Virus record (IMG/VR): IMGVR_UViG_3300037067_007163
Span: 7,496-71,495 of that record
Length of the DNA stretch: 64,000 nt
DNA from: a virus
Taxonomy: Duplodnaviria; Caudoviricetes
Strand: one strand, 5' to 3'
The notes below the pieces were generated by a model. The model was not told where the DNA came from. It saw nothing but the letters and a program-made list of their open reading frames with translations, and did not search any database. Below are positions 1 through 64,000 of this stretch, piece after piece. Numbering within the stretch: position 1 is the stretch's first letter; each line of letters starts with the position of its first letter. A program made the position numbers and the translations under genes.

Positions 1-2
1 CA

Positions 3-3000
3 AACATTTATTCTGAACAAGTTGGTGGAAATGTTAAACCTGCTTACCTTAAAATAGAAAATCCAGCAGATGGTAATAAGTTGTTGACTAGAGAAGCACA
101 ATCACTAGGACATGATGGTGTGATTAAACAACTTGATAGTGGGGAAAAAGTGTACATTGTTTTTGATTCCAATCAAATTAAGTCAGCCACTGGTAACAAG
201 GGTACATTCAATCCTAAAGATCCAATCATTACTCATTCAGCTAACACTCAAGTATGTAGTGCAGATTGTCACGTTCACAACTCAAATGGTCGTGTGCACA
301 ATGCAAAGGCAAAGCAACCACGTCGTACATTTAATAAGAAACCAGTACAACGTAAGTTAAGCAACAAGAAGTCACCTACAAGAATAGACCCCACTCGATT
401 GGCTACGTTGCGTAGAGTGTGGACTACTGACTTAAAACGTAGGTTCAAGAGCATTGATAAGGCATTGTACCAATTGTTAGTAGTAGATGATGCTTTTGGA
501 ATCAACGGCAATAAGGTATTCAATGTATTCTGTGCAACGGGAGAAGGTGGTGGAGTAGATCCAAGCTGTTCACCTAATGATAGTGGGGGTAAGTTGGAGC
601 ACTACGAGCAAACAATGCAGGGGGAGTTCTGGCTACAAGGTTCAACTGCTATATCAGCCGATGGTGACGTTGATGACATGAATCACGAAGGTCATGCTAT
701 TCAGCAGGCACAGTACGATGTGGCCAATGCTTTTGGTATAGAGCATGAGGAGGATTGGGATAAGACAAAAGAAGAGATTCATGGGAAGCTAATTGAGGAC
801 CGCCCCGAACTACAAAAGTCATTGGACTGGATTGATCAGTACGGTGCCCCATCAAACCCCGAGCAAGAAGCAGTGGTCAAACCCTTCTATGATCATCTCA
901 AAGAAGTTGGGTTGACCCCTGAGGACTGGGAAGTAGCCAACGGCAATGGTAACCAAGACTCTCGCATTTGGGCAGCGGATAAACACGACTGGGTGAGGGT
1001 GGCAGGCAACAGCATTCAAACGGTTGGTATTGATAGCTTGAAGATGAGTGAAATTGCTGATGGTCTTTGGGATGCTTATGGTGATGATGTAGAGCAACAA
1101 TCATTTGATGTTGAAGTCATAGCTAAGGACTCTGTTGGCAAGGGTAAGAATATCTACACCAAACTCTACCGCGACGTGCCCTACCATACCATCGCTGGTA
1201 GTTCTGTCAATGCTTTGCGTGATTACGTGACCAACGCTACGGAAAATTATGACGTGGAGAAAGAGGTAGAGAGGGCAGCTAAGGAGACGGATAGAAACCC
1301 CTCAGAGGCTCAGCGTAAGGCGGGTACATATAGAAAGGGCAAGGTGTGGGTACAGGGGTTAGAGGTTGCTATAGAGTCGCCTAGAGGGTCTACGAGGAGT
1401 GGTATAGGGGCTGACGGTAAGCCTTGGTCTACTACCATGCAGCACCACTATGGTTACATTAAGCTGACAGAGTCAGAAGCAGACGGAGACCACATTGACT
1501 GCTTCCTTGGTCCAAACCCTTCCTCTGATAAGGTATTCATTGTTGATCAAACAAAAGGGCCTGACTTCAAAGAGTTTGATGAACACAAGACTCTAATTGG
1601 TTGGGACAATGTAGAAGAAGCCAAGCAAGCATACCATGACAACTTCAGTGAAGGTTGGCAAGGATTTAGTGACATCACTGAGATGACAATGCAGGAGTTC
1701 AAACAGTGGCTTAAAGAAGGCGATAGCAGTAAGCCAGTAGCAAATGCCTTCTGTCCAACAGGTAGAGGTAACGGGCAAGACAACTCTTGTAGTCCATCTG
1801 GTTTGCCGTTCAATCCAGCAGAAGCAGAGAAGACAGCTGGGCGATGGAAAGATCTTTCCAAAGGGGAAGTGGTCTATCTTAGCAAAGCAATTACTGGGAA
1901 ACCAGAACGGTACTATCTGAAAGTAAAGGTTAGCAAAACCTCTGAGGGTGAAATTGAGGGTATCATACAACAACCCTATGTTTTGGATAAATACCACAAG
2001 TTTGATAAGGGGGAGATGGTTCGGTTCTTTGGGAACGAGGTGGTTCATGTTGAGAGTCGTACAGAAGCACCCAAAGTAAAAGAGTACAAAGCAGAAAAGA
2101 GTGAGATCCCAAAGGACAGCCATACTGGAATGTGGCTCTCAGCTTGGGTGATGGGACAAACGAACCAGGTCACTCCTGCTGTAGCTAAGGCACTTTCTAA
2201 ATACACCTCTGACAAACCAGTGACCCTTTACCGAGGAATTAACACAACCTCTCCGAACCTAGGTCCGACTAAGATGCCAACAAGTTGGAGCTTATCTAAA
2301 AAGTCAGCTGCTTCATTCGGTCGGGGAACACATATGCACCCTAATCCAACTGAAGGGAGGTTGCTCAGCCAGGAGTTTAAGCCTTCTGAGATACTTGTAG
2401 ATTTGAACCACCCACAGGTGAAGGCTTATCTGCATGAGCTGGAGTACGAAGGTGAAAAAGAAGTTATTGTTAAGCCCAAAGTAAGTTTCAAAAGTTCGAA
2501 AGTGACAAAACTCACTGTTAATCAGCTCACTGCAACCTCGAACCAAAAGATGGAACGAATAACAAAGTCCCACTGGTCCAACTATGCATTGAACCAAAAG
2601 CTTCTGCAGTTGGCTAAACAAGGGGGTACGTTGGTAGTAAACTCTTCTTACTTCGCTGAGTGTGAACGTGATGAGAAGGGTCATTGTTTACCATCTGGTG
2701 AAGTAGGTGATAAGTCTAACAGTGAAGAAAGCAAAACACCAGAGTCTAGTAAGGAAGAATCAAGTGCTGGTAAGTTTGACAGAGCAAAGTGGCAAGGTAG
2801 ACGAGAGGAATGGGGTAAGTTACCAGTTGGTCAAAGAGACAACTTAGCAGATGCAGAGAACAGTGTCAAGAGTAGAGTCAGTGAGTTGCTGAAGGGGGTG
2901 CCAGAAAGACCTAATACTGGTGACTTGAGCAAAGACTTAGAAACTAGGATTGGTCAGTTATCAGATCGTGTACATCCACAGGCTGCTGACCGTATGAAGA

Positions 3001-5921
3001 CTGTTGTTAGGGATTACACTAACTTGATGAATGAAGCTGGAGTAAAACCAGAACATCAACATGCACTAGCAATGGAAGCAGTGGACCACCTAGCTGCACA
3101 AGAGTCAGAGACAATGTCTCGTCAATTAGGTGATCACGGTGTAGCACACATCAAAGGTGACATTGATGTAGCAATGCAAACCTTAAATGCCTTACCTACA
3201 AAATCCACAGCACAAGATAAGTTAGCAGCATACACTGCTTGCATCTACCACGACACAGGCTACTTAACTGAGCCCAGTCGTTCTTTCTTAGATGAAGGGC
3301 ACCCACGTTGGAGTGAGCAGTACTACAACACCAATATAAAGCCTACAGTTGCTAAGGCATTGGGTGATCGTGCTGCTAACGAAGTCAGCCACATCATTCG
3401 TACTCATGATGCTACGGACATGGATTGGAACAGCGATAGTGTAGCCTCTTCTGTTCGATTGGCAGATAACCTGGCTGTGTTCCATCGTGAGAAGTTGCCG
3501 CCTGTATTTCGTTATGTCAATGGTAACATTGATGTGCTCAAAGACTTAGGTGCTGGCAAGATCGATAAAGCAACTGCGAATGAACGAATGGTTGCCAACA
3601 TTGACAAGTCTAATCTCACAGATAAGGTCAAGTCACAACTTCGATTGGGTGCTAAAGAGGTTTCAGAGTACACACCCAAGGTAACACTAGGCATGCTTGG
3701 TGGTACATTGACGGGTATCAAGTACAAAGAGGGAACAGTTGTAGCTGAGGTCAAAGAAAGCAAGAAGGCTACGGAGATCAATAAGTTGGGCGACTTTGGT
3801 CAAAATCAATTGGCAAAGTTGGCTAAGACATTTGATGCTGATCCCAAGCAGTTCCAGAAAGACTTGAACTTCACTTTCAAGGGCAAAGACGGTCGCACTC
3901 GTCTTCGCATTGAGATGCAAAAGGCAGTCGAAAACATATTGCTGAATGCTGGTGAAAGATTCCATTTTCAAACTTCACCAGAGCAAGTCAATTCTTTTCG
4001 TCAGTGGATAGCAAAGATTCTAAAGCAATATGTCTTAGATGAAGAAGTCAGTGCAGAAGATCAGTGGTTTCAACAGTACGTTGAGGAAGGATATCGTCGT
4101 GGCGCAAGTCGTGCATTCGATGACACAAGGCCAGCAGTAAAGAAGTGGTTACAATCAGAAGAAGCCAATAAGAAATTAGACTTCTATGACGGTACACGAG
4201 CAGACTTCTTACGATCCTCCTTTGCTAGACCAGTCAGTGTTGAGAAGGTTAAGCTATTGGCAGGTCGCAGCTTCACAGATCTTAAAGGCATCAGTGATCA
4301 GATGAGTGCTAAGCTCACTCGTGGTCTCACAGATGGTTTAGTACAAGGCAAGAACAGCAAGCAAATTTACAAGGACTTAGCCAAAGACGTTGGTATTAGT
4401 GAAAGCAGGGCCAGAGCTATTGCACAAACAGAGCTAACTCGTGCACATGCATCGGGCCAGATCCAGAGTTTCAAAGACTTAGGTGTAACAAAACTAGGTG
4501 TCATGGCAGAAATAGCAACAGCACAGGATGACAGAGTTTGTGAGGCTTGCAATGACTTGAATGGTGTAGTCTTAACAGTTGATGAAGCTGAAGGAATTTT
4601 ACCTGTTCATACCTCATGTCGTTGTGCTCTCATTCCAGCTAATGTCGGGGAAGATGAAGAAGACCAAGTGCGCAGCAAGTTAGGTATCGAGAAAGCCATT
4701 GATGCTGCTACCGAAGTGCTCGGGGGTAGTGACAAGACTACATGGCCTGGAGCAGATGTTAGTATCAGTAAGACAAGACCACAAGGTATTTTCAACTCAC
4801 GTGAAGTATTGTTCAACCAACAACAAGAAATCATCATTGAGCGATTAGACCAACTGATTGATTTAGCTAACAACGCCTTATCACTAAAGGAAGATGATTC
4901 TGTAGTCAACAACACAGAACCTGTTGTGGTAGAATCTACTGTTTTGTCAAATAAAATTGTAGACTTAGTAAATGATTCTGGAACTACAGTTGACAACCGT
5001 TCCTTCTTCGCAGAATGTGATCGGGACGAGAAGGGTCGCTGTCTACCTGGTGATCCTGTAGATGGTTTGAAGAAAGAGCACCCAGAGTTTGCAGAGCACA
5101 AGTTCAATTACGTGCCGAGCCTAGGAGAAACGATTGCTAGGTACGAGCCAAATGGAACGATCACTGTGACTGATACTTTCTTTGGTCATGGTAAAGAAGA
5201 CCAACGGCAGATACTGGCACATGAGGTCGGGCATGGGCAAGTAGCTAGTCTAACAACTCCAGAGCACGCTGAGGAGTATTGGAAGTTGGTTGACTCTGAT
5301 GTGTTAGGTAAGTACGACGAAGAGAAGCAACGGTTCGTTGGATTGCATGGGCAGCGTAATGCCGATGAAGTCTTGGCTGATTTGGCAGCTGACTACTACC
5401 TTGACCCTGACAAGCTGAAGGAGCGATACCCAGTTCAATATCCGATTATCAAGAAAATTCTAACTGAGAACAGGTCTTTCTTCGCTGAATGTCAGAGGGA
5501 TGAACATGGTCGTTGTTTGCCAGAGGGAAGTAGTGGTAGTAAGAGCCAATTGGCCACAAGAACATATAAACCTAGCACAGCAGAGAAACAACGTAAGGGT
5601 GAAGCAGAGCAGTTGTTACTGGCTAAGGCAATTAAGGGTGTCAATACCGATGACAATCAACCGTTTGATATAATCAAAGGAAAGAATGGCATTGAAGTCA
5701 AAACTTTAATGGATAACAACAACGATAAAATAACCGTTCACCCTGAGAGTAGAATTAGAAAAGAGAAAGAAGCAAAGAAACTAAACCTAGACATGCATAC
5801 GGTTGCAATAGATACTCGTGCTGGGCGTAAGGTATACTATTACAAGGCTGGTGTTGGTGCTTTTCGTATTTCCAGCATGCAACGGGTTTCGCTCTCCCAA
5901 CTCAAAGAAATGCTATCATGA
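3..5921 (+). CDS. Giant MuF/SPP1 gp7-like head morphogenesis polyprotein with multiple enzyme domains (5' truncated)
   Basis: Frame is open from nt 3 (NIYSEQVGGNVKPAYLKIENP...), so the true start is upstream of the window. MuF core RAIAQTELTRAH...DDRVCEACNDLNG...PVHTSCRC at ~4400-4640. Also ART-PolyVal-like end (AYLKIENP/GHDGVI/VFDSNQIKSATGN), inorganic pyrophosphatase-like (DGDHIDCFLG...FDEHK), ART (LYRG/SWS/EKEV), HD (YHDTG), zincin (HEVGH) and C-terminal PD-(D/E)xK (PFD...IEVK). Confidence 0.85.
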   Translation, partial: NIYSEQVGGNVKPAYLKIENPADGNKLLTREAQSLGHDGVIKQLDSGEKVYIVFDSNQIKSATGNKGTFNPKDPIITHSANTQVCSADCHVHNSNGRVHNAKAKQPRRTFNKKPVQRKLSNKKSPTRIDPTRLATLRRVWTTDLKRRFKSIDKALYQLLVVDDAFGINGNKVFNVFCATGEGGGVDPSCSPNDSGGKLEHYEQTMQGEFWLQGSTAISADGDVDDMNHEGHAIQQAQYDVANAFGIEHEEDWDKTKEEIHGKLIEDRPELQKSLDWIDQYGAPSNPEQEAVVKPFYDHLKEVGLTPEDWEVANGNGNQDSRIWAADKHDWVRVAGNSIQTVGIDSLKMSEIADGLWDAYGDDVEQQSFDVEVIAKDSVGKGKNIYTKLYRDVPYHTIAGSSVNALRDYVTNATENYDVEKEVERAAKETDRNPSEAQRKAGTYRKGKVWVQGLEVAIESPRGSTRSGIGADGKPWSTTMQHHYGYIKLTESEADGDHIDCFLGPNPSSDKVFIVDQTKGPDFKEFDEHKTLIGWDNVEEAKQAYHDNFSEGWQGFSDITEMTMQEFKQWLKEGDSSKPVANAFCPTGRGNGQDNSCSPSGLPFNPAEAEKTAGRWKDLSKGEVVYLSKAITGKPERYYLKVKVSKTSEGEIEGIIQQPYVLDKYHKFDKGEMVRFFGNEVVHVESRTEAPKVKEYKAEKSEIPKDSHTGMWLSAWVMGQTNQVTPAVAKALSKYTSDKPVTLYRGINTTSPNLGPTKMPTSWSLSKKSAASFGRGTHMHPNPTEGRLLSQEFKPSEILVDLNHPQVKAYLHELEYEGEKEVIVKPKVSFKSSKVTKLTVNQLTATSNQKMERITKSHWSNYALNQKLLQLAKQGGTLVVNSSYFAECERDEKGHCLPSGEVGDKSNSEESKTPESSKEESSAGKFDRAKWQGRREEWGKLPVGQRDNLADAENSVKSRVSELLKGVPERPNTGDLSKDLETRIGQLSDRVHPQAADRMKTVVRDYTNLMNEAGVKPEHQHALAMEAVDHLAAQESETMSRQLGDHGVAHIKGDIDVAMQTLNALPTKSTAQDKLAAYTACIYHDTGYLTEPSRSFLDEGHPRWSEQYYNTNIKPTVAKALGDRAANEVSHIIRTHDATDMDWNSDSVASSVRLADNLAVFHREKLPPVFRYVNGNIDVLKDLGAGKIDKATANERMVANIDKSNLTDKVKSQLRLGAKEVSEYTPKVTLGMLGGTLTGIKYKEGTVVAEVKESKKATEINKLGDFGQNQLAKLAKTFDADPKQFQKDLNFTFKGKDGRTRLRIEMQKAVENILLNAGERFHFQTSPEQVNSFRQWIAKILKQYVLDEEVSAEDQWFQQYVEEGYRRGASRAFDDTRPAVKKWLQSEEANKKLDFYDGTRADFLRSSFARPVSVEKVKLLAGRSFTDLKGISDQMSAKLTRGLTDGLVQGKNSKQIYKDLAKDVGISESRARAIAQTELTRAHASGQIQSFKDLGVTKLGVMAEIATAQDDRVCEACNDLNGVVLTVDEAEGILPVHTSCRCALIPANVGEDEEDQVRSKLGIEKAIDAATEVLGGSDKTTWPGADVSISKTRPQGIFNSREVLFNQQQEIIIERLDQLIDLANNALSLKEDDSVVNNTEPVVVESTVLSNKIVDLVNDSGTTVDNRSFFAECDRDEKGRCLPGDPVDGLKKEHPEFAEHKFNYVPSLGETIARYEPNGTITVTDTFFGHGKEDQRQILAHEVGHGQVASLTTPEHAEEYWKLVDSDVLGKYDEEKQRFVGLHGQRNADEVLADLAADYYLDPDKLKERYPVQYPIIKKILTENRSFFAECQRDEHGRCLPEGSSGSKSQLATRTYKPSTAEKQRKGEAEQLLLAKAIKGVNTDDNQPFDIIKGKNGIEVKTLMDNNNDKITVHPESRIRKEKEAKKLNLDMHTVAIDTRAGRKVYYYKAGVGAFRISSMQRVSLSQLKEMLS

Positions 5922-6043
5922 CTAAATTAGAACTGTTAGATGCAATTACGGAACTTGCTGAGGAGAAAGCAATTTTAGATGCCAAGCTAGCTTTCCTACA
6001 AAACGAGTTGGACGAAGGTAATTACGAAGAGGATCAGTCATGA
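5918..6043 (+). CDS. Small acidic protein (41 aa), candidate immunity/accessory
   Basis: Not in ORF track. MTKLELLDAITELAEEKAILDAKLAFLQNELDEGNYEEDQS, with ATGA overlaps at both ends. Confidence 0.6.
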   Translation: MTKLELLDAITELAEEKAILDAKLAFLQNELDEGNYEEDQS

Positions 6044-6366
6044 GCTATTGGCTGGAAGACGCAGACGGCAAGTATCTTGGTGACTTAGCTACCAACGTAG
6101 GAATCAACCAACTACGTGATGCTGGTAGTCCTGCACTCAAGACATTTTTAGACCAAGGGTTTGCTGATGAAGACTTAATTGAGGAAATGGTCAATGAGTC
6201 TCTCAACAATCCAAAGTTATCTTACATTGCAGCAATGTTTGACGAAGTGAAAGCACCTGTCTATGTAACAGACGGTTGCGGTCAAGCAGATGAAGTTGAG
6301 AACAAATCAAAACCAATTCTGGCTGAACAACTCAGTCAAATAATCAATCGAAAGGAAGTACAATGA
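6040..6366 (+). CDS. Acidic hypothetical protein, candidate immunity protein for the MuF C-terminal nuclease
   Basis: 108 aa, D/E-rich, translationally coupled downstream of the toxin-like domain; the role is inferred from position. Confidence 0.5.
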   Translation: MSYWLEDADGKYLGDLATNVGINQLRDAGSPALKTFLDQGFADEDLIEEMVNESLNNPKLSYIAAMFDEVKAPVYVTDGCGQADEVENKSKPILAEQLSQIINRKEVQ

Positions 6367-6842
6367 CAAAGTTAAAAGTACAAGAGAAGAATACCCAAGT
6401 GTTAAGCCTATTGCAAGCAGCAGTGAATGGTGAAACTACTTCACGCAACCTATACTTTGCTCGTGCTGTGTTTTGGGATAGCATTGGATTTCACAAGCTG
6501 GCAGAATACTATGAGAAGCAAAGCCAAGAGGATCATTGTCAGCTAAGTGCTGACCGCATGGCTTTCTTAGGAGAGCAGCCAGCCTTTAGCCCTTCTCCAG
6601 TACAGTCATTGACAGAAGAGTCTATTGCAGAACAGTACCTAATTGATTTGCAAGTGGAAGTGGCTTTGGCTGAGAATTACACCGAGAGCATTAAGACTGC
6701 TGAGACTCTTGGTGATTACATCACTGCTCAAATTTGGAAGGGTGTACTACAATCAACCCAAGAGCACTGTGATTATCTTCAACAGGAATTGAAGAAAATT
6801 GAACTTGTTGGTGAGCAGAATTACCTTACTGCATGGGTGTAA
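6363..6842 (+). CDS. bfr: Bacterioferritin-like (ferritin superfamily) protein
   Basis: Aligns by eye with Bfr along its whole length: NGETTSRNLY, GFHKL, DRMAFLGEQP, DLQVE, GDYIT, EHCDYLQQELKKIELVGEQNYL. Confidence 0.85.
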   Translation: MTKLKVQEKNTQVLSLLQAAVNGETTSRNLYFARAVFWDSIGFHKLAEYYEKQSQEDHCQLSADRMAFLGEQPAFSPSPVQSLTEESIAEQYLIDLQVEVALAENYTESIKTAETLGDYITAQIWKGVLQSTQEHCDYLQQELKKIELVGEQNYLTAWV

Positions 6843-6875
6843 ATTTCAATTGTTTCCTACGAAGAAGAATCAGTT

Positions 6876-7160
6876 ATGATTGCAGGAGCAAGTACCTTGG
6901 AAACGCCAAAAGTGAGACTGTCACCAATCCAACAAAGGATGCTACAGGTATTGAGTGATGGCTTACCTCATAGCAGGGAAGCAATGCTAGAGTGCCTTCA
7001 GGATGACCAGTGCAGTCAGACAGGTCATTTGGCTCACTTGACTGCCATTCGTAAGGTATTACGCCCAAAAGGTGAGGATGTGCTTTGTGAGTACCGACAG
7101 CGGCGTCCTTTCTACAGACACGTTCGTCTTTTACCATCTGCATATGACGGGTATCAGTGA
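6876..7160 (+). CDS. Hypothetical protein, possible winged-helix
   Basis: LSPIQQRMLQVLSDG...HLTAIRKVLR pattern; coupled to the next gene. Confidence 0.45.
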   Translation: MIAGASTLETPKVRLSPIQQRMLQVLSDGLPHSREAMLECLQDDQCSQTGHLAHLTAIRKVLRPKGEDVLCEYRQRRPFYRHVRLLPSAYDGYQ

Positions 7161-7576
7161 TGAAAAGAACTTATCAGCAAATCTGCTCCATGACTGAAGA
7201 ACAGCTTAGAGCACTGTCAAAGAAGAGCAGACGAACTGCTATTCGGGTATTGTACAGTAGGGCAGTAAGTAAGCATAACAAAGTTACCTACATTCAGACA
7301 CTGCAATTTTCTAATCAACCTAAGATAAGCAGGCACATTCGCAAAAAGCGTAAACACAGCCGCAAGTACGAAGACTATTTGAAATCAAAGCATTGGAAAT
7401 CCTTCCGAAAGCAGGTCATCAAAGAATCGGGAGACCAATGTGAGATGTGTTTAATCGTTCTTCATCGGGGGTTACAAGTGCATCATCTCCACTACCTGAC
7501 TTTGGGCAATGAATCTCGTGGGGACGTAAAAGTGCTTTGTAGAACCTGCCATAGCAACCTGCATGCTAAATACTGA
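7157..7576 (+). CDS. HNH endonuclease
   Basis: CEMC...LQVHHLHY...LCRTCH motifs. Confidence 0.85.
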   Translation: MMKRTYQQICSMTEEQLRALSKKSRRTAIRVLYSRAVSKHNKVTYIQTLQFSNQPKISRHIRKKRKHSRKYEDYLKSKHWKSFRKQVIKESGDQCEMCLIVLHRGLQVHHLHYLTLGNESRGDVKVLCRTCHSNLHAKY

Positions 7577-7666
7577 TGGGTCGATTATCTAAAGTATTTA
7601 GATTCTGTCGTTCTGACAACTTTTCTACTTTACTCTTCTCAAGAGATAATTTAAGTTGTCAGGTGT

Positions 7667-9718
7667 ATGGAGCACCTGACAGTCAATATCTCTGGTAAAG
7701 TCAGGCAGGTCAACGAGGGTGGTAAGTCATTCCTCGTTGCCCCGCTTTCTTTAATTGTCCCTGGAGTCCTATCTGGATCCAAGGGGCCATTGCTCTACGA
7801 GCCTTCTGAGATAGCTAAGAATCATCAACAGTGGAATGGTATGCCATTGTTGGTTTATCATCCCCACGACCCCATTACTAATCAGCCTCTATCAGCCCAA
7901 GATCCTGATCAAGGGCCTTCTATCATAGAGAAACAAGGGGTGGGTGAAGTTCGCAATACCCATGTAAAACATGGAAAGTTGCGAGCAGAAGGTTGGTTTG
8001 ACGTAGAGAAGACCACGAAGGTTGACCCTCGTATCTTGGCGGATCTTAAAGCCAACCGTCCTTGTGAACTATCGACAGGTTTGTTCACGGACAACGAGGA
8101 TACTCCGGGCAACTTTCGTGGTCGTCCTTACACCCAAAAAGCAAGGAACTATCGCGCAGACCACGTGGCCATACTGCCCGACCAAATTGGAGCCTGCAGT
8201 ATTAAAGATGGATGTGGAGTTTTGGTAAACAAAGCATCCTCTTCACTGCAAGAGAAGATTCATCTGCTAGCAAATTCTTCTTTGGTAATCAATCCTGATT
8301 GGGTTGAAGATCATGACATTTGGGAAAAGGCAAAGAATGCAGCTGATAAGAGTGACTATGACGATGACAGTTACTATGCTGTTGTAACCAGCATCTACAA
8401 GAATATGGGTGGTGGCATTAAGGAGAGCAAGATGACCAAGAATGAAAAACTACACATCCTTGCTAACGAGAACCCTAACCGTGACGAGTTGGGTAGGTTT
8501 GCTAGTGGTTCCGGTGGCGGTAGTAAGGGTAGTGGCAAGGGTAGTGCAAAGGTTCACGGTGCAGCCAAGGGTGGTCATCAGAGTTGGGCCAATGACGTTC
8601 ATACAATAAATCAAGGAACTCATAACATGTCTTCTACCCTTCAAGATAAGTTGGCCGGTATTCTGGGTTCAGTTGAGAATGCTGATGTAAAAGAAGACAA
8701 CAGTGTCACTAAGTTGAAGCAAGCTGATGGCCCTAAAACAACACTTGCACCCGTTGGATCTAGTGAACAGGAAACAGAACTAAGACTGCGAGATGGTGGC
8801 GAAGTTGGGTCAGATGAAATAGATACAGAAGACCATGACATGATTGAGAAAGGTGCTGAGTCACCGTTGAAGGCTGATGCTACAGCACTAGGAGCAGAAG
8901 AGATCAAACCGAAACCATTTAAGAAACCCGAGCAGAGTAATGCTCAAACACATAACCAAGAAGAAGGAGGCCACACGATGGCTACTGTGACTTTGAACGC
9001 GGAAGAGCGAGAGGCTGTCGTAAACGGTCTCATTGAAGGTGAGTGCTGCTTCGAGGAGAGTGAGCGTGCTGTGCTCAACTCCTTGAGTGATCGCACTCTT
9101 GCACGTCTAACCTTGAATGCTAAGGAAATGCCGAAGTTCATTCAAGACAAGATTGATGCCAAGAAGGCAAAGGAAGATTCTGCCATGGAAGAAGCAGACT
9201 CTGAGGATGAAGACGAAGAAGAGGAAGTCGAAAACGAAGATCAGAAGACTGAGGAAAAGGATCGAGCTGGTCTTGGTGTACGTGCTGGTAAGGGCACTGG
9301 CAAGAACGAATCTCAAGCCCAAGGCAATGTGAAGCCTTGCGGTGAGTTGAATCCGAAGATGCCTACGGATAATCAGCTCAGTGCTGACGATCGTCAATTC
9401 TTGGCCATTGGCCGTAAGGTAGTCTCTGATCGTCGATCCGACATGATCAAGACCATTACTGCCAACAGTCGCAATCCTTTTGATAAGAAGGAACTTGCCA
9501 GCATGGAATTTAACCAATTGGAAAAGCTTAGCCAATTGGCTGCTGTGGAAAGTGAAGCAGTTGTTCCTTCCTTCACTCTCAATCGCTTCAGTGGGTTCAT
9601 GGGTGCTGCTGCTGGCGTTGGCCAGGTTAACAATGACAGTGGTGTGGACGATGACGTCTTGGAAACTCCAACAATCAACTACAGCGAGATTGCTTCGAAG
9701 GGAATTCAAAAACGATAG
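7667..9718 (+). CDS. DUF2213-type prohead protease/scaffold fusion
   Basis: N-terminal ELSTG...NYRADHVAILPDQIGAC domain, long acidic scaffold-like C-terminus, located just before decoration and capsid genes. Confidence 0.75.
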   Translation: MEHLTVNISGKVRQVNEGGKSFLVAPLSLIVPGVLSGSKGPLLYEPSEIAKNHQQWNGMPLLVYHPHDPITNQPLSAQDPDQGPSIIEKQGVGEVRNTHVKHGKLRAEGWFDVEKTTKVDPRILADLKANRPCELSTGLFTDNEDTPGNFRGRPYTQKARNYRADHVAILPDQIGACSIKDGCGVLVNKASSSLQEKIHLLANSSLVINPDWVEDHDIWEKAKNAADKSDYDDDSYYAVVTSIYKNMGGGIKESKMTKNEKLHILANENPNRDELGRFASGSGGGSKGSGKGSAKVHGAAKGGHQSWANDVHTINQGTHNMSSTLQDKLAGILGSVENADVKEDNSVTKLKQADGPKTTLAPVGSSEQETELRLRDGGEVGSDEIDTEDHDMIEKGAESPLKADATALGAEEIKPKPFKKPEQSNAQTHNQEEGGHTMATVTLNAEEREAVVNGLIEGECCFEESERAVLNSLSDRTLARLTLNAKEMPKFIQDKIDAKKAKEDSAMEEADSEDEDEEEEVENEDQKTEEKDRAGLGVRAGKGTGKNESQAQGNVKPCGELNPKMPTDNQLSADDRQFLAIGRKVVSDRRSDMIKTITANSRNPFDKKELASMEFNQLEKLSQLAAVESEAVVPSFTLNRFSGFMGAAAGVGQVNNDSGVDDDVLETPTINYSEIASKGIQKR

Positions 9719-9787
9719 CAATTGATTGGTTTCAATTGCTTTGTAACTTAAACTTGAAACTGAATTTTTGATAAGGGAGAATTTGAG

Positions 9788-10273
9788 ATGGCAAAAGGCA
9801 ACGAAATCATTGTGAGCGCAGACCCCAAGGGTGTATTCCTTGAGGGGACTGTGTATGGTACGCCGAAGCCTGGCACCGTGATGCAGGTTCGAGCAACAGC
9901 CTTGATTGGTGGGCGTCCTGTGTGGGAAGCCTATAACGTGACTGGTGATGGATACCCTGGCATTATTGCTGTATTGCTGCCTGACCAATTGCAAGGCAGC
10001 TTAGCCACTACTGCTTATGTCACTGGTACCCACTGCTTCCTGTATTGCCCGATCGCTGGTGAAGAGCTGAATATGCTCGTAGCTGACGTTTCTGGTACGG
10101 GCACTAGTGGTAGTGAAGCTAAGGCTATTGGTGACATCTTGATGGTAGATGATACCACTGGCAAGTTGGTGGATGACAGTTCTGGCTTGAGGAAGCCTTT
10201 TGTACTGTTGGAAACTCAAGCAGAGCCTATCTCAGCAGATGCTCTGTTGCACTGCATGTACACTGGTCAATAG
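9788..10273 (+). CDS. Head decoration/cement protein (putative)
   Basis: 161 aa between scaffold and MCP; strong SD (GGGAG). Confidence 0.6.
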   Translation: MAKGNEIIVSADPKGVFLEGTVYGTPKPGTVMQVRATALIGGRPVWEAYNVTGDGYPGIIAVLLPDQLQGSLATTAYVTGTHCFLYCPIAGEELNMLVADVSGTGTSGSEAKAIGDILMVDDTTGKLVDDSSGLRKPFVLLETQAEPISADALLHCMYTGQ

Positions 10274-10351
10274 CCAGTTAACAATCAAACAAGACGATTT
10301 TTGAAATTACCTTGGCTCCGGCCAAATTAACTAAGAGAAGGAGAATTCTGA

Positions 10352-11611
10352 ATGTTCACAGATTTTATCGAGAATGGACGAGCGACCGGAGCCGTCGCAA
10401 CCCACATCATGGGTGGCAATGTTCCTGGTGGCTATGACAAGGGTTATGATCGCCCTTACATCAATCGCAAGGGTCAACGGGCTGTCACGATCAACACTGG
10501 TAAGATGGTGTTGAACGAGAAAGGCACGTATGTTCCTGAGAAGCGTGAAGTGTTGATCAGCAACCTGTTGGAACAGGGTATTTACAATCCTGTGTTCAAT
10601 GCCACTTCTCTTCGCAAGGAAGAGTGGATTAGCTTGGACCAAGTAGTGCTGCGTGAGGCTCGTCTTCGCCTTCGGGCATGGGCTGACCTCTCCGCAGCGA
10701 GTAGCTACGGCGGTTTCAACGGCATGGCTAAGAGCATGCTGGAGCATGAGACCATGAGTGATCCCGGCGAAGCCTTGGTCGACATGGACGGTTTGACCCA
10801 AGGTCATACGGATAGCCCGACGTTCCAACTGCAGGGTATTCCGTTGCCGATTACCCACTCGGACTTCTGGTACTCTTCGCGTCGGTTGGCGGAGTCTCGT
10901 AATACGGGTACTCCGTTGGATACGACGATGGGTGAGGCTGCTGGTCGTCGTGTTGCGGAAATGATTGAGCAGACCCTCATTGGCACCACTACGGGCATGA
11001 CCTATGGTGGCACGATGACTCAGTATGGTGGTTACGGTTCCGGTCGTAATGGTGACCGTACCTCGACAGTCTATGGGTACACCAATTACCCTGACCGCCA
11101 CACGTTTGCTAACACCACCGCCCCGACCAGCACGAACTGGTCCCCGGAATGGACGCTGAAAGACGTGTTGGCCATGCGTGACCTGTTGCGCAACGGCCGA
11201 TTCTATGGTCCTTACATGCTGTATCACAGCACGGATTGGGATCAGTACCTTGACAGTGATTACTACGCTGTTCGTACCTCTGGTGCCTTGGCTCCTACCC
11301 AGACGTTGCGTGAGCGTTTGATGAAGATTGGCGACGTTCAAGATGTTCGACGTTTGGACTTCTTGGGATCGTCAACCAATCCGTTCAACCTCCTGTTGGT
11401 CCAGATGACTCCCGACGTTTGTCGGGCGATCAATGGTTTGGACCTCACGACGGTTCAGTGGGAATCCGTTGGTGGCATGCGATTGAATTTTAAAGTGATG
11501 GCAATCCAGGTACCACAAATCCGTTCGACTCAAGCGGGCCGTTGTGGGATTTGTCACGCAACCGTAACAGCAGGTACGGATAGCACCTATCCGACTGGCA
11601 CCAATGCCTAA
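10352..11611 (+). CDS. Major capsid protein, HK97 fold, encapsulin/linocin-M18-like
   Basis: LRKEEWISLDQVV, PLPITHSDF, SRRLAESRNTGTPLDTTMGEAAGRRVAEMIE resemble family-1 encapsulin/linocin-like capsids; AAGGAG SD; position in module. Confidence 0.85.
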   Translation: MFTDFIENGRATGAVATHIMGGNVPGGYDKGYDRPYINRKGQRAVTINTGKMVLNEKGTYVPEKREVLISNLLEQGIYNPVFNATSLRKEEWISLDQVVLREARLRLRAWADLSAASSYGGFNGMAKSMLEHETMSDPGEALVDMDGLTQGHTDSPTFQLQGIPLPITHSDFWYSSRRLAESRNTGTPLDTTMGEAAGRRVAEMIEQTLIGTTTGMTYGGTMTQYGGYGSGRNGDRTSTVYGYTNYPDRHTFANTTAPTSTNWSPEWTLKDVLAMRDLLRNGRFYGPYMLYHSTDWDQYLDSDYYAVRTSGALAPTQTLRERLMKIGDVQDVRRLDFLGSSTNPFNLLLVQMTPDVCRAINGLDLTTVQWESVGGMRLNFKVMAIQVPQIRSTQAGRCGICHATVTAGTDSTYPTGTNA

Positions 11612-11667
11612 GTAAGGGCATGATTAAATGTAAACTGGTCACTTGTTGAGTGATTAGTCTAGTATCT

Positions 11668-11704
11668 CCCTCTGCCACTTGACGCTGCAACAGGTGGCAG
11701 AGGG
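11668..11704 (+). terminator. 11-bp stem-loop after MCP
   Basis: ccctctgccac ... gtggcagaggg inverted repeat; no clear U-tract. Confidence 0.45.
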
Positions 11705-11757
11705 TTACGGTAAACATAAGCAGCAATACCTTTGACACTGATTGGGGAGCGAATATC

Positions 11758-12153
11758 ATGGCGAAGTACAGAATCTTGCGTGGTTGTCATGCAGAAGGTT
11801 TCTATCCTGCTGGTCATCCGCAGGCTGGTAATCCCATTGTCTATGAACCTGGTGAGGTAATCGAGACAAACAACTGCTTGCTGAAGCACAATAGCCGTCC
11901 TGGCACGCAAGGTGCCTTGGGCGATAAGTTTCAACTGGTAGACGATGATCGTATTCAACCGACGGAAAAGATTAAAGTCAAGCCAGTTGAAGAACATGTT
12001 CAAGAACCCAGTCAGCCTGAGGATGGTCTCAGTGGTATGAGCGTGCCAGAATTGAAGGAATTGGCTCGAGGTGATAGCATTGAGCTGGGCCAAGCCAAAA
12101 CGAAGGCTGACATTCTCAAGGTCATCCGCGACGCCTATGCTGCCACTGCGTAG
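11758..12153 (+). CDS. Hypothetical protein with C-terminal Rho-N/HeH-like domain
   Basis: LSGMSVPELKELA...KTKADILKVI; common immediately after phage MCPs. Confidence 0.6.
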   Translation: MAKYRILRGCHAEGFYPAGHPQAGNPIVYEPGEVIETNNCLLKHNSRPGTQGALGDKFQLVDDDRIQPTEKIKVKPVEEHVQEPSQPEDGLSGMSVPELKELARGDSIELGQAKTKADILKVIRDAYAATA

Positions 12154-12188
12154 TCGTTGCTCTAAGGGTAGAGAGGAGCGACTCACTG

Positions 12189-12608
12189 ATGGCCAGAACA
12201 ACTTCTATCGCAGTGCAAAGAGTTTTGGGTGGTCACTATGACACTCAAAACAAACCAGCACTAGATCCATTCATCAAGACTGCAAATATCTTGGTGGGTC
12301 AAGTTGCTCTCCAAGTTGGAACCCCGGATGCTGCCACACTGGCCGAGATCGAGTGCTACCTCTCGGCACACTTCTATGCTCATGCAGATCAGATCACCCA
12401 AACAAAGAGTACGGGTGGGGCCAGTGGCAGCTTCCAGGGTACTACGGCAATGGCTTTGAATGGCACACAATACGGTCAAACAGCAATGCTGTTAGACTCT
12501 AGTGGTTATCTTGCCAAGCGTAGCAAGGAAGTAGAAACAGGACAACGACGTGTTGCCACTTGCACATGGTTGGGTGAAGACCCTGACGACCAAACTCAGT
12601 ATCAATAA
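12189..12608 (+). CDS. Head-tail adaptor (gp15-like)
   Basis: IECYLSAHF...TQYGQ motif, size and position. Confidence 0.7.
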   Translation: MARTTSIAVQRVLGGHYDTQNKPALDPFIKTANILVGQVALQVGTPDAATLAEIECYLSAHFYAHADQITQTKSTGGASGSFQGTTAMALNGTQYGQTAMLLDSSGYLAKRSKEVETGQRRVATCTWLGEDPDDQTQYQ

Positions 12609-12973
12609 TGCCACCCATTGAATCCCAAAATCTGAATCAGCACGCAGTTCTTTGGGCAAGGGGTGACTATGACACCTATGGTCGGTACACAGTGTCTTCT
12701 CCCATAGAGATTAACGTGCGGTGGGAAGAGGGTCAAACCCAAAGCAGTGGTGCACAAGATACTGTTATTGCTGTAAGTGTTACACTGTTTGTAGATCGAG
12801 TAATCACACCTGGTAGTTTGGTATGGAAAGGAAAGTTGAAAGACTTACCTGCTTCTCCAACAAACATTAAAGAGGTGGAGAACTACGATGAAGTGCCTGA
12901 CCTGAAGGGTAGAAGGTTTCGTCGAAGGGTGACTTGCAAGCGATACGAAGAACAACTACCAACGGTTGTGTAA
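12608..12973 (+). CDS. Head closure/stopper protein (putative)
   Basis: Size, synteny after the adaptor, beta-rich. Confidence 0.6.
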   Translation: MPPIESQNLNQHAVLWARGDYDTYGRYTVSSPIEINVRWEEGQTQSSGAQDTVIAVSVTLFVDRVITPGSLVWKGKLKDLPASPTNIKEVENYDEVPDLKGRRFRRRVTCKRYEEQLPTVV

Positions 12974-12975
12974 TC

Positions 12976-13674
12976 ATGGGAATTATCTTAGCAATACTAA
13001 GCGTGATTGGTTCCGTTCTTGGTGCCATTGCTAGCTTTGTTGCACAAGTGTTTAGTTGGGCTGTCAAGACATTTCCTTGGTACGTGTGGGTAATACTAAT
13101 TGGTGTTTGTATTGCCTTCAGCTATGGAATAAAGTTAGGAGCCAATTGGTCTGGCAGTGGAACGAATTTTGGTTGCTCTTGTCGAGACTTCATGTGCCGT
13201 AGACAACGAGATCCTAGACCACCTCATGTGACAACAGAGAGCGTTGTTTCCGTGACCAATGGTGTTACGTTGTCTTGCAAGGCAGGATTGAGAGGCAGAC
13301 GAACACACACCGTTACTTTGATTGATGTTGCTGCTCCAGAGAGTGGAAGTGTTTTAGCTGAGCAAAGTAGAGCTAATCTGGAAAAGATTGCTGGCAAAAC
13401 CATTAGAGTAGAAACGAATCGAACTGGCATTTTTAGATCAGAAGCTCAGCCTAGCCTGCCACAGCAGGAAGAAGAATCAACGATGACTGTGGAAGCATCC
13501 GAGGAAGTTGAAGCATTAGGACCAGTTACTGGTGTTGTGTATGGAGAAACAGGCAGTTGTTTACAAGTGGAACAACTCTATGCTGGGATGGTTAAGTGTT
13601 TACCCAGTGCTTCAAAGGAATGGAAGAGAGTGGAAGCAACAGCGAAACGTCAAAAGTTAGGGGTGTGGAAATGA
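12976..13674 (+). CDS. Membrane-anchored thermonuclease (SNase)-fold protein with degenerate active site
   Basis: N-terminal hydrophobic segments; VVSVTNGVTL, VTLIDVAAPE and EATAKRQKLGVWK match the SNase layout. Confidence 0.65.
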   Translation: MGIILAILSVIGSVLGAIASFVAQVFSWAVKTFPWYVWVILIGVCIAFSYGIKLGANWSGSGTNFGCSCRDFMCRRQRDPRPPHVTTESVVSVTNGVTLSCKAGLRGRRTHTVTLIDVAAPESGSVLAEQSRANLEKIAGKTIRVETNRTGIFRSEAQPSLPQQEEESTMTVEASEEVEALGPVTGVVYGETGSCLQVEQLYAGMVKCLPSASKEWKRVEATAKRQKLGVWK

Positions 13675-13829
13675 CTGCAAAATGGTATTGGATTTGTGGT
13701 ATTTCAGCATACGTCGCACCGGCAATTATTATGTTGGTGTACATCTTGGCCAACAGTTTAGACCGTCCAGTAATTGGCAGTCTATTGTGGCCCTTGCGAC
13801 TAATCAAGATGCTTTTAGGGGAAGGTTAG
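13671..13829 (+). CDS. Small membrane protein
   Basis: ATG overlaps the previous stop; hydrophobic 52 aa. Confidence 0.55.
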   Translation: MTAKWYWICGISAYVAPAIIMLVYILANSLDRPVIGSLLWPLRLIKMLLGEG

Positions 13830-13833
13830 TAAC

Positions 13834-14211
13834 ATGGTACAGATGATTGGTTGGGGAGTAATCGTAGCAGCAGTTTTGATACTGCTCTATTACGTTTGGA
13901 CAACGTGGTTCAAAACGGCTAATGTCGGAACCAGCACGGTGGGTAAGTTTATCACTGGAGCATTGGAATCTGCCCAGCTGACAACTAACCTAGGGTATGT
14001 CGAATTGTTGAGCAAGGTAGATGTGGTAGAAGCTTCTGAGGAAGCAGTGAAGGCTTGCGATGTGCTTTCAAACGTCTTGTGGCAGGGAGCAATGGCTGCA
14101 TGGAAGAAAGCTCAAACGGAATCTACAACTACAACCACCACAACAACAGAAGTTAAGACTGCTAAAATCACAACTGTAGATGGTACTGTTGTGGAGGTGC
14201 CTGTTCAATGA
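13834..14211 (+). CDS. Membrane protein with Thr-rich tail
   Basis: N-terminal TM segment; STTTTTTTTE run. Confidence 0.6.
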   Translation: MVQMIGWGVIVAAVLILLYYVWTTWFKTANVGTSTVGKFITGALESAQLTTNLGYVELLSKVDVVEASEEAVKACDVLSNVLWQGAMAAWKKAQTESTTTTTTTTEVKTAKITTVDGTVVEVPVQ

Positions 14212-14588
14212 AGAAAGCATTACCTGTTGCTGGGTTACTGCTATTGATGTTGTTGGGGGTGGGTTTAGTTGCTAGACCAGACCTAGTAGCTATGCCTGGA
14301 GTGAATGCCCCTAATACTGCAGTAATTATTCATGAGTCTGGAGTCAATAAACCGTTGTCTTTTGCAATGGTAGAAGTGCTAGCCAAAGCACCCTCTCTAG
14401 GCATTAACGTGTGGGACCAAGGAATCTTAGGCAAGAATAAACAACCCTCAAAAGAAGCTCAACCCTTCTTAGAAGCAGCAAAGGGTAAAGACCTGCCTGT
14501 GTTGGTGCTACGATGGCCTGGTGGTTCTTACACAGTTAAGCCTTGTCCTACAACGCTGGTTGACTTGAAGAAGGAGGTTGGACAATGA
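14208..14588 (+). CDS. Secreted/membrane-anchored hypothetical protein
   Basis: MKK plus hydrophobic signal-like N-terminus. Confidence 0.6.
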   Translation: MKKALPVAGLLLLMLLGVGLVARPDLVAMPGVNAPNTAVIIHESGVNKPLSFAMVEVLAKAPSLGINVWDQGILGKNKQPSKEAQPFLEAAKGKDLPVLVLRWPGGSYTVKPCPTTLVDLKKEVGQ

Positions 14589-15349
14589 TTCTAATCAATG
14601 ACGACAACTGGCAAGAAGTGGTTCAAGAATCTCAGAATCAAGGATTCTCAGTAGGTGCACTACCCCGCCAAACAGGCATTGGGGAAATGTCTTGCGCAAC
14701 AGTGTTTGCAGAGCAGGTTCCTATTATTCCAGAGAGTGAATGGAAACCTCGTATTGCAGAAATGACTGCCAGTGGACTGTTTATTGGACAACGGTGGAAG
14801 TCTGACACAAAGTTAGACTACCAGAATGGGTTAGGATTCTGTTGGGCTAAGTCATTAGCACAAGCATGCATGGCTGTACGTGCTGCTCAAAATCAACCTT
14901 TTGTACAGTTGATGGGAGAATCTCTAGCAGAGTGCGTTGGCTACCGAAATCGTGGTTACTACTTGGATCGAGCGTTAGAGTATGCCAACAATCGAGGCAT
15001 TGCTAGCATTGCCACAGTGCCACACTTGAAAATCACTCAAGGTGAATGGAATCCTCAATATGCCGAAGAACGGCAAAGCTACATGCCCTTAGAGTGGTGG
15101 GACTTGGGGGGCAAGGAAGTTTGGGCAGAAACAATTACTGCTCTCTTGATGGGGTATGGCTGTTACGTTGGTTATGATTGGTGGGGTCATGCTGTATTCC
15201 TCGACATGCTCAGGGTCAATGCTAAAGGTCAAATTGAAGTGCATACCCCCAATACCCACGGACAAGGCAACGATGCTTGGTTGGCAGGTAGCAAGGCTAT
15301 TCCCAGCATGGGATCCTTTGTACTACGTGGAATGAACTTAGCAATTTAG
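14585..15349 (+). CDS. Papain-like (C1-type) cysteine peptidase
   Basis: YQNGLGFCW (oxyanion Q and catalytic C), WWGHAV (His), downstream PNTHG (Asn). Confidence 0.7.
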   Translation: MILINDDNWQEVVQESQNQGFSVGALPRQTGIGEMSCATVFAEQVPIIPESEWKPRIAEMTASGLFIGQRWKSDTKLDYQNGLGFCWAKSLAQACMAVRAAQNQPFVQLMGESLAECVGYRNRGYYLDRALEYANNRGIASIATVPHLKITQGEWNPQYAEERQSYMPLEWWDLGGKEVWAETITALLMGYGCYVGYDWWGHAVFLDMLRVNAKGQIEVHTPNTHGQGNDAWLAGSKAIPSMGSFVLRGMNLAI

Positions 15350-15358
15350 GAAATAGTT

Positions 15359-15541
15359 ATGTTGCAATGCATTTGTGACATGTATAAATTACATAGTGCC
15401 CATGGTGGAATGCCACTTCCACCAGAAGTGTTGTTGATTGGTGCACTATTGTTAATTCTGGTGCTTATTTCTTGTGGAGCATTGGGATGTTATGGATTAT
15501 GGTGGTTGTTTAAGTTTGCTGTTCAAATGGCCACGAATTAA
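15359..15541 (+). CDS. Small membrane protein
   Basis: Long hydrophobic segment; SD-like AGGAA upstream. Confidence 0.45.
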   Translation: MLQCICDMYKLHSAHGGMPLPPEVLLIGALLLILVLISCGALGCYGLWWLFKFAVQMATN

Positions 15542-15584
15542 AGTTTGTGTTTTATGCTGATTCAATTCAGCAGAAAGCGAGGAT

Positions 15585-16085
15585 GTGATGAAAAACGTAG
15601 TTCCTATTCTATGCTGTGTGTGCTTGTTAATTGGTGGTAGCTTGCTAACTGCTCCAGCAAGTACGACGAGCACTTATCTGTTGCCGTTGACGTATACGGT
15701 GGCCACTGCAGACATTCCTCAAGACATACAGCAACCAGCAGTTGTTATTCCTGCCAAACCGGCAATTGTCGATAGTAAGTTGGTAATTTCTCCTCAATAC
15801 GTTGATCAGTCAAAAAATCCTGACAAGATCAATTTGGAGATCTCTATAGCAGACCAGCCTTGTGCAAATGGCGGTTGTGCTAATGGAGTGTGTCCTATGA
15901 GACGATCTGTCAGTACAGTGAACACTGAGACAACGACTACGTCTACTGTAGCTGTTTCAGAAGAAAGGGAATTGCATCTGCTAGGACGTGTTGCAGTTAG
16001 GGCTCAAGGTGTTGTTGGTAGGGTTTGTAACCTATTAGGTTGCGAACGACGTCAAGAAAGACGGGCTACCCGACGTGGGGGTTGA
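15585..16085 (+). CDS. Secreted Cys-containing hypothetical protein
   Basis: Signal peptide; CANGGCANGVCP; Arg-rich C-terminus. Confidence 0.55.
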   Translation: MMKNVVPILCCVCLLIGGSLLTAPASTTSTYLLPLTYTVATADIPQDIQQPAVVIPAKPAIVDSKLVISPQYVDQSKNPDKINLEISIADQPCANGGCANGVCPMRRSVSTVNTETTTTSTVAVSEERELHLLGRVAVRAQGVVGRVCNLLGCERRQERRATRRGG

Positions 16086-16116
16086 TAGCCTTTGCTGCAT
16101 GGGGCAGTCCCCCTAA

Positions 16117-16154
16117 CTACCCAGCGGTTGTTGTCCCCGATGACCGCTGGGTAG
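16117..16154 (+). terminator. 12-bp stem-loop
   Basis: ctacccagcggt ... accgctgggtag in an intergenic gap. Confidence 0.45.
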
Positions 16155-16176
16155 ATTCTACTTACAGCAACCAATT

Positions 16177-16578
16177 ATGATCACCATTCGTCTAGTTCGA
16201 GAAACACATAGTGCAAAGACTGCAGCTTATTGGGAAGGCTGGCAGTGTGTTCGTACAAGGCAACCTTGTCGTTTCACAACAGACGAAGAGAAGAAAGATT
16301 GGGCACTAGGGTTTGAAGCAGGAATTGAAGACACCAAAGATAAAAAACCTTGGTATAGAAGCAAGACATTGTTAGTAGGTTCAGTGCTATTGGTTTTTGG
16401 AATTGTACTGTGGGCCACGGAAAGATCTGTTGAACCTACGGGTGGTCCCTTCATGTCTTCTGGATTCGGACAAGGTGTCACCATGTCCAGTCTCTTAATG
16501 ATCTTTTTAAGAACGATAACCAATGAGGGGGTTGGAATGACTTCAGGTCAATATACTCCACCCCAACCACCAATATGA
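16177..16578 (+). CDS. Holin-like two-TM protein with extra N-terminal domain
   Basis: KPWYRSKTLL followed by two TM segments, a pattern seen in small phage holin-like proteins. Confidence 0.5.
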   Translation: MITIRLVRETHSAKTAAYWEGWQCVRTRQPCRFTTDEEKKDWALGFEAGIEDTKDKKPWYRSKTLLVGSVLLVFGIVLWATERSVEPTGGPFMSSGFGQGVTMSSLLMIFLRTITNEGVGMTSGQYTPPQPPI

Positions 16579-16973
16579 CAAGACAAAAAATTAAACATGA
16601 AGATCAGCCACACACTGCTAGTCAAGAAAGAAATGGTGAAGCTTTTGGACAGGCTTCAATACAAGTTTCCTCAACAATAAATGAGGATAGGCATCTGAAA
16701 GGAATTGAATCCATGTTGTCAGATGAAGTACAAATACCCCTACCAGAATATGTCAGAATGATTGCCAGGGAAGCTGGATTGGTAGCTGCTCGGGAAGTCT
16801 TAGAAGAGCACCGCAAAGCATGTCCTGCTGCTACGTCAGCAGAGTCTGTATCTAAGTCCATAAAGAGTCTTGAGATAAGATTTGGCATGTTGATTGGTAT
16901 TATGATTGGCAGTGGGACACTTGGTGGCATAGTTGGTGTGGGAGTAAGTGCTGTAGTGAAGTCATTGGTGTAA
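16575..16973 (+). CDS. Coiled-coil protein with C-terminal TM (holin/antiholin-like)
   Basis: C-terminal GMLIGIMIGSGTLGGIVGVGVS. Confidence 0.5.
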   Translation: MTRQKIKHEDQPHTASQERNGEAFGQASIQVSSTINEDRHLKGIESMLSDEVQIPLPEYVRMIAREAGLVAAREVLEEHRKACPAATSAESVSKSIKSLEIRFGMLIGIMIGSGTLGGIVGVGVSAVVKSLV

Positions 16974-17013
16974 TGTTTAGGTTGATCCAGCAAGGCGAAA
17001 CGGGGAAGAAATA

Positions 17014-18606
17014 ATGCCTGCATACACCATTTACGTTAGTCCCGATGACGGCGATGACGCCCGCACGCTAACGCAGGCTCAGTCACCGGATACGCCCTGG
17101 AAAACGATCAATCGCGCGACAAACTTGCAGGCGTATTCACCGGGCGATTCCGTGACGATCCTGGTACGCACGCCCTCCGGCACGATTGCTGACAGGTTGC
17201 GATTTACAACCGCTAACCATGCTGGAGTCACCTTTGCCGTCGGCCCTGAAACACCGGGTGATCGTATCCCGATCAATCCGGTCGGAATTTCCACTTACCT
17301 GGTATCACTAGCGAATGAGTTTACCGACGCAGCGCCGCTTGGCATCACTGTTGCCAATTTAGATATGGTGAGCGCTGCCGGGGTGTCTTTTCTTGGCGCA
17401 TCCGGGCAGCCTTCGGCTACGATTGTAATCGATAATTGCACCGGCATCAGCACCGAAGCCACTTGCCGCTGGATACAGGTCGGAAACACCGGAAATTACG
17501 ATATGAACTTGACGATTCGAGACACTACATTTACTGGCGGGCGGACATATCTTTACCTGCCACGAGCCGGGCATGTGATCCTTGATGGCGTCACCGTAAC
17601 CGTTGGCAATAGCTCAACCGATACACCGACGCTGTATTTGGGCCGAATCGCCAGTCTGACTATTTGTGGCCACTGCCAGTTCACGTTACAGCAGAGCAAA
17701 AACTATGGCTGGCTATCATGGCTGCCACGAGAGTGCAGCAGCATCAGCATCGGCGGAGAAACTGACGCTGACGCGGTGGTTGTCGATGGAACCGGCATTA
17801 CTGGGAGCGTTTCTGCGATGCTCCGAATTGATACGATCAGTCCGACCAGCACGGTTACGGAATGTGATTTCTCGCTGCGCCACACGACTATTAAATGCGC
17901 CCAGGCGGCTGGCGGTGTCGTTCGGCTGGGCGTTTTCGACGACTCTGGTTTAAGCCGCGTTGCAAGTAGAGCAGCACTCCCCGGCATCTTCACAAATGTC
18001 GTTATCGATGATAATCAGCTTGTCAATACTGTTTCTCCGATTGTGGCGACGACGAGTGGATTGTGGATTGGGCAGGGATTTGACAACGGAAAAGTCCGAA
18101 GGAACTACATCTGCAACGGCGACCTAACCGCCACTTCTGGGCATGGCTTTCGCGTCGATGCCGATGGAATGTCGATCGAGGCAAATCTGGTTTACGGTTC
18201 GTTGACGATGCTGCTGTTTGGGAATAACAACACCGTTCGGCGCAACACCTGTTTTGCATACAGCACAACATTGCTGTTCGGCCGTACCGGGACGGGTGTG
18301 TGGGACGGGTCGCAAGGTAACATTGTCACTGACAACATTTTTTATGTGGCCAGCCCAACCTCCTATACCTATTCGGATTATGAGTATAACGTGCATTGCT
18401 ATGCGGCGGTGCCGTTCACAAACAGACTCGACCGCAATCTCTACTTTGCACCTAATGAATCCCCGTTGGCAAATATCAATTCGATCGAGTGCTACAGTCT
18501 GTCCGAGATACAAGCGGTCTGGGCGACGTGGGGGACGCACCCGGACAACGACTCGCACACCTACGCGATTGACGCCCCGATCCAGTATTACAGCGGAGAC
18601 AACTAA
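17014..18606 (+). CDS. Right-handed beta-helix (pectate-lyase-like) virion/spike protein
   Basis: YVSPDDGDD...PWKTINRA N-terminal motif, parallel beta-helix repeats (VRRNYI, IEANLV, VRRNTC, VTDNIF), LDRNLY. Confidence 0.7.
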   Translation: MPAYTIYVSPDDGDDARTLTQAQSPDTPWKTINRATNLQAYSPGDSVTILVRTPSGTIADRLRFTTANHAGVTFAVGPETPGDRIPINPVGISTYLVSLANEFTDAAPLGITVANLDMVSAAGVSFLGASGQPSATIVIDNCTGISTEATCRWIQVGNTGNYDMNLTIRDTTFTGGRTYLYLPRAGHVILDGVTVTVGNSSTDTPTLYLGRIASLTICGHCQFTLQQSKNYGWLSWLPRECSSISIGGETDADAVVVDGTGITGSVSAMLRIDTISPTSTVTECDFSLRHTTIKCAQAAGGVVRLGVFDDSGLSRVASRAALPGIFTNVVIDDNQLVNTVSPIVATTSGLWIGQGFDNGKVRRNYICNGDLTATSGHGFRVDADGMSIEANLVYGSLTMLLFGNNNTVRRNTCFAYSTTLLFGRTGTGVWDGSQGNIVTDNIFYVASPTSYTYSDYEYNVHCYAAVPFTNRLDRNLYFAPNESPLANINSIECYSLSEIQAVWATWGTHPDNDSHTYAIDAPIQYYSGDN

Positions 18607-19940
18607 TGCGAATTGCTCCTGCAACAACCTCTGCCATAATCGAGATAGGCCTGCTGGACAGCAGCGGGTACGAGTTTACCGGGCTGACTTACAACACTGC
18701 CGGCCTTGTCTGCCATTACATTCGGGCAGGTGAGACGGCTTGGACGGAAATCACGCTGGCCGACATGACGTTGGGTGTATGGGCGAGCGGTGGATTCGTC
18801 GAAATCGATAACGGGCTATATCAGTTTGGAGTGCCGGATGCCGTTCTCGCAGCCGGGGCCGACCGAGCAATTATTCGCGTGGCCGGGCCAGCAACACTCC
18901 GGGAAGCACACTATCTAATTGAACTTGAGCTAGCCCCTATTGCTGCCCTTGCAGCCTACAACACGACTGGCGTTGCAAAGGAGGCAAGCGTAGGGGCGAT
19001 TGCAACTATACTTGCAGGCATCAACTCGTTAGCCAAGTGGCTTGGTTTACTTGCCGGAAAGACTGAAGACGCCGCAACACTTGCAGAAGTCAATGCGACT
19101 ACGGCAGGAGCGACATTCAGCAATACAACAGATAGCCTTGAAGCCATTCGAGATAGAGGCGATGTGGCATGGACAACTGGGAATACGACGGCTCCACTAG
19201 ATGCCCAGGGTACTCGTGATGCCATGAAGTTGGCCCCAACGGCAGGCGATCCAGCTGCGGGAAGTGTAGATAAGCACCTGGATGACACAGTTACTCAAAC
19301 AACAGCTTCGGCTATCCGTGGCGATTTGGGCATGGCTTCAGCCAATCTCGATGCGCAATTGCTGCCATTGGCTTCTATATCGTTAGGTACAGGAGCACGA
19401 ACTGTTACAATTACTGTGACAGATGGTACTGATGCACTAGAAGGTGCTCGTGTGCGCGTAACTAGCGGATCAACTAGTCAAGTAGGTGATACTAATGTCT
19501 CTGGTGTTATTGTGTTTGGAATAGATGATGCAACATGGTCTGTAACAATCACAAAGTCTGGTTATTCATTTACACCAACCACGTTAGTAGTTGCTGCTGA
19601 TACTTCTCATACCTATGCTATGACAGAAGCTACTATTCCTGCTAGTGATCCAGATTTCGTGACAGGTTATCTCTACTGCTATGATGAAAATGGGGAAGTG
19701 GAGGAAGATGTTATAGTACAAATGAAGATTGTTTCCCTATCTGGAAGTGGTAGTGGCTATGATACAGCAACCAGATCTGAAACTAGTGATGCAACAGGGT
19801 TAGTTACCTTTACAAATCTTGTACCTGGTGCTCTGTATTCTATTCGTAGAGGCACAGAAACTGATTGGGTTGATATAACAATCTCAGCAGCAGCAACGGA
19901 TCCATACGAAATAGATAACCTGTTTGGAGAAGATAGTTGA
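18606..19940 (+). CDS. Putative virion structural protein with C-terminal Ig/carboxypeptidase-regulatory-like domains
   Basis: Ala/Thr-rich; VTITVTDGTDALEGARV...T..SG...F; WSVTITKSGY. Confidence 0.55.
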   Translation: MRIAPATTSAIIEIGLLDSSGYEFTGLTYNTAGLVCHYIRAGETAWTEITLADMTLGVWASGGFVEIDNGLYQFGVPDAVLAAGADRAIIRVAGPATLREAHYLIELELAPIAALAAYNTTGVAKEASVGAIATILAGINSLAKWLGLLAGKTEDAATLAEVNATTAGATFSNTTDSLEAIRDRGDVAWTTGNTTAPLDAQGTRDAMKLAPTAGDPAAGSVDKHLDDTVTQTTASAIRGDLGMASANLDAQLLPLASISLGTGARTVTITVTDGTDALEGARVRVTSGSTSQVGDTNVSGVIVFGIDDATWSVTITKSGYSFTPTTLVVAADTSHTYAMTEATIPASDPDFVTGYLYCYDENGEVEEDVIVQMKIVSLSGSGSGYDTATRSETSDATGLVTFTNLVPGALYSIRRGTETDWVDITISAAATDPYEIDNLFGEDS

Positions 19941-20404
19941 AGGTAGAAAACCTAGAACGATTGAAAGAAAAACTAAGGCAAAAGATAGCTGAGAAGTTGG
20001 TATCACCAAATGCAACAGCAGGAGAAAGTGTAGTCGTTGGCTACACAGCAGCCTACGCAGTTTATGTACATGAAAACTTAGAAGTAAAACATGGCTCAGA
20101 TTACAATGCCTGGCATGGTGAAGAAATTTCAGCTGGAAAAACAAAGAGTGGTAAGACAAAGAAAGGTTGGAAAGGTAAGACCAGTCGTGGTCCCAATCAA
20201 CAGGCAAAGTTTTTAGAGCAGCCTGCAAGACAGTTAAACAATAGTGGTGAACTGACCAATGACATCAACCAAGCAGTAGCTGCTGGTGCAAAACTACAAG
20301 ATGCTCTTCTCGTAGGAGCAGTGCGGATACAGCGTGAGAGTCAATTGATAGTTCCAGTTGACACAGGAAATCTTCTAGGTTCTGCCTTTACAGCCAAAGA
20401 ATAA
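19937..20404 (+). CDS. HK97 gp10-like neck/tail-completion protein
   Basis: VVVGYTAAYAVYVHE, QAKFLEQP, VPVDTGNL. Confidence 0.8.
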   Translation: MKVENLERLKEKLRQKIAEKLVSPNATAGESVVVGYTAAYAVYVHENLEVKHGSDYNAWHGEEISAGKTKSGKTKKGWKGKTSRGPNQQAKFLEQPARQLNNSGELTNDINQAVAAGAKLQDALLVGAVRIQRESQLIVPVDTGNLLGSAFTAKE

Positions 20405-20853
20405 TGAGCGGAATACTAACCCATTCACCTGCTGAAGTATTGAGATACCTACTGATTCAGTTAGGTCATGGAGTACTTCCACCTGCATCTAGTGGTTGGC
20501 CCATTTCCGTTAGCAGTGAACAAGACTTACCTGACCAGGTAATCACAATCTATGACACTGCTGGCAGGTACGACGGCCGTAGTATGCAGACTGGACAGAA
20601 GTGGGAATTCTACGGTGTGCAAATACGGGTTCGAGGTCTAAACCACTCTGACTGTCAATTAAAGGCAAGACAGATTGCAGTAGCATTGGATGAGTCTATA
20701 AGAAACAATGTGGTCACAATTAGCACAACACAGTATGGTGTTTATTCCACGTCAAGGACGAGTGGACCAATGAGTATTGGGAAGGAACCTAACACAAATC
20801 GTGTATTGTTCACTATCAACGCCGTGGTAGCCCTGCGGCAGATTACTACTTGA
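20404..20853 (+). CDS. Tail terminator (minor capsid protein family)
   Basis: PDQVITIYDT...VQIRVRG motif; synteny. Confidence 0.75.
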   Translation: MSGILTHSPAEVLRYLLIQLGHGVLPPASSGWPISVSSEQDLPDQVITIYDTAGRYDGRSMQTGQKWEFYGVQIRVRGLNHSDCQLKARQIAVALDESIRNNVVTISTTQYGVYSTSRTSGPMSIGKEPNTNRVLFTINAVVALRQITT

Positions 20854-20866
20854 AGGAGAAATTGAA

Positions 20867-21316
20867 ATGGCTGACTTGGTAAAAGCAATGCGAGATGGTT
20901 ATCGGACCACGATTGACTTCACAGGAGCTGGCACGGTATTCGAAGAAATCAGTGTGCAACCGCCTGGATTAGACGTTGGTACTCCTATTGATACCACAAC
21001 GATGCGTCGTACAAAGTATCGTGGCAAAGCACCCCGCAAATTGTTGGACGCCCCTGATGGTGATCTAACGGTTGCTTATGACCCCACAGCATACACCACG
21101 TTTGCAACTCTGTTGGGCAACAACCAATTGATCACGGTTACTTGGCCTGATGGTGGTACTCGTGCATTTTGGGGGTATGCCGGATCTTTTATTCCCGATG
21201 CCCTTGAAGAGGGAAAACGTCCGACGGCAAAAATCAGAATTGTTGAAACCGATACCAATGCTAGCGGTGTTGAGACCGATCCGGTCGAAACTGCTGCGAC
21301 CGGCACTGGTTGGTAA
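20867..21316 (+). CDS. Major tail tube protein
   Basis: IDTTTM, LTVAYDP, ITVTWPDG...FWGY; AAGGAG SD. Confidence 0.8.
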   Translation: MADLVKAMRDGYRTTIDFTGAGTVFEEISVQPPGLDVGTPIDTTTMRRTKYRGKAPRKLLDAPDGDLTVAYDPTAYTTFATLLGNNQLITVTWPDGGTRAFWGYAGSFIPDALEEGKRPTAKIRIVETDTNASGVETDPVETAATGTGW

Positions 21317-21335
21317 CTTAGACCTCCTAGCATCT

Positions 21336-21398
21336 GATTCTAGGGGCCTAGCGTCCGTTTCTAGGGGTTCTTAGGTACTGGGGTAATAATCTACCTTT
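21336..21398. repeat. Intergenic bipartite element, copy 1
   Basis: GATTCTAGGGGCCT and GGGGTAATAATCTACCTTT; second copy at 43960-44023. Confidence 0.7.
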
Positions 21399-21454
21399 AA
21401 TACTATCGGACCCTTAGAAACGGGCAAAGAAGTCATAAAATAGAAGAAATCACG

Positions 21455-21793
21455 TTAAACCAGGGATGTGGTATATGGATTGGGACAAGGTAGATGGGTT
21501 CTAATGCGTTCTCCGTTGATTGGAGAAATGTAAATTATTTTGTTTGACGGTAACACCAATGCGGTCCAAGTATCATGTCCAACTGGAAATTGTCGTTTAA
21601 TACGGTAGTAATCACTACAAAGGGAAATTGCTGCTCTTGCACAAAACAATTTAACTATGATTCCACATTGAAATGCCAATAAATGAGGAATGCGAGCATT
21701 CGGTTGATTTGTAGGGGTAAAACAAGTCCACCCATCCAAATTTAGATGTCTTGACACTTTTCTAATAACTAAAGATTGAGTTGAACTAAACAT
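21455..21793 (-). CDS. Antisense moron-like hypothetical protein
   Basis: AAGGAG SD 7 nt before ATG on the minus strand; inserted between tail tube and chaperone genes. Confidence 0.6.
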   Translation of the reverse strand: MFSSTQSLVIRKVSRHLNLDGWTCFTPTNQPNARIPHLLAFQCGIIVKLFCARAAISLCSDYYRIKRQFPVGHDTWTALVLPSNKIIYISPINGERIRTHLPCPNPYTTSLV

Positions 21794-21909
21794 AATACTA
21801 CTCCTTGTTGTAGTTCTTGAAAAGAAATGCAGCAGCCGGTCAAGGGTCCGGTTTTCGGGTGTACTGCCCTAGCTGCAATTTAATTATACCCTAACTTAGG
21901 AGCGAAACA

Positions 21910-22338
21910 ATGGAAGAAGAACTGGTCTTTGAAAGCCTTGATTGCATCGAAATACCTGTCACAGTAGGCAATCAAAAGTACATATTGCGAGAAGCCAATG
22001 GTGACACGGCTGTCAAGTTTCAGAATGCCCGTTTAGCCAAGCATGAGTACAACGAAGAGGGTCGTCTTGTTCGTTTGAAAGACACTGCTGACTTGGAACC
22101 ATTTCTCGTAAGCATGTGTCTATTCAAAGAAGATGACAACACACCCGTAAGCGAAGATACTCTTCGCAATTGGCCTTCTCACATCTCATCAAAGTTGTTT
22201 GATACTGTAAAGAAGATCAGCCACATTGATGAAACGGAAGATCTCGAATCCTTAGAGAAACAACTCATTCAACTTCAAAAACGAATTGAGCAGTTGCGGA
22301 AGAAGGAGACCCCCTTAAAAAACTTGTCAGCCGGTTAG
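21910..22338 (+). CDS. Tail assembly chaperone (G)
   Basis: Position between tail tube and tape measure; slippery site near the 3' end. Confidence 0.8.
   Translation: MEEELVFESLDCIEIPVTVGNQKYILREANGDTAVKFQNARLAKHEYNEEGRLVRLKDTADLEPFLVSMCLFKEDDNTPVSEDTLRNWPSHISSKLFDTVKKISHIDETEDLESLEKQLIQLQKRIEQLRKKETPLKNLSAG
22317..22323 (+). other. -1 programmed frameshift slippery heptamer A AAA AAC
   Basis: In X XXY YYZ register of the G ORF; the -1 frame is open through 22661. Confidence 0.8.
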
Positions 22339-22661
22339 ATGGTTGGTTCGTATTAGCAAGCCATCGACACTGGCAAGGTACTATCAGTGACCTGCAAAAG
22401 CAAACTAGCAATCGTGAGTACTTGGCATGGATGGAATGGCTGGATCGACAATGGAATGAGCCAAGTAGAACTGACTTCTATCTAATGCAAATTGCGCACG
22501 ATGTGGAGCGTGCAAATGTTGGCAATGGAAAAGTCAGTGACAAGAGAATCAAGCTGGTCAAGAAAGCAGAAGAGAAAGAAGTGAAGCCTAAGAATCGCAA
22601 GGAAGCAGGGGAACTGGCAAGAGCACGTTGGTCTACTCTTGGAGTAGGAAAGAAGAAATAG
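22320..22661 (+). CDS. Tail assembly chaperone GT extension (-1 frame)
   Basis: LVSRLDGWFVLASHRHWQG...AWMEWLDRQW...; continuous with track ORF 22422-22661. Confidence 0.75.
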   Translation, partial: KLVSRLDGWFVLASHRHWQGTISDLQKQTSNREYLAWMEWLDRQWNEPSRTDFYLMQIAHDVERANVGNGKVSDKRIKLVKKAEEKEVKPKNRKEAGELARARWSTLGVGKKK

Positions 22662-22662
22662 C

Positions 22663-24516
22663 ATGTCTGAAGAAGTAGAACTCGAACGCCTTGTGGTGCG
22701 CCTAATGGGCGATGGCTCAGACTATTCCTCCATGATGAACAATGCACAGCAGCAGGCAGAGGCATTCCACCAGCAATCCCAACGGGATGCTGATCAGATG
22801 GCCAAGTCTGTGTCCGGAGTTAGTGACGAGATGGCCAATGCTGCTCAGGTAATGGGTTCTTTCGATAGTATCAACCGTGGCACGGGTCGTTCTTTAAGCA
22901 TGTTGGGCAGAACAACCTCTCAGTTCGGATTGGCATTGAGTATGGTTAATCCAGCACTGGGGCAATCAGTATCTATGATGGGCATTTTGTCCAGTACTGG
23001 CGGTCAAGCAACTAGAACCATATTGGGGTTAAACAACATTGTTCGTACATTGGGGGCATCCATCGCAGCCAATCCATTTGGTTGGGCTGCGGGTGGGGCC
23101 ATGTTGGCAGGAGCTGCCGTGGTTGGAGCGGCATATAAAATGGCGTCCAAAGAAATCAGCAATGCTGCTGAGAATAGTGACAAGCTAGAAGACTCGATGA
23201 AGCAGTTACGGGAAGAAGAGGCAAGCAGGGTCAGCAAGGAAATCAGAAAGGAGGAATGGTTGCCAGAAAAAGCGTCCCAATTCGACAAGGCAGAAAGCGA
23301 CGCAAGAAAGAGATACAACAAGGCACTGAACGACGCCAGCATAGCAAAGGCAAAGTTAGAGAACATTCATTGGTACAGTGATATGGGCATGGCCAATCTT
23401 GACAAGCCAATATACAGTCAGCAGCTTAAAGAAGCAAGAGAGGCTGCAGAAAATGCCAAAAGAGAAATGGTTAGCTATCAAGAAGAAGCAGAGAAAGCCC
23501 GAGAAGCGTACAAAGAATTTATCAATGAGCAGTCCCGAAACAGGCTTAAAGGAATGATTGGAGAGCTGAATAACCTAGAGAGCAATCTAGCCAGCCTTGT
23601 CTTGACCCCAAAGGCGGCTGCGTGGGAAAAGTTTTCCGATGATTTTCAGCTAGCATTGAAGCCAAACCCGACGATTGAGAAAGGTTGGAATGAACTCTGG
23701 GACCAAGTGGCAGAAGCGAAAGTAGATAAAGTTGTACAGGATATGTCTGATTCAATGGTTGATCTGCAAAGCAAAAGCGAAGAACTGCTAGACCCGTTAA
23801 ATTCCCAGTTGAGGATAACCAATGCAGTAGCAAAAGCAGCACGTGATTATGCTAAAGCACACAATGATATTGAAGAAAACATCCCGAAAGCTATCCTAGG
23901 AACACAACAATTAGTTGCACACCAACAAGAATACAATCGAATGATTCAAGAGGGGGCTTCTTACATAGAGAAGTTTAAGGAACCCTTGGACAGGATGATT
24001 GATAGTCAAAAGAAGCTTGGTCAGATACAAGATGCGGGAGGATTTGGTAAAGGGGTAAAAGGAATCAAAATCTATGATGCCTATGCTCAAGCCCATAAAG
24101 ACTATACTGTTCAGTTCAAGAGCAGTGGGTTGGATGCATTAGTTGTTGGCACTTCGGAGTACGAGAAGTCTTTGCAAAACTTCAAACTGGCGACGACGGC
24201 GATTCCGCGAGAAAGGAAAGAAAAGCAAAAAACTGGATTCGAGATACAGACACCAAAAGAAAAATTAAAGTTTGAGCGAGAGCTGGCAGCAGCACAAGAT
24301 AAACTGACTAGGTTTACATTTACAGGACCTGAATCTAGTGTTAGTACCCAAAAAGAGCGACAAGCAGTTATTGATAAGGGTGACCAATCTGGGGGATTGC
24401 CTTTTGGTAAAGAAATAGCCGATGGGACTAAAGACATGGCACAGTTATTGAGGGAGTTGGTAGATCAAGGAAAAAAGAAATCTAATTCAATTGAAATACC
24501 CCTAGCAAATTTGTAA
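22663..24516 (+). CDS. Tape measure protein
   Basis: ELERLVVRLMGD N-terminus, helical Ala/Glu/Lys-rich, central hydrophobic segment. Confidence 0.85.
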   Translation: MSEEVELERLVVRLMGDGSDYSSMMNNAQQQAEAFHQQSQRDADQMAKSVSGVSDEMANAAQVMGSFDSINRGTGRSLSMLGRTTSQFGLALSMVNPALGQSVSMMGILSSTGGQATRTILGLNNIVRTLGASIAANPFGWAAGGAMLAGAAVVGAAYKMASKEISNAAENSDKLEDSMKQLREEEASRVSKEIRKEEWLPEKASQFDKAESDARKRYNKALNDASIAKAKLENIHWYSDMGMANLDKPIYSQQLKEAREAAENAKREMVSYQEEAEKAREAYKEFINEQSRNRLKGMIGELNNLESNLASLVLTPKAAAWEKFSDDFQLALKPNPTIEKGWNELWDQVAEAKVDKVVQDMSDSMVDLQSKSEELLDPLNSQLRITNAVAKAARDYAKAHNDIEENIPKAILGTQQLVAHQQEYNRMIQEGASYIEKFKEPLDRMIDSQKKLGQIQDAGGFGKGVKGIKIYDAYAQAHKDYTVQFKSSGLDALVVGTSEYEKSLQNFKLATTAIPRERKEKQKTGFEIQTPKEKLKFERELAAAQDKLTRFTFTGPESSVSTQKERQAVIDKGDQSGGLPFGKEIADGTKDMAQLLRELVDQGKKKSNSIEIPLANL

Positions 24517-24518
24517 TC

Positions 24519-25580
24519 ATGGCAGAAGTACTTGGCGGACCCGTAACGTGGAATTGTAGTCGTGACGATGAGGGATTTCGCACCTATAAAGTGACTTGGA
24601 GAGTAAAAGCTGAAGTAACAGAGAGTCCTGTTGCTGTCATGTTAGCCTCTGGTTTACCCAGTATTGGTACAGCATTGTACATTATTGGGTTTACCGGAAT
24701 TGACTATGGCGTATGGTGTAGACCAGAAATGTCAGTTCGTATTGATCAAGAAAAAACAGGAGACCCAGCACAGTACTACTTAGTGGAGTGCACCTATTCC
24801 AACAACTGGAAGAGTGGCAAAAGCCAGCGATGTCAAAACACTTCGATTGATGATCCACTATTGGAACCCATGAAAATCAGTGGCAGCTTTAGTAAGGGGC
24901 AATATCTTGCCAGGTATGACAAGGATAAATTGCGTCTGGTTACTTCTGCGAATGAGACCCTGTATGGTCCTGACTGCACATTCGATTATGCTAAACCCAC
25001 TGTTCACATTGAGCAAAATGTGGGGTCTCTAGGACTAAGTACATTCGCTGGCATGGTCAACACTGTGAATGACAGACCTTTGTGGGGAGTACCAACTCGT
25101 TGTGTCAAGCTAGTTCATGCTTCCTGGGATAGGAAGGTATATGGACAATGCAATTTCTTCTACACACGAGCATTTGAATTTGAAATTGACTGTTACAACA
25201 AAGATACGAACGGCAACCTCATCGGATTTGATAAAGAAATTTCCGACAGTGGAGAAAAAATGCTAAGAGGGGAATGGCAGACACATGAAAAGCTGGCAAA
25301 TGGATCACCGAACCCTGACTATGGTGCATATAAGATTCTTTGCTCAACGAAAGCCACCACTTCTAGCAACCTGAGTACGATAAGCGAAGGCGATTTAGTG
25401 AGAGTCAAGGATATGAATGGTGAGTATTCCAGAATGCTATTAGATGGCAAAGGGCGACCTGCAAATGCTAGACTAATCGACGCAGGTGGAGACAGCGTTG
25501 CAGGTCCGAATGCCACTAAAGTTCTACAATACTACCAAGAAAGTAATTTTTTAATGCTCGGGATACCTGTATCGTTTTAA
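24519..25580 (+). CDS. Putative distal tail/baseplate-proximal protein
   Basis: First gene after the tape measure; beta-rich. Confidence 0.5.
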   Translation: MAEVLGGPVTWNCSRDDEGFRTYKVTWRVKAEVTESPVAVMLASGLPSIGTALYIIGFTGIDYGVWCRPEMSVRIDQEKTGDPAQYYLVECTYSNNWKSGKSQRCQNTSIDDPLLEPMKISGSFSKGQYLARYDKDKLRLVTSANETLYGPDCTFDYAKPTVHIEQNVGSLGLSTFAGMVNTVNDRPLWGVPTRCVKLVHASWDRKVYGQCNFFYTRAFEFEIDCYNKDTNGNLIGFDKEISDSGEKMLRGEWQTHEKLANGSPNPDYGAYKILCSTKATTSSNLSTISEGDLVRVKDMNGEYSRMLLDGKGRPANARLIDAGGDSVAGPNATKVLQYYQESNFLMLGIPVSF

Positions 25581-25615
25581 CTGTAGAGATGGTTACTGGA
25601 TTCTAGGAGAATACC

Positions 25616-26062
25616 ATGAGTGGTGAAGCACAAATGCAAGTAAGCTTGCAAATCACTAAAGATGACACTGCTGGAATTTTGAACTATCGTAGTTATCCAA
25701 CCCAATTTACTGCTGATGTCAGTGGGGCATTGGGACCTACACCAGGGGCATTTATTGCTTCTATCACAGGTACTGATGTAGATCTTACTCAGCTAACGGT
25801 GCCTGGACTATGCAAGATTACCAATCAAGACGATACTAACTATGTTACTTACGGAATTCACGAAGAATCAACAAACCAGTTTTACCCTCTTGGTGAAGTA
25901 TTAGCTGGTGAATTTTACATCATTCGTCTCAGTCGTTGGTTAGGACTTGAGTGGGCTGAACCAGGAACTGGCACAGGCACTGCATTAGGCAGCAACAATA
26001 AATTGATGATTAGAGCTAGTGTAGCACCTGTAGTTGTACTGGTAGAAGCATTTGAAGCATAA
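25616..26062 (+). CDS. Hypothetical tail-region protein
   Basis: AGGAG SD; synteny. Confidence 0.55.
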   Translation: MSGEAQMQVSLQITKDDTAGILNYRSYPTQFTADVSGALGPTPGAFIASITGTDVDLTQLTVPGLCKITNQDDTNYVTYGIHEESTNQFYPLGEVLAGEFYIIRLSRWLGLEWAEPGTGTGTALGSNNKLMIRASVAPVVVLVEAFEA

Positions 26063-26107
26063 TCAGTAAACTGCTTATTCTAACTGACTATTCTATAGGA
26101 GCGAACC

Positions 26108-26623
26108 ATGACTTCCGACGAATCTATTCAGACCATTTCAAATGAAGAGCAATCTGACAATCCCACTTTTTTGAAAGTTTTGGAAAACCTTGCTTCGCAA
26201 GATTCATTGAAAAGCCGACTCTCTGTCGTTGAAATGGTTTACCATCAGCCCTTTGGTGGCCCGCCGACGACGGCACTTTCAGATGGCATTAGATTCACTA
26301 GAGAATTAGAATCTAACGAGCAGCCCTACGAACGACATAAAGTTGCGAAGGAGGAATGGCAGCAGTTGGATTGTGGTTGGATTGAACAATGCGGCATGCT
26401 GCTAATCAAAAACGATGAGGGGCAATTTTTCGTAAACCCAACCAAGGAAGATCGCACTACTGTCTCAGAGAAGGTCATTGATGTGACTTATGATGCTCTA
26501 AATCCACATTACTATATTTTGCCAGGCGAATCCATGCGAGTTTGCCCAGTCAATGCTGGTGATCTACGCATCCGATGTCGCAAAGGAACTGCGAAATATA
26601 CTATCTACATGGTGCCAAGCTAA
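26108..26623 (+). CDS. Hypothetical tail-region protein
   Basis: AGGAG SD; synteny. Confidence 0.55.
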   Translation: MTSDESIQTISNEEQSDNPTFLKVLENLASQDSLKSRLSVVEMVYHQPFGGPPTTALSDGIRFTRELESNEQPYERHKVAKEEWQQLDCGWIEQCGMLLIKNDEGQFFVNPTKEDRTTVSEKVIDVTYDALNPHYYILPGESMRVCPVNAGDLRIRCRKGTAKYTIYMVPS

Positions 26624-26672
26624 GTTTCTACCCAATCCGAAGCAAACTATCTACGTTTTTCTAGGGTCGATT

Positions 26673-27569
26673 ATGGCTGAAGGATACCTACTTTCAGAAG
26701 AAGATCGTAACAAACTTAAGAAGTTATTAAGTGAATCTAATACAACCTGGATTCACAACGATCCTTTAGGGAGTATGCAGAATACACCAGAAGTCTACAT
26801 TGCAAAGGTTCAACCGGACGGTACAACATCAAAAACTATTCCAGCACTTAAGATAGTTGACAATGAGTGGGATCACCCTGGCTGCGCTCCTTGCGATATT
26901 TATCAAATTACTACCAGCACAACATCAGAAGATTGGGACATTGTCCCTATCAGTGGTCGAACAATTCCAGTCTACAATCTTACTGCATCAGATATCCAGA
27001 ATGATTGGTTTCTTGTAATCCGGGATAAGTCGGGTAGGTGGATTGCTGCTCAAAGTGGTTCTTCTCTCACCCCTGGATTTCTCTATGACGACGCTGTGCC
27101 TGATGCCACTGGGATCAATATGCACCCAGCTAAAATTGAAAGTGGCTCTTGGGTAGCAGATACAGATGCTGACAAGATTTTAGTTGATAACACACATCCA
27201 GGTACGTTTCGTGGCTATGGATCAAACCATTCTGGATTTTCTGCTACAACTGCGGCAAAAGTATGGGTCACACCAGGTCCTGGAGGCAATCCTGTCATTG
27301 TTTGTGGTAAAGGTCTTGCCAAACGGTGTAAGTGCCAACTGACAGCCACCTTGACTGCCACAACTGCAAGCTGCACGGTAGACAACGTGACAGCCACTGA
27401 TAGCGGACAATCGCCAACAGCGAGTAGCAGCACCACCATGACCGTATACATACAACTGAACCCAAGCAGTAGCGGCGGGTATGCAGGTGCAGACAATACC
27501 GTTTGCTACATCGAGTGGCACGAAGATGATGACAAGTGGTACATCTACGATATGCCGTGTTCGGCTTAG
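26673..27569 (+). CDS. Hypothetical tail protein
   Basis: Likely start ATG 26673 (MAEGYLL); Thr/Ser-rich C-terminus. Confidence 0.55.
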   Translation: MAEGYLLSEEDRNKLKKLLSESNTTWIHNDPLGSMQNTPEVYIAKVQPDGTTSKTIPALKIVDNEWDHPGCAPCDIYQITTSTTSEDWDIVPISGRTIPVYNLTASDIQNDWFLVIRDKSGRWIAAQSGSSLTPGFLYDDAVPDATGINMHPAKIESGSWVADTDADKILVDNTHPGTFRGYGSNHSGFSATTAAKVWVTPGPGGNPVIVCGKGLAKRCKCQLTATLTATTASCTVDNVTATDSGQSPTASSSTTMTVYIQLNPSSSGGYAGADNTVCYIEWHEDDDKWYIYDMPCSA

Positions 27570-27578
27570 GCGGAAATT

Positions 27579-28640
27579 ATGGGTAGACGCGGAAGAGCCT
27601 GTTTTTGTTCATCCTGCAAGTGCGGCGAAACTACCATCACCGCAGATGGCACCGTTACGTGGATTTCTCACACCGTTGCCGATGGCGTGATTACCCGCGT
27701 CAACAACGAATCTCCTTGCATCACCTACTACGTTGATTCAGTCAGTGGCGGCGGTGCGGAATCAGGTACAGGCACGGAACTTGATCCCTGGACGAACTTG
27801 AACACCGTTTTCTCTGATACGTGTATCTACACGATTTGCAATGGCGGTTCCGAGGGATCGAGCGGTTGTCCGATGGTCAAGGTATTGGTGAAGGGCACAA
27901 TTGACTATGCAGTAGTGGGCAATAGCGGGCAGAACTATCAAAGAAAGTTGGTGATTGAACCGTGGGACGCTGAAACAATTACGATAAATGTTACCGGAAC
28001 TGGCGTAACTGCTTGTGCGGTGAAAGACTGTATTGGCTGCATCTGGAAAAGTACAGATGCAGCCAGCACTTGTACTGGATCTGCCAGCTATGGCTTCTAT
28101 GGCTGCTCTTCCTCGATATTTAATGCATGCACTGGAACTGGTACAGGAAATGGCACCACCTTCTATAGCAACGGTTATGGATTTTACTATTGCAATTCTT
28201 CTACGTTTGATACATGCACTGGCACGGGTAGTGGCGATGACCTCGGAAATGGTTATGGCTTTGCTAGATGCTCTTCTTCTACGTTTGATACATGCACTGG
28301 AACTGGTACAGGAAACGTAACTGGATACAGTATCTACTTCGGAAATGGTTATGGCTTCGAGAGCTGCTCTTCTTCTACGTTTGATACATGCACCGGCACT
28401 GGCACGGGAAACGACGACGGCTGGGGTTATGGCTTCGAGAGCTGCTCTTCTTCTACGTTTGATACATGCACCGGCACTGGTATTTCCGGCAGTTATGGCT
28501 ATGGCTTTTCCCAATGTTCTTCCTCCGATTTTAATGCCTGTGGTGGTGTTAGTACGACCTGCGGATTTGCGGGGTGCTCTTCTGGTTCCACATTCACCAA
28601 CTGCACGGCAACACCAACCGGATCACCTTGCGACACGTAA
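27579..28640 (+). CDS. Cys/Gly/Ser-rich repeat tail fibre-like protein (beta-solenoid)
   Basis: About 7 repeats of GYGFxxCSSSTFDTCTGTGTG. Confidence 0.7.
   Translation: MGRRGRACFCSSCKCGETTITADGTVTWISHTVADGVITRVNNESPCITYYVDSVSGGGAESGTGTELDPWTNLNTVFSDTCIYTICNGGSEGSSGCPMVKVLVKGTIDYAVVGNSGQNYQRKLVIEPWDAETITINVTGTGVTACAVKDCIGCIWKSTDAASTCTGSASYGFYGCSSSIFNACTGTGTGNGTTFYSNGYGFYYCNSSTFDTCTGTGSGDDLGNGYGFARCSSSTFDTCTGTGTGNVTGYSIYFGNGYGFESCSSSTFDTCTGTGTGNDDGWGYGFESCSSSTFDTCTGTGISGSYGYGFSQCSSSDFNACGGVSTTCGFAGCSSGSTFTNCTATPTGSPCDT
28347..28480 (+). repeat. Two identical 56-bp direct repeats (78-bp period) within a coding repeat array
   Basis: ggttatggcttcgagagctgctcttcttctacgtttgatacatgcaccggcactgg at 28347 and 28425. 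Confidence 0.9.
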
Positions 28641-28643
28641 ATT

Positions 28644-29111
28644 ATGCCAGAATCATTTTCCAACACAACACCAGAAGAAGCGGCGGCCCACAGGGCCAAG
28701 CTAGAAGCACAACGCACATGTCCGACGTGTGGTGCCGAACGAGACAAGGCCATGCGGATGCACGGCTTCGAGCAGGGCATCGTCCAACACATCCGAGAGC
28801 AGCGACTTGTCAAACGCGACTCCTGTATCTTGTGTGTGGAGAAGCATATAGGCAAGGCTCTTGTACTCTACAAAGAATTGCTGACGGCCGCCGAGACGAA
28901 CAACGTCAACGTGGAATTGAATCACCTGGAGATTATCGGAAACCTGCAAGCGGCAACCGATGAGGCAGAACAGTGGCCGGAGTTGCACAAGGCCATCGAT
29001 ACAGCCGAGCGAGAATATCGCTACAAGGGCAACGGTCCAGATTGGAGAGAAATTTTTGGGATGATCCAAGTTGCAAAGAATGCGGTAGAAACGATGCCCA
29101 CGGAGAAATGA
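28644..29111 (+). CDS. Hypothetical protein with CxxC motifs
   Basis: CPTC and CILCVEKH; last gene of the rightward tail block. Confidence 0.55.
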   Translation: MPESFSNTTPEEAAAHRAKLEAQRTCPTCGAERDKAMRMHGFEQGIVQHIREQRLVKRDSCILCVEKHIGKALVLYKELLTAAETNNVNVELNHLEIIGNLQAATDEAEQWPELHKAIDTAEREYRYKGNGPDWREIFGMIQVAKNAVETMPTEK

Positions 29112-29129
29112 CAGATAGGGAAGTAATGG

Positions 29130-30395
29130 TTATTGCGGCAGAAAATCCTGAACAACGGTCACTTCACGGACCTGTTTGCTATCAGGCTCAAACGTGCGAA
29201 TCTTGACCTGAATGCCCCGCAGGGGAATTGGGTATGGCGGGCATGTTAATTTCTCAGCATCGTCATCGACTATTCCGTTTCCATCGGTATCAAACCCGTC
29301 ACTACTGCAACCTGCCCTCGAATCAGAAGCGTAGCAGCCAGTCGCCTCGTAGTGGCTCGAATAAGTATCGTAGACTCTGGCCGTCGTACTCGTTGCTTGC
29401 AGACCTGAAAGAGACTGTCCAAATCCGCAGAATGGCGTTGCCTTGGATGGATCGTATCCAAGATCCACATAAGCCATCACGCCAGTATCAAACGCTTTCA
29501 CGTCGAAACCAATCACGTTAGTGAGAATAACATCGTCAGCAATCCGCGTCTCTGTACTTGGTGAGTTGGTCAGATAATTATCCGCGAAACGATTGGTAGT
29601 ATCATTAGTCCAAAAATCCATTGTCGCCTTTGTCGGCAATGACCCAGGGAAAGGAAGCGAAGCGGCACTTAGAATTGAGCATTCTCGAATTGTTGGCAAT
29701 CCCAACTGACCCCAGCCCCTGACATCATAGGGCCAATTATTCTGATTATTTTTCCATGGCTTATGTGCATATCGACACTCTCTTTTAGTTAAGTCACCTA
29801 GTGTGTTTGGAACGTATCCTGCAAAAGCACCTATTGCATCCCACGTAGCATGCAATGACAAATCATGATAAGCATGGAATCCAGCCTCTTTAACACTACT
29901 CAAGTTGGCACCAGGTGCTACAAGAAGCACACGGCGGTGGAGCGTGTTGCCTCGCAGGAACCACGCCACCTCAGCTACGTCGGATTGAATGGTATTCGCA
30001 CCACTTTTGCCCACGAACGGCTGGCCATTGCTATGCGTGGTGAACATCAAGATGTCGTCGAAATCGCCAACGGTTGTATCTGCCGGAGTGTTAGCCACTT
30101 CACTGTTTCGTGCATAACTTGGAGCTGTTGCTTGTATAATTGGTCCCTCAATGTACTCAAAATACCCAAGATTCTTTTCTGCATCAAGAGGGGGGATCAT
30201 TGTGGCAGTGGCCCCTTGTAAATCTAACTGTAGTCGTATTTCGGCTAAACGTATCCTATCAGCCGATTCAAGCATAGATCGAGAATCAGTAATGCTTTCG
30301 GCAACTTTTCCAAACATTTGAACAACAGCACCAATAAGCACAAGAGATAGTGCAGTGGCAACCAACATTTCAACAAGAGTCGTTCCGTGTTTCAT
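29130..30395 (-). CDS. Type IV pilin/T2SS pseudopilin-like protein (PilW/GspJ-like, large)
   Basis: MKHG|TTLVEMLVATALSLVLIGAVVQMF prepilin cleavage motif with Glu5 and hydrophobic helix; GAGGTG SD. Confidence 0.8.
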   Translation of the reverse strand: MKHGTTLVEMLVATALSLVLIGAVVQMFGKVAESITDSRSMLESADRIRLAEIRLQLDLQGATATMIPPLDAEKNLGYFEYIEGPIIQATAPSYARNSEVANTPADTTVGDFDDILMFTTHSNGQPFVGKSGANTIQSDVAEVAWFLRGNTLHRRVLLVAPGANLSSVKEAGFHAYHDLSLHATWDAIGAFAGYVPNTLGDLTKRECRYAHKPWKNNQNNWPYDVRGWGQLGLPTIRECSILSAASLPFPGSLPTKATMDFWTNDTTNRFADNYLTNSPSTETRIADDVILTNVIGFDVKAFDTGVMAYVDLGYDPSKATPFCGFGQSLSGLQATSTTARVYDTYSSHYEATGCYASDSRAGCSSDGFDTDGNGIVDDDAEKLTCPPYPIPLRGIQVKIRTFEPDSKQVREVTVVQDFLPQ

Positions 30396-30588
30396 TAGAC
30401 ACCTCTTTATCTGCGCTGTATTGCTTTCCAGCGACTATTGCCCAGATCGAAATAAACAAGGACACGTGTACAAATTCAGCAATCACTCCATATCCAACAC
30501 CATAAGCCTGACTAATAACAACAATTGTACCTGGCAGACTAAGGCCAAGAGTCAACAAAAGAGTGGCACGACAATTAAGCCTCAACAT
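30370..30588 (-). CDS. Small two-TM membrane protein
   Basis: Hydrophobic; overlaps neighbouring genes in the leftward cassette. Confidence 0.5.
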   Translation of the reverse strand: MLRLNCRATLLLTLGLSLPGTIVVISQAYGVGYGVIAEFVHVSLFISIWAIVAGKQYSADKEVSNETRNDSC

Positions 30589-30773
30589 GTTGTTTGCCCC
30601 CCACGTTGTTTATTTTGCAACTCTTCCTTTAGTGCTTCTGCTGTAGCTTTCCAAGTTGACGATTGTGCATTGATTTCCCTTTCGAGATCCCAAACACGTT
30701 TCCATCCAGCAGCCGCTATAATAAGCAGTGCAGCATCAAAAAAGAATGATCCAAACGATGGTAAATCTAACAC
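30582..30773 (-). CDS. Small membrane/coiled-coil protein
   Basis: GGAGGTG SD; TM followed by coiled coil. Confidence 0.55.
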   Translation of the reverse strand: MLDLPSFGSFFFDAALLIIAAAGWKRVWDLEREINAQSSTWKATAEALKEELQNKQRGGQTTC

Positions 30774-30849
30774 GATACACCTCCAATGACTAAATTTGCG
30801 AAAACGTAATTGTAACTGATTGGTGTTGTTAAAGGTTTAGCAGCCACAT

Positions 30850-30881
30850 CTATTATACTAAGTACAAACAAAACCGTAAAT
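30850..30881 (-). promoter_or_regulatory. Sigma70-like promoter for the leftward pilin cassette
   Basis: Minus strand TTTACG-17 nt-TATAAT. Confidence 0.65.
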
Positions 30882-30903
30882 AACTAGCTTAGGGGGTAAG
30901 TAA

Positions 30904-31167
30904 GTGGTTGGGGTAGGAACAGAATTGAAGCGATTGTTGCAAAAGTTGTGGATACAACCTTGTGAAAAATGCGATGGTAGAGCCATCATCATGGATGAAG
31001 AAGGGCCACAATGGTGTAGAGACAATGCAGACTTGATTGTTGGTTGGATGCAAGAAGAGGCAAAGCAGCGTGGTTTACCCTTTATTAAATTTGGAGCTAA
31101 GTTATTGCTGATGCAGGCAATTATTAGCACAGAAAAGAAACTAACAATTTTAGGAGAAAAATCATGA
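30904..31167 (+). CDS. Small Cys-containing protein at the start of the glycan cluster
   Basis: GTELKRLL...CEKC...GPQWC...IVGWMQEEA; overlaps the next gene. Confidence 0.55.
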   Translation: MVGVGTELKRLLQKLWIQPCEKCDGRAIIMDEEGPQWCRDNADLIVGWMQEEAKQRGLPFIKFGAKLLLMQAIISTEKKLTILGEKS

Positions 31168-31871
31168 GATGGACCTGTGGTATCACAACAGTAGCAGAAA
31201 GAGTTTGTGGGGGAATGCTAGCAAAAACACAAGAGTCATTGAAGAATGCTGGGTTCACAATTGACCGGCTATTCATTGATGGTCATGCAGATGTAGAAGA
31301 TACTGCTACTATACGTGAACCAAAGATTAGCATTGTAGGTAACTACCTATTAGGAATGTTGGAGCTGTATATTCGTGAACCTCACGCTGACCTGTATGCC
31401 ATGTTTCAAGATGATATTATTGCTGTAAAGAACCTACGGCAGTACATTGAGCAACATGAGTTTCCGCATAAGGGTTACTTGAACCTTATTACATTCCCAG
31501 AAAATACAATTCTCAGTGGTGGTAAACAAGGGTGGTTTGCTAGCAATCAATTAGGACGAGGAGCAATAGGATTGATATTCAATCAAGAGGGGTTGTTAAC
31601 ACTGCTAGGTAGTCCAGTAACACTAGACAAGCCAAGATTGATAATCAACCATGCACACCGAGTTTATCCCCACAAGAACTTGGATGGTATGATTGTAACT
31701 GCTATGAAACGTGCAGGTTGGAAAGAATACGTACACAATCCAAGCTTATTGCAACATACTGGTGGTGGGCAAACCACATTAGACAATCACATTGGTAATG
31801 ATCGTTGGCCTGGAGCTGATTCTTTTCCAGGTGAAGAATTTGATGCACTATCATTGCTTGGAGTAGAGTAG
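31164..31871 (+). CDS. GT-A fold glycosyltransferase-like protein
   Basis: MFQDDII (DxD-like), PSLLQHTG. Confidence 0.65.
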   Translation: MRWTCGITTVAERVCGGMLAKTQESLKNAGFTIDRLFIDGHADVEDTATIREPKISIVGNYLLGMLELYIREPHADLYAMFQDDIIAVKNLRQYIEQHEFPHKGYLNLITFPENTILSGGKQGWFASNQLGRGAIGLIFNQEGLLTLLGSPVTLDKPRLIINHAHRVYPHKNLDGMIVTAMKRAGWKEYVHNPSLLQHTGGGQTTLDNHIGNDRWPGADSFPGEEFDALSLLGVE

Positions 31872-31872
31872 C

Positions 31873-33069
31873 ATGAAGATTTGTTTGGTTCGATGCCCCT
31901 CACCGTTCTTAATAGAAGACAAGGCTTTTCCACCCTTGGGTCTATTGTCTGTTGGTACAGGCTTAAAACTGCATGGACACGAAGTAGTGATACATGATGG
32001 ACCACTGGCTGAGATACCAATAGGACATGAAGGCTACGGATTTGGTCCTACTGCTCCAGAGTATCCCCATGCATTGCTTGGCATGGACTTGATTCGAGAA
32101 TACGCTCCAAAAGCCAAAGTAATACTAGGTGGACCGCATGCTACGTTGAATTTTAAGTCTTGCTGTAATGATGGTTGGGATTGTATCGTTGTAGGGGACG
32201 GTGACTTAATTGCACACGACGCATTTGTTGGTGAAGAGCATTTGCTATTTGCAGAAGATCAACCTTTAGACAATTACCCCATTCCTGATCGCACATTGAT
32301 CAACCTGACAGATTACGAATATTGGTTGAACGGTCGTTTAGCTACAACATTGGTAACTTCACGTGGCTGTCCTTTCCGTTGTGCCTTCTGTTGTAAGAAT
32401 CACAATCGTGTTAGGTTTCGTAGTGCAGCTAAGGTGATTGAAGAGATTGACCTGCTGCACTTTCAATTCGGGTACAACGCATTACTATTCCCCGAAGACA
32501 TTTTTATTCTAGATAGAACTCGTGCAGAAGTTGTGTGTTACCATCTAAAAAGTCTTAACATCACTTGGCGTTGTTTAGTGCGTGCAGATGTGCTAGTCAA
32601 ATATGGTGTTGAATTCATAAGAATGATGAAGGATTGTGGTTGTGTAGCAGTTGGTATTGGTGTAGAGTCTGGGTCACAAGCAATTCTTGAAACCATTCAA
32701 AAGGGCGAGAGTTTAGAGACAATCAAAACTGCAATTTACTTGCTCAAAGCAGAAGGAATCCATGTGAAGGGATTCTTTGTGATTGGATTGCCCAGTGAGA
32801 GTCCAGAAACATTGGCAGAGACAGAGCAATTCATTGCAGAGATGCCTTTGGATGACTTCGATTGCAAAATATACAATCCCTATCCTGGTAGTCCTATCTA
32901 TGATCACCGTGAACAATATGACATTCATTGGACAGACGTGAATTTGTCTCAGTCATTCTACAAAGGAAGACCCGGAGAATATCATGGTAATGTGTCCACT
33001 TCATTAGCAACTACAGAACAAATCGTAGCTTCTTGGAAACGTATAGAACAAACATACAAAAGATGGTAG
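31873..33069 (+). CDS. Cobalamin-dependent (class B) radical SAM enzyme
   Basis: N-terminal B12-binding region (PPLGLL, ILGGPHAT), SRGCPFRCAFC, IGVESG, FVIGLPSE. Confidence 0.9.
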   Translation: MKICLVRCPSPFLIEDKAFPPLGLLSVGTGLKLHGHEVVIHDGPLAEIPIGHEGYGFGPTAPEYPHALLGMDLIREYAPKAKVILGGPHATLNFKSCCNDGWDCIVVGDGDLIAHDAFVGEEHLLFAEDQPLDNYPIPDRTLINLTDYEYWLNGRLATTLVTSRGCPFRCAFCCKNHNRVRFRSAAKVIEEIDLLHFQFGYNALLFPEDIFILDRTRAEVVCYHLKSLNITWRCLVRADVLVKYGVEFIRMMKDCGCVAVGIGVESGSQAILETIQKGESLETIKTAIYLLKAEGIHVKGFFVIGLPSESPETLAETEQFIAEMPLDDFDCKIYNPYPGSPIYDHREQYDIHWTDVNLSQSFYKGRPGEYHGNVSTSLATTEQIVASWKRIEQTYKRW

Positions 33070-33074
33070 GAAGC

Positions 33075-33830
33075 ATGACCCCAGACCGAATAATTTCCGT
33101 ATGTATTGGTATTAGGAATCAAGCACACTTAATACCTTACACATTAGACAGTATCTATGCTCAAAACATCAGTGGCTACGAGTTGGAAGTGATTGTCACG
33201 GATGATGGGTCTGATGACGGTGTCAGTGAAATCTTAGATAGGTATCCACTCACCCACTTGTACTTAGAAAATCACACCTACCACAATGGTGTGTACGCTA
33301 AGAATTCAAGCCTTAAAAGTGCACACGGTGACTTGATCATACAGCAAAGTGCTGATGTTATTCACTCCACCACAAATGTAATCAAGTCTTTAGTGGAAGC
33401 ACTGCCAGGACGTCGTGCTACCTTTGCCTCTGTTCATAACTACCATCGAGACAAGGGTATTGCAGACGACTTTCAGTATACGGGATTAGCAAACCGCAGA
33501 CCATTCTTCTTTCTTGGTGCATGCTATCGAGAAGACGTATGTAGTGTTGGGGGATATGATCCACTGTTAGGTGATGTGGTTTACTATGATGACAATTGGC
33601 ATGCTGACTGCTTGCTCAATACCTGTCATGTAAAACCCCTATTCTTAGAAGTGGTGGGGTGGCATCAGAACCACGACCGTTGTATCTATGACACAGCACC
33701 TGCAAAGAGTGTTTACTATAGATTGTTGAGAGAAGCAGTGGAAGGAAAGATCAAGTACATTTCTTCTAGTGGCCCTTGGCCCTACATTCCTGGCAGGTCT
33801 GTAGCAGAGATAGATCGAGGTGCAATATGA
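33075..33830 (+). CDS. GT2-family glycosyltransferase
   Basis: EVIVTDDGSDD, KNSSLKSAHGD, QSAD. Confidence 0.85.
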   Translation: MTPDRIISVCIGIRNQAHLIPYTLDSIYAQNISGYELEVIVTDDGSDDGVSEILDRYPLTHLYLENHTYHNGVYAKNSSLKSAHGDLIIQQSADVIHSTTNVIKSLVEALPGRRATFASVHNYHRDKGIADDFQYTGLANRRPFFFLGACYREDVCSVGGYDPLLGDVVYYDDNWHADCLLNTCHVKPLFLEVVGWHQNHDRCIYDTAPAKSVYYRLLREAVEGKIKYISSSGPWPYIPGRSVAEIDRGAI

Positions 33831-34375
33831 CAACGGCTGTAATCACATTAGATACTGGGGGTAAACAGCAGGAATGTTGTACTCTATTTAATGACCTCTC
33901 TCAGTATAGTAACTTACCAAGTTCTGTGGACAAGTTGATACTCTGTGATCCCAGCACCCCTGCTATAGACTTTGCTACCTTAGTTCCTGTAACCACAGAC
34001 TATTCAGGATTGTCCCCTAACCCAAAAGATCAAGACTCCTTTAAGAAGCTGTTTACATTCTTAATGCCTTACGACCGTGCTATCTATCTTTCACCAGATC
34101 TATCCTACAAGAAAGATATTTCCATACTGTGGTCAGAGTCTCACTTACTTCAACATCTGCTCTATGCTAGACACTTACCCAATGGATTTTTCGATGATAA
34201 TGTAATGGTGTTCAACCACAACTTACTGTTAGGATTCCATGACATCTTAGTTTACCTGACAAGAACTAGATTGTTTGAAGGTTACGGATACACTTGTAAG
34301 GATGTATTGAATGGGTACTTTTGCCACACCAAAAGAAAAGTTGGTGACTTGTCCAAGGAGTTAAACTTAGGATGA
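33827..34375 (+). CDS. Divergent GT8-like protein
   Basis: FKKLFTF...YDRAIYLSPD resembles GT8 YDRxxxLDxD with the DxD degenerate. Confidence 0.5.
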   Translation: MTTAVITLDTGGKQQECCTLFNDLSQYSNLPSSVDKLILCDPSTPAIDFATLVPVTTDYSGLSPNPKDQDSFKKLFTFLMPYDRAIYLSPDLSYKKDISILWSESHLLQHLLYARHLPNGFFDDNVMVFNHNLLLGFHDILVYLTRTRLFEGYGYTCKDVLNGYFCHTKRKVGDLSKELNLG

Positions 34376-35427
34376 ACAATACTTACACCCAATTCAAAGG
34401 TAGTAATCCATTTGCATCTCAGGCAAAGACTTTGTTTCACGGAGATCGTATCAGTGACTATCTAAGAACTGGTGATTGCATGCCAGTGTTCTGTGAGGTA
34501 AATCTAACAAACACTTGCAACTTGCAGTGTCAATGGTGTATCAGTGAGAACTTCAAGCATGGTCAAGACACTTTACAGACAGATGCAATGCTTAGGTTTG
34601 CTAAAGACTTTGCTGCATCTGGTGGTAAGGCAATTACATTTTCTGGTGGTGGTGAACCAACGCTGCACCCTAACTTCACAGAGATTATTGAGGGTTGCAA
34701 GCAGGCTGGTTTAGAGATTGGATTGATGACCAATGGTGCTTATGCTATTGAGCTGAATAATGTAATTGCTAACAACATGCAGTGGGTGAGATTCAGTTTA
34801 GACACATTAGACCAAGTGCACTATAAGCAATGGAAGGGGGTAGACAGACTGGATCAGGTGTTGGCCAATGTTTCTATTCTCTCACAGAAAGGGGCGGCGA
34901 AGGTTGGTATCAACTGTAATGTGCACAAGAACCTTACCATTCGAGAAGTGGATGACCTGATCAATATGCTGGATGAGTGTGGTGCATCTTACCTACAGTT
35001 TCGGCCAGTTATTCCTCGATACTTTAAGTTAGAAACAATTGAACTCAATTCTCGTGTTTGGAATTACTTATCCACTGTGCAAGATGCTCGTATCAACTAC
35101 TCACTTGATAAATACAACGACTTGGCTGCTGGCACTATATTTCCCTTTAGTTCATGTGAGGCACATCGTCTTAGCTTTGTAGTAAACAGCAACGGCGACT
35201 TATTGCCTTGCATGTACCATCCTAATGATTCACGATTTGTGTTTGGTAACATCTACAACAATCACTTCCATGAAATATGGAAATCAGAACAACGGCAGTC
35301 TACAATTCAATTCATGCAACATGGATTAGATATGCATCGTGAATGTCAACTGTGCTGCAAGTTGTGCGAATTAAATAAATTGTTTGAGTTTCTCAAGACT
35401 AATGGAATGGACGTAAACTTTCTTTAG
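34372..35427 (+). CDS. Radical SAM/SPASM-domain protein
   Basis: CNLQCQWC, FSGGGEP, C-terminal CEAH...PC...FGNI...C..CC. Confidence 0.9.
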   Translation: MNNTYTQFKGSNPFASQAKTLFHGDRISDYLRTGDCMPVFCEVNLTNTCNLQCQWCISENFKHGQDTLQTDAMLRFAKDFAASGGKAITFSGGGEPTLHPNFTEIIEGCKQAGLEIGLMTNGAYAIELNNVIANNMQWVRFSLDTLDQVHYKQWKGVDRLDQVLANVSILSQKGAAKVGINCNVHKNLTIREVDDLINMLDECGASYLQFRPVIPRYFKLETIELNSRVWNYLSTVQDARINYSLDKYNDLAAGTIFPFSSCEAHRLSFVVNSNGDLLPCMYHPNDSRFVFGNIYNNHFHEIWKSEQRQSTIQFMQHGLDMHRECQLCCKLCELNKLFEFLKTNGMDVNFL

Positions 35428-35437
35428 GAGATAAGTT

Positions 35438-36172
35438 GTGAAGACAGCTATTGTAACAGTTGCCACTGGTGACTATATTGAAGGTGCAAGGGTATTCTAC
35501 AAAAGTCTAGAAAGACATGGAATGCCTGACTGGATTGACAGGCTGGTAGTTGGGCCAGAGACATGTGACTTTGCACAACCAATACCAATGACAGAAGATT
35601 ACTCTTGGGTATCAGCTCCAAATCTAAAGAATAAAGAATCGCTCAAAAACTTCTACTCATTAACACTGGATTATGACCGCGTGCTTAGTGTTAATGCAGA
35701 CATGCTTTGCATTGGTGACCCTTCCTATCTTTGGTCAGATAGAATTGGTAATCTACCATTCTATGTTGGTCACGACACTGCTGCTCAAATCTACTATCCA
35801 GACAATCTTAAACGACTGGGATTGGATCCGTTTATTGTGTTCAATGCAGGTTTGTATGTCTACTGTCGTGGAGCATATCCAAACCTACATGAAGATCTGA
35901 TGTCAGATATAAGGGATGGTAAGTTAGAAACCTATGAGGTTGGTGATCAAGGATTTTGGAATCACTTCTTCAGTCTCCACAGATTAGAGATAGGTTGGCT
36001 ACCAACAGGGTTAAACTACTGCTTAGATCAACACTTTCCACCACCATTGGTAGCAGATCAACGGCTGGTTCATTTCTGTGGGCCGAAGCCATGGCGAGAG
36101 AAGAGAATAAACGACTGGACATTGCCTTACTACAAAATGTGGGAGAATGAGCGAGATGGAATCTATAGTTGA
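35438..36172 (+). CDS. GT8-family glycosyltransferase
   Basis: YDRVLSVNADML, FNAG, GDQGFWN, N...VHFCGPKPW. Confidence 0.85.
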   Translation: MKTAIVTVATGDYIEGARVFYKSLERHGMPDWIDRLVVGPETCDFAQPIPMTEDYSWVSAPNLKNKESLKNFYSLTLDYDRVLSVNADMLCIGDPSYLWSDRIGNLPFYVGHDTAAQIYYPDNLKRLGLDPFIVFNAGLYVYCRGAYPNLHEDLMSDIRDGKLETYEVGDQGFWNHFFSLHRLEIGWLPTGLNYCLDQHFPPPLVADQRLVHFCGPKPWREKRINDWTLPYYKMWENERDGIYS

Positions 36173-37100
36173 CGTTCCAAAGGTGTTTCGACCGGACCCC
36201 TGCTTTGAATATCCTCGTTACAACACAATAACCTTTGAGGAGTATTTTTACAGGTACTTTCTAAAGCACCAACCAGTAACCAAAAGGAAGTATCTACCAA
36301 TTTTGTGGTCCGTGTTTTACTACACACGGCATTACCGCAACGATGGTACACAAGACTTACAAAAATACTTGGATGAATTAGATCCGAGTCAATCCTATTT
36401 TACCATTTGTGCTTACGATGGTGGCACATTTGAAAGAACAAGTCATTTAGACCTCAAGGTGTTCAGCTCTATTGGTGACACTGTCAGCATGAATTGGAAT
36501 ACCTACAAAGGCAATGTAGGAGACCGTGCTATTCCTCTAACTCTTACTCCTGCTCCAAACATCAACTTAGACCGTAAGAGAGATGTACTGGCAGGATTCG
36601 TGGGTGCTCGTACCAGTCCAGAACGAGAAGTCATTTGGAATGTGCTGAGCAATGAACCAGGTTTTGAAGTAAGAGAAAGCATTGTAAGTCCTGTGTGCAG
36701 CTTTGAGAAGATGGATACAGATAAGTGGGCAACGGTAGGGTATGAAGGGTTCAAAGACCTAATGGAGCGTAGTGTATTTGCTCTTTGCCCACGTGGTAGC
36801 AGTCCCACGACATTTCGTATTTGTGAAAGCTTGCAGTATGGTTGTGTGCCGGTCTATGTTAGTGACCATTTTTGGTTCCCTTGGTCAAATCCGAAAGACC
36901 CAAGTGACCACGGTATGTTTGACCAAATCGGTATCACTTGCACAACAAGAGAGATCCCTGATCTTCCTAGAAGATTAAGAAGCATGTCAAAGTCTAGAAT
37001 CAATGATTATTTGCAAGCAGGCAAAGAACTGTACCAAGACTACTTTAGTTCTGAAGGTTGTGCAGCACGTATTGTAGAAGAGGTCAACTGCAATGGATAA
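36147..37100 (+). CDS. Exostosin (GT47)-family glycosyltransferase
   Basis: MERSVFALCPRG...RICESLQYGCVPVYVSD...PW. Confidence 0.85.
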   Translation: MSEMESIVDVPKVFRPDPCFEYPRYNTITFEEYFYRYFLKHQPVTKRKYLPILWSVFYYTRHYRNDGTQDLQKYLDELDPSQSYFTICAYDGGTFERTSHLDLKVFSSIGDTVSMNWNTYKGNVGDRAIPLTLTPAPNINLDRKRDVLAGFVGARTSPEREVIWNVLSNEPGFEVRESIVSPVCSFEKMDTDKWATVGYEGFKDLMERSVFALCPRGSSPTTFRICESLQYGCVPVYVSDHFWFPWSNPKDPSDHGMFDQIGITCTTREIPDLPRRLRSMSKSRINDYLQAGKELYQDYFSSEGCAARIVEEVNCNG

Positions 37101-37689
37101 TCAAATTCTAGAATACTGGGAACAAGCACATCAATGTCAAGATGCAACAAGATTGACTGGCACTAGCTTGGCAGGACACTTAGACTTTCTAAAGGTGTCT
37201 GTGTCACCCAATAAAAACACGTTGTGCATTGGTACTGGTGATGGAGGTTGGGTAAGAGAGATTGTACATCAATTACACAACAGCAGTGGGTGTGTTTGGT
37301 CACTAGACATTGTTGAAAGCAATATCGCTGGTGCTATATCCATTTGTGATCCTGCATTATTGTCATCTAATTTATTTGACACAGCAATGTCACTATGGGT
37401 GTCGCCTCACATGGACGATAACGATCTAGCAAAGCAAATGAAACATGTTGTTAGATCACTGTTTGGAAACGGTGTATTTGCTTTACACTACAATGAGCCT
37501 TTGAGTGCTGAACAATACATTGCTCCGGCTTGTGTTGGAACCATGATGGCTGGTACTGTGCTAAGAACTCGAGAAACATTTAATACCATGGTGAAGGAAT
37601 CTGGTGGTGTTTCAGAAATTGTCAATGTTCAACCTTGCCCTGAGTATGACATGCAAATGGTTGCTGCTCATGTTAGGAGAAAAGTATGA
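37093..37689 (+). CDS. SAM-dependent methyltransferase-like protein
   Basis: LCIGTGDG motif I, LDI motif II. Confidence 0.7.
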   Translation: MDNQILEYWEQAHQCQDATRLTGTSLAGHLDFLKVSVSPNKNTLCIGTGDGGWVREIVHQLHNSSGCVWSLDIVESNIAGAISICDPALLSSNLFDTAMSLWVSPHMDDNDLAKQMKHVVRSLFGNGVFALHYNEPLSAEQYIAPACVGTMMAGTVLRTRETFNTMVKESGGVSEIVNVQPCPEYDMQMVAAHVRRKV

Positions 37690-38030
37690 GTGAAGAGATC
37701 AAACTAACCACCAAGCTGCATGTTCGCCGTAGTGATGGATACGAACACTACTTGTTTTATTGTCCTGGTTGTTTAGAAATACACCCATTCTGTACCAGAA
37801 ATGATAGCAGTCCATCATGGAAACCTTGGCAGTTCAATGGCAACACTAGTAGTCCAACTTTTACTCCTTCACTGCTCTTGAAGCGAAGTCAGTTTGATTA
37901 TGATGGGTGTGGTCCCAGATGCCACTCTGTAGTGACAGATGGAAAGATAAGTTTCTGTACTGACTGTGAACATAATTTAGCTGGTAAGACTGTTGACATG
38001 ATTGATTTTCCGGAGGAGGCTAATTCGTGA
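37686..38030 (+). CDS. DUF6527-like Cys/His protein
   Basis: FYCPGC..H, WQFNG...PTFTPSLL, RCHSVVTDGKI.FC.DC.H.LAG. Confidence 0.75.
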   Translation: MSEEIKLTTKLHVRRSDGYEHYLFYCPGCLEIHPFCTRNDSSPSWKPWQFNGNTSSPTFTPSLLLKRSQFDYDGCGPRCHSVVTDGKISFCTDCEHNLAGKTVDMIDFPEEANS

Positions 38031-38785
38031 TTCCTAGGGTAATGAACTTCTTTTGGTCTGGTTCCCACATGACGTTCATGCGTTACATGACCCTCTACAG
38101 CTTCAGGAAGTTAAACCCAAACTTTCGTATCATTCTTTGGTCTCCTAGTAGTCCTTGTAGAGGAAAGACATGGGTTAGTAGTGAAGTTGATGACGATAGC
38201 TATCAAGGAGAAAATTACCTACCAAGAATAGAAGATCTAAAAATAGAACGCAAGACATGGAGTCCAATGTTTGAAGGGCTTTCTCACTCTCAAGCATCTG
38301 ACTTATTCGAATGGCAACTACTGTCTACTATTGGGGGCATTTATTGTGACATGGACGTATTGTGGCTCATGCCCCTTGAGTCAATCAGGCAAGCTTATTG
38401 GAATAGTGATGTTTTGTACTGCTTAGAAAATAATGGGCAGATGTTTGCCATAGGATTCTTTGGGGCTAGTCCACGCTGCACTATGTTTCAAGACATCTAC
38501 CACTCAGCGATTAGAAACTATGTACCTGAAAGATACGAATCTGCTGGCATATCAGCAGCTTATCTATCAACAGGAAGAGCACATTCTGCAACAGCCACTA
38601 TAGATTACTTCAAGTCTAAGTATCCTGGGTTGAGTATCTCTCGTCTACCTGATGTTTCTTTATACCCTTTTGACTGTCGCAATTACCCAAAGATTTTCAC
38701 CAGTACTGCAGATGTGTCAGATAGGTGCTTAGGATTACATTGGTTTGGGGGTGGTCCAGTAGCCAGCAATGGAACAGATTGTTAA
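38027..38785 (+). CDS. DxD glycosyltransferase (GT32-like), C-terminus possibly frameshifted
   Basis: GGIYCDMDVLW, GLHWFGG; an alternative frame continues to 38874. Confidence 0.8.
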   Translation: MIPRVMNFFWSGSHMTFMRYMTLYSFRKLNPNFRIILWSPSSPCRGKTWVSSEVDDDSYQGENYLPRIEDLKIERKTWSPMFEGLSHSQASDLFEWQLLSTIGGIYCDMDVLWLMPLESIRQAYWNSDVLYCLENNGQMFAIGFFGASPRCTMFQDIYHSAIRNYVPERYESAGISAAYLSTGRAHSATATIDYFKSKYPGLSISRLPDVSLYPFDCRNYPKIFTSTADVSDRCLGLHWFGGGPVASNGTDC

Positions 38786-38861
38786 CAGCCAAAAACTATA
38801 AAAATTATGACAACACTTTCACACGTTGCTGCCATAAAATACTTGATGGCAAGGGGGACTT

Positions 38862-39788
38862 ATGCGTTGTTTAGTAACAGGTGGATGCGGATTCATTGGC
38901 TCTAACTTGGTGGATCTACTGCTAAAAGAAAATCATGATGTCATTGTGTTAGATAACCTATCAAACCGACGAATGGTAGATCTACCTTCTGCATGTAAGT
39001 TTATCAAGGGTAATGTAATTCATCGGGAGGATGTAGATAGTGCCATGAGTGGTTGTCAGGTTGTGTTTCACCTAGCAGCCTCTGTAGGTAATGCACGCTC
39101 CATTGCTAGACCTGTAGACGATGCCACAATTAATGTGTTAGGTACACTTAACATACTAGAGGCAGCAAGGGAATTCAAAGTTCAACGGGTGGTGTACTCT
39201 TCTTCGGCTGGCATATTTGGAGAAATGAAACAATTGCCTGTTAGAGAAGACCATCCTTGTGAGCCAGATTCTCCCTATGGCTGCACCAAGCTGTGTGCAG
39301 AGAAGTTGTGCCTAGCATACACACATGTACATGAATTAAGTGCAGTTTGCTTGCGGTACTTTAACGTGTATGGACCCAGACAAAGGTATGATGCCTATGG
39401 TAACGTAATTCCTATTTTTGCAAAGATGTTACTTGCCAACACACCATTGACTGTTTGTGGTAATGGTGAACAAACACGAGACTTTGTTAATGTTAGAGAC
39501 GTAGTACAGGCTAACTTTCTAGCAGCTACTGTTCCCAATGCTTCTGGAGTATACAATATTGGTAGTGGAGTAGGAACTTCTGTCAACAGGTTGATTGAGA
39601 TAATGGGTGGCAATGAAGTTATCTACGTCAATCCTAGACCTGGAGATGTGCTACACAGTACAGCAGACATTGAAAAAGCCAAGAGAGAATTGGGGTACTC
39701 ACCCTCAATAACACTCACAGGAGGAATCAAGGAATACTTAAATTGGTTCAAACAAGACCAAGCAACGGAAGCACTAACAATGTTGTAG
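38862..39788 (+). CDS. NAD-dependent nucleotide-sugar epimerase (GalE/WbpP-like)
   Basis: TGGCGFIGS, YSSSA, YGCTK, LRYFNVYGP. Confidence 0.9.
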   Translation: MRCLVTGGCGFIGSNLVDLLLKENHDVIVLDNLSNRRMVDLPSACKFIKGNVIHREDVDSAMSGCQVVFHLAASVGNARSIARPVDDATINVLGTLNILEAAREFKVQRVVYSSSAGIFGEMKQLPVREDHPCEPDSPYGCTKLCAEKLCLAYTHVHELSAVCLRYFNVYGPRQRYDAYGNVIPIFAKMLLANTPLTVCGNGEQTRDFVNVRDVVQANFLAATVPNASGVYNIGSGVGTSVNRLIEIMGGNEVIYVNPRPGDVLHSTADIEKAKRELGYSPSITLTGGIKEYLNWFKQDQATEALTML

Positions 39789-39799
39789 TGGGGGGATCC

Positions 39800-40543
39800 A
39801 TGAGAACGTCTATTTGTATTGCTACGCACGACAAGCCAATGTTGCTAAAGAATACATTACGCAGTATCTTTAGCCAATCAATTACAGATGCTGAAGACAT
39901 TGAGGTTATTGTAGTAGATGATCGTGGTACTGGACAATGTAACCATAGAGTCTGTGAATTGTTTCCTGCTAAGTACATTCGATTAGAAGGGGAACCAGGA
40001 TTTAAGAATCCTGCTAAGGCTAGAAATGTTGCCTACAAAGCAGCAACAGGAGAAGTTGTCATTTGTCAAAGTGACGATGTAATTCATGGCTGTGACACAA
40101 TACGACGACTAACAGAGGAATTAAGGCATGGGGAGTTTTTGATTGCTACGGTGTGGAATGTAGACGATGAGCTGTTGCCTGTAGGATTACGGGGACTTGG
40201 AGAACGGGGTGAAAACATAAAACTGTTGACGGGCAAAGACAATAAACGTCCCTTGTTCTTTTTAGGTAGCCTTTGGCGTAAAGATTTGTATGCTGTTGGT
40301 GGTAATGATGAAGACTTCATCACTGGTGGAAGAGAAGATATTTGGTTTGCAGATTGCCTAATCCGTGGTTTGAAGTTGACCACAAGATACATTGATGTAT
40401 TGGGATACCATCAAGACCACGCTAGGCCGGCAAACGCCGAAGAGATGGGGCGGGCTGCTGCTGAAGTATATAGCCGTAAGAGACAAGCAGCACAGAAAAG
40501 CCATGTCTGGTGTTCAGCCAGTGGACCATGGAAGTTTGAATAA
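39800..40543 (+). CDS. GT2-family glycosyltransferase
   Basis: EVIVVDD, ARNVAYKAATGE, QSDD; paralog of 33075-33830. Confidence 0.85.
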   Translation: MRTSICIATHDKPMLLKNTLRSIFSQSITDAEDIEVIVVDDRGTGQCNHRVCELFPAKYIRLEGEPGFKNPAKARNVAYKAATGEVVICQSDDVIHGCDTIRRLTEELRHGEFLIATVWNVDDELLPVGLRGLGERGENIKLLTGKDNKRPLFFLGSLWRKDLYAVGGNDEDFITGGREDIWFADCLIRGLKLTTRYIDVLGYHQDHARPANAEEMGRAAAEVYSRKRQAAQKSHVWCSASGPWKFE

Positions 40544-40558
40544 TCAACGGAGGTTTCT

Positions 40559-41572
40559 ATGTTTTTAGATAAAGTTTTGTTAGTGACTGGCGGCACTGGT
40601 TCATTTGGCAATGCTGTGATTCGTAGGTTTTTGAAAACTGATATTCAAGAGATTAGAATATTTAGTAGGGATGAAAAGAAGCAAGATGATATGAGAAGGA
40701 AATATTGTTCACCGCTATTGTCATTTTATCTTGGTGATGTACGTGATGAACATAGTGTGGTCAATGCAATGGCAGGTGTAAACTATGTTTTTCATGCTGC
40801 AGCTCTTAAACAAGTACCTTCTTGTGAATTTTACCCACTTGAATCTTTGCGTACTAATTCATTAGGTGCTGAAAATGTAATGAATGCTGCAATAGCTAAC
40901 CATGTAAAGCAGGTTATCATTCTTAGCACTGATAAGGCTGTTTATCCAATCAATGCAATGGGTATATCGAAAGCCATGGCAGAAAAGCTAATGTTAGCTA
41001 AGTCACACGCAGCATGGGGAGCCGGCACCACACTATGTGGCACTCGGTATGGAAATGTAATGGCTTCTCGCGGATCGGTAATCCCTCTGTTTGTCAAACA
41101 AATTAAGGAAGGGCTACCATTGACAATCACTGAACCTGCTATGACTCGGTTCATGATGTCAATTGACAATGCTGTTGATCTTGTGTTATATGCCTTTCAA
41201 CATTCAACACCAGGTGACTTGTTTGTTCAAAAGGCTCCAGCAGCTACAATTGAAACATTGGTCTTGGCCATGAAAAAGATTTTTAAGGCCGAGAATCCGA
41301 TTCGGGTAATAGGCACTCGTCATGGTGAAAAGATTTACGAAACTTTGCTAACGCGAGAGGAAATGCAGAAGGCCAAGGATTGTAGTAATTATTATTGCAT
41401 CCCAGCAGACATGAGAGACTTGAATTATGAGGCATTTTTCTCCAATGGTATACCTGCTATTGCAAAGCAAGAAGATTATAATTCACACAACACGCGAAGA
41501 CTTGATGTGGATGAAATGGTTGGGATTTTACTCAATCTAAAATACATTCAGGACGAATTGAAGGGATGGTAG
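40559..41572 (+). CDS. fnlA: UDP-GlcNAc 4,6-dehydratase/5-epimerase (FnlA/CapE/WbjB)
   Basis: TGGTGSFG, SRDEKKQDDMR, HAAALKQVPSCEFYP, STDKAVYPINAMGISKA. Confidence 0.95.
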   Translation: MFLDKVLLVTGGTGSFGNAVIRRFLKTDIQEIRIFSRDEKKQDDMRRKYCSPLLSFYLGDVRDEHSVVNAMAGVNYVFHAAALKQVPSCEFYPLESLRTNSLGAENVMNAAIANHVKQVIILSTDKAVYPINAMGISKAMAEKLMLAKSHAAWGAGTTLCGTRYGNVMASRGSVIPLFVKQIKEGLPLTITEPAMTRFMMSIDNAVDLVLYAFQHSTPGDLFVQKAPAATIETLVLAMKKIFKAENPIRVIGTRHGEKIYETLLTREEMQKAKDCSNYYCIPADMRDLNYEAFFSNGIPAIAKQEDYNSHNTRRLDVDEMVGILLNLKYIQDELKGW

Positions 41573-41574
41573 TC

Positions 41575-42696
41575 ATGATAGTTCTCATTACTGGCGCTCT
41601 GGGGTTTGTTGGTAGAAATCTTGTTCAAATGTTGCGACTTCGCGATGACGTGGAGATTATCGAGTATGACATCGGTTTTCCAGAACAGCAACTTGTTGAC
41701 GGAATAAACAAGTCTGATCTTATTTTTCATTTAGCAGGTGTGAGTCGTCCGCCAAATCCAGACGATTACGAGGCTAGCAATGTTGGATTCACCGAGGAGA
41801 TCTGCAGTCGTCTTGCCAATGCCAGCCGTGCACCGACAATCGTCTTTGCCTCGTCAATCCAAGCAGAGTTGGACAATCCCTACGGCCGCAGCAAGTTACA
41901 CGCCGAGGAATGCCTGCGCCGGTTTTCCGACACCTCGGGCGCTCGGGTCATGATTTTCCGTTGGACTAATTTGTTTGGCAAGTGGTGTCGGCCAAATTAC
42001 AACTCAGTGACAGCCACATTTTGCTATAATGTTGCACGAGGATTGCCATTTCAGGTTTCAAATCCAATCCGAGAAATTGAACTAGTATATGTTGATGATG
42101 TAGTGGCGTTGCTTATGGCAGAACTAGACGACAACAAAAGCCGTGAACAGGTTGTCATTGCACGAGTTAAGCCTACCTACCGCGTGACGCTAGGCAACCT
42201 AGCAACCACAATTCAGTCACTACACGATTCTCGAACGAATCTGACGATGCCTGATATGAGCAACAAGTTCATCCGTTGTCTTTATGCAACATATCTTTCA
42301 TACTTGCCAGAAAACGAGTTTGCATACCCATTGAACATCAAAAGAGACAACCGAGGCGAGTTGGCTGAGTTTCTAAAGTCACCGACGTTTGGCCAAATTT
42401 TCGTTTCACGCACGAAGCCTGGCATTACTCGCGGCAATCATTGCCACCATACCAAGGTAGAAAAGTTTTTGGTTGTTGAAGGTGACGCCGTCATCAGACT
42501 CCGCCACATTGAATCGAATGAAGTTATTTCATACCATGTATCTGGCAATGAATTCCGCGTCGTTGATATTCCTCCAGGCTATACGCACTTGATCGAAAAT
42601 GTTGGAACCAGTGAGATGGTCACGTTGTTCTGGGCCGACGAAATCTTCGATCCGGCAAATCCTGAAACGTATTTCATGAAGGTGTTACATGAATAG
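41575..42696 (+). CDS. fnlB: FnlB/CapF/WbjC reductase with C-terminal cupin
   Basis: [48 protein letters not shown]. Confidence 0.95.
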
Positions 42697-43816
42697 GCTT
42701 AAAATCGTAACCGTTGTTGGTACTAGACCCGAGATTATTCGTCTATCAAGGGTTATAGCGGCATTGGATCGCGAATGCGAGCACATCTTGGTCCATACCG
42801 GCCAAAACTACGACTACGAGCTTAACGAAATCTTTTTCCAAGACCTCGGTATTCGCAATCCAGATTATTTTCTCAAAGCAGCTGGTGCAAATGCAGCCGA
42901 GACGATCGGACAAGTAATTGCCAAGTCAGATGTTGTTCTTGAGAAAGTTGCACCACAAGCATTTTTGGTATTAGGTGATACGAATAGTTGTTTGGCGGCA
43001 TTAGCAGCAAAACGTCGCAAAATTCCAGTTTTTCATATGGAAGCTGGCAACCGCTGCTTTGATCAACGAGTACCTGAGGAAATCAACCGTAAGATTGTTG
43101 ATCATATCAGTGACATCAACATACCCTACAGTGACATTTCGCGAGAATACTTGCTGCGAGAAGGATTGTTGCCAGATCGGATCATCAAGACTGGTAGCCC
43201 AATGTTTGAGGTTCTTGCCCACTACCATGAAAAAATTGAGCATTCCGACATTCTTAATCTTCTGCAACTGAAGCAGTATGATTACTTTGTTGTCAGCGCA
43301 CATCGAGAAGAAAACATTGAATCACCTACCCAATTTGCTAAACTGGTTCAGCTGCTTAACGGATTGGCCAAGAATTATGGCAAGCAAGTAATTGTTTCAA
43401 CACATCCCCGCACCCGCAAACGAATAGATGCTGAAAAGGTCATGATTGACTCTCGTGTCAAGCTGATAAAGCCATTGGGATTTTGTGACTACAACAAACT
43501 ACAAATCAATGCAGCAGCAGTACTGTCAGACAGCGGTACCATCAGTGAAGAATCATCAATTCTAAATTTTCCGGCCTTAAACATTCGAGAAGTGCACGAA
43601 CGGCCCGAGGCCATGGAAGAAGCAGCTGTGATAATGACAGGGTTGGAGTTCGAGAACGTCGAGCGAGGGCTGGCTGTATTGTCTTCCCAAAAACGCGGTA
43701 AAGAACGCAGCCTGAGGATTGTGACTGATTATAGTGTTCCTAACGTGTCAGAAAAGGTTGTGCAAATCATTTTTAGCTACATTGATTATGTCAATCGTGT
43801 GGTTTGGCACAAATAG
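42689..43816 (+). CDS. fnlC: UDP-HexNAc 2-epimerase (FnlC/CapG/WbjD)
   Basis: [46 protein letters not shown]. Confidence 0.95.
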
Positions 43817-43822
43817 AAAATA

Positions 43823-43886
43823 CCCTACCTCCCTCCACCAGAGCAGATTCGCTCCCTGTATCCTGGTCTGAGGTGGGGTAGGGTTC
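43823..43886. terminator. Branched stem-loop at the end of the glycan operon
   Basis: accctacc ... ggtagggt outer stem followed by TCTTT. Confidence 0.5.
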
Positions 43887-43959
43887 TTTATACCCCCTAT
43901 AAGCAGTAGAGTGCAGAAATAGTGGGGTATCTACCTTGAGCATAGTAACCCTAATAGCC

Positions 43960-44023
43960 GATTCTAGGGGCCTGTAGCGTTGTTTTAAGCGTCCCTAGGG
44001 CGTAGGGGGTACTAATCTACCTT
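43960..44023. repeat. Intergenic bipartite element, copy 2
   Basis: GATTCTAGGGGCCT and GGGGTACTAATCTACCTTT. Confidence 0.7.
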
Positions 44024-44179
44024 TTCGTCCCACACCCCCTTGCTAGGCCCATATCTCTGAGAATTTACGGAATTGGGACCGTTACCCGTCTTGGGTATCG
44101 CTTTAGAGCAAAGGTGCCGTCTTTCGACTCAACAGAAAGGCTTAGACAACAATTCTGTGTGCACCCTTGCTCCCCTCTG

Positions 44180-44464
44180 CTAGAGTTGTTTTAACAGACG
44201 CAATATACGCTCTGTTGATTCTACTCCAATCTTAGAGATTGTGATTATGTCCTTCTCTAGCAATGGTGAACCTTCCACGCCAGTGCTTGTTGCTTTTCTA
44301 GCCATCTTCTTGTTGGCAGTACGACAAGAGTACACTTGTTGTACTGTCAAATTCAAGTCTGCAGCCACCAAGTGTACATTCTTTCCTTGGTTTGCAGTAA
44401 CCTCATCGTAATCAGCAACCCGTTCACGCATTGACTTCTTTTCGATTTTGGCTCTTCGCTTCAT
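44180..44464 (-). CDS. Hypothetical protein, possible HTH
   Basis: VAADLNLTVQQVY. Confidence 0.5.
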   Translation of the reverse strand: MKRRAKIEKKSMRERVADYDEVTANQGKNVHLVAADLNLTVQQVYSCRTANKKMARKATSTGVEGSPLLEKDIITISKIGVESTERILRLLKQL

Positions 44465-44705
44465 GATTGTAAATCTCCTTTCTTAATAGTCGAACATTCA
44501 TCCCAACTGCTTTCGCCAGTAGAAAGATTGTTCGTAGTTGCGGAAACCTTGTGTCTCGGTTTCCTAAATTGTACACTGTAGTAGTGGAGAGGCCAGACTT
44601 GTTGGCCAATCCAATCCACGTTAGTCCTTCCATGCAAGCTGCTTCAAAGATTTCATCCGTAACCTTTTCCAAGAACCTTTCGTAGTGGGTCATTTCTTTC
44701 CTCAT
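44424..44705 (-). CDS. XRE-family HTH regulator
   Basis: LTWIGLANKSGLSTTTVYNLG...PQLRTIFLLAKA. Confidence 0.75.
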   Translation of the reverse strand: MRKEMTHYERFLEKVTDEIFEAACMEGLTWIGLANKSGLSTTTVYNLGNRDTRFPQLRTIFLLAKAVGMNVRLLRKEIYNHEAKSQNRKEVNA

Positions 44706-44757
44706 TGGTTAGAAATTAGTAAAGACTAAAATTGCTACTCACATTCACATGATTCGT

Positions 44758-44973
44758 CTATCTCCTGGATCTTCGTTCTGCTATCATTTCTTCCAAGGAT
44801 TTACGGGGTGCTCGTGGGTAGAACCCACTATTGCGTGGGTAATTATAGCTGGGCACTGGGGAACAGCCACAGTGAGCACAGGTGCTTCTTATTCCCCTAT
44901 CCAGTTGTTCCCAATGACAGTTAGCACATCGCACTGTTCTAGTTTCCTTCTGTATCGGTGGTGCTTTGGGCAT
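44758..44973 (-). CDS. Small zinc-ribbon protein
   Basis: CANC...CAHCG. Confidence 0.55.
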   Translation of the reverse strand: MPKAPPIQKETRTVRCANCHWEQLDRGIRSTCAHCGCSPVPSYNYPRNSGFYPRAPRKSLEEMIAERRSRR

Positions 44974-45209
44974 TATACAATTTCCCTTCCTGTAATGGGG
45001 TCAAATCCGTCAGCTACTTTACACCCATCTTTGGCCAGTCTTTGTAATACTGCTTCGCGGACGTAGTTCAAAGCAATACCATCATTTTGGTAGTTCTCAA
45101 ATGGAGAACAACCACAAAATCCGTCAGAAGAATGGGTGTATTCACCAACACTGTGATAAGCTAATGCTACAATAGCACATGCTTCTTTAATTGCTTCTTG
45201 TTTAGTCAT
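44973..45209 (-). CDS. Hypothetical protein
   Basis: Coupled in the leftward operon; AAGAG SD. Confidence 0.55.
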   Translation of the reverse strand: MTKQEAIKEACAIVALAYHSVGEYTHSSDGFCGCSPFENYQNDGIALNYVREAVLQRLAKDGCKVADGFDPITGREIV

Positions 45210-45408
45210 GAGTTATCTCTTTTGGTTGAGGTTTGAAGTCTCCATCAGCATCACAATGAGATGGGGGCCAACCTGCATTCTTAATGTTCCTACTTCTAAG
45301 CCACCTATTCCAACACTTGAACAAGCAGCTGCATACAACACTCAAACTCAGATAGAGCAGGATTGGTATAAACACCCAATGCTCAATTACTAATTGCCAA
45401 AACATCAC
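45202..45408 (-). CDS. Small membrane protein
   Basis: Single TM; overlaps the next gene. Confidence 0.55.
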   Translation of the reverse strand: MMFWQLVIEHWVFIPILLYLSLSVVCSCLFKCWNRWLRSRNIKNAGWPPSHCDADGDFKPQPKEITHD

Positions 45409-45536
45409 TTGCCCCTCCTATTTGATTCTTGTTAATCTATTCCAACATAGAAATAAACATTGAAAAACAATAAAGCATACAATGCTCAATAGGATTGGTG
45501 TGACTATGTACTGTCTAACTACTAGTTGCCAATGCA

Positions 45537-45845
45537 TCACTCATCCTCCTCTTCCCAAGAGTTGTGTTCAATTACATCTTCGTAGTCTTCCTCTTCTTGA
45601 TCATCATCTTCGTCGTCAAAGAACCCGTCATTGGCAGATTCTGTTGGCTCTTCGCAATGAGCAATAAGGGTTTGAAGCAAATGATCATAGTCTCCTGACG
45701 TTGCTTCTTCTACAACATCATTGATCTCTGCTTGCAACCAACCCTCTTTTCTTGCTTGACGTTGAAATTCTGCTAACAGGTTAAGCGCATTGGCATTTAA
45801 CCCAACAAGACTCAAACTGACTTTCTTTGGTTCTACAGTAGACAT
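45537..45845 (-). CDS. Conserved phage hypothetical protein with acidic tail
   Basis: LVGLNANA...EATSGDYDHLL motif familiar from phage/ICE small proteins. Confidence 0.7.
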   Translation of the reverse strand: MSTVEPKKVSLSLVGLNANALNLLAEFQRQARKEGWLQAEINDVVEEATSGDYDHLLQTLIAHCEEPTESANDGFFDDEDDDQEEEDYEDVIEHNSWEEEDE

Positions 45846-45996
45846 GTTTGGTTCCTTTGTTAGAGAATTGCTGCCAGTGTGATTAGTGCTACAATTGTAC
45901 CAATCAAAAACAACACAAAGAATAATACTTCGTTCACTACACTGCCCCTTGTTAAAGTGTTGATACTTCAGCCAAAATTACAAATGTTGGCTACAG

Positions 45997-46230
45997 TTAA
46001 TTACCGAGTCTTAGCAATCCGCACTTGTTACAACGGTCAACAGTTTCGCAAGTGAATACATTCAAACGAGAAGTGATGTCTCTCCAATCATGTTGGGTTT
46101 TCCAGAACTCGTACCATTGCCTAGTTATAGGGAGACAAGGATCCACTTCACTGTTTAGGTTATCTATGCTTTCCTTCCAAGACCCTTGCTTGTCAATTTT
46201 GAACCTTTCAATCTGTTCTTCAAAAGTCAT
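45997..46230 (-). CDS. Hypothetical protein
   Basis: GGAG SD; C-terminal CNKC. Confidence 0.55.
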   Translation of the reverse strand: MTFEEQIERFKIDKQGSWKESIDNLNSEVDPCLPITRQWYEFWKTQHDWRDITSRLNVFTCETVDRCNKCGLLRLGN

Positions 46231-46319
46231 TACTATACTCCGAATATAGGTTTTGAAATATGCTCCAGCTCAGCCAAGACGACGAGCCTTGACTGAAACT
46301 GAAGCATGCTACGGACTAA

Positions 46320-46493
46320 CTACACTTCACCCAATGGCAGTTCAGTCTTTTCAGTTGTCACTTTACCTCCATCACGAACTGCCCAATCAGCTCGACTAGC
46401 AAACTCCCTTTTGGCATCCCAATCATTCCAATCAATGACCCGCTTGTGACATTCACCAGTATCAGGATAAAAAACAGTACAAAGAACATTCAT
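46320..46493 (-). CDS. Hypothetical protein (57 aa, below track cutoff)
   Basis: MNVLCTVFYPDTGECHKRVIDW...; AAGGAG upstream. Confidence 0.5.
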   Translation of the reverse strand: MNVLCTVFYPDTGECHKRVIDWNDWDAKREFASRADWAVRDGGKVTTEKTELPLGEV

Positions 46494-46512
46494 CACTCAA
46501 TCTCCTTGTTAT

Positions 46513-48867
46513 TCAAATTGCTCTGTAAGTTGCAATACCGTTGACTTCTTGAACTGCACTGCCGAGTCTCTTCTTGGATTTGCTGCCATCCTTGCGTTCT
46601 ACGTCTACTGTTTCCCCAGTGTGGCCAGAAGGCCCACGTATCAACCAAGCATTCTCTGTTGTACTCTTAGACCAAGTGAAGGTTGTCAATGTTGGTGGAA
46701 CACTTGGTGTTGGTGGTAAGATTTCAGTGGGCATGGGTTTGTTTTGACCAGACAAAATGCTATCAATGCTGAGGGAATCATTTCCTGTGAAGAAAGGGCA
46801 ATCCCCTACATCTAATTGCAGCTTTGCTCTGGTCACTGCAACGTATAGTAGCTTACGATCTGCATCACAACACTTGCTTGCTGTAGGAAAGTCGGAAGCT
46901 AATCGTACACTATCCCATTCACGACCCTTAGATTTATGCGCAGTACTGATTACAAGGTCAGCATCTTTCTCTTCCGGCATAGCACGCAAAGCACTTAGGA
47001 TAGTATCAGCCCCAAACCCGTCAATTAACTTCACGAGCAGTTTGAGATCAGCACCATCCTCATCTGTCTTCACATACTCTTGCACCTCACACCAGCTGCT
47101 GAAGCAAGCCAACTCAGGGTGGCCAGTAGGTTGCAATTGCTGTAGGTTCTTAGCTGCCTCTACGAAAGCAATGACATCTGAACCACCCCCAACTAGGAAT
47201 GGCTTTCTTCCTTCAGCAATGGCTTCTAACAAGGAAGCTACTGCTAAGGCATTAGTGCGACAGAGGATTGCTCTTGGTTTAGCAATTGGCACAATCTTGC
47301 TAGGGATAGAGGGCAACCCCTTCAATCGTAGTGGTGTAGGTTCCTCTAAGGTTTCTAGCACTTTGTTGGCTAGGTTAGCAATGGCTTCACCAAACCGAAA
47401 CGACTGACTTAAAAACAATCGATTGGCATTGGGGAAAGAATCTAATGCATTCACTGCTCCACGCCATTCGTAGATTTGTTGAGCACTGTCACCAACCCCA
47501 ATTAGTACGGGTGGGTTTGGTTTGTCTAGCTGCTGTTGTAAGATAGAGATCAATACCTTCGCGGTGTCCTGGAATTCATCAATCATAATGTAGTCTGCTG
47601 AGATAGTGGGATTATTTAATTCCCATATCTTAACATAGTGATCATGGTTGAATGGTAATTGCCCATCTGGGTCACTCAAATCCCTCCAAGCATCTTCTAC
47701 ATACGGTAATAGGTATTCTCGCAATTGGTTGTTGTTTTCGTAAGTACGATGACCGTCTTTTGGTAGATCAATACCATCGACGTATCGGAAATGGTCTGCC
47801 ACAACTTGCTTATCAGCGGACTGGCAGAATCTGCGAATTGCACCCATTACTTGAGAAGCCATCCAACCGGGGGATAGTCTCTTAGTTATTGACTTGGTTT
47901 GCTTTGTTTTTTCGTCAACAACTTCACCAATGGTCAATACCAATTCTTCAATGTCTAGTATCTTCGCTAGTCTATCAGCACGCACTCGACCTTGATTCAG
48001 CCGATGGGCAAACCTTTTGCCCTCCGCTCGAAAGGCAAGACTGTGAGTAGTGTTACAAGCAACTTTTGTACCTTGGAACTTTGCTTTGCTTTCAGCAACC
48101 AGTGATGTGTTGAACGCTGTGTATTGCCCAATGCCAGACAGCACGTCGGCTAACATTCGTAAAGTTGCTGTTTTGCCACACCCAGCTCCAGCTTCAACCA
48201 TCAATATGCTCTTGTCCTTCATGCACTGTTGTACAGCTTCAAGAATTGCTTTCTGCTCTTCCGTTGGCTGCAGCTTCTGCTTAACAATTGGTTTTGAGTT
48301 TTCTTGTTTAATCTTGTCAGCTAGGTTGGATACTGATGAGGAATTCTGTGCAGAACTTTCTGCATCGATTGGTTCACAAATTATGGAATCATGAATTTGT
48401 CCTACTTTTTTGAACCCTGCTGGAATGCATAAAGGTATGGGAGTTGCTTCCGCAGATTCCCACTGTTTCTGAAAGTTACTAATTGTTTTCTTTGCTAGAT
48501 CTGTTGAGTATCTTTTCATTCCATCCTTGTAATCCTCAATTTGCTGGCGAATGTCAGAGGTCTCCGCAATCGTCGTTGCATCCCCAGTCATCCCAGTTTG
48601 GGTCGTAGTCTGGGTGTCCTGGGTTTGCTTCTCCGCAGGGGTATGGGGGTAGGTAGTTAGGTTGTCGAAAGGGAGTGGCTGCTTGGCTGCCTCCAACACT
48701 TCCTCAGCAATCCGTTTCTTTTCAGTTTTGCCACACTCTGGTTTTGCATTTTGTGCTGTTTTTCGACAAGTAGTACATTGCCCTTGGCTGTTGAGACTAC
48801 TAGGGTCTCTCAACTGCTTGCAAGTCGAACAACGCACACGACGGGGTTTCTTTTCTTTCTTAGCCAT
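46513..48867 (-). CDS. SF1 UvrD/Rep-like helicase with N-terminal zinc finger
   Basis: AGAGCGKT, IDEFQD, VGDSAQQIYEWRG, SQSFRFG, STAHKSKGREW, LYVAVTRA. Confidence 0.9.
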   Translation of the reverse strand: MAKKEKKPRRVRCSTCKQLRDPSSLNSQGQCTTCRKTAQNAKPECGKTEKKRIAEEVLEAAKQPLPFDNLTTYPHTPAEKQTQDTQTTTQTGMTGDATTIAETSDIRQQIEDYKDGMKRYSTDLAKKTISNFQKQWESAEATPIPLCIPAGFKKVGQIHDSIICEPIDAESSAQNSSSVSNLADKIKQENSKPIVKQKLQPTEEQKAILEAVQQCMKDKSILMVEAGAGCGKTATLRMLADVLSGIGQYTAFNTSLVAESKAKFQGTKVACNTTHSLAFRAEGKRFAHRLNQGRVRADRLAKILDIEELVLTIGEVVDEKTKQTKSITKRLSPGWMASQVMGAIRRFCQSADKQVVADHFRYVDGIDLPKDGHRTYENNNQLREYLLPYVEDAWRDLSDPDGQLPFNHDHYVKIWELNNPTISADYIMIDEFQDTAKVLISILQQQLDKPNPPVLIGVGDSAQQIYEWRGAVNALDSFPNANRLFLSQSFRFGEAIANLANKVLETLEEPTPLRLKGLPSIPSKIVPIAKPRAILCRTNALAVASLLEAIAEGRKPFLVGGGSDVIAFVEAAKNLQQLQPTGHPELACFSSWCEVQEYVKTDEDGADLKLLVKLIDGFGADTILSALRAMPEEKDADLVISTAHKSKGREWDSVRLASDFPTASKCCDADRKLLYVAVTRAKLQLDVGDCPFFTGNDSLSIDSILSGQNKPMPTEILPPTPSVPPTLTTFTWSKSTTENAWLIRGPSGHTGETVDVERKDGSKSKKRLGSAVQEVNGIATYRAI

Positions 48868-48869
48868 GA

Positions 48870-49106
48870 TTATCTTCCTCCTTTAACATTAGGTCCATGT
48901 ACACGAACGCGGGCATCATCAAATGCATGATGCATCTCATCCTCAGTCATACCAGACAATTCCTTTAGTAAGTCTAGTAATGGCTCAGCATCCACAACCC
49001 AACAAATATGAATTCCCCCTCCAAATCCATGCATGGGATCATAACAACTTTTCGTGATGTGTTCTAATATTGGCTCTATTGGTACATCTTTAATTTTTGT
49101 GGTCAC
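48870..49106 (-). CDS. Hypothetical protein
   Basis: Start revised to GTG after AAAGGAG. Confidence 0.5.
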   Translation of the reverse strand: MTTKIKDVPIEPILEHITKSCYDPMHGFGGGIHICWVVDAEPLLDLLKELSGMTEDEMHHAFDDARVRVHGPNVKGGR

Positions 49107-49488
49107 AATTTTGCTCCTTTTCTGAATAGATCTTCCCAGGCCAACTTTCAATGTTTGTTTTAAGCATTGGAAACTTATCCGCCAAAACAAGTTTGAACAT
49201 TCCAGGAGGAATTGGCTCTGACGGCAGCTTATGGGAAAATGCAATAAACTTTTGATTCATTTCCTTCAAAATGGCAATTATTGCACTGTCGCATTTAGCC
49301 TTTCTTAATTCTTGCAAAGCAGCAGCTTCTTTGATCAGATCTAAGCAAATGCCGAGCATGGCATCAAGCTGTGAATCAGACTGTTCCCCACTTGGTTTAT
49401 CCTCCCAAACTTTAGGTGGGTGATTTTTGTATTCCAAATACTTAGAAACATATTCTATTGCTTTCACAATCTTGCTCCTATTGTTCAA
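49090..49488 (-). CDS. Hypothetical protein
   Basis: ORF in the leftward operon. Confidence 0.5.
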   Translation of the reverse strand: MNNRSKIVKAIEYVSKYLEYKNHPPKVWEDKPSGEQSDSQLDAMLGICLDLIKEAAALQELRKAKCDSAIIAILKEMNQKFIAFSHKLPSEPIPPGMFKLVLADKFPMLKTNIESWPGKIYSEKEQNCDHKN

Positions 49489-49504
49489 TTGGTTGATAGT
49501 GTAG

Positions 49505-49900
49505 TTAGTCTAATCGGTCCCCAGCATATGCTCGAATTCCAACCTTGTTGAGGTATTCTGCCATGGCTCCAGCATGTGCTACTTTCTTTTGGTGGCATTG
49601 GCTATAAGCACTGACCCAGATTGAAACACCACCGTAGTAATGTGATTTTGCATGCCCATGCTTCACTAACCATTTAGCAAATGCTGAAGTGCCTGGTTTA
49701 ATAACAACCCAAGCAAATCCACAAACCCCAGACGGAACATCCCAGTACCGTTGAATTTCAGATGAGTCATCTAACGGATTTGCATGCTGCACCACTGTCA
49801 TCGGAATAGGTGTACACTTTTGAGCTGCTAAAGCACCTTTGGCTTGAGCGGAATGATAGATGGTCTCAAACATTTCATTTTGTAATTTGCCATTCATCAA
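49505..49900 (-). CDS. Conserved phage hypothetical protein
   Basis: GVCGFAWV...GGVSIW...YAGDRLD motif. Confidence 0.65.
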   Translation of the reverse strand: MMNGKLQNEMFETIYHSAQAKGALAAQKCTPIPMTVVQHANPLDDSSEIQRYWDVPSGVCGFAWVVIKPGTSAFAKWLVKHGHAKSHYYGGVSIWVSAYSQCHQKKVAHAGAMAEYLNKVGIRAYAGDRLD

Positions 49901-50179
49901 TTACTTCCTTTGCAGTTCTAATTTTTGACACTGTAATTACAAGTAGCAGGTCTAGATGGTGTTCTTATGCGTCTTGAACACCACCTAGACCCACCACCCT
50001 AGCTGTTGTCACTCAGCTATCTGTTGGGTGGTGGGCCAAAGCTAAGGCCATCCTCCTCGACCATCACAGTCCAAGTCTTCGGCTGTATCACAGCCATCAT
50101 CTTCTATTGCCCCCCAGCCCGTTGGTGACAAGGCCAGGATAATGCTAATGTTCAGTAACATGTTTAGTGTCCCTACTAA

Positions 50180-50608
50180 TTATTTAATGTTGACTTTTGG
50201 CCAGACATAGGGCAACTTGCCCTTGGTATTAGGCACTGCTGGCTGTTCCTGCCAACCAAACTTGCTGTACCAATTCCAATCTTTGTATAGCAACGCTGCT
50301 CGATGGCTAGCATGAAAAGCAAGGTCACCTAGCCAAGGCGGCATTTGACTACCATTGTTCAAGTACTCAGAAAACGTAGCAACGTGGTGTGGGTAATGTC
50401 GTCCACGCCTACTCAATTCAGCCAAACCAAACAGTGCATATCTAGCCAAAGCACACTCGTATCCACGCCACATCTTAGCTACGGGGTGGTTTGGCCAGCC
50501 ACCTCGAATGATTGTCAAACACTCACGGTAAATTTGATTACCCAACCGCTTTGGATCAAGGCATTGCACTGATTTTTCAAAGTCAGGATAGGGTAGAAAA
50601 ACTTGCAT
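50180..50608 (-). CDS. Pyrimidine-dimer DNA glycosylase-like (T4 EndoV/MSMEG_6728 family)
   Basis: MQVFLPY...LDPKRLGNQ..E, HPVAKMWRGY, PWLGD..FH.SHRAALL.K, YVWP. Confidence 0.8.
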   Translation of the reverse strand: MQVFLPYPDFEKSVQCLDPKRLGNQIYRECLTIIRGGWPNHPVAKMWRGYECALARYALFGLAELSRRGRHYPHHVATFSEYLNNGSQMPPWLGDLAFHASHRAALLYKDWNWYSKFGWQEQPAVPNTKGKLPYVWPKVNIK

Positions 50609-50615
50609 CAATAGT

Positions 50616-50882
50616 CTACCTTTCAATAGTATTAGTGTATTTTCCGTATACGGTTTCTTTCTGCTCGGCTTCGTTGCCAATACCGGCAGCTATTAAGCAG
50701 TCAACAACCAGATCAGCATTATTGTATTGTGGGTATCTTGAGTTGACCCAATTTATAAGATCAGCTCTAGAAATGTGAGACCAAGAAGCTATTTCCGTCA
50801 GGTCATCACTGAACATGGATTGGTCACGATGTTCATCAATCCATTGGTGAATGATGGGTAAAATGTTGACAAATTCCTTCAA
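50616..50882 (-). CDS. Hypothetical protein
   Basis: GGAG SD. Confidence 0.5.
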   Translation of the reverse strand: MKEFVNILPIIHQWIDEHRDQSMFSDDLTEIASWSHISRADLINWVNSRYPQYNNADLVVDCLIAAGIGNEAEQKETVYGKYTNTIER

Positions 50883-50885
50883 AAT

Positions 50886-51095
50886 CTAACTCCTCTTGTT
50901 GGTTCTTACTTTTACATCCTTGATTGTACTGACTACAAATCCACGTTTCCAAGATTGTTCTAGCACTTGCCTACGTGCTTCTAATTCATTGAATGCACGT
51001 ACATTGGTGCATTGATATTCCCATTCTGGCCCTTGCTCTTCACCAAATGGTTTATCACTGCGTAACACTACGGTCATCGTGTAATTGTTCATCAT
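50886..51095 (-). CDS. Hypothetical protein
   Basis: AAGGAAG SD. Confidence 0.5.
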   Translation of the reverse strand: MMNNYTMTVVLRSDKPFGEEQGPEWEYQCTNVRAFNELEARRQVLEQSWKRGFVVSTIKDVKVRTNKRS

Positions 51096-51147
51096 TATCT
51101 TCCTTGAATTTGGTGTTTACAACTAAACAAAATAGAAAATCAAATGT

Positions 51148-51348
51148 CTAGGTGTCAGCGGTCAAAGTTTCTAGTCCTTCAATTGATGCTGTACCATAGT
51201 TTTTTGCAAATAACTCACCAATTGGTGAGTTAGATTGGTGGGTTTCCACATCTAACAGCGTTACACTGCCAATAATAGCGGCAGCTTCCATTGGTTCAAT
51301 TTCTCCACTGCGAATTGCTGTCAGTAAAATGGATTCAAGCCTGGTCAT
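51148..51348 (-). CDS. Hypothetical protein
   Basis: Start revised to ATG after GGAG. Confidence 0.5.
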   Translation of the reverse strand: MTRLESILLTAIRSGEIEPMEAAAIIGSVTLLDVETHQSNSPIGELFAKNYGTASIEGLETLTADT

Positions 51349-51447
51349 AATTATTACTCCACAGATAGCATTAACAACTAAGAACAGGAACTGCTGTTGG
51401 AGTCGAACCAACAATTAGGTGGCCTACCACTGCAGTTCTAACTGGCA

Positions 51448-51690
51448 CTAGCCATAGCCGTAGCCGTAGCCGTCGCCGTAGCCGTAGCCGTAGCCGTTGC
51501 CGTAGCCGTAGCCGTAGCCGTCGCCGTAGCCGTTGCCGTCGCCGTCGCCGTAGCCGTAGCCGTAGCCGTAGCCGTTGCCGTCGCCGTCGCCGTTGCCGTC
51601 GCCGTAGCCGTAGCCGTAGCCGTAGCCGTTGCCGTCGCCGTCGCCGTAGCTACAGTAAATGTCAACCAGTAATGTGTTTGTTCCAGGCAT
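51448..51690 (-). CDS. Gly-Tyr/Asp/Asn dipeptide-repeat protein
   Basis: MPGTNTLLVDIYCS followed by about 33 G(Y/D/N) units; GAGG upstream. Confidence 0.6.
   Translation of the reverse strand: MPGTNTLLVDIYCSYGDGDGNGYGYGYGYGDGNGDGDGNGYGYGYGYGDGDGNGYGDGYGYGYGNGYGYGYGDGYGYGYG
51451..51650. repeat. Hexanucleotide tandem repeat (GCCGTH)n
   Basis: gccgta/gccgtc/gccgtt units over ~200 bp. Confidence 0.95.
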
Positions 51691-51970
51691 TTTGATCGAC
51701 CTCAATCATGTGAATAATTTGGGATTCAGTAACTAGCACAGTGCAAGATGCGCCTAGCTTGGTTTCTTTTAGTGGTCCACCCACCAATTCACCAAGATGT
51801 TGGCTACTGCCCCAACGAATGAGAGAACGAGCACCGTGAATGGTGCAACCTTTCTCATTTGGGCAAACTCTGCCAACGTACACGAATCCCCGTTCGATGA
51901 CCACGATCTTGATTGGCCCAGTTTCTTGAAGCGGTACATACTGAACACCATCTACAGTAATCGTTTTCAC
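51662..51970 (-). CDS. Conserved phage protein (DUF6948-like)
   Basis: IVVIERGFVYVG...ARSLIRWG...LGELVGGP; typically adjacent to Gly-rich repeat ORFs. Confidence 0.65.
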   Translation of the reverse strand: MKTITVDGVQYVPLQETGPIKIVVIERGFVYVGRVCPNEKGCTIHGARSLIRWGSSQHLGELVGGPLKETKLGASCTVLVTESQIIHMIEVDQNAWNKHITG

Positions 51971-52017
51971 TTTTGATTCTCCAAAACAAAAACGCCTTGG
52001 CAAAGTGCCTCAGCAAG

Positions 52018-52079
52018 TGGCCAGTGAGAGAATCGAACTCCCGTCTGCTTCTATTATTTTGCAGACACCATTCAGGCCA
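52018..52079 (-). ncRNA. Degenerate tRNA-like element (T-arm present, no D-arm)
   Basis: GGGAG-TTCGATT-CTCTC T-arm, TGGCC/GGCCA acceptor-like stem, GTCTGC/GCAGAC hairpin. Confidence 0.45.
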
Positions 52080-52098
52080 ACAGATCTAAATGTTAAGA

Positions 52099-52509
52099 TC
52101 AAATTGCATCTACCAACCGATGAAGTTCAGATTTTGCTTCTTCATTGATACTGAACTTACCGTTGCCGCAGCGATGGTTCTCGATTGCCGCAATCAAGCT
52201 TTTGACTGCCGCTTGGCATCGTCTGTCTTCCGTCTTGGCATCAATCTTACTTTGCAGCCATTCAACAGCACAAAGTTGACGACAACCGTAGCCTTTCTTG
52301 AATTCATTGCCATGCTTGTCATAGACTTGGGTGTCAAAATTGTCTGGAACACCATTACCATCTGCGATGATGGTAATGTGACCATGGCCATTGATCTTTG
52401 AAACAGTACCAAACCCGTGGTTTAGCAAAGTTCCGTAGTGAGTGCGACAGAATCCAACACGATCTCCAACCTTGAGATCAGCAATTACTAAATCTAATAC
52501 TGTAGCCAT
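52099..52509 (-). CDS. Hypothetical protein
   Basis: GGAG SD; KVGDRV SH3-like start. Confidence 0.6.
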   Translation of the reverse strand: MATVLDLVIADLKVGDRVGFCRTHYGTLLNHGFGTVSKINGHGHITIIADGNGVPDNFDTQVYDKHGNEFKKGYGCRQLCAVEWLQSKIDAKTEDRRCQAAVKSLIAAIENHRCGNGKFSINEEAKSELHRLVDAI

Positions 52510-52756
52510 GATTTTCGCTCCGTAGTATAGTGGTCAAAATTAGAAAGCAAACAGTAGCCTGCCGTGGTTGCCAAGCCATTGAAATCCAGATTAGGTTTCG
52601 CAATGGGGTATTGGCTAAGACGGCAGGTTCACTTTTTGCTCTCAGTAACGGTTGGTCTTGGTTGCCTCTCTGGACGTGACCAGGGCTCAACGGAGTAACC
52701 CCAGCAGTTTGGGGCTAACACCCTTTGTGCTTACCTCCTCCTAACTTAGTCAACAC

Positions 52757-52969
52757 TCAATATAACTCAATATAAAATCGAAAGTTGCACTCATCAGGAT
52801 GCGTTTCAGCAATTTTGGGCATCATTGCTTCGAGCCTCTTGCGAGAAGTATCACGATAAATCACATGTCCATCTTTCTCACAAGCAAAGTCACGTATCTC
52901 ACGTCCTTGCGCATCCTTTACTCCAGGTTTCCAATCACCACAAATTACGCGACATTTTTGCTTACTCAT
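52757..52969 (-). CDS. Hypothetical protein
   Basis: Likely start MSKQKCR. Confidence 0.45.
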   Translation of the reverse strand: MSKQKCRVICGDWKPGVKDAQGREIRDFACEKDGHVIYRDTSRKRLEAMMPKIAETHPDECNFRFYIELY

Positions 52970-53180
52970 GATATTTGCTCTGTAACTTTTGAGAACTTGG
53001 CTAGACATCGTCAGGCAGTGGGTAGCCAACCCATTACGACCCACCACTAGAATGGTAGGTTTCGTCATTGCCTTCATCCCGTCGGGCGTTGTACCGATCA
53101 CCACCTGAAGGCCAGGAGGGCGGGAAATATTAAGTTTTCAAAGACCGAACCGGCGGGGCCTTATTAACCCCGCACAACAA

Positions 53181-53211
53181 CTATTATACTAAGTTAGGCG
53201 AACAAGTAAAT
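53181..53211 (-). promoter_or_regulatory. Sigma70-like leftward promoter
   Basis: TTTACT-16 nt-TATAAT; shares ACTTAGTATAATAG with the 30850 promoter. Confidence 0.65.
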
Positions 53212-53307
53212 AGCAAGTGGCCATAATTATAGGGGGGTATTGACGGATTTTTAGTATTCGTAAACCCATGAAACGTAAGGAGTTACGATTTCACCTGAAA
53301 TTTAGGC

Positions 53308-53338
53308 AAAAGAAAAGCCTCCGATTGCTCGAAGGCTA
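53308..53338 (-). terminator. Rho-independent terminator
   Basis: AGCCT..AGGCT hairpin followed by TTTTCTTTT on the minus strand. Confidence 0.7.
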
Positions 53339-53369
53339 ATTGCAATTGATAGTGGCTAAGTAAGCAGGG

Positions 53370-55103
53370 CTAAACAGCGTCTTCTGATTGAGTTATTGGC
53401 TGCTTCTTGGACAAGCTCTTGGTCCAAACCATTTTAATGTTGCCAGCGCCTTGATATCCTGTTTGAATTTTGAGTTTGGCACTGTTCTTGCTCAGCTCAA
53501 TAATCTTGCCTTGCCAATCCTCACCGCCCTTCTCGCGAACCCAAACAACTTGGCCAATTTTCCAAGTGGAGACTTTTTCACCCTTATTCTTCGAGGTCAA
53601 GACAGATTCCTTTCCATTGTTAGGCTTCATGAGAAATAGATCTACAGTGTCTACCTCCCATTCCTTGCCAGCAGCAGTCTTGACATCGACGAGAATCCTA
53701 TCAGAATTCTCTACCTTCCAAGGATCACTAATCAATCGTGCTAGATAGTGTTCACCGTCTGGATCCTTGACCCATGCCACGTCGTCAATAGCCCAACTCT
53801 TGCCAGACTTGCTAGGACGCAAGGTAGGAATAGGTAACTTTTTGCCAACTGCTTCTTTCTCCTTGCGGACATGTATCTCTTCAGGAGTGGGGTCTTCGGT
53901 CTTACCGTTGGCTAATACCAATTCCTCCTCATCAATTTCCTCAACGTCCCCTAGATCAATGCCCCCAACGGTTGGGGTATAGGATAGTGTTTCATACCCA
54001 TCCTCGTCTGCATCGTATTCGAGAGCCAACGATTCCAGCGTGATGTCCTCTTTTTCAACGTAGAGGTTCCATGCTGTAGCCAATAGTGCCCAACGGTCTG
54101 CACTGCTGATACGGTTGGCTTCAATCATTGCCGCCCAGGCATCTCGATAGCCTTGTAGTTCTTTTGCATTGCCGGCGATGAGCACAATAAACGTCTGTGC
54201 CTGGTCCCATCGTGCAAAGTCTAACAACTTCTCTTCTGGGGCAGCAGCGGATCGGTAGTCTCCTTCTTTGCTGCCGTCCGAAGTAGAGCACCCCATGAGG
54301 TACATGAACCCAGCAGCGTAGCCAGGGGATAAATACTTGCTAATCTTGCCATCATCGCCGTTTTCTTCTGTGACATGACGCACTGCAGCGAGTAGGCGGG
54401 GGTGCCTGTCTAAAAGATCAAGGTAGTCTGCATGGGACCAATTAGGGCAGAAGGCATTCAGATCCGAACCAACTCGTGTCTTGAAAAACTTGCACGTGGA
54501 TTGGGCATACTTTGCACACCGTTTACGATCTGACGGATTGAGGTCAGCAAAATAGGGGCTGCGATAAATCACGTCGCTAAGGTCACGACGTTCTCCTGTA
54601 TCGATCGTATTGACTACAGCGTCACTTTCTTCAATACCAGAAGTGACAACCGTTTGAAGCACTGGCTCTGACTTCCAAGCTGGCCAACGATCCTTATCTT
54701 TCCGCCATTCCTGCACGGCTAATACTAAACCAATTAAGCGGTGTTGGCCACTAATCAGGATTTCCGTACGACCTATAAGAATAGGTTCACCGTTTAGCTG
54801 CCAATGCCCAGCCAGAATCTCTGATTGCCAACGTCTGGTTAGAGGTGACTTGAAGGGTCGGTTGCCAATGTTCTTAGTACAGCGAATCTTTTTGCCTTCT
54901 ACGTCTAACAACAGATAGTCACTGCCAAACTTCTCTGTACCCTCTTCCTCCCAACCCAATAGTTCCTTGGCATCATCAATTGTAAGGGCTGCATCACCCT
55001 CACACACGTCAGAGGTAACAGTTTCGTACCGTACCTCTCTTTGCTCAACACTCTTCTTTGTGGCTTTCTTCGATTCCTTTTTTGCTTTCGCTTTTGGCGA
55101 CAT
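53370..55103 (-). CDS. ParB/Srx-like domain protein with C-terminal SH3/KOW-like modules
   Basis: NRP...WQLNGEPI...ISGQHRL...IDTG.RR.LSDV. Confidence 0.65.
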   Translation of the reverse strand: MSPKAKAKKESKKATKKSVEQREVRYETVTSDVCEGDAALTIDDAKELLGWEEEGTEKFGSDYLLLDVEGKKIRCTKNIGNRPFKSPLTRRWQSEILAGHWQLNGEPILIGRTEILISGQHRLIGLVLAVQEWRKDKDRWPAWKSEPVLQTVVTSGIEESDAVVNTIDTGERRDLSDVIYRSPYFADLNPSDRKRCAKYAQSTCKFFKTRVGSDLNAFCPNWSHADYLDLLDRHPRLLAAVRHVTEENGDDGKISKYLSPGYAAGFMYLMGCSTSDGSKEGDYRSAAAPEEKLLDFARWDQAQTFIVLIAGNAKELQGYRDAWAAMIEANRISSADRWALLATAWNLYVEKEDITLESLALEYDADEDGYETLSYTPTVGGIDLGDVEEIDEEELVLANGKTEDPTPEEIHVRKEKEAVGKKLPIPTLRPSKSGKSWAIDDVAWVKDPDGEHYLARLISDPWKVENSDRILVDVKTAAGKEWEVDTVDLFLMKPNNGKESVLTSKNKGEKVSTWKIGQVVWVREKGGEDWQGKIIELSKNSAKLKIQTGYQGAGNIKMVWTKSLSKKQPITQSEDAV

Positions 55104-55165
55104 TGCAATAATCCTTCATACAATGAGACATTCACTGCTGAGCTACCCGCTCGGCTAGGCGGCTT

Positions 55166-55194
55166 AGTATAATAGTTGCAAAAGAAAAAGTAAA
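55166..55194 (-). promoter_or_regulatory. Sigma70-like leftward promoter
   Basis: TTTACT-17 nt-TATACT upstream of the ParB-like gene. Confidence 0.55.
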
Positions 55195-55512
55195 TCCCTT
55201 TCCCAAGACTAAATAAATTTGAGGTAGTCTAGGGTAAATGGAAGAATAAGTAGTGGGCAAGCAATGGGCAGTGTAGAGACTGCAGATTTTCGTAAGTCGT
55301 TGCCCCTACTCTACTTAACTATACTTCGTATAGTATCGTCGTAGAGTCCCGCATAACTATTGTACCCTAGTTTCTAGGGTTAATAAAATTGAAATTAGAT
55401 CGACGGAGGAGTCGTCTGGCGATGCGGCAATGCAGCAATGCAAGGGCGAGAAAGTTGTGGGCCAAAGGCATAGTATAATAGTTCCTGCTGAATTTTTAAC
55501 CAAAGGAGGATT

Positions 55513-55746
55513 ATGATGATTCAAGTTGGTACCAAGCTAAAGCGACATCCATGGGATGCATGGCTAAATCGTAAACGTGGAGAAAAGGTGAAATTGGTTA
55601 AGGGCAAGGACTTCACTTGCCAAACCTATGCGATGACTGTACAGATACGTACTGCTGCTAAGAAGCGAGGTCGGTCCGTATCTCTTCACGTAGAGGAACA
55701 TGGCAAGAATAGTGTAATTGTTGTCACCATTACAGGGAGAATTTAG
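55513..55746 (+). CDS. Small basic protein, first gene of the rightward early block
   Basis: AAGGAGG SD; TATAAT at 55474. Confidence 0.65.
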   Translation: MMIQVGTKLKRHPWDAWLNRKRGEKVKLVKGKDFTCQTYAMTVQIRTAAKKRGRSVSLHVEEHGKNSVIVVTITGRI

Positions 55747-55928
55747 TGATGTCTGGCATTAGCTCCTTTAGTCGGTTTGCTTCTTTTTACATAACTGCTT
55801 TTCTATCCACTGTTTGGACAGTAGAGAAGACGTTGAGCCCAGAGAAACAATTTCCTGCATTTGTGCCTTTACTGCTGGTGTTCTTGCTAGGAGTATTTAC
55901 AGTAATTGGTTGGAGAGGGAGAAACTAA
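55746..55928 (+). CDS. Small membrane protein
   Basis: Two hydrophobic segments. Confidence 0.5.
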   Translation: MMSGISSFSRFASFYITAFLSTVWTVEKTLSPEKQFPAFVPLLLVFLLGVFTVIGWRGRN

Positions 55929-56143
55929 TGATGCCCCACTACTTAGAGACAGTTTCCTTTCTAGCACGAGATCTAACATTCTTGGCTACAGCAGCATTGT
56001 CTCATGTGTGGACGGTGAATGCACTATCCAACCATGATAGATACCCTGAATACAATGTGGTTATTTTAGTATTGACAATTTGTGTGGGAACACACATAGG
56101 GTGGCCAACAACATATTGGAGAAGTAAGTTATGCCAAAAGTAG
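55928..56143 (+). CDS. Small membrane protein
   Basis: Start revised to ATG 55928; two TM segments. Confidence 0.5.
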   Translation: MMPHYLETVSFLARDLTFLATAALSHVWTVNALSNHDRYPEYNVVILVLTICVGTHIGWPTTYWRSKLCQK

Positions 56144-56652
56144 GTAAGTCTAAAAAAGAACAATCCACCAAAGAAGAGATAGCTTACATTGGCATTGACC
56201 CAGGTAAGTCTGGTGGCATTGCTGTTCTATTTGGTAAGGAAGTAATTACTACAAAGATGCCAGAAACAGAAGGTGACGTGCTGCATTGGATCAAGACTCA
56301 TTCCCTTAATGCAGTGGCTGTCATCGAAAAGGTGGGTGGCTATGTTGGCAAAGGCAAAGATGGCAAGGGAGGACAGCCTGGGTCTGCCATGTTTGTTTTT
56401 GGTATGGGGTATGGTGGACTACGTATGGCGTTGTTAGCTTGCTCTGTTCCCTTTGAAGACCATACTCCACAACGATGGCAAAAGGCAATTATGAAGTCTT
56501 CAAGGGGTAAGAGCGAAACAAAGAGTCAGTGGAAAAATCGTTGCAAAGCAAAAGCACAACAACTCTTCCCCACCCAAAAAGTTACTTTAGCAACAGCAGA
56601 TGCTTTATTGATTGCCCTCTATTGCAAAAGACTTCATGAAGGCACATTGTGA
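56131..56652 (+). CDS. ruvC: RuvC-like Holliday junction resolvase
   Basis: IGIDPGKSGG, AVIEKV, TPQRWQK, ADALLIA. Confidence 0.85.
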   Translation: MPKVGKSKKEQSTKEEIAYIGIDPGKSGGIAVLFGKEVITTKMPETEGDVLHWIKTHSLNAVAVIEKVGGYVGKGKDGKGGQPGSAMFVFGMGYGGLRMALLACSVPFEDHTPQRWQKAIMKSSRGKSETKSQWKNRCKAKAQQLFPTQKVTLATADALLIALYCKRLHEGTL

Positions 56653-56918
56653 TGCCAAAGACGCATCTTAATCCCATGTTTTTACCATTAGATGCTATTG
56701 CCGTTTACGGAACACCAGAGCAACTGAAAGAGTTGTCCGCTGCTGTTGATGAATACAATCAAATGCTTTCTGCTGATTTATTGGGCAATAGATTAGCAGC
56801 AGAAATCATTTTGCGCGATCATTCTCGTAGAATTGTGGTACCTTCCGTAAGTGAATGGTGTGGTGTTAATTGGTTGGAGTATGACAGTAAACTAAAAAGG
56901 GACTACAACAATGCCTAA
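56649..56918 (+). CDS. Hypothetical protein
   Basis: Coupled ORF. Confidence 0.5.
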   Translation: MMPKTHLNPMFLPLDAIAVYGTPEQLKELSAAVDEYNQMLSADLLGNRLAAEIILRDHSRRIVVPSVSEWCGVNWLEYDSKLKRDYNNA

Positions 56919-57081
56919 AGAATATTTAGGTGACAGTGTTTATGTTGAAGTAGTGGAAGGTGGATTGAAGCTAACTACTGAAAATGGTGAGGAACCAAAC
57001 AACACAATCTGGTTAGAAAAGGAAGTGTTTAATGCTTTGGTATTATTCACCAGACAAGAACAAGTAAGAGAGGTGTTTTAA
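56911..57081 (+). CDS. Hypothetical protein (56 aa, below track cutoff)
   Basis: MPKEYLGDSVYVEV...NTIWLE.EV pattern. Confidence 0.55.
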   Translation: MPKEYLGDSVYVEVVEGGLKLTTENGEEPNNTIWLEKEVFNALVLFTRQEQVREVF

Positions 57082-57082
57082 C

Positions 57083-57319
57083 GTGGTTGAACATATTAAA
57101 GATACCAGTTGCAATGGTAATTGCGGAGGAACTTGTAACATTTGCTGCTTGTTCATTTGTAAGGTGTGTGGATTGTATGAAGGTAGTTTAACAACAGAAT
57201 GTCCTGGTGTTCCTTCTTACAAAGACCATGCAGCTAAAGTCTATGCTGGATTAGAAGACTTCATTGATGGCAAGTGGATTGAAAAGAAACCAGAGGAGCA
57301 ATGGAATGGTAATCATTAG
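57083..57319 (+). CDS. Cys-rich small protein
   Basis: C..C..CC...CKVCG..EGSLTTECPG. Confidence 0.6.
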   Translation: MVEHIKDTSCNGNCGGTCNICCLFICKVCGLYEGSLTTECPGVPSYKDHAAKVYAGLEDFIDGKWIEKKPEEQWNGNH

Positions 57320-58193
57320 AACAAAGAAATTACAATCTTCTCTTTCTCCTTATCAGAAGCACAAGAATAAGTGGAGTGATTGCACACGTTGCCATTTATG
57401 TAGGGGTAGGCAACACGTTGTCTTGTGTCGAGGTAAGATACCTTGTGACATATTGCTGGCAGGTGAAGCACCAGGGGTTTCCGAAGATGTCATAGGTATT
57501 CCTTTCACAGGGCCTGCAGGGCACCTGCTTGAGCAAATGATTACCAGAGCTTGGGATGGTCAGTTTGATTACTGTATTACCAATGTTGTTGGTTGTCTTC
57601 CATTAGTTACTTCTCCCGTAGTTGTCAATGCAAAGACGGAAGAGTATGACCTAATGATAGACAGGTCGTCGGAATGGGGCAATCCATTTATCATTACAAA
57701 GACTCGTAACCGTTGGCAGGTTATTGAAGACTATCGTGACTGGTTGTCTAAGCAAACAAGTCTGTTGAAGAAGATTCCTACTCTTGCAGGTAAACGATTG
57801 GGATGCCACTGCAAGCCTTTGGCCTGTCACGGTGATGTGATTGTAGAAACATTCAATCGACTGGTTGACAAAGAAAAGATGGCAGAACCACCAGAAGATG
57901 CTATCAAGGCTTGTATGCCAAAACTACAAGAAATGGTGATGATGTGTAAACCTAAACTTATTGTCACTATTGGCAAGCTAGCAGACAAATGGGTCCCCAA
58001 GGCTGTAGAAGGGTTGTTTGGGCTATCTACCTCGTCACAGGATCGTAGTTGTCTTAAGAAAATGGGTTGGAAGAAACCACGATGGTGTTCAATTCTCCAC
58101 CCTGCTTTTATATTGAGACTAGATCCTAGTCAACAAGGTCTAGCAATTCAAAAATCTGTTGTGTCTCTAGAAGACGCTGTAATAGATTTATAA
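57306..58193 (+). CDS. Family-4 uracil-DNA glycosylase with an inserted DUF4326-like domain
   Basis: CTRCHLC, GEAPG.SED..G.PF.GPAG, TNVVGC, HPAFILR; insert WGNPF...LAGKRLGCHCKPLACHGDV. Confidence 0.85.
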   Translation: MVIIRTKKLQSSLSPYQKHKNKWSDCTRCHLCRGRQHVVLCRGKIPCDILLAGEAPGVSEDVIGIPFTGPAGHLLEQMITRAWDGQFDYCITNVVGCLPLVTSPVVVNAKTEEYDLMIDRSSEWGNPFIITKTRNRWQVIEDYRDWLSKQTSLLKKIPTLAGKRLGCHCKPLACHGDVIVETFNRLVDKEKMAEPPEDAIKACMPKLQEMVMMCKPKLIVTIGKLADKWVPKAVEGLFGLSTSSQDRSCLKKMGWKKPRWCSILHPAFILRLDPSQQGLAIQKSVVSLEDAVIDL

Positions 58194-58219
58194 ATTGTTT
58201 TCACAGTTAGGAGTACATA

Positions 58220-58438
58220 ATGTACAACTCAACAAGTCATTGTCATGAGTACCATTATGAAATTGTTGGGTTTGCGCCTAGAACAGATATTGATATAGGA
58301 CGATGGGGATTTGGCATCAATCTATCAGCAAAGTATGCAGCATCACTGAAAAGTGTGCCAATCAATAAGAAACTAATCCTTACCCTACATGTCCAATGTC
58401 ACCAAGCATTAAGGCAGTTTTGGGTAAGGGGTACTTAG
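58220..58438 (+). CDS. Hypothetical protein
   Basis: AGGAG SD. Confidence 0.5.
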   Translation: MYNSTSHCHEYHYEIVGFAPRTDIDIGRWGFGINLSAKYAASLKSVPINKKLILTLHVQCHQALRQFWVRGT

Positions 58439-58719
58439 ACTTGTTTGACAGAAGTTACCCACACCTACAATTTTGGGAAGACACTTGTCTACTAACTAAC
58501 CTTTCTGTGCCAGGCAATGCTTGTGGGCTAGACATGGATTGGAACGCATTTAATAATCTTGGTAATCATACACCAACACATGACTGTATAGAGTATTACC
58601 CACACAATGTGGATACAATGCAACAATCTGTGGGTCTACTGGCTGTGTGGACTACGTGGTATGACTTATCAAACACTCTACGAGAATTGTGCATTAAAGA
58701 CGATTTGCCCACCGCTTAG
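58396..58719 (+). CDS. Hypothetical protein
   Basis: ORF in operon. Confidence 0.4.
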   Translation: MSPSIKAVLGKGYLDLFDRSYPHLQFWEDTCLLTNLSVPGNACGLDMDWNAFNNLGNHTPTHDCIEYYPHNVDTMQQSVGLLAVWTTWYDLSNTLRELCIKDDLPTA

Positions 58720-58787
58720 TTTTTCTTCATAGAAAATCCAGTGGGGGCAAAATTACTTTTAGAATCGTAGTATAATAGAAGGTTCCT

Positions 58788-58847
58788 GCGGCAGGGCAGT
58801 CCGTAGCCCTTAGTCTTAGGGACGAGTGATTCTCGTGGCTGCCGCTG
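58788..58847 (+). ncRNA. Three-way-junction structured RNA candidate
   Basis: GCGGCAG/CTGCCGC closing stem, CCCT/AGGG and ACGAG/CTCGT hairpins, just after TATAAT. Confidence 0.4.
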
Positions 58848-59118
58848 TCACACTTTTATTTTCAAAGGTGAATTATGACACTATTAGAGCTAAGAAACTT
58901 GTTGACTTGGCGGATGGTAAGTTATCCTTGGCCAAATGAAGTAGGTTGTCAAGTGATTGAGGATTTGCTGAATAAGGAATCTCGAAAAGTAGGATTCTAA
59001 GATTGGATAGAAGCTTATCACAAGATTCCTGAACCGTCTGTTGATACTTCTGTTGCTGAAGCGGCAAAGAAAGGTTTTAACACTACATTTACAGACCAAG
59101 ATACTTAATGGGTGTATT

Positions 59119-59451
59119 ATGTTTGCTTTCATAACAGGCAGCAGAGCATATGGCAATGTTAAACCTTTCTCGGACATAGATTTAGTGGTAAGAGTTGATG
59201 AAGCAACCGCTCAAAAGTTACGCAATCTATCAGATACACCACAAAAGAATGAGTGTGGGTATGTAGTGGTTAGGTTTGGTAGACTGAATTTGATTCTTTG
59301 TGAAACAGATGTTCAATTCTCCATTTGGAAATTGGGCACTGAGGGATTAGTGTATCAAAAGAAACCAAGTGACAAGGTTGTTGCCAAAGAGACTTTTGAT
59401 GTACTAAGAAGAATTGTTGGATTACCTGATGCTGGAGACTCACGTGATTAG
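59119..59451 (+). CDS. Minimal nucleotidyltransferase-like protein
   Basis: ITGSRAYG...SDIDLVV (GS..DxD). Confidence 0.75.
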   Translation: MFAFITGSRAYGNVKPFSDIDLVVRVDEATAQKLRNLSDTPQKNECGYVVVRFGRLNLILCETDVQFSIWKLGTEGLVYQKKPSDKVVAKETFDVLRRIVGLPDAGDSRD

Positions 59452-59548
59452 GAATGGGTAAGTAGTCATGAAGGATCAATATGCAGAACCCGAAGTCACT
59501 GTATCCTGTAGTAAATCGTATCAGTGAGCAAATTTAGGAAATTAAATC

Positions 59549-60739
59549 ATGCCAGTGAGAATGCCAAAGTCAGCTTCTACACTTAGTACCAAAATTAAGC
59601 AATCAGGAATCAAGCTGCAAAAACCTAAAACAGAGCCAGTGTGGGCAGGCCCTTGTGATGAAGGGGAAACTGGCGGAATCACACAAAGCATGTTGTCGTT
59701 ATGGATTTGTTGCAGAGAACGTGCTAGGCTACGATGGATTGAAGGCATTGACGCCATTGATACCTTTTCACAACGTATGGAATATGGTTCCATGTGGCAC
59801 ACCTGCGAGGAGGCGTTGGCTGCAAATGTTAAGTCAGAAAAGTTTCAACGACCAGGTGAATTTTTTGGTTTACTGACCAAGTACTGTCAGAAACTTTGTG
59901 AAAAGTATCCTACACAGCAGCAGCAAGTTGTACATTGGTATAATGTATGTAAAGTACAATTTCCAATCTATGTGAACTACTGGCGTAAGCACCCAGATGT
60001 TAAGGATCGGACGCCATTGCTACAGGAACAAGTGTTTCATGTGCCCTATCAGTTGCCTTCAGGTCGAATAGTATGGTTGCGTGGTAAGTGGGACAGCGTT
60101 GATCTTATTGGCAAGGGTAAGACTGCTGGTATATTTCTACAAGAAAACAAGTCCAAGGGAGACATTAAAGAAGAACAGATGAAGAGACAGCTGGGATTTG
60201 ACTTGCAAACATTTCTCTACTTAACTGCACTAAAAATATATTGCAAGCAAGAAGGTGACGTTGCTTTAACAAGAAACCAATTAAAGGGGTTTAGGTACAA
60301 CGTCATTCGCCGTCCACTGAGTGGAGGCAAACACAGCATATCGCAAAAAAAGCCAACTAAATCCAACACTACTGGTGAAACTAACGCTGAGTTTTACCAA
60401 AGGTTAGGTAATATCATACAAGAAGAATCTGATTCTGCCACTAAAGAAAAGCGGGACTGCTTTTTCTTTTACCGTTGGAAAGTTGAAGTGTCTTCAGCTG
60501 ACTTGCTTAGGTTTGAGCACGAGTTTCTTATTCCTTGCCTCGAACAACTTTGTGATTGGCATGAATGGGTGTCTTCTGGAGATCCTTGGCGTAAGGGCAA
60601 CAAGTTACATTGGAGAACACCATATGGGATCTATTCACCACTTTCAGAGGGAAAAAGTACTGATGTTGATCAATATCTTGACACCGGATCTGAGATTGGT
60701 TTGATAAGGGGTTCACCTTTGTTTGGGGAATTACAATAA
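59549..60739 (+). CDS. PD-(D/E)xK Cas4/RecB-like exonuclease
   Basis: C.ERARL, LRGKWD, ENKSKG, LQTFLY; upstream of the AAA_24 ATPase. Confidence 0.75.
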   Translation: MPVRMPKSASTLSTKIKQSGIKLQKPKTEPVWAGPCDEGETGGITQSMLSLWICCRERARLRWIEGIDAIDTFSQRMEYGSMWHTCEEALAANVKSEKFQRPGEFFGLLTKYCQKLCEKYPTQQQQVVHWYNVCKVQFPIYVNYWRKHPDVKDRTPLLQEQVFHVPYQLPSGRIVWLRGKWDSVDLIGKGKTAGIFLQENKSKGDIKEEQMKRQLGFDLQTFLYLTALKIYCKQEGDVALTRNQLKGFRYNVIRRPLSGGKHSISQKKPTKSNTTGETNAEFYQRLGNIIQEESDSATKEKRDCFFFYRWKVEVSSADLLRFEHEFLIPCLEQLCDWHEWVSSGDPWRKGNKLHWRTPYGIYSPLSEGKSTDVDQYLDTGSEIGLIRGSPLFGELQ

Positions 60740-60765
60740 CACTAAATCTACCAATCAAACTTATC

Positions 60766-61014
60766 ATGGATAGTGATACACTAGAAAAAGTTCGTGATTT
60801 GGGGCACCTGTCTCAATTGGCATCGAAGAGACAATCTATTGTCATGATTGGTTGTGGTAGAGATTGTGTTGGTCACGCTGGTCGTACACCAGCTGCTTGG
60901 GCAATAAATTGGTCTGGTCAAATGATTCAACAGCTATTACCCTACATGTTTGTCTATAGACCAAAGGAAAAGAAAAGTGCCGAAAGCTCCACCGAAGAAA
61001 AAATTAGCCTCTAA
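60766..61014 (+). CDS. Hypothetical protein
   Basis: ORF in operon. Confidence 0.5.
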   Translation: MDSDTLEKVRDLGHLSQLASKRQSIVMIGCGRDCVGHAGRTPAAWAINWSGQMIQQLLPYMFVYRPKEKKSAESSTEEKISL

Positions 61015-61204
61015 GAAAAGAGGTAAAATAATCGTCCCTTCTCAACGTCTAACTATTCGAGACTTAGCAGCAGAGATGGAGCGAATAAAATCCTTGCTGA
61101 TAGAAGCCACTAGGAATTTAGATCATTTATGGGTACAGTTGTACACGGTTGGCTTAGATGATCGTGGCCCAATTGTAGAAGATAAGACAGACATTCCATT
61201 CTAA
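60950..61204 (+). CDS. Hypothetical protein
   Basis: Basic N-terminus, coiled coil, ends DIPF; true start may be later. Confidence 0.45.
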   Translation: MSIDQRKRKVPKAPPKKKLASKKRGKIIVPSQRLTIRDLAAEMERIKSLLIEATRNLDHLWVQLYTVGLDDRGPIVEDKTDIPF

Positions 61205-61206
61205 TT

Positions 61207-61494
61207 GTGATTGGTAGGTGCCAAATGAGACTTGTAGATGACTTAATGTGGTGGATGGCAAAGCACGGTAGCCAACTATCTATAGAACCAATTGAAGACA
61301 TCACTGGCAAGACTGTTGATTTCAAGATTCAGTTGGACACAATGTACAATGGAAAGCTGCTACGTGCCCGCGATTACGTTGCAGCGACCCATCTGAATAG
61401 TGATGATGCAATGGAGAATTGCTTGGCAAATATGATCTCAGAAGTAGAAACTTTGATGGAAGTTAATGGAGAAACAAGATGCCAAAAATTGTGA
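61207..61494 (+). CDS. Hypothetical protein
   Basis: ORF in operon. Confidence 0.45.
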   Translation: MIGRCQMRLVDDLMWWMAKHGSQLSIEPIEDITGKTVDFKIQLDTMYNGKLLRARDYVAATHLNSDDAMENCLANMISEVETLMEVNGETRCQKL

Positions 61495-62324
61495 AGCAAA
61501 CGAGTCATAAGGTGGTAAAGACTGGCAGTGTGTGGGATAGAATAGTTCCTGCATCAGAACAATTAGAAACAGGTCACCGCGTGCTTGTATATGGACCTTC
61601 AGGAACTGGTAAGACCACGTTTGCCTGTAGTTTTCCGAAACCCCTGCTGATGGTCAGACCAGAACGAGCAGAAGATGGAACTCGTAGTGTGCGAACAGTG
61701 AAGGGTGTAGAGGTTACACCCTATCTGACTTCACCGAATCAATTAGACGAGATTGTAGAGGCACAACAAGAATCTAAACGGTACAAGACCATTGTATTGG
61801 ATGGCATTACGAAGTTTCAAGACCTAGTGTTGAAAAAGATTTTAGATTTGTCAGCAGTGCCAGAACAATTGTCTTGGGGCGTAGCAACTCAACAAACTTG
61901 GAGTATTGTTAGTAATGAACTCAAGTCACATCTGAGAAAGTTTCTACAGCTGACAGAAGATGGTGTGCATGTAGTAATAGTTGGCGGTGAACGATCGCTA
62001 AACACTGGTGATGAAAATCCTAGCATTCTGTTAGCACCAACAATTATGGTAGCACTGACCCCCTCCTCCATGGGATGGCTACATGAGGTAATGGACTACA
62101 ACGTCAATACATTCATTCGCCGGAAGACAGAGCACCGCAGTATTAAGATTGGTGGTAAGGAAGTCAAGAAAGAAGTGTTGACCAACGATTGTGAGTTTTG
62201 TCTTCGCACTGCTCCTGACCCATTGTTTCAAATCAAATGGGGTGCTGGTCGTGATCATCCAGCACCTGGCATAATGACAGATCCCACGTTCGAAAAACTA
62301 GACAAGGCTATTCGTGGTTCTTAG
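61479..62324 (+). CDS. AAA_24/Sak4-like ATPase (recombinase)
   Basis: LVYGPSGTGKTTFA, TIVLDGIT. Confidence 0.85.
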   Translation: MPKIVKQTSHKVVKTGSVWDRIVPASEQLETGHRVLVYGPSGTGKTTFACSFPKPLLMVRPERAEDGTRSVRTVKGVEVTPYLTSPNQLDEIVEAQQESKRYKTIVLDGITKFQDLVLKKILDLSAVPEQLSWGVATQQTWSIVSNELKSHLRKFLQLTEDGVHVVIVGGERSLNTGDENPSILLAPTIMVALTPSSMGWLHEVMDYNVNTFIRRKTEHRSIKIGGKEVKKEVLTNDCEFCLRTAPDPLFQIKWGAGRDHPAPGIMTDPTFEKLDKAIRGS

Positions 62325-62361
62325 TTGTTAATTCTATTTTCTTTTGCAAGGAGGCTTAATT

Positions 62362-62589
62362 GTGCTTGTGTTATCTAGAAAACGTAACAAAAGCATTATG
62401 GTTGGAGATGGCATTAAAGTAACGGTTGTTGAAATCAGAGGAGAAAAAGTACGATTGGGATTTGAATGTGACAAGGGTGTTCCAGTACACAGGCAAGAAG
62501 TTTGGGAAGCAATCAAGAGAGGAGACCCACCAAAGATTCCGCAAGAAGTTACCCAACCAAATTCTGCATTGTCTAGCGAAGCAGTATAA
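62362..62589 (+). CDS. csrA: Carbon storage regulator CsrA
   Basis: MLVLSRKRNKSIMVGD...VRLGF..D..VPVHRQEV; AGGAGG SD before GTG. Confidence 0.9.
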   Translation: MLVLSRKRNKSIMVGDGIKVTVVEIRGEKVRLGFECDKGVPVHRQEVWEAIKRGDPPKIPQEVTQPNSALSSEAV

Positions 62590-62631
62590 TAGTTCTAAGT
62601 TTTTGTAACCATTTCTAAGAGGATGAGTAAA

Positions 62632-63705
62632 ATGCCCAAGCAAGTTTCAACAAGCAGTTTGGCCGCTCGTATTAAGGCCAAGGCAAAGAAGTCGTTTGAC
62701 ACAGCAAAAACTGCTGAGCCAACCTATGATACTGGAGGCAATTTGCCAACTGGTATTGAAGGTGGTATTGCACAGTTGGTGGACTGCTGTGTCAAGAAGA
62801 TCAAGGAAGGAAAGAGCAACGCTGGTGAGTTGATGTTCTTCGCAGCAGGTGTTGTAGTTAGCCCAGAAGAAGTCAATGGTGTTCACATCAAGGGACTCCG
62901 CACTTCAATCATGGAACCCTTGTATGACACCCCGACTCGTAGTCGGAAGACGTTCGGGGAGCACTTGGATTGGGTTATGAACGAGATGAAGAAGCTCGGG
63001 GCAGACCTCAGCGAAGTTTCGGAAGATGAGTTGGAAGGTGTTATGGCTGATCTGAAAGAGGCAAGGCCCTATTTCCGCTTCCGCACCTGGTCTGGAAGCA
63101 AACAAGAGATTGTACCTGACGGTAACAAGTGGAAGGTTGGAAACAATACCTATCCATCAGAAGATGCTGCCAAAGCTGCCAATCCGTTTGCTGGTCGTGA
63201 ACCGACGGTAAACCACACTTGGAACGGTATCAAGGGTTTAGAGGATTACATGTCCGATGAACCTGAGGGTGCTGTGGTTGACGAAACCGTTGAAGAACCT
63301 GCTGAAGAAGCAAAAGAATCTGCTGCTGAAGAGGGTGATGGCAACGATCTTTCTACCTTGGCTGAGCAAGCTGACGGCGGTGACGAAGATGCCCAACGTG
63401 AGCTGGAAAAACTGGCCAAGGAAGCAGACGTGGATGCTGCTAACATTGCTACGTGGGCTGAGGTAGCTGAGGCCATTCAAGCTGCCAGTGGTAGTGGTGA
63501 AGAGGCTGAATCTGAAGAAGAGGCTGAGGAAGAGCCCACTATCCCTGAGAAGGGTGATGTGTATTCCTTCAAGGCTAAGGGCAAGAAAAAGGCAGTAGAC
63601 CATGAAGTGGTTGCTGTGTTGCCCAAAGCCAAAACCGTCACCCTGAAAAACTTGGATGACTCAAGTTTGGTCAAGGGTATTGCTTGGTCGGAATTGGTTG
63701 GGTAG
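62632..63705 (+). CDS. Putative ssDNA-binding/recombination-module protein with acidic linker
   Basis: Follows the AAA_24 ATPase; OB-like N-domain, long acidic region. Function inferred from synteny. Confidence 0.5.
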   Translation: MPKQVSTSSLAARIKAKAKKSFDTAKTAEPTYDTGGNLPTGIEGGIAQLVDCCVKKIKEGKSNAGELMFFAAGVVVSPEEVNGVHIKGLRTSIMEPLYDTPTRSRKTFGEHLDWVMNEMKKLGADLSEVSEDELEGVMADLKEARPYFRFRTWSGSKQEIVPDGNKWKVGNNTYPSEDAAKAANPFAGREPTVNHTWNGIKGLEDYMSDEPEGAVVDETVEEPAEEAKESAAEEGDGNDLSTLAEQADGGDEDAQRELEKLAKEADVDAANIATWAEVAEAIQAASGSGEEAESEEEAEEEPTIPEKGDVYSFKAKGKKKAVDHEVVAVLPKAKTVTLKNLDDSSLVKGIAWSELVG

Positions 63706-63722
63706 CTTTCGTTGTGGGTGGC

Positions 63723-63818
63723 CAGTGCAGGGTGATAGACCGCTTCCTATCAGTTGGTAAACTTACTTCTAGGACGCCAATTGATATGGGGAGGTGGGTG
63801 CGAGCCCCACATGCACTG
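63723..63818 (+). ncRNA. tRNA-like structured RNA (non-canonical)
   Basis: CAGTGCA/TGCACTG stem, TGATAG/CTATCA hairpin, GTGGG-TGCGAGC-CCCAC 5-bp/7-nt arm. Confidence 0.45.
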
Positions 63819-63858
63819 CTTTGTGGCACTAAGTGACATTTATTAAAAGGAAGACGAC

Positions 63859-64000
63859 ATGAACGAAGAACGAATGATGAAGTGGTTTGAATTTGAGCAT
63901 TTGCCAGAGCACCTCAAAGCAGCGTCGGCGAGGTTCTGGGATATAGCGTGCCAAATCACGGCCACCATTGAGCCAGGTCCAGAGCGAACGGTTGCTCTTC
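63859..64000 (+). CDS. Conserved small phage protein (3' truncated)
   Basis: FEFEHLPEHL...PGPERTVAL. Confidence 0.65.
   Translation, partial: MNEERMMKWFEFEHLPEHLKAASARFWDIACQITATIEPGPERTVAL

Follow-up and report, generated by a model that had tools for sequence, protein, structure and literature searches.

A compact gene cluster of an uncultured tailed phage may encode a cytoplasmic glycosylation system for virion proteins

A 13-kb cluster of 16 ORFs (positions 30904–43816) was analyzed in a 64,000-nucleotide window, the whole stretch of DNA under study, taken from the 71.5-kb record (82% complete) of an uncultured tailed phage. The reading that best explains the data, to which a probability of about 0.45 is assigned, is that the cluster constitutes a phage-owned cytoplasmic system for glycosylating virion proteins. 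A more specific version is put forward tentatively: a helical cysteine-containing domain and a new family of GT-A glycosyltransferases may form a virus-specific two-part initiator, distributed in a large uncultured lineage, that would glycosylate Gly-Thr or Thr-Thr tags of virion proteins, with phage-specific gene islands elaborating the product. Comparison across the lineage favors an acceptor owned by the phage, in view of the conservation of the GT-A pair, the variability of the downstream chemistry, the position on the late strand, the failure to find an integrase gene and the occurrence of Gly-Thr motifs in virion proteins.

The 16 ORFs are all encoded on the + strand, tightly packed or overlapping. 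Seven of them specify glycosyltransferase-like proteins; the others include a full FnlABC trio, an SDR epimerase, two radical SAM enzymes, a DUF6527 protein and a methyltransferase-like protein. A preliminary description had counted 15 contiguous co-oriented genes that followed the tail module and formed a self-contained unit on the late strand. Co-orientation was borne out with one gene more, and the late-strand position agreed with a GC skew common to the cluster and the structural genes. By contrast, a leftward pseudopilin cassette (29130–30881) was found to stand between the cluster and the tail genes, and the first two genes of the cluster belong to the core of the phage lineage and lie outside the variable island that makes up the remaining 12 kb.

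The first core gene (30904–31167, +) encodes an 87-amino acid, all-helical protein with three conserved cysteines, identified as a partner of the GT-A enzyme by synteny and gene fusions. Among the related loci searched, 24 have it immediately 5' of the GT-A gene; it is fused in frame to GT-A in four loci and, in one, to a different glycosyltransferase/methyltransferase-like protein. Its AF2 model (pLDDT 92.6) contains five helices, and neither its sequence nor its fold had a match in the PDB. The second gene (31164–31871, +) encodes a lineage-conserved glycosyltransferase of 235 amino acids, the candidate initiating enzyme. No Pfam match was obtained for it, but its earlier assignment to the GT-A fold was upheld by an alignment of nine sequences, in which an FQDD motif and His198 are invariant, and by its AF2 model (pLDDT 78.5, pTM 0.81), which agrees with the Rossmann-like α/β/α architecture and the DxD site for metal and nucleotide sugar expected of GT-A enzymes. 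Foldseek comparison of this model with the PDB gave 216 matches at E ≤ 0.001, including POMGnT1, Mimivirus R655 and R699, COLGALT1 and ppGalNAc-T2, and the top matches listed were nearly all GT-A enzymes. Because TM-scores were only about 0.5, no CAZy family was assigned.

The GT-A enzyme is present in eight of nine whole relatives (37–46% identity), every time directly after the tail genes. At least 118 viral contigs carry its gene, and homologues number at least 823 among metagenome proteins, the nearest Atlas clusters being viral. A tblastn search of 50,697 cultured-phage records yielded no sequence relative. Among cellular genomes, homologues were detected in 11 of 401 from Planctomycetota and in none of 1153 from three other phyla; the phage host is probably a member of Planctomycetota. 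The 12 kb that follow GT-A are variable, the site being occupied in relatives by different genes for sugar, methyl and radical SAM chemistry: 150 ORFs sampled 3' of the relatives' GT-A included 11 radical SAM proteins, 10 SDR proteins, about nine methyltransferases, seven DegT proteins, four GT2 enzymes and, as counted from three overlapping Pfam models, at least seven GT1-type enzymes. In the co-occurrence survey proposed earlier, GT-A and its partner were conserved and the sugar, methyl and radical SAM genes varied at the same site. As judged from sequence comparison, this pair is the virus-specific core, no other genes of the cluster being conserved in the lineage, and a conserved enzyme placed ahead of variable chemistry would fit a conserved acceptor encoded by the phage.

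A different explanation, which we regard as doubtful, is that the cluster remodels the host envelope. The transferases would then act on undecaprenyl- or lipid-linked intermediates, host enzymes would start, flip and ligate the chains, and the LPS, capsule or holdfast glycan of the host would be changed, for instance so that superinfection, or adsorption to debris, is blocked. Consistent with this, the Planctomycetota homologues of GT-A are located within cellular glycan clusters of soluble multi-domain glycosyltransferases and methyltransferases, which could correspond to a polysaccharide pathway of the ABC-transporter type. The occurrence of GT-A and its partner in more than 100 phages whose downstream chemistry differs is, however, hard to reconcile with host-variable glycans. 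The location of the genes also speaks against this reading, on the late strand here and within the head module, between capsid and connector genes, in a comparable cluster of a distant relative (G008). Furthermore, no tyrosine integrase, the type of recombinase sought in the relatives, was found in the source record or in four near-complete relatives, which makes lysogenic conversion of the classical type unlikely.

The families named in the preliminary description were largely recovered by profile searches. Two GT2 enzymes were identified, GT2 (a) at 33033–33830 (+; Pfam Glycos_transf_2, 53.6 bits), with relatives of 34–35% identity in islands elsewhere in the lineage, and GT2 (b) at 39743–40543 (+; 51.7 bits), with relatives of 46–49% identity in loci L158 and L103. 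A GT47/exostosin-like enzyme (36147–37100, +; Exostosin_GT47, 53.2 bits) had no relative among the other phage loci examined, and a GT32-like enzyme with a DXD sugar-binding region (38027–38785, +; Gly_transf_sug, 34.5 bits) carries a D-M-D motif and has relatives of 35–39% identity in four related loci. Of the two GT8-like enzymes described, the one at 35438–36172 (+) was retained as a borderline case, scoring 25.9 bits against a Glyco_transf_8 cut-off of 24.3; it contains the motif H-F-C-G-P-K-P-W, has N-A-D at the DxD position and is 41–43% identical to relatives in L158 and L174. The other (33776–34375, +) is a truncated paralogue of it (blastp E 1e-15, 27% identity) that has S-P-D instead of DxD, lacks the C-terminal H-x-x-G-x-x-K-P-W motif and is possibly inactive.

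Candidate tailoring enzymes are interspersed with these transferases. A radical SAM protein (31873–33069, +; Radical_SAM, 65.6 bits) has a clear radical SAM core and a B12-binding-like domain whose score, 31.0 bits, falls short of the cut-off of 32.1. It may belong to the cobalamin-dependent class B, in which an N-terminal B12-binding domain is combined with a CxxxCxxC radical SAM core. Its best named relatives, HpnJ and PhpK, were both below cut-off; among solved structures the closest is that of the sugar diol-dehydratase AprD4 (6fd2, 85 bits), an enzyme not known to use cobalamin. In a second radical SAM protein (34372–35427, +; Radical_SAM 72 bits, SPASM 44 bits), the core matched SkfB, PqqE and MoaA in the PDB and the auxiliary domain matched BtrN weakly; relatives of 24–32% identity occur in 11 related loci. 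The methyltransferase of the preliminary description (37093–37689, +) had no Pfam match, and its designation as a class I SAM methyltransferase-like protein draws on a GTGDGG motif and on language-model similarity in the ESM Atlas (feature score 0.97, methyltransferase clusters making up all 10 of the 10 best matches). It is followed by a cysteine-rich DUF6527 protein (37686–38030, +; 38.3 bits) that matches phrog_3362, of unknown function, at 102 bits.

The distal part of the cluster appears to provide a rare sugar. An SDR nucleotide-sugar epimerase/dehydratase of the GalE/TviC-like type (38862–39788, +; Pfam Epimerase, 218 bits; GalE model 187 bits, below cut-off) has relatives of 56% identity adjoining bacterial fnlABC genes. 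It precedes a FnlA-like UDP-GlcNAc 4,6-dehydratase/5-epimerase (40559–41572, +; TIGR04130, 534 bits, E 1e-160, cut-off 730), 71% identical to a gene of a Planctomycetaceae MAG, a FnlB/WbcJ-like reductase (41566–42696, +; NF047837, 400 bits, cut-off 500) and a FnlC/WecB-type UDP-HexNAc 2-epimerase (42689–43816, +; TIGR00236, 234 bits, cut-off 210), which shares 70% identity with bacterial genes located after fnlB. The three enzymes of the UDP-L-FucNAc pathway (FnlA/FnlB/FnlC, equivalent to CapE/F/G and WbjB/C/D) were found in the order expected for that pathway, which runs from a 4,6-dehydratase/5-epimerase through a C4 reductase whose C-terminal domain is of the cupin type to a 2-epimerase. 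Since FnlA and FnlB score below their NCBIfam equivalog cut-offs, the sugar is given as L-FucNAc or a related 6-deoxy-L-HexNAc. From sequence comparison the trio is clearly of bacterial origin: its gene order recurs in 61–69 of 80 bacterial loci, fnlB following fnlA in 61 of them. Such a syntenic bacterial block suits envelope remodeling, as does the company of GT2, GT8, GT32-like, GT47-like and GalE/TviC-like genes, which O-antigen and capsule loci usually contain; lipid-linked envelope glycans typically involve these families and fnlABC, and this counts against virion glycosylation. On the other side, no relatives of the phage transferases were found within 8 kb of the 80 bacterial fnlABC loci.

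The claim that no protein of the cluster has evident transmembrane segments held for all 16 proteins in a Kyte-Doolittle 19-residue scan, and in the whole record no ORF had more than three hydrophobic segments; across 80 loci, only two polytopic ORFs were found 3' of GT-A. The absence of Wzx, Wzy, an exporter, an initiating phosphoglycosyltransferase and GtrAB was likewise confirmed for the record by profile searches and hydrophobicity. Bac_transf and Glycos_transf_4, for which control searches were positive in 10 and 13 of 14 genomes, gave no match, nor did Wzy_C and Polysacc_synt in this 82% complete record, and no flippase, polymerase or ABC permease family was detected among its 70 other proteins. 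Nor was any polytopic protein or integrase found that would point to a GtrABC system, which combines temperate growth with a GtrA of 4 TM segments, a membrane-anchored GtrB and a polytopic GtrC. Solubility is also the rule for ordinary glycosyltransferases of O-antigen and capsule synthesis, which work on host carriers. Envelope remodeling would therefore predict proteins devoid of membrane segments as well, and this trait does not discriminate between the hypotheses; the missing carrier and export functions could be supplied by host genes. A soluble machine that needs no carrier and provides its own rare sugar fitted everything tested, though a route through the host envelope keeps some probability.

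As to the acceptor, lineage comparison favored one that belongs to the phage, in line with the earlier proposal of capsid and tail proteins. Candidate acceptors would be the major capsid protein (10352–11611, +), a putative tail-tube protein assigned from gene order (20867–21316, +) and a repeat-rich putative tail fiber (27579–28640, +). The capsid protein has a Thr/Ser/Gly-rich C-terminal extension of 12–13 residues ending in P-T-G-T-N-A; in most relatives the C-terminus is H-[AG]-T-T-[SA], and in two GT-A-bearing relatives it lacks Thr-Thr. The tail-tube protein ends in A-T-G-T-G-W, and its homologues terminate in S-G-T in five of eight relatives and in A-G-T in one more. In the fiber, where Ser and Thr make up 28.6% of residues, 20 TGT/GTG tripeptides were counted against 2.9 expected from composition, and such tripeptides were concentrated in six virion-module proteins. 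Of 262 proteins from the structural region, 33 had a GT or TG dipeptide within their final eight residues, compared with 26 of 476 others, a 2.5-fold enrichment whose p-value of 0.0007 is inflated because homologous proteins were counted several times.

The same late arm encodes, at 13834–16085, a TM-anchored protein with eight consecutive Thr within a ten-residue Ser/Thr stretch and a second Thr-rich protein of secreted type. Exported proteins of this kind, a host protein or a small molecule would be the acceptor under a further hypothesis, considered improbable. Some members of the GT8 and GT32-like families are protein-modifying toxins, and sets of radical SAM enzymes, aminotransferases and transferases also make aminoglycoside-type products, as the AprD4 and BtrN relatives illustrate. 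Yet the Thr-rich proteins are not kept in relatives that retain GT-A, and no metabolite carrier, export or resistance genes were found in the record.

DNA, the other acceptor mentioned in the preliminary description, lost ground and is very unlikely; a hydroxymethylated or otherwise activated phage base would be decorated to evade restriction. Glycans of several sugars have been described on phage DNA, among them diverse 5hmC glycans (Pyle et al. 2024, cited in PMC12619734), and these systems, like T-even glucosylation, share with the present one soluble phage transferases and the use of host nucleotide sugars. Two relatives, G001 and G006, have a thymidylate-synthase-family gene in their replication module, and another such gene could sit in the missing 18% of the record. 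Against this, no base-activating enzyme (a dCMP/dUMP hydroxymethylase, or a C5-methyltransferase with TET/JBP) was found: the record had no match to Thymidylat_synt, C5-methyltransferases or Tet_JBP (the last searched with no positive control), DNA_methylase was absent from its 70 other proteins, and Thymidylat_synt was absent from three 100%-complete relatives carrying GT-A and sugar islands. In addition, the cluster lies beside virion genes, away from replication and packaging genes, and seven transferases plus L-FucNAc synthesis far exceed the needs of known DNA glycans.

Glycosylation of virion proteins by viral enzymes has precedents. Accounts in PMC12363180 and PMC12619734 describe O-glycosylation of virions of mycobacteriophages Che8, Corndog and Myrna (Freeman et al. 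2023), with capsid and tail-tube subunits reported to be modified at their C-termini; as far as these accounts go, soluble transferases are phage-encoded there too, by genes among or after virion genes. Unlike those phages, whose hosts are Actinomycetota, the present one probably infects Planctomycetota, its glycosylation is a proposal from gene content, its GT-A as query has no relative among cultured-phage records, and its cluster of 16 genes is far larger, comprising two radical SAM enzymes and a dedicated supply of L-FucNAc. Megavirinae possess clade-specific fibril glycosylation clusters of 6–33 genes with clade-variable content, including soluble transferases and rare bacterial amino-sugar pathways such as a FnlA-type route to L-QuiNAc/L-RhaNAc (Notaro et al. 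2022, PMC10117803). Virus-owned nucleotide-sugar and transferase clusters are common to both, and the best fold matches of GT-A include two Mimivirus proteins, but those are eukaryotic giant viruses with fibril-protein acceptors, and their accounts mention neither a conserved two-part initiator nor radical SAM enzymes. The lytic cyanomyoviruses P-SSM2, S-SCSM1 and S-SCSM2R carry cell-wall/LPS gene sets with up to 13 soluble transferases and NDP-sugar epimerases, the acceptor likewise being putative (PMC12801897). Their large sets are read as host-surface modification, a precedent for envelope remodeling; those genes are, however, scattered in 200-kb myoviruses, whereas here they form one compact late-strand operon headed by a lineage-specific GT-A. 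Serotype-converting phages also carry glycan-changing genes, but no sign was found here of the GtrA flippase, GtrB, GtrC, Wzy and lysogeny on which they rely.

Under virion glycosylation, the 87-amino acid protein and GT-A would recognize virion proteins and attach the first sugar, the capsid, tail-tube and fiber proteins being modified at Gly-Thr or Thr-Thr motifs that are often C-terminal. The phage-specific island would then extend and edit the chain through the two GT2, GT8-like, GT47-like and GT32-like enzymes. FnlABC would convert host UDP-GlcNAc into UDP-L-FucNAc, the SDR epimerase may alter another UDP-sugar, and the two radical SAM enzymes and the methyltransferase may tailor the sugars. 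Masking of the virion or tuning of adsorption is a conceivable benefit.

To our knowledge, phage virion glycosylation has been demonstrated solely in a few mycobacteriophages. If the proposal is correct, sugar coats would be a general strategy among bacterial viruses, and the cluster would be a bacterial-virus counterpart to the glycosylation toolbox of giant viruses. The helical protein and GT-A would represent a new type of protein-glycosylating enzyme, whose short acceptor tag might be usable in glyco-engineering, and the islands would be a source of untried sugar-modifying radical SAM chemistry. The link to Planctomycetota provides a host lead for a phage group that has no cultured member.

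The glycosylation cluster at 30904-43816 consists of 16 ORFs, all on the + strand and overlapping or closely spaced. The preliminary description had placed 15 genes behind the tail module; their contiguity and common orientation were borne out, but 16 ORFs were found, and the cluster, which does follow the tail module, is separated from it by a leftward cassette on the - strand (29130-30881). This cassette, missing from nine relatives, contains two small hydrophobic ORFs and the gene for a 421-aa protein (29130-30395) whose N-terminus (M-K-H-G-T-T-L-V-E-M-L-V...) resembles that of type IV pilins.

Families were assigned with Pfam and NCBIfam models, and four cluster ORFs (30904-31167, 31164-31871, 33776-34375 and 37093-37689) had no Pfam family hit. 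Downstream of an ORF of 87 aa (30904-31167) and a GT-A glycosyltransferase (31164-31871), the + strand encodes a radical SAM enzyme with a B12-binding-like domain (31873-33069), a GT2 (33033-33830), a truncated GT8-like paralogue (33776-34375) that is probably a degenerate copy of the GT8-like gene, a radical SAM enzyme with a SPASM domain (34372-35427), a borderline GT8 (35438-36172), an exostosin/GT47-like protein (36147-37100), a protein that resembles class I methyltransferases in its GTGDGG motif and in language-model comparison (37093-37689; its speE match in NCBIfam was at chance level), a DUF6527 protein (37686-38030), a GT32-like protein (38027-38785), an SDR epimerase (38862-39788), another GT2 (39743-40543) and the trio FnlA, FnlB/WbcJ-type reductase and WecB/FnlC-type 2-epimerase (40559-43816). 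Among solved proteins, the radical SAM enzyme at 31873-33069 is closest to the sugar diol-dehydratase AprD4; the SPASM enzyme has a core like those of SkfB, PqqE and MoaA and an auxiliary domain weakly resembling that of BtrN. Given these likenesses, it is reasonable to infer that both enzymes would tailor sugars.

The claim that the cluster is soluble and lacks export machinery held, since membrane segments were absent and export and carrier families were not found. A Kyte-Doolittle scan, addressing the membrane prediction that had been proposed for every gene, left all 16 proteins without a membrane segment, its sole hit being the Rossmann N-terminus of FnlB; throughout the record, hydrophobic segments numbered at most three per ORF. 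Six-frame searches for Bac_transf, Glycos_transf_4, Wzy_C and Polysacc_synt found none, and transporter, ligase, integrase and DNA-modifying families were all absent from the Pfam hits of the 70 non-cluster proteins.

The source record (71,495 bp, linear, estimated 82% complete), of which the window covers bases 7496-71495, has no DNA-level match among cultured phages, megablast of the cluster included. Its capsid protein (10352-11611) shares no more than about 33% identity with those of cultured phages, and a related protein is encoded by 47 IMG/VR contigs, from which nine large relatives were taken whole for genome comparison. PHROGs contained no match for eight of ten cluster proteins searched and next to none for the tail genes. 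The Pfam hits of the non-cluster proteins included a portal, a ferritin, repair enzymes and a sigma-70-family factor (regions 2 and 4) that could drive late transcription, that of the cluster included. A scan for consensus promoters and terminators yielded no more sites than shuffled sequences, and intergenic regions, when compared by 11-mers, showed no promoter motif common to the cluster and the structural operon. A recognisable lysin family was absent from these Pfam hits; a 254-aa protein in the membrane-protein block (14585-15349), whose G-F-C-W-A motif recalls papain-like cysteine peptidases, may be a lysis enzyme. A further protein (57264-58193) joins a uracil-DNA-glycosylase-superfamily domain to DUF4326, and in six relatives the matches to these two parts are adjacent.

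The co-occurrence survey in related phages suggested in the preliminary description singled out one gene. Among 15 cluster genes compared across whole genomes, only GT-A is conserved, with 37-46% identity in eight of the nine relatives, in each directly downstream of the tail genes; the other 14 are not. In the alignment of the family an FQDD motif is invariant and one His is conserved. An AF2 model (pLDDT 78.5) matched GT-A enzymes, POMGnT1 first among them, followed by Mimivirus R655 and R699, collagen galactosyltransferase and ppGalNAc-T2. No Pfam model exists for this family, which has at least 823 metagenome members on phage-size contigs and 118 confirmed IMG/VR loci; its ESM Atlas neighbours are mostly viral, and no member was found in 50,697 cultured-phage records.

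The 87-aa ORF is a genuine gene. Homologues lie immediately 5' of GT-A in 24 loci, and among the fetched loci four encode the 87-aa domain and GT-A as a single in-frame polypeptide. In one fusion of 742 aa (L150:1373-3601) the 87-aa-type domain and GT-A are preceded by an N-terminal region and followed by a C-terminal GT1-like domain. In a fifth fusion (L156:4634-6607, 657 aa) the 87-aa-type domain is at the C-terminal end, and in a set of 5.8 billion proteins at least two among the matches listed are longer fused forms. An alignment combining fused with unfused forms misplaced the short sequences and was left out of folding. The high-confidence model of the 87-aa protein (pLDDT 92.6) has five helices and three conserved Cys; its best Foldseek match was no better than E 1.9, with no solved relative, and profile searches of PDB sequences with the GT-A or the 87-aa family gave no match. 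We read GT-A and the 87-aa protein as probably forming one functional unit. A RiPP system, as a small ORF beside a SPASM enzyme might suggest, was dropped because the small protein is folded, conserved and fused to GT-A in relatives.

The remainder of the cluster (31873-43816) is specific to this phage. At the same site relatives carry GT1-type transferases, methyltransferases, DegT aminotransferases, SDR enzymes and radical SAM enzymes. When 150 co-oriented ORFs were drawn at random from those following GT-A in about 60 relatives, they comprised among others 11 radical SAM enzymes, 10 SDR sugar enzymes, about 9 methyltransferases, 7 DegT aminotransferases, at least 7 GT1-type (three overlapping Pfam models) and 4 GT2 transferases, 3 sugar C-methyltransferases, 3 GNAT acetyltransferases and 2 cytidylyltransferases; only two polytopic ORFs were found downstream of GT-A across 80 loci. 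Single modules are common to this phage and some relatives (GT8-like, 41-43%; GT2, 46-49%; GT32-like, 35-39%). A distant relative, G008, is devoid of GT-A and encodes radical SAM, GT2, GT32-like, acetyltransferase, PIG-L deacetylase and second GT2 proteins between its capsid and connector genes. The first gene of this capsid-adjacent cluster (L098:1497-2210) has a weak, below-threshold match to MptE-like/DUF115, a domain found in flagellin-glycosylating Maf proteins, and a homologue likewise follows the capsid gene in locus L042.

The fnlABC trio is a bacterial block. Its gene order is repeated in 61-69 of 80 bacterial loci, near which no relatives of the phage transferases were found, and FnlA has its best match (71%) in a Planctomycetaceae MAG. 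The GT-A profile matched 11 of 401 genomes in the phylum of this MAG and none in the phyla of a Verrucomicrobia MAG (0/401), a Pseudomonas strain (0/401) and a Bacteroidetes MAG (0/351), a distribution that supports Planctomycetota as the likely host, the phyla being named from record titles. Most chromosomal matches scored 90-134 bits, identities were 32-36% among those examined, and no phage structural genes lay within 10 kb of these copies. Distant GT-A homologues occur in soluble clusters on Planctomycetota chromosomes (L268, at G110:C1:4025500-4045499; L272; L266-L271). In one genome the homologue belongs to a soluble operon with a 1219-aa protein (GT1-like, methyltransferase, two GT2 and TPR domains), a radical SAM enzyme, a GT2 and a fusion of a cytidylyltransferase with a GT29-like domain, and the operon adjoins a 2063-aa RHS-repeat protein; in another genome the cluster lies beside a kinase-STAND-FGE protein. 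The toolkit thus exists in cells too.

Glycosylation of virion proteins is the favoured role of the cluster, at a probability of roughly 45%. A conserved unit, predicted to be initiating, ahead of fast-changing chemistry argues for an acceptor owned by the phage, as do the location on the late strand with a GC skew common to cluster and structural arm, the absence of a tyrosine integrase from this record and four near-complete relatives, and the distribution of Gly-Thr motifs. A C-terminal capsid extension rich in Thr/Ser/Gly is present in this phage and its 93% relative; the capsid protein ends in H-[AG]-T-T-[SA] in most relatives, and homologues of the putative tail tube (20867-21316) mostly end in S-G-T. 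Across nine genomes, GT or TG occurs within the last eight residues of 33/262 structural-region proteins versus 26/476 others (odds ratio 2.5; nominal p 0.0007, inflated because homologues were counted repeatedly). TGT/GTG tripeptides in this phage are concentrated in six virion-module proteins, the putative fibre (27579-28640) having 20 versus 2.9 expected. Remodelling of the host envelope through host carriers is a less probable role: O-antigen and capsule loci are typically stocked with these enzyme families and with fnlABC, host lipid carriers are normal substrates of soluble transferases, and cyanophages with similar gene sets have been interpreted as surface modifiers (PMC12801897). That the glycan is built on DNA, also considered in the preliminary description, is very improbable: this record yielded no thymidylate-synthase-type gene or, in a search run without a positive control, Tet_JBP match, and such a synthase is absent from three 100%-complete relatives with GT-A and sugar islands, although two relatives have one. 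These two proteins, in the replication module (G001:C1:5847-6557 and G006:C1:16915-17487), are unusually long (448 and 376 aa) and could be base hydroxymethylases. Some other acceptor is improbable. Two small proteins (13834-14211 and 15585-16085) combine an N-terminal hydrophobic segment with runs of Thr, one of them having eight consecutive Thr inside a ten-residue Ser/Thr stretch. Encoded in a block between the genes for head and tail, they lack conservation among relatives and may be mucin-like acceptors.

The cluster is a real feature, more structured than was visible from sequence alone. Virus-owned glycosylation, the kind of system proposed here, is known from giant viruses (PMC10117803) and, according to PMC12363180 and PMC12619734, from mycobacteriophages. 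New in this cluster are its enzymes, two-part conserved unit, radical SAM content and probable host.
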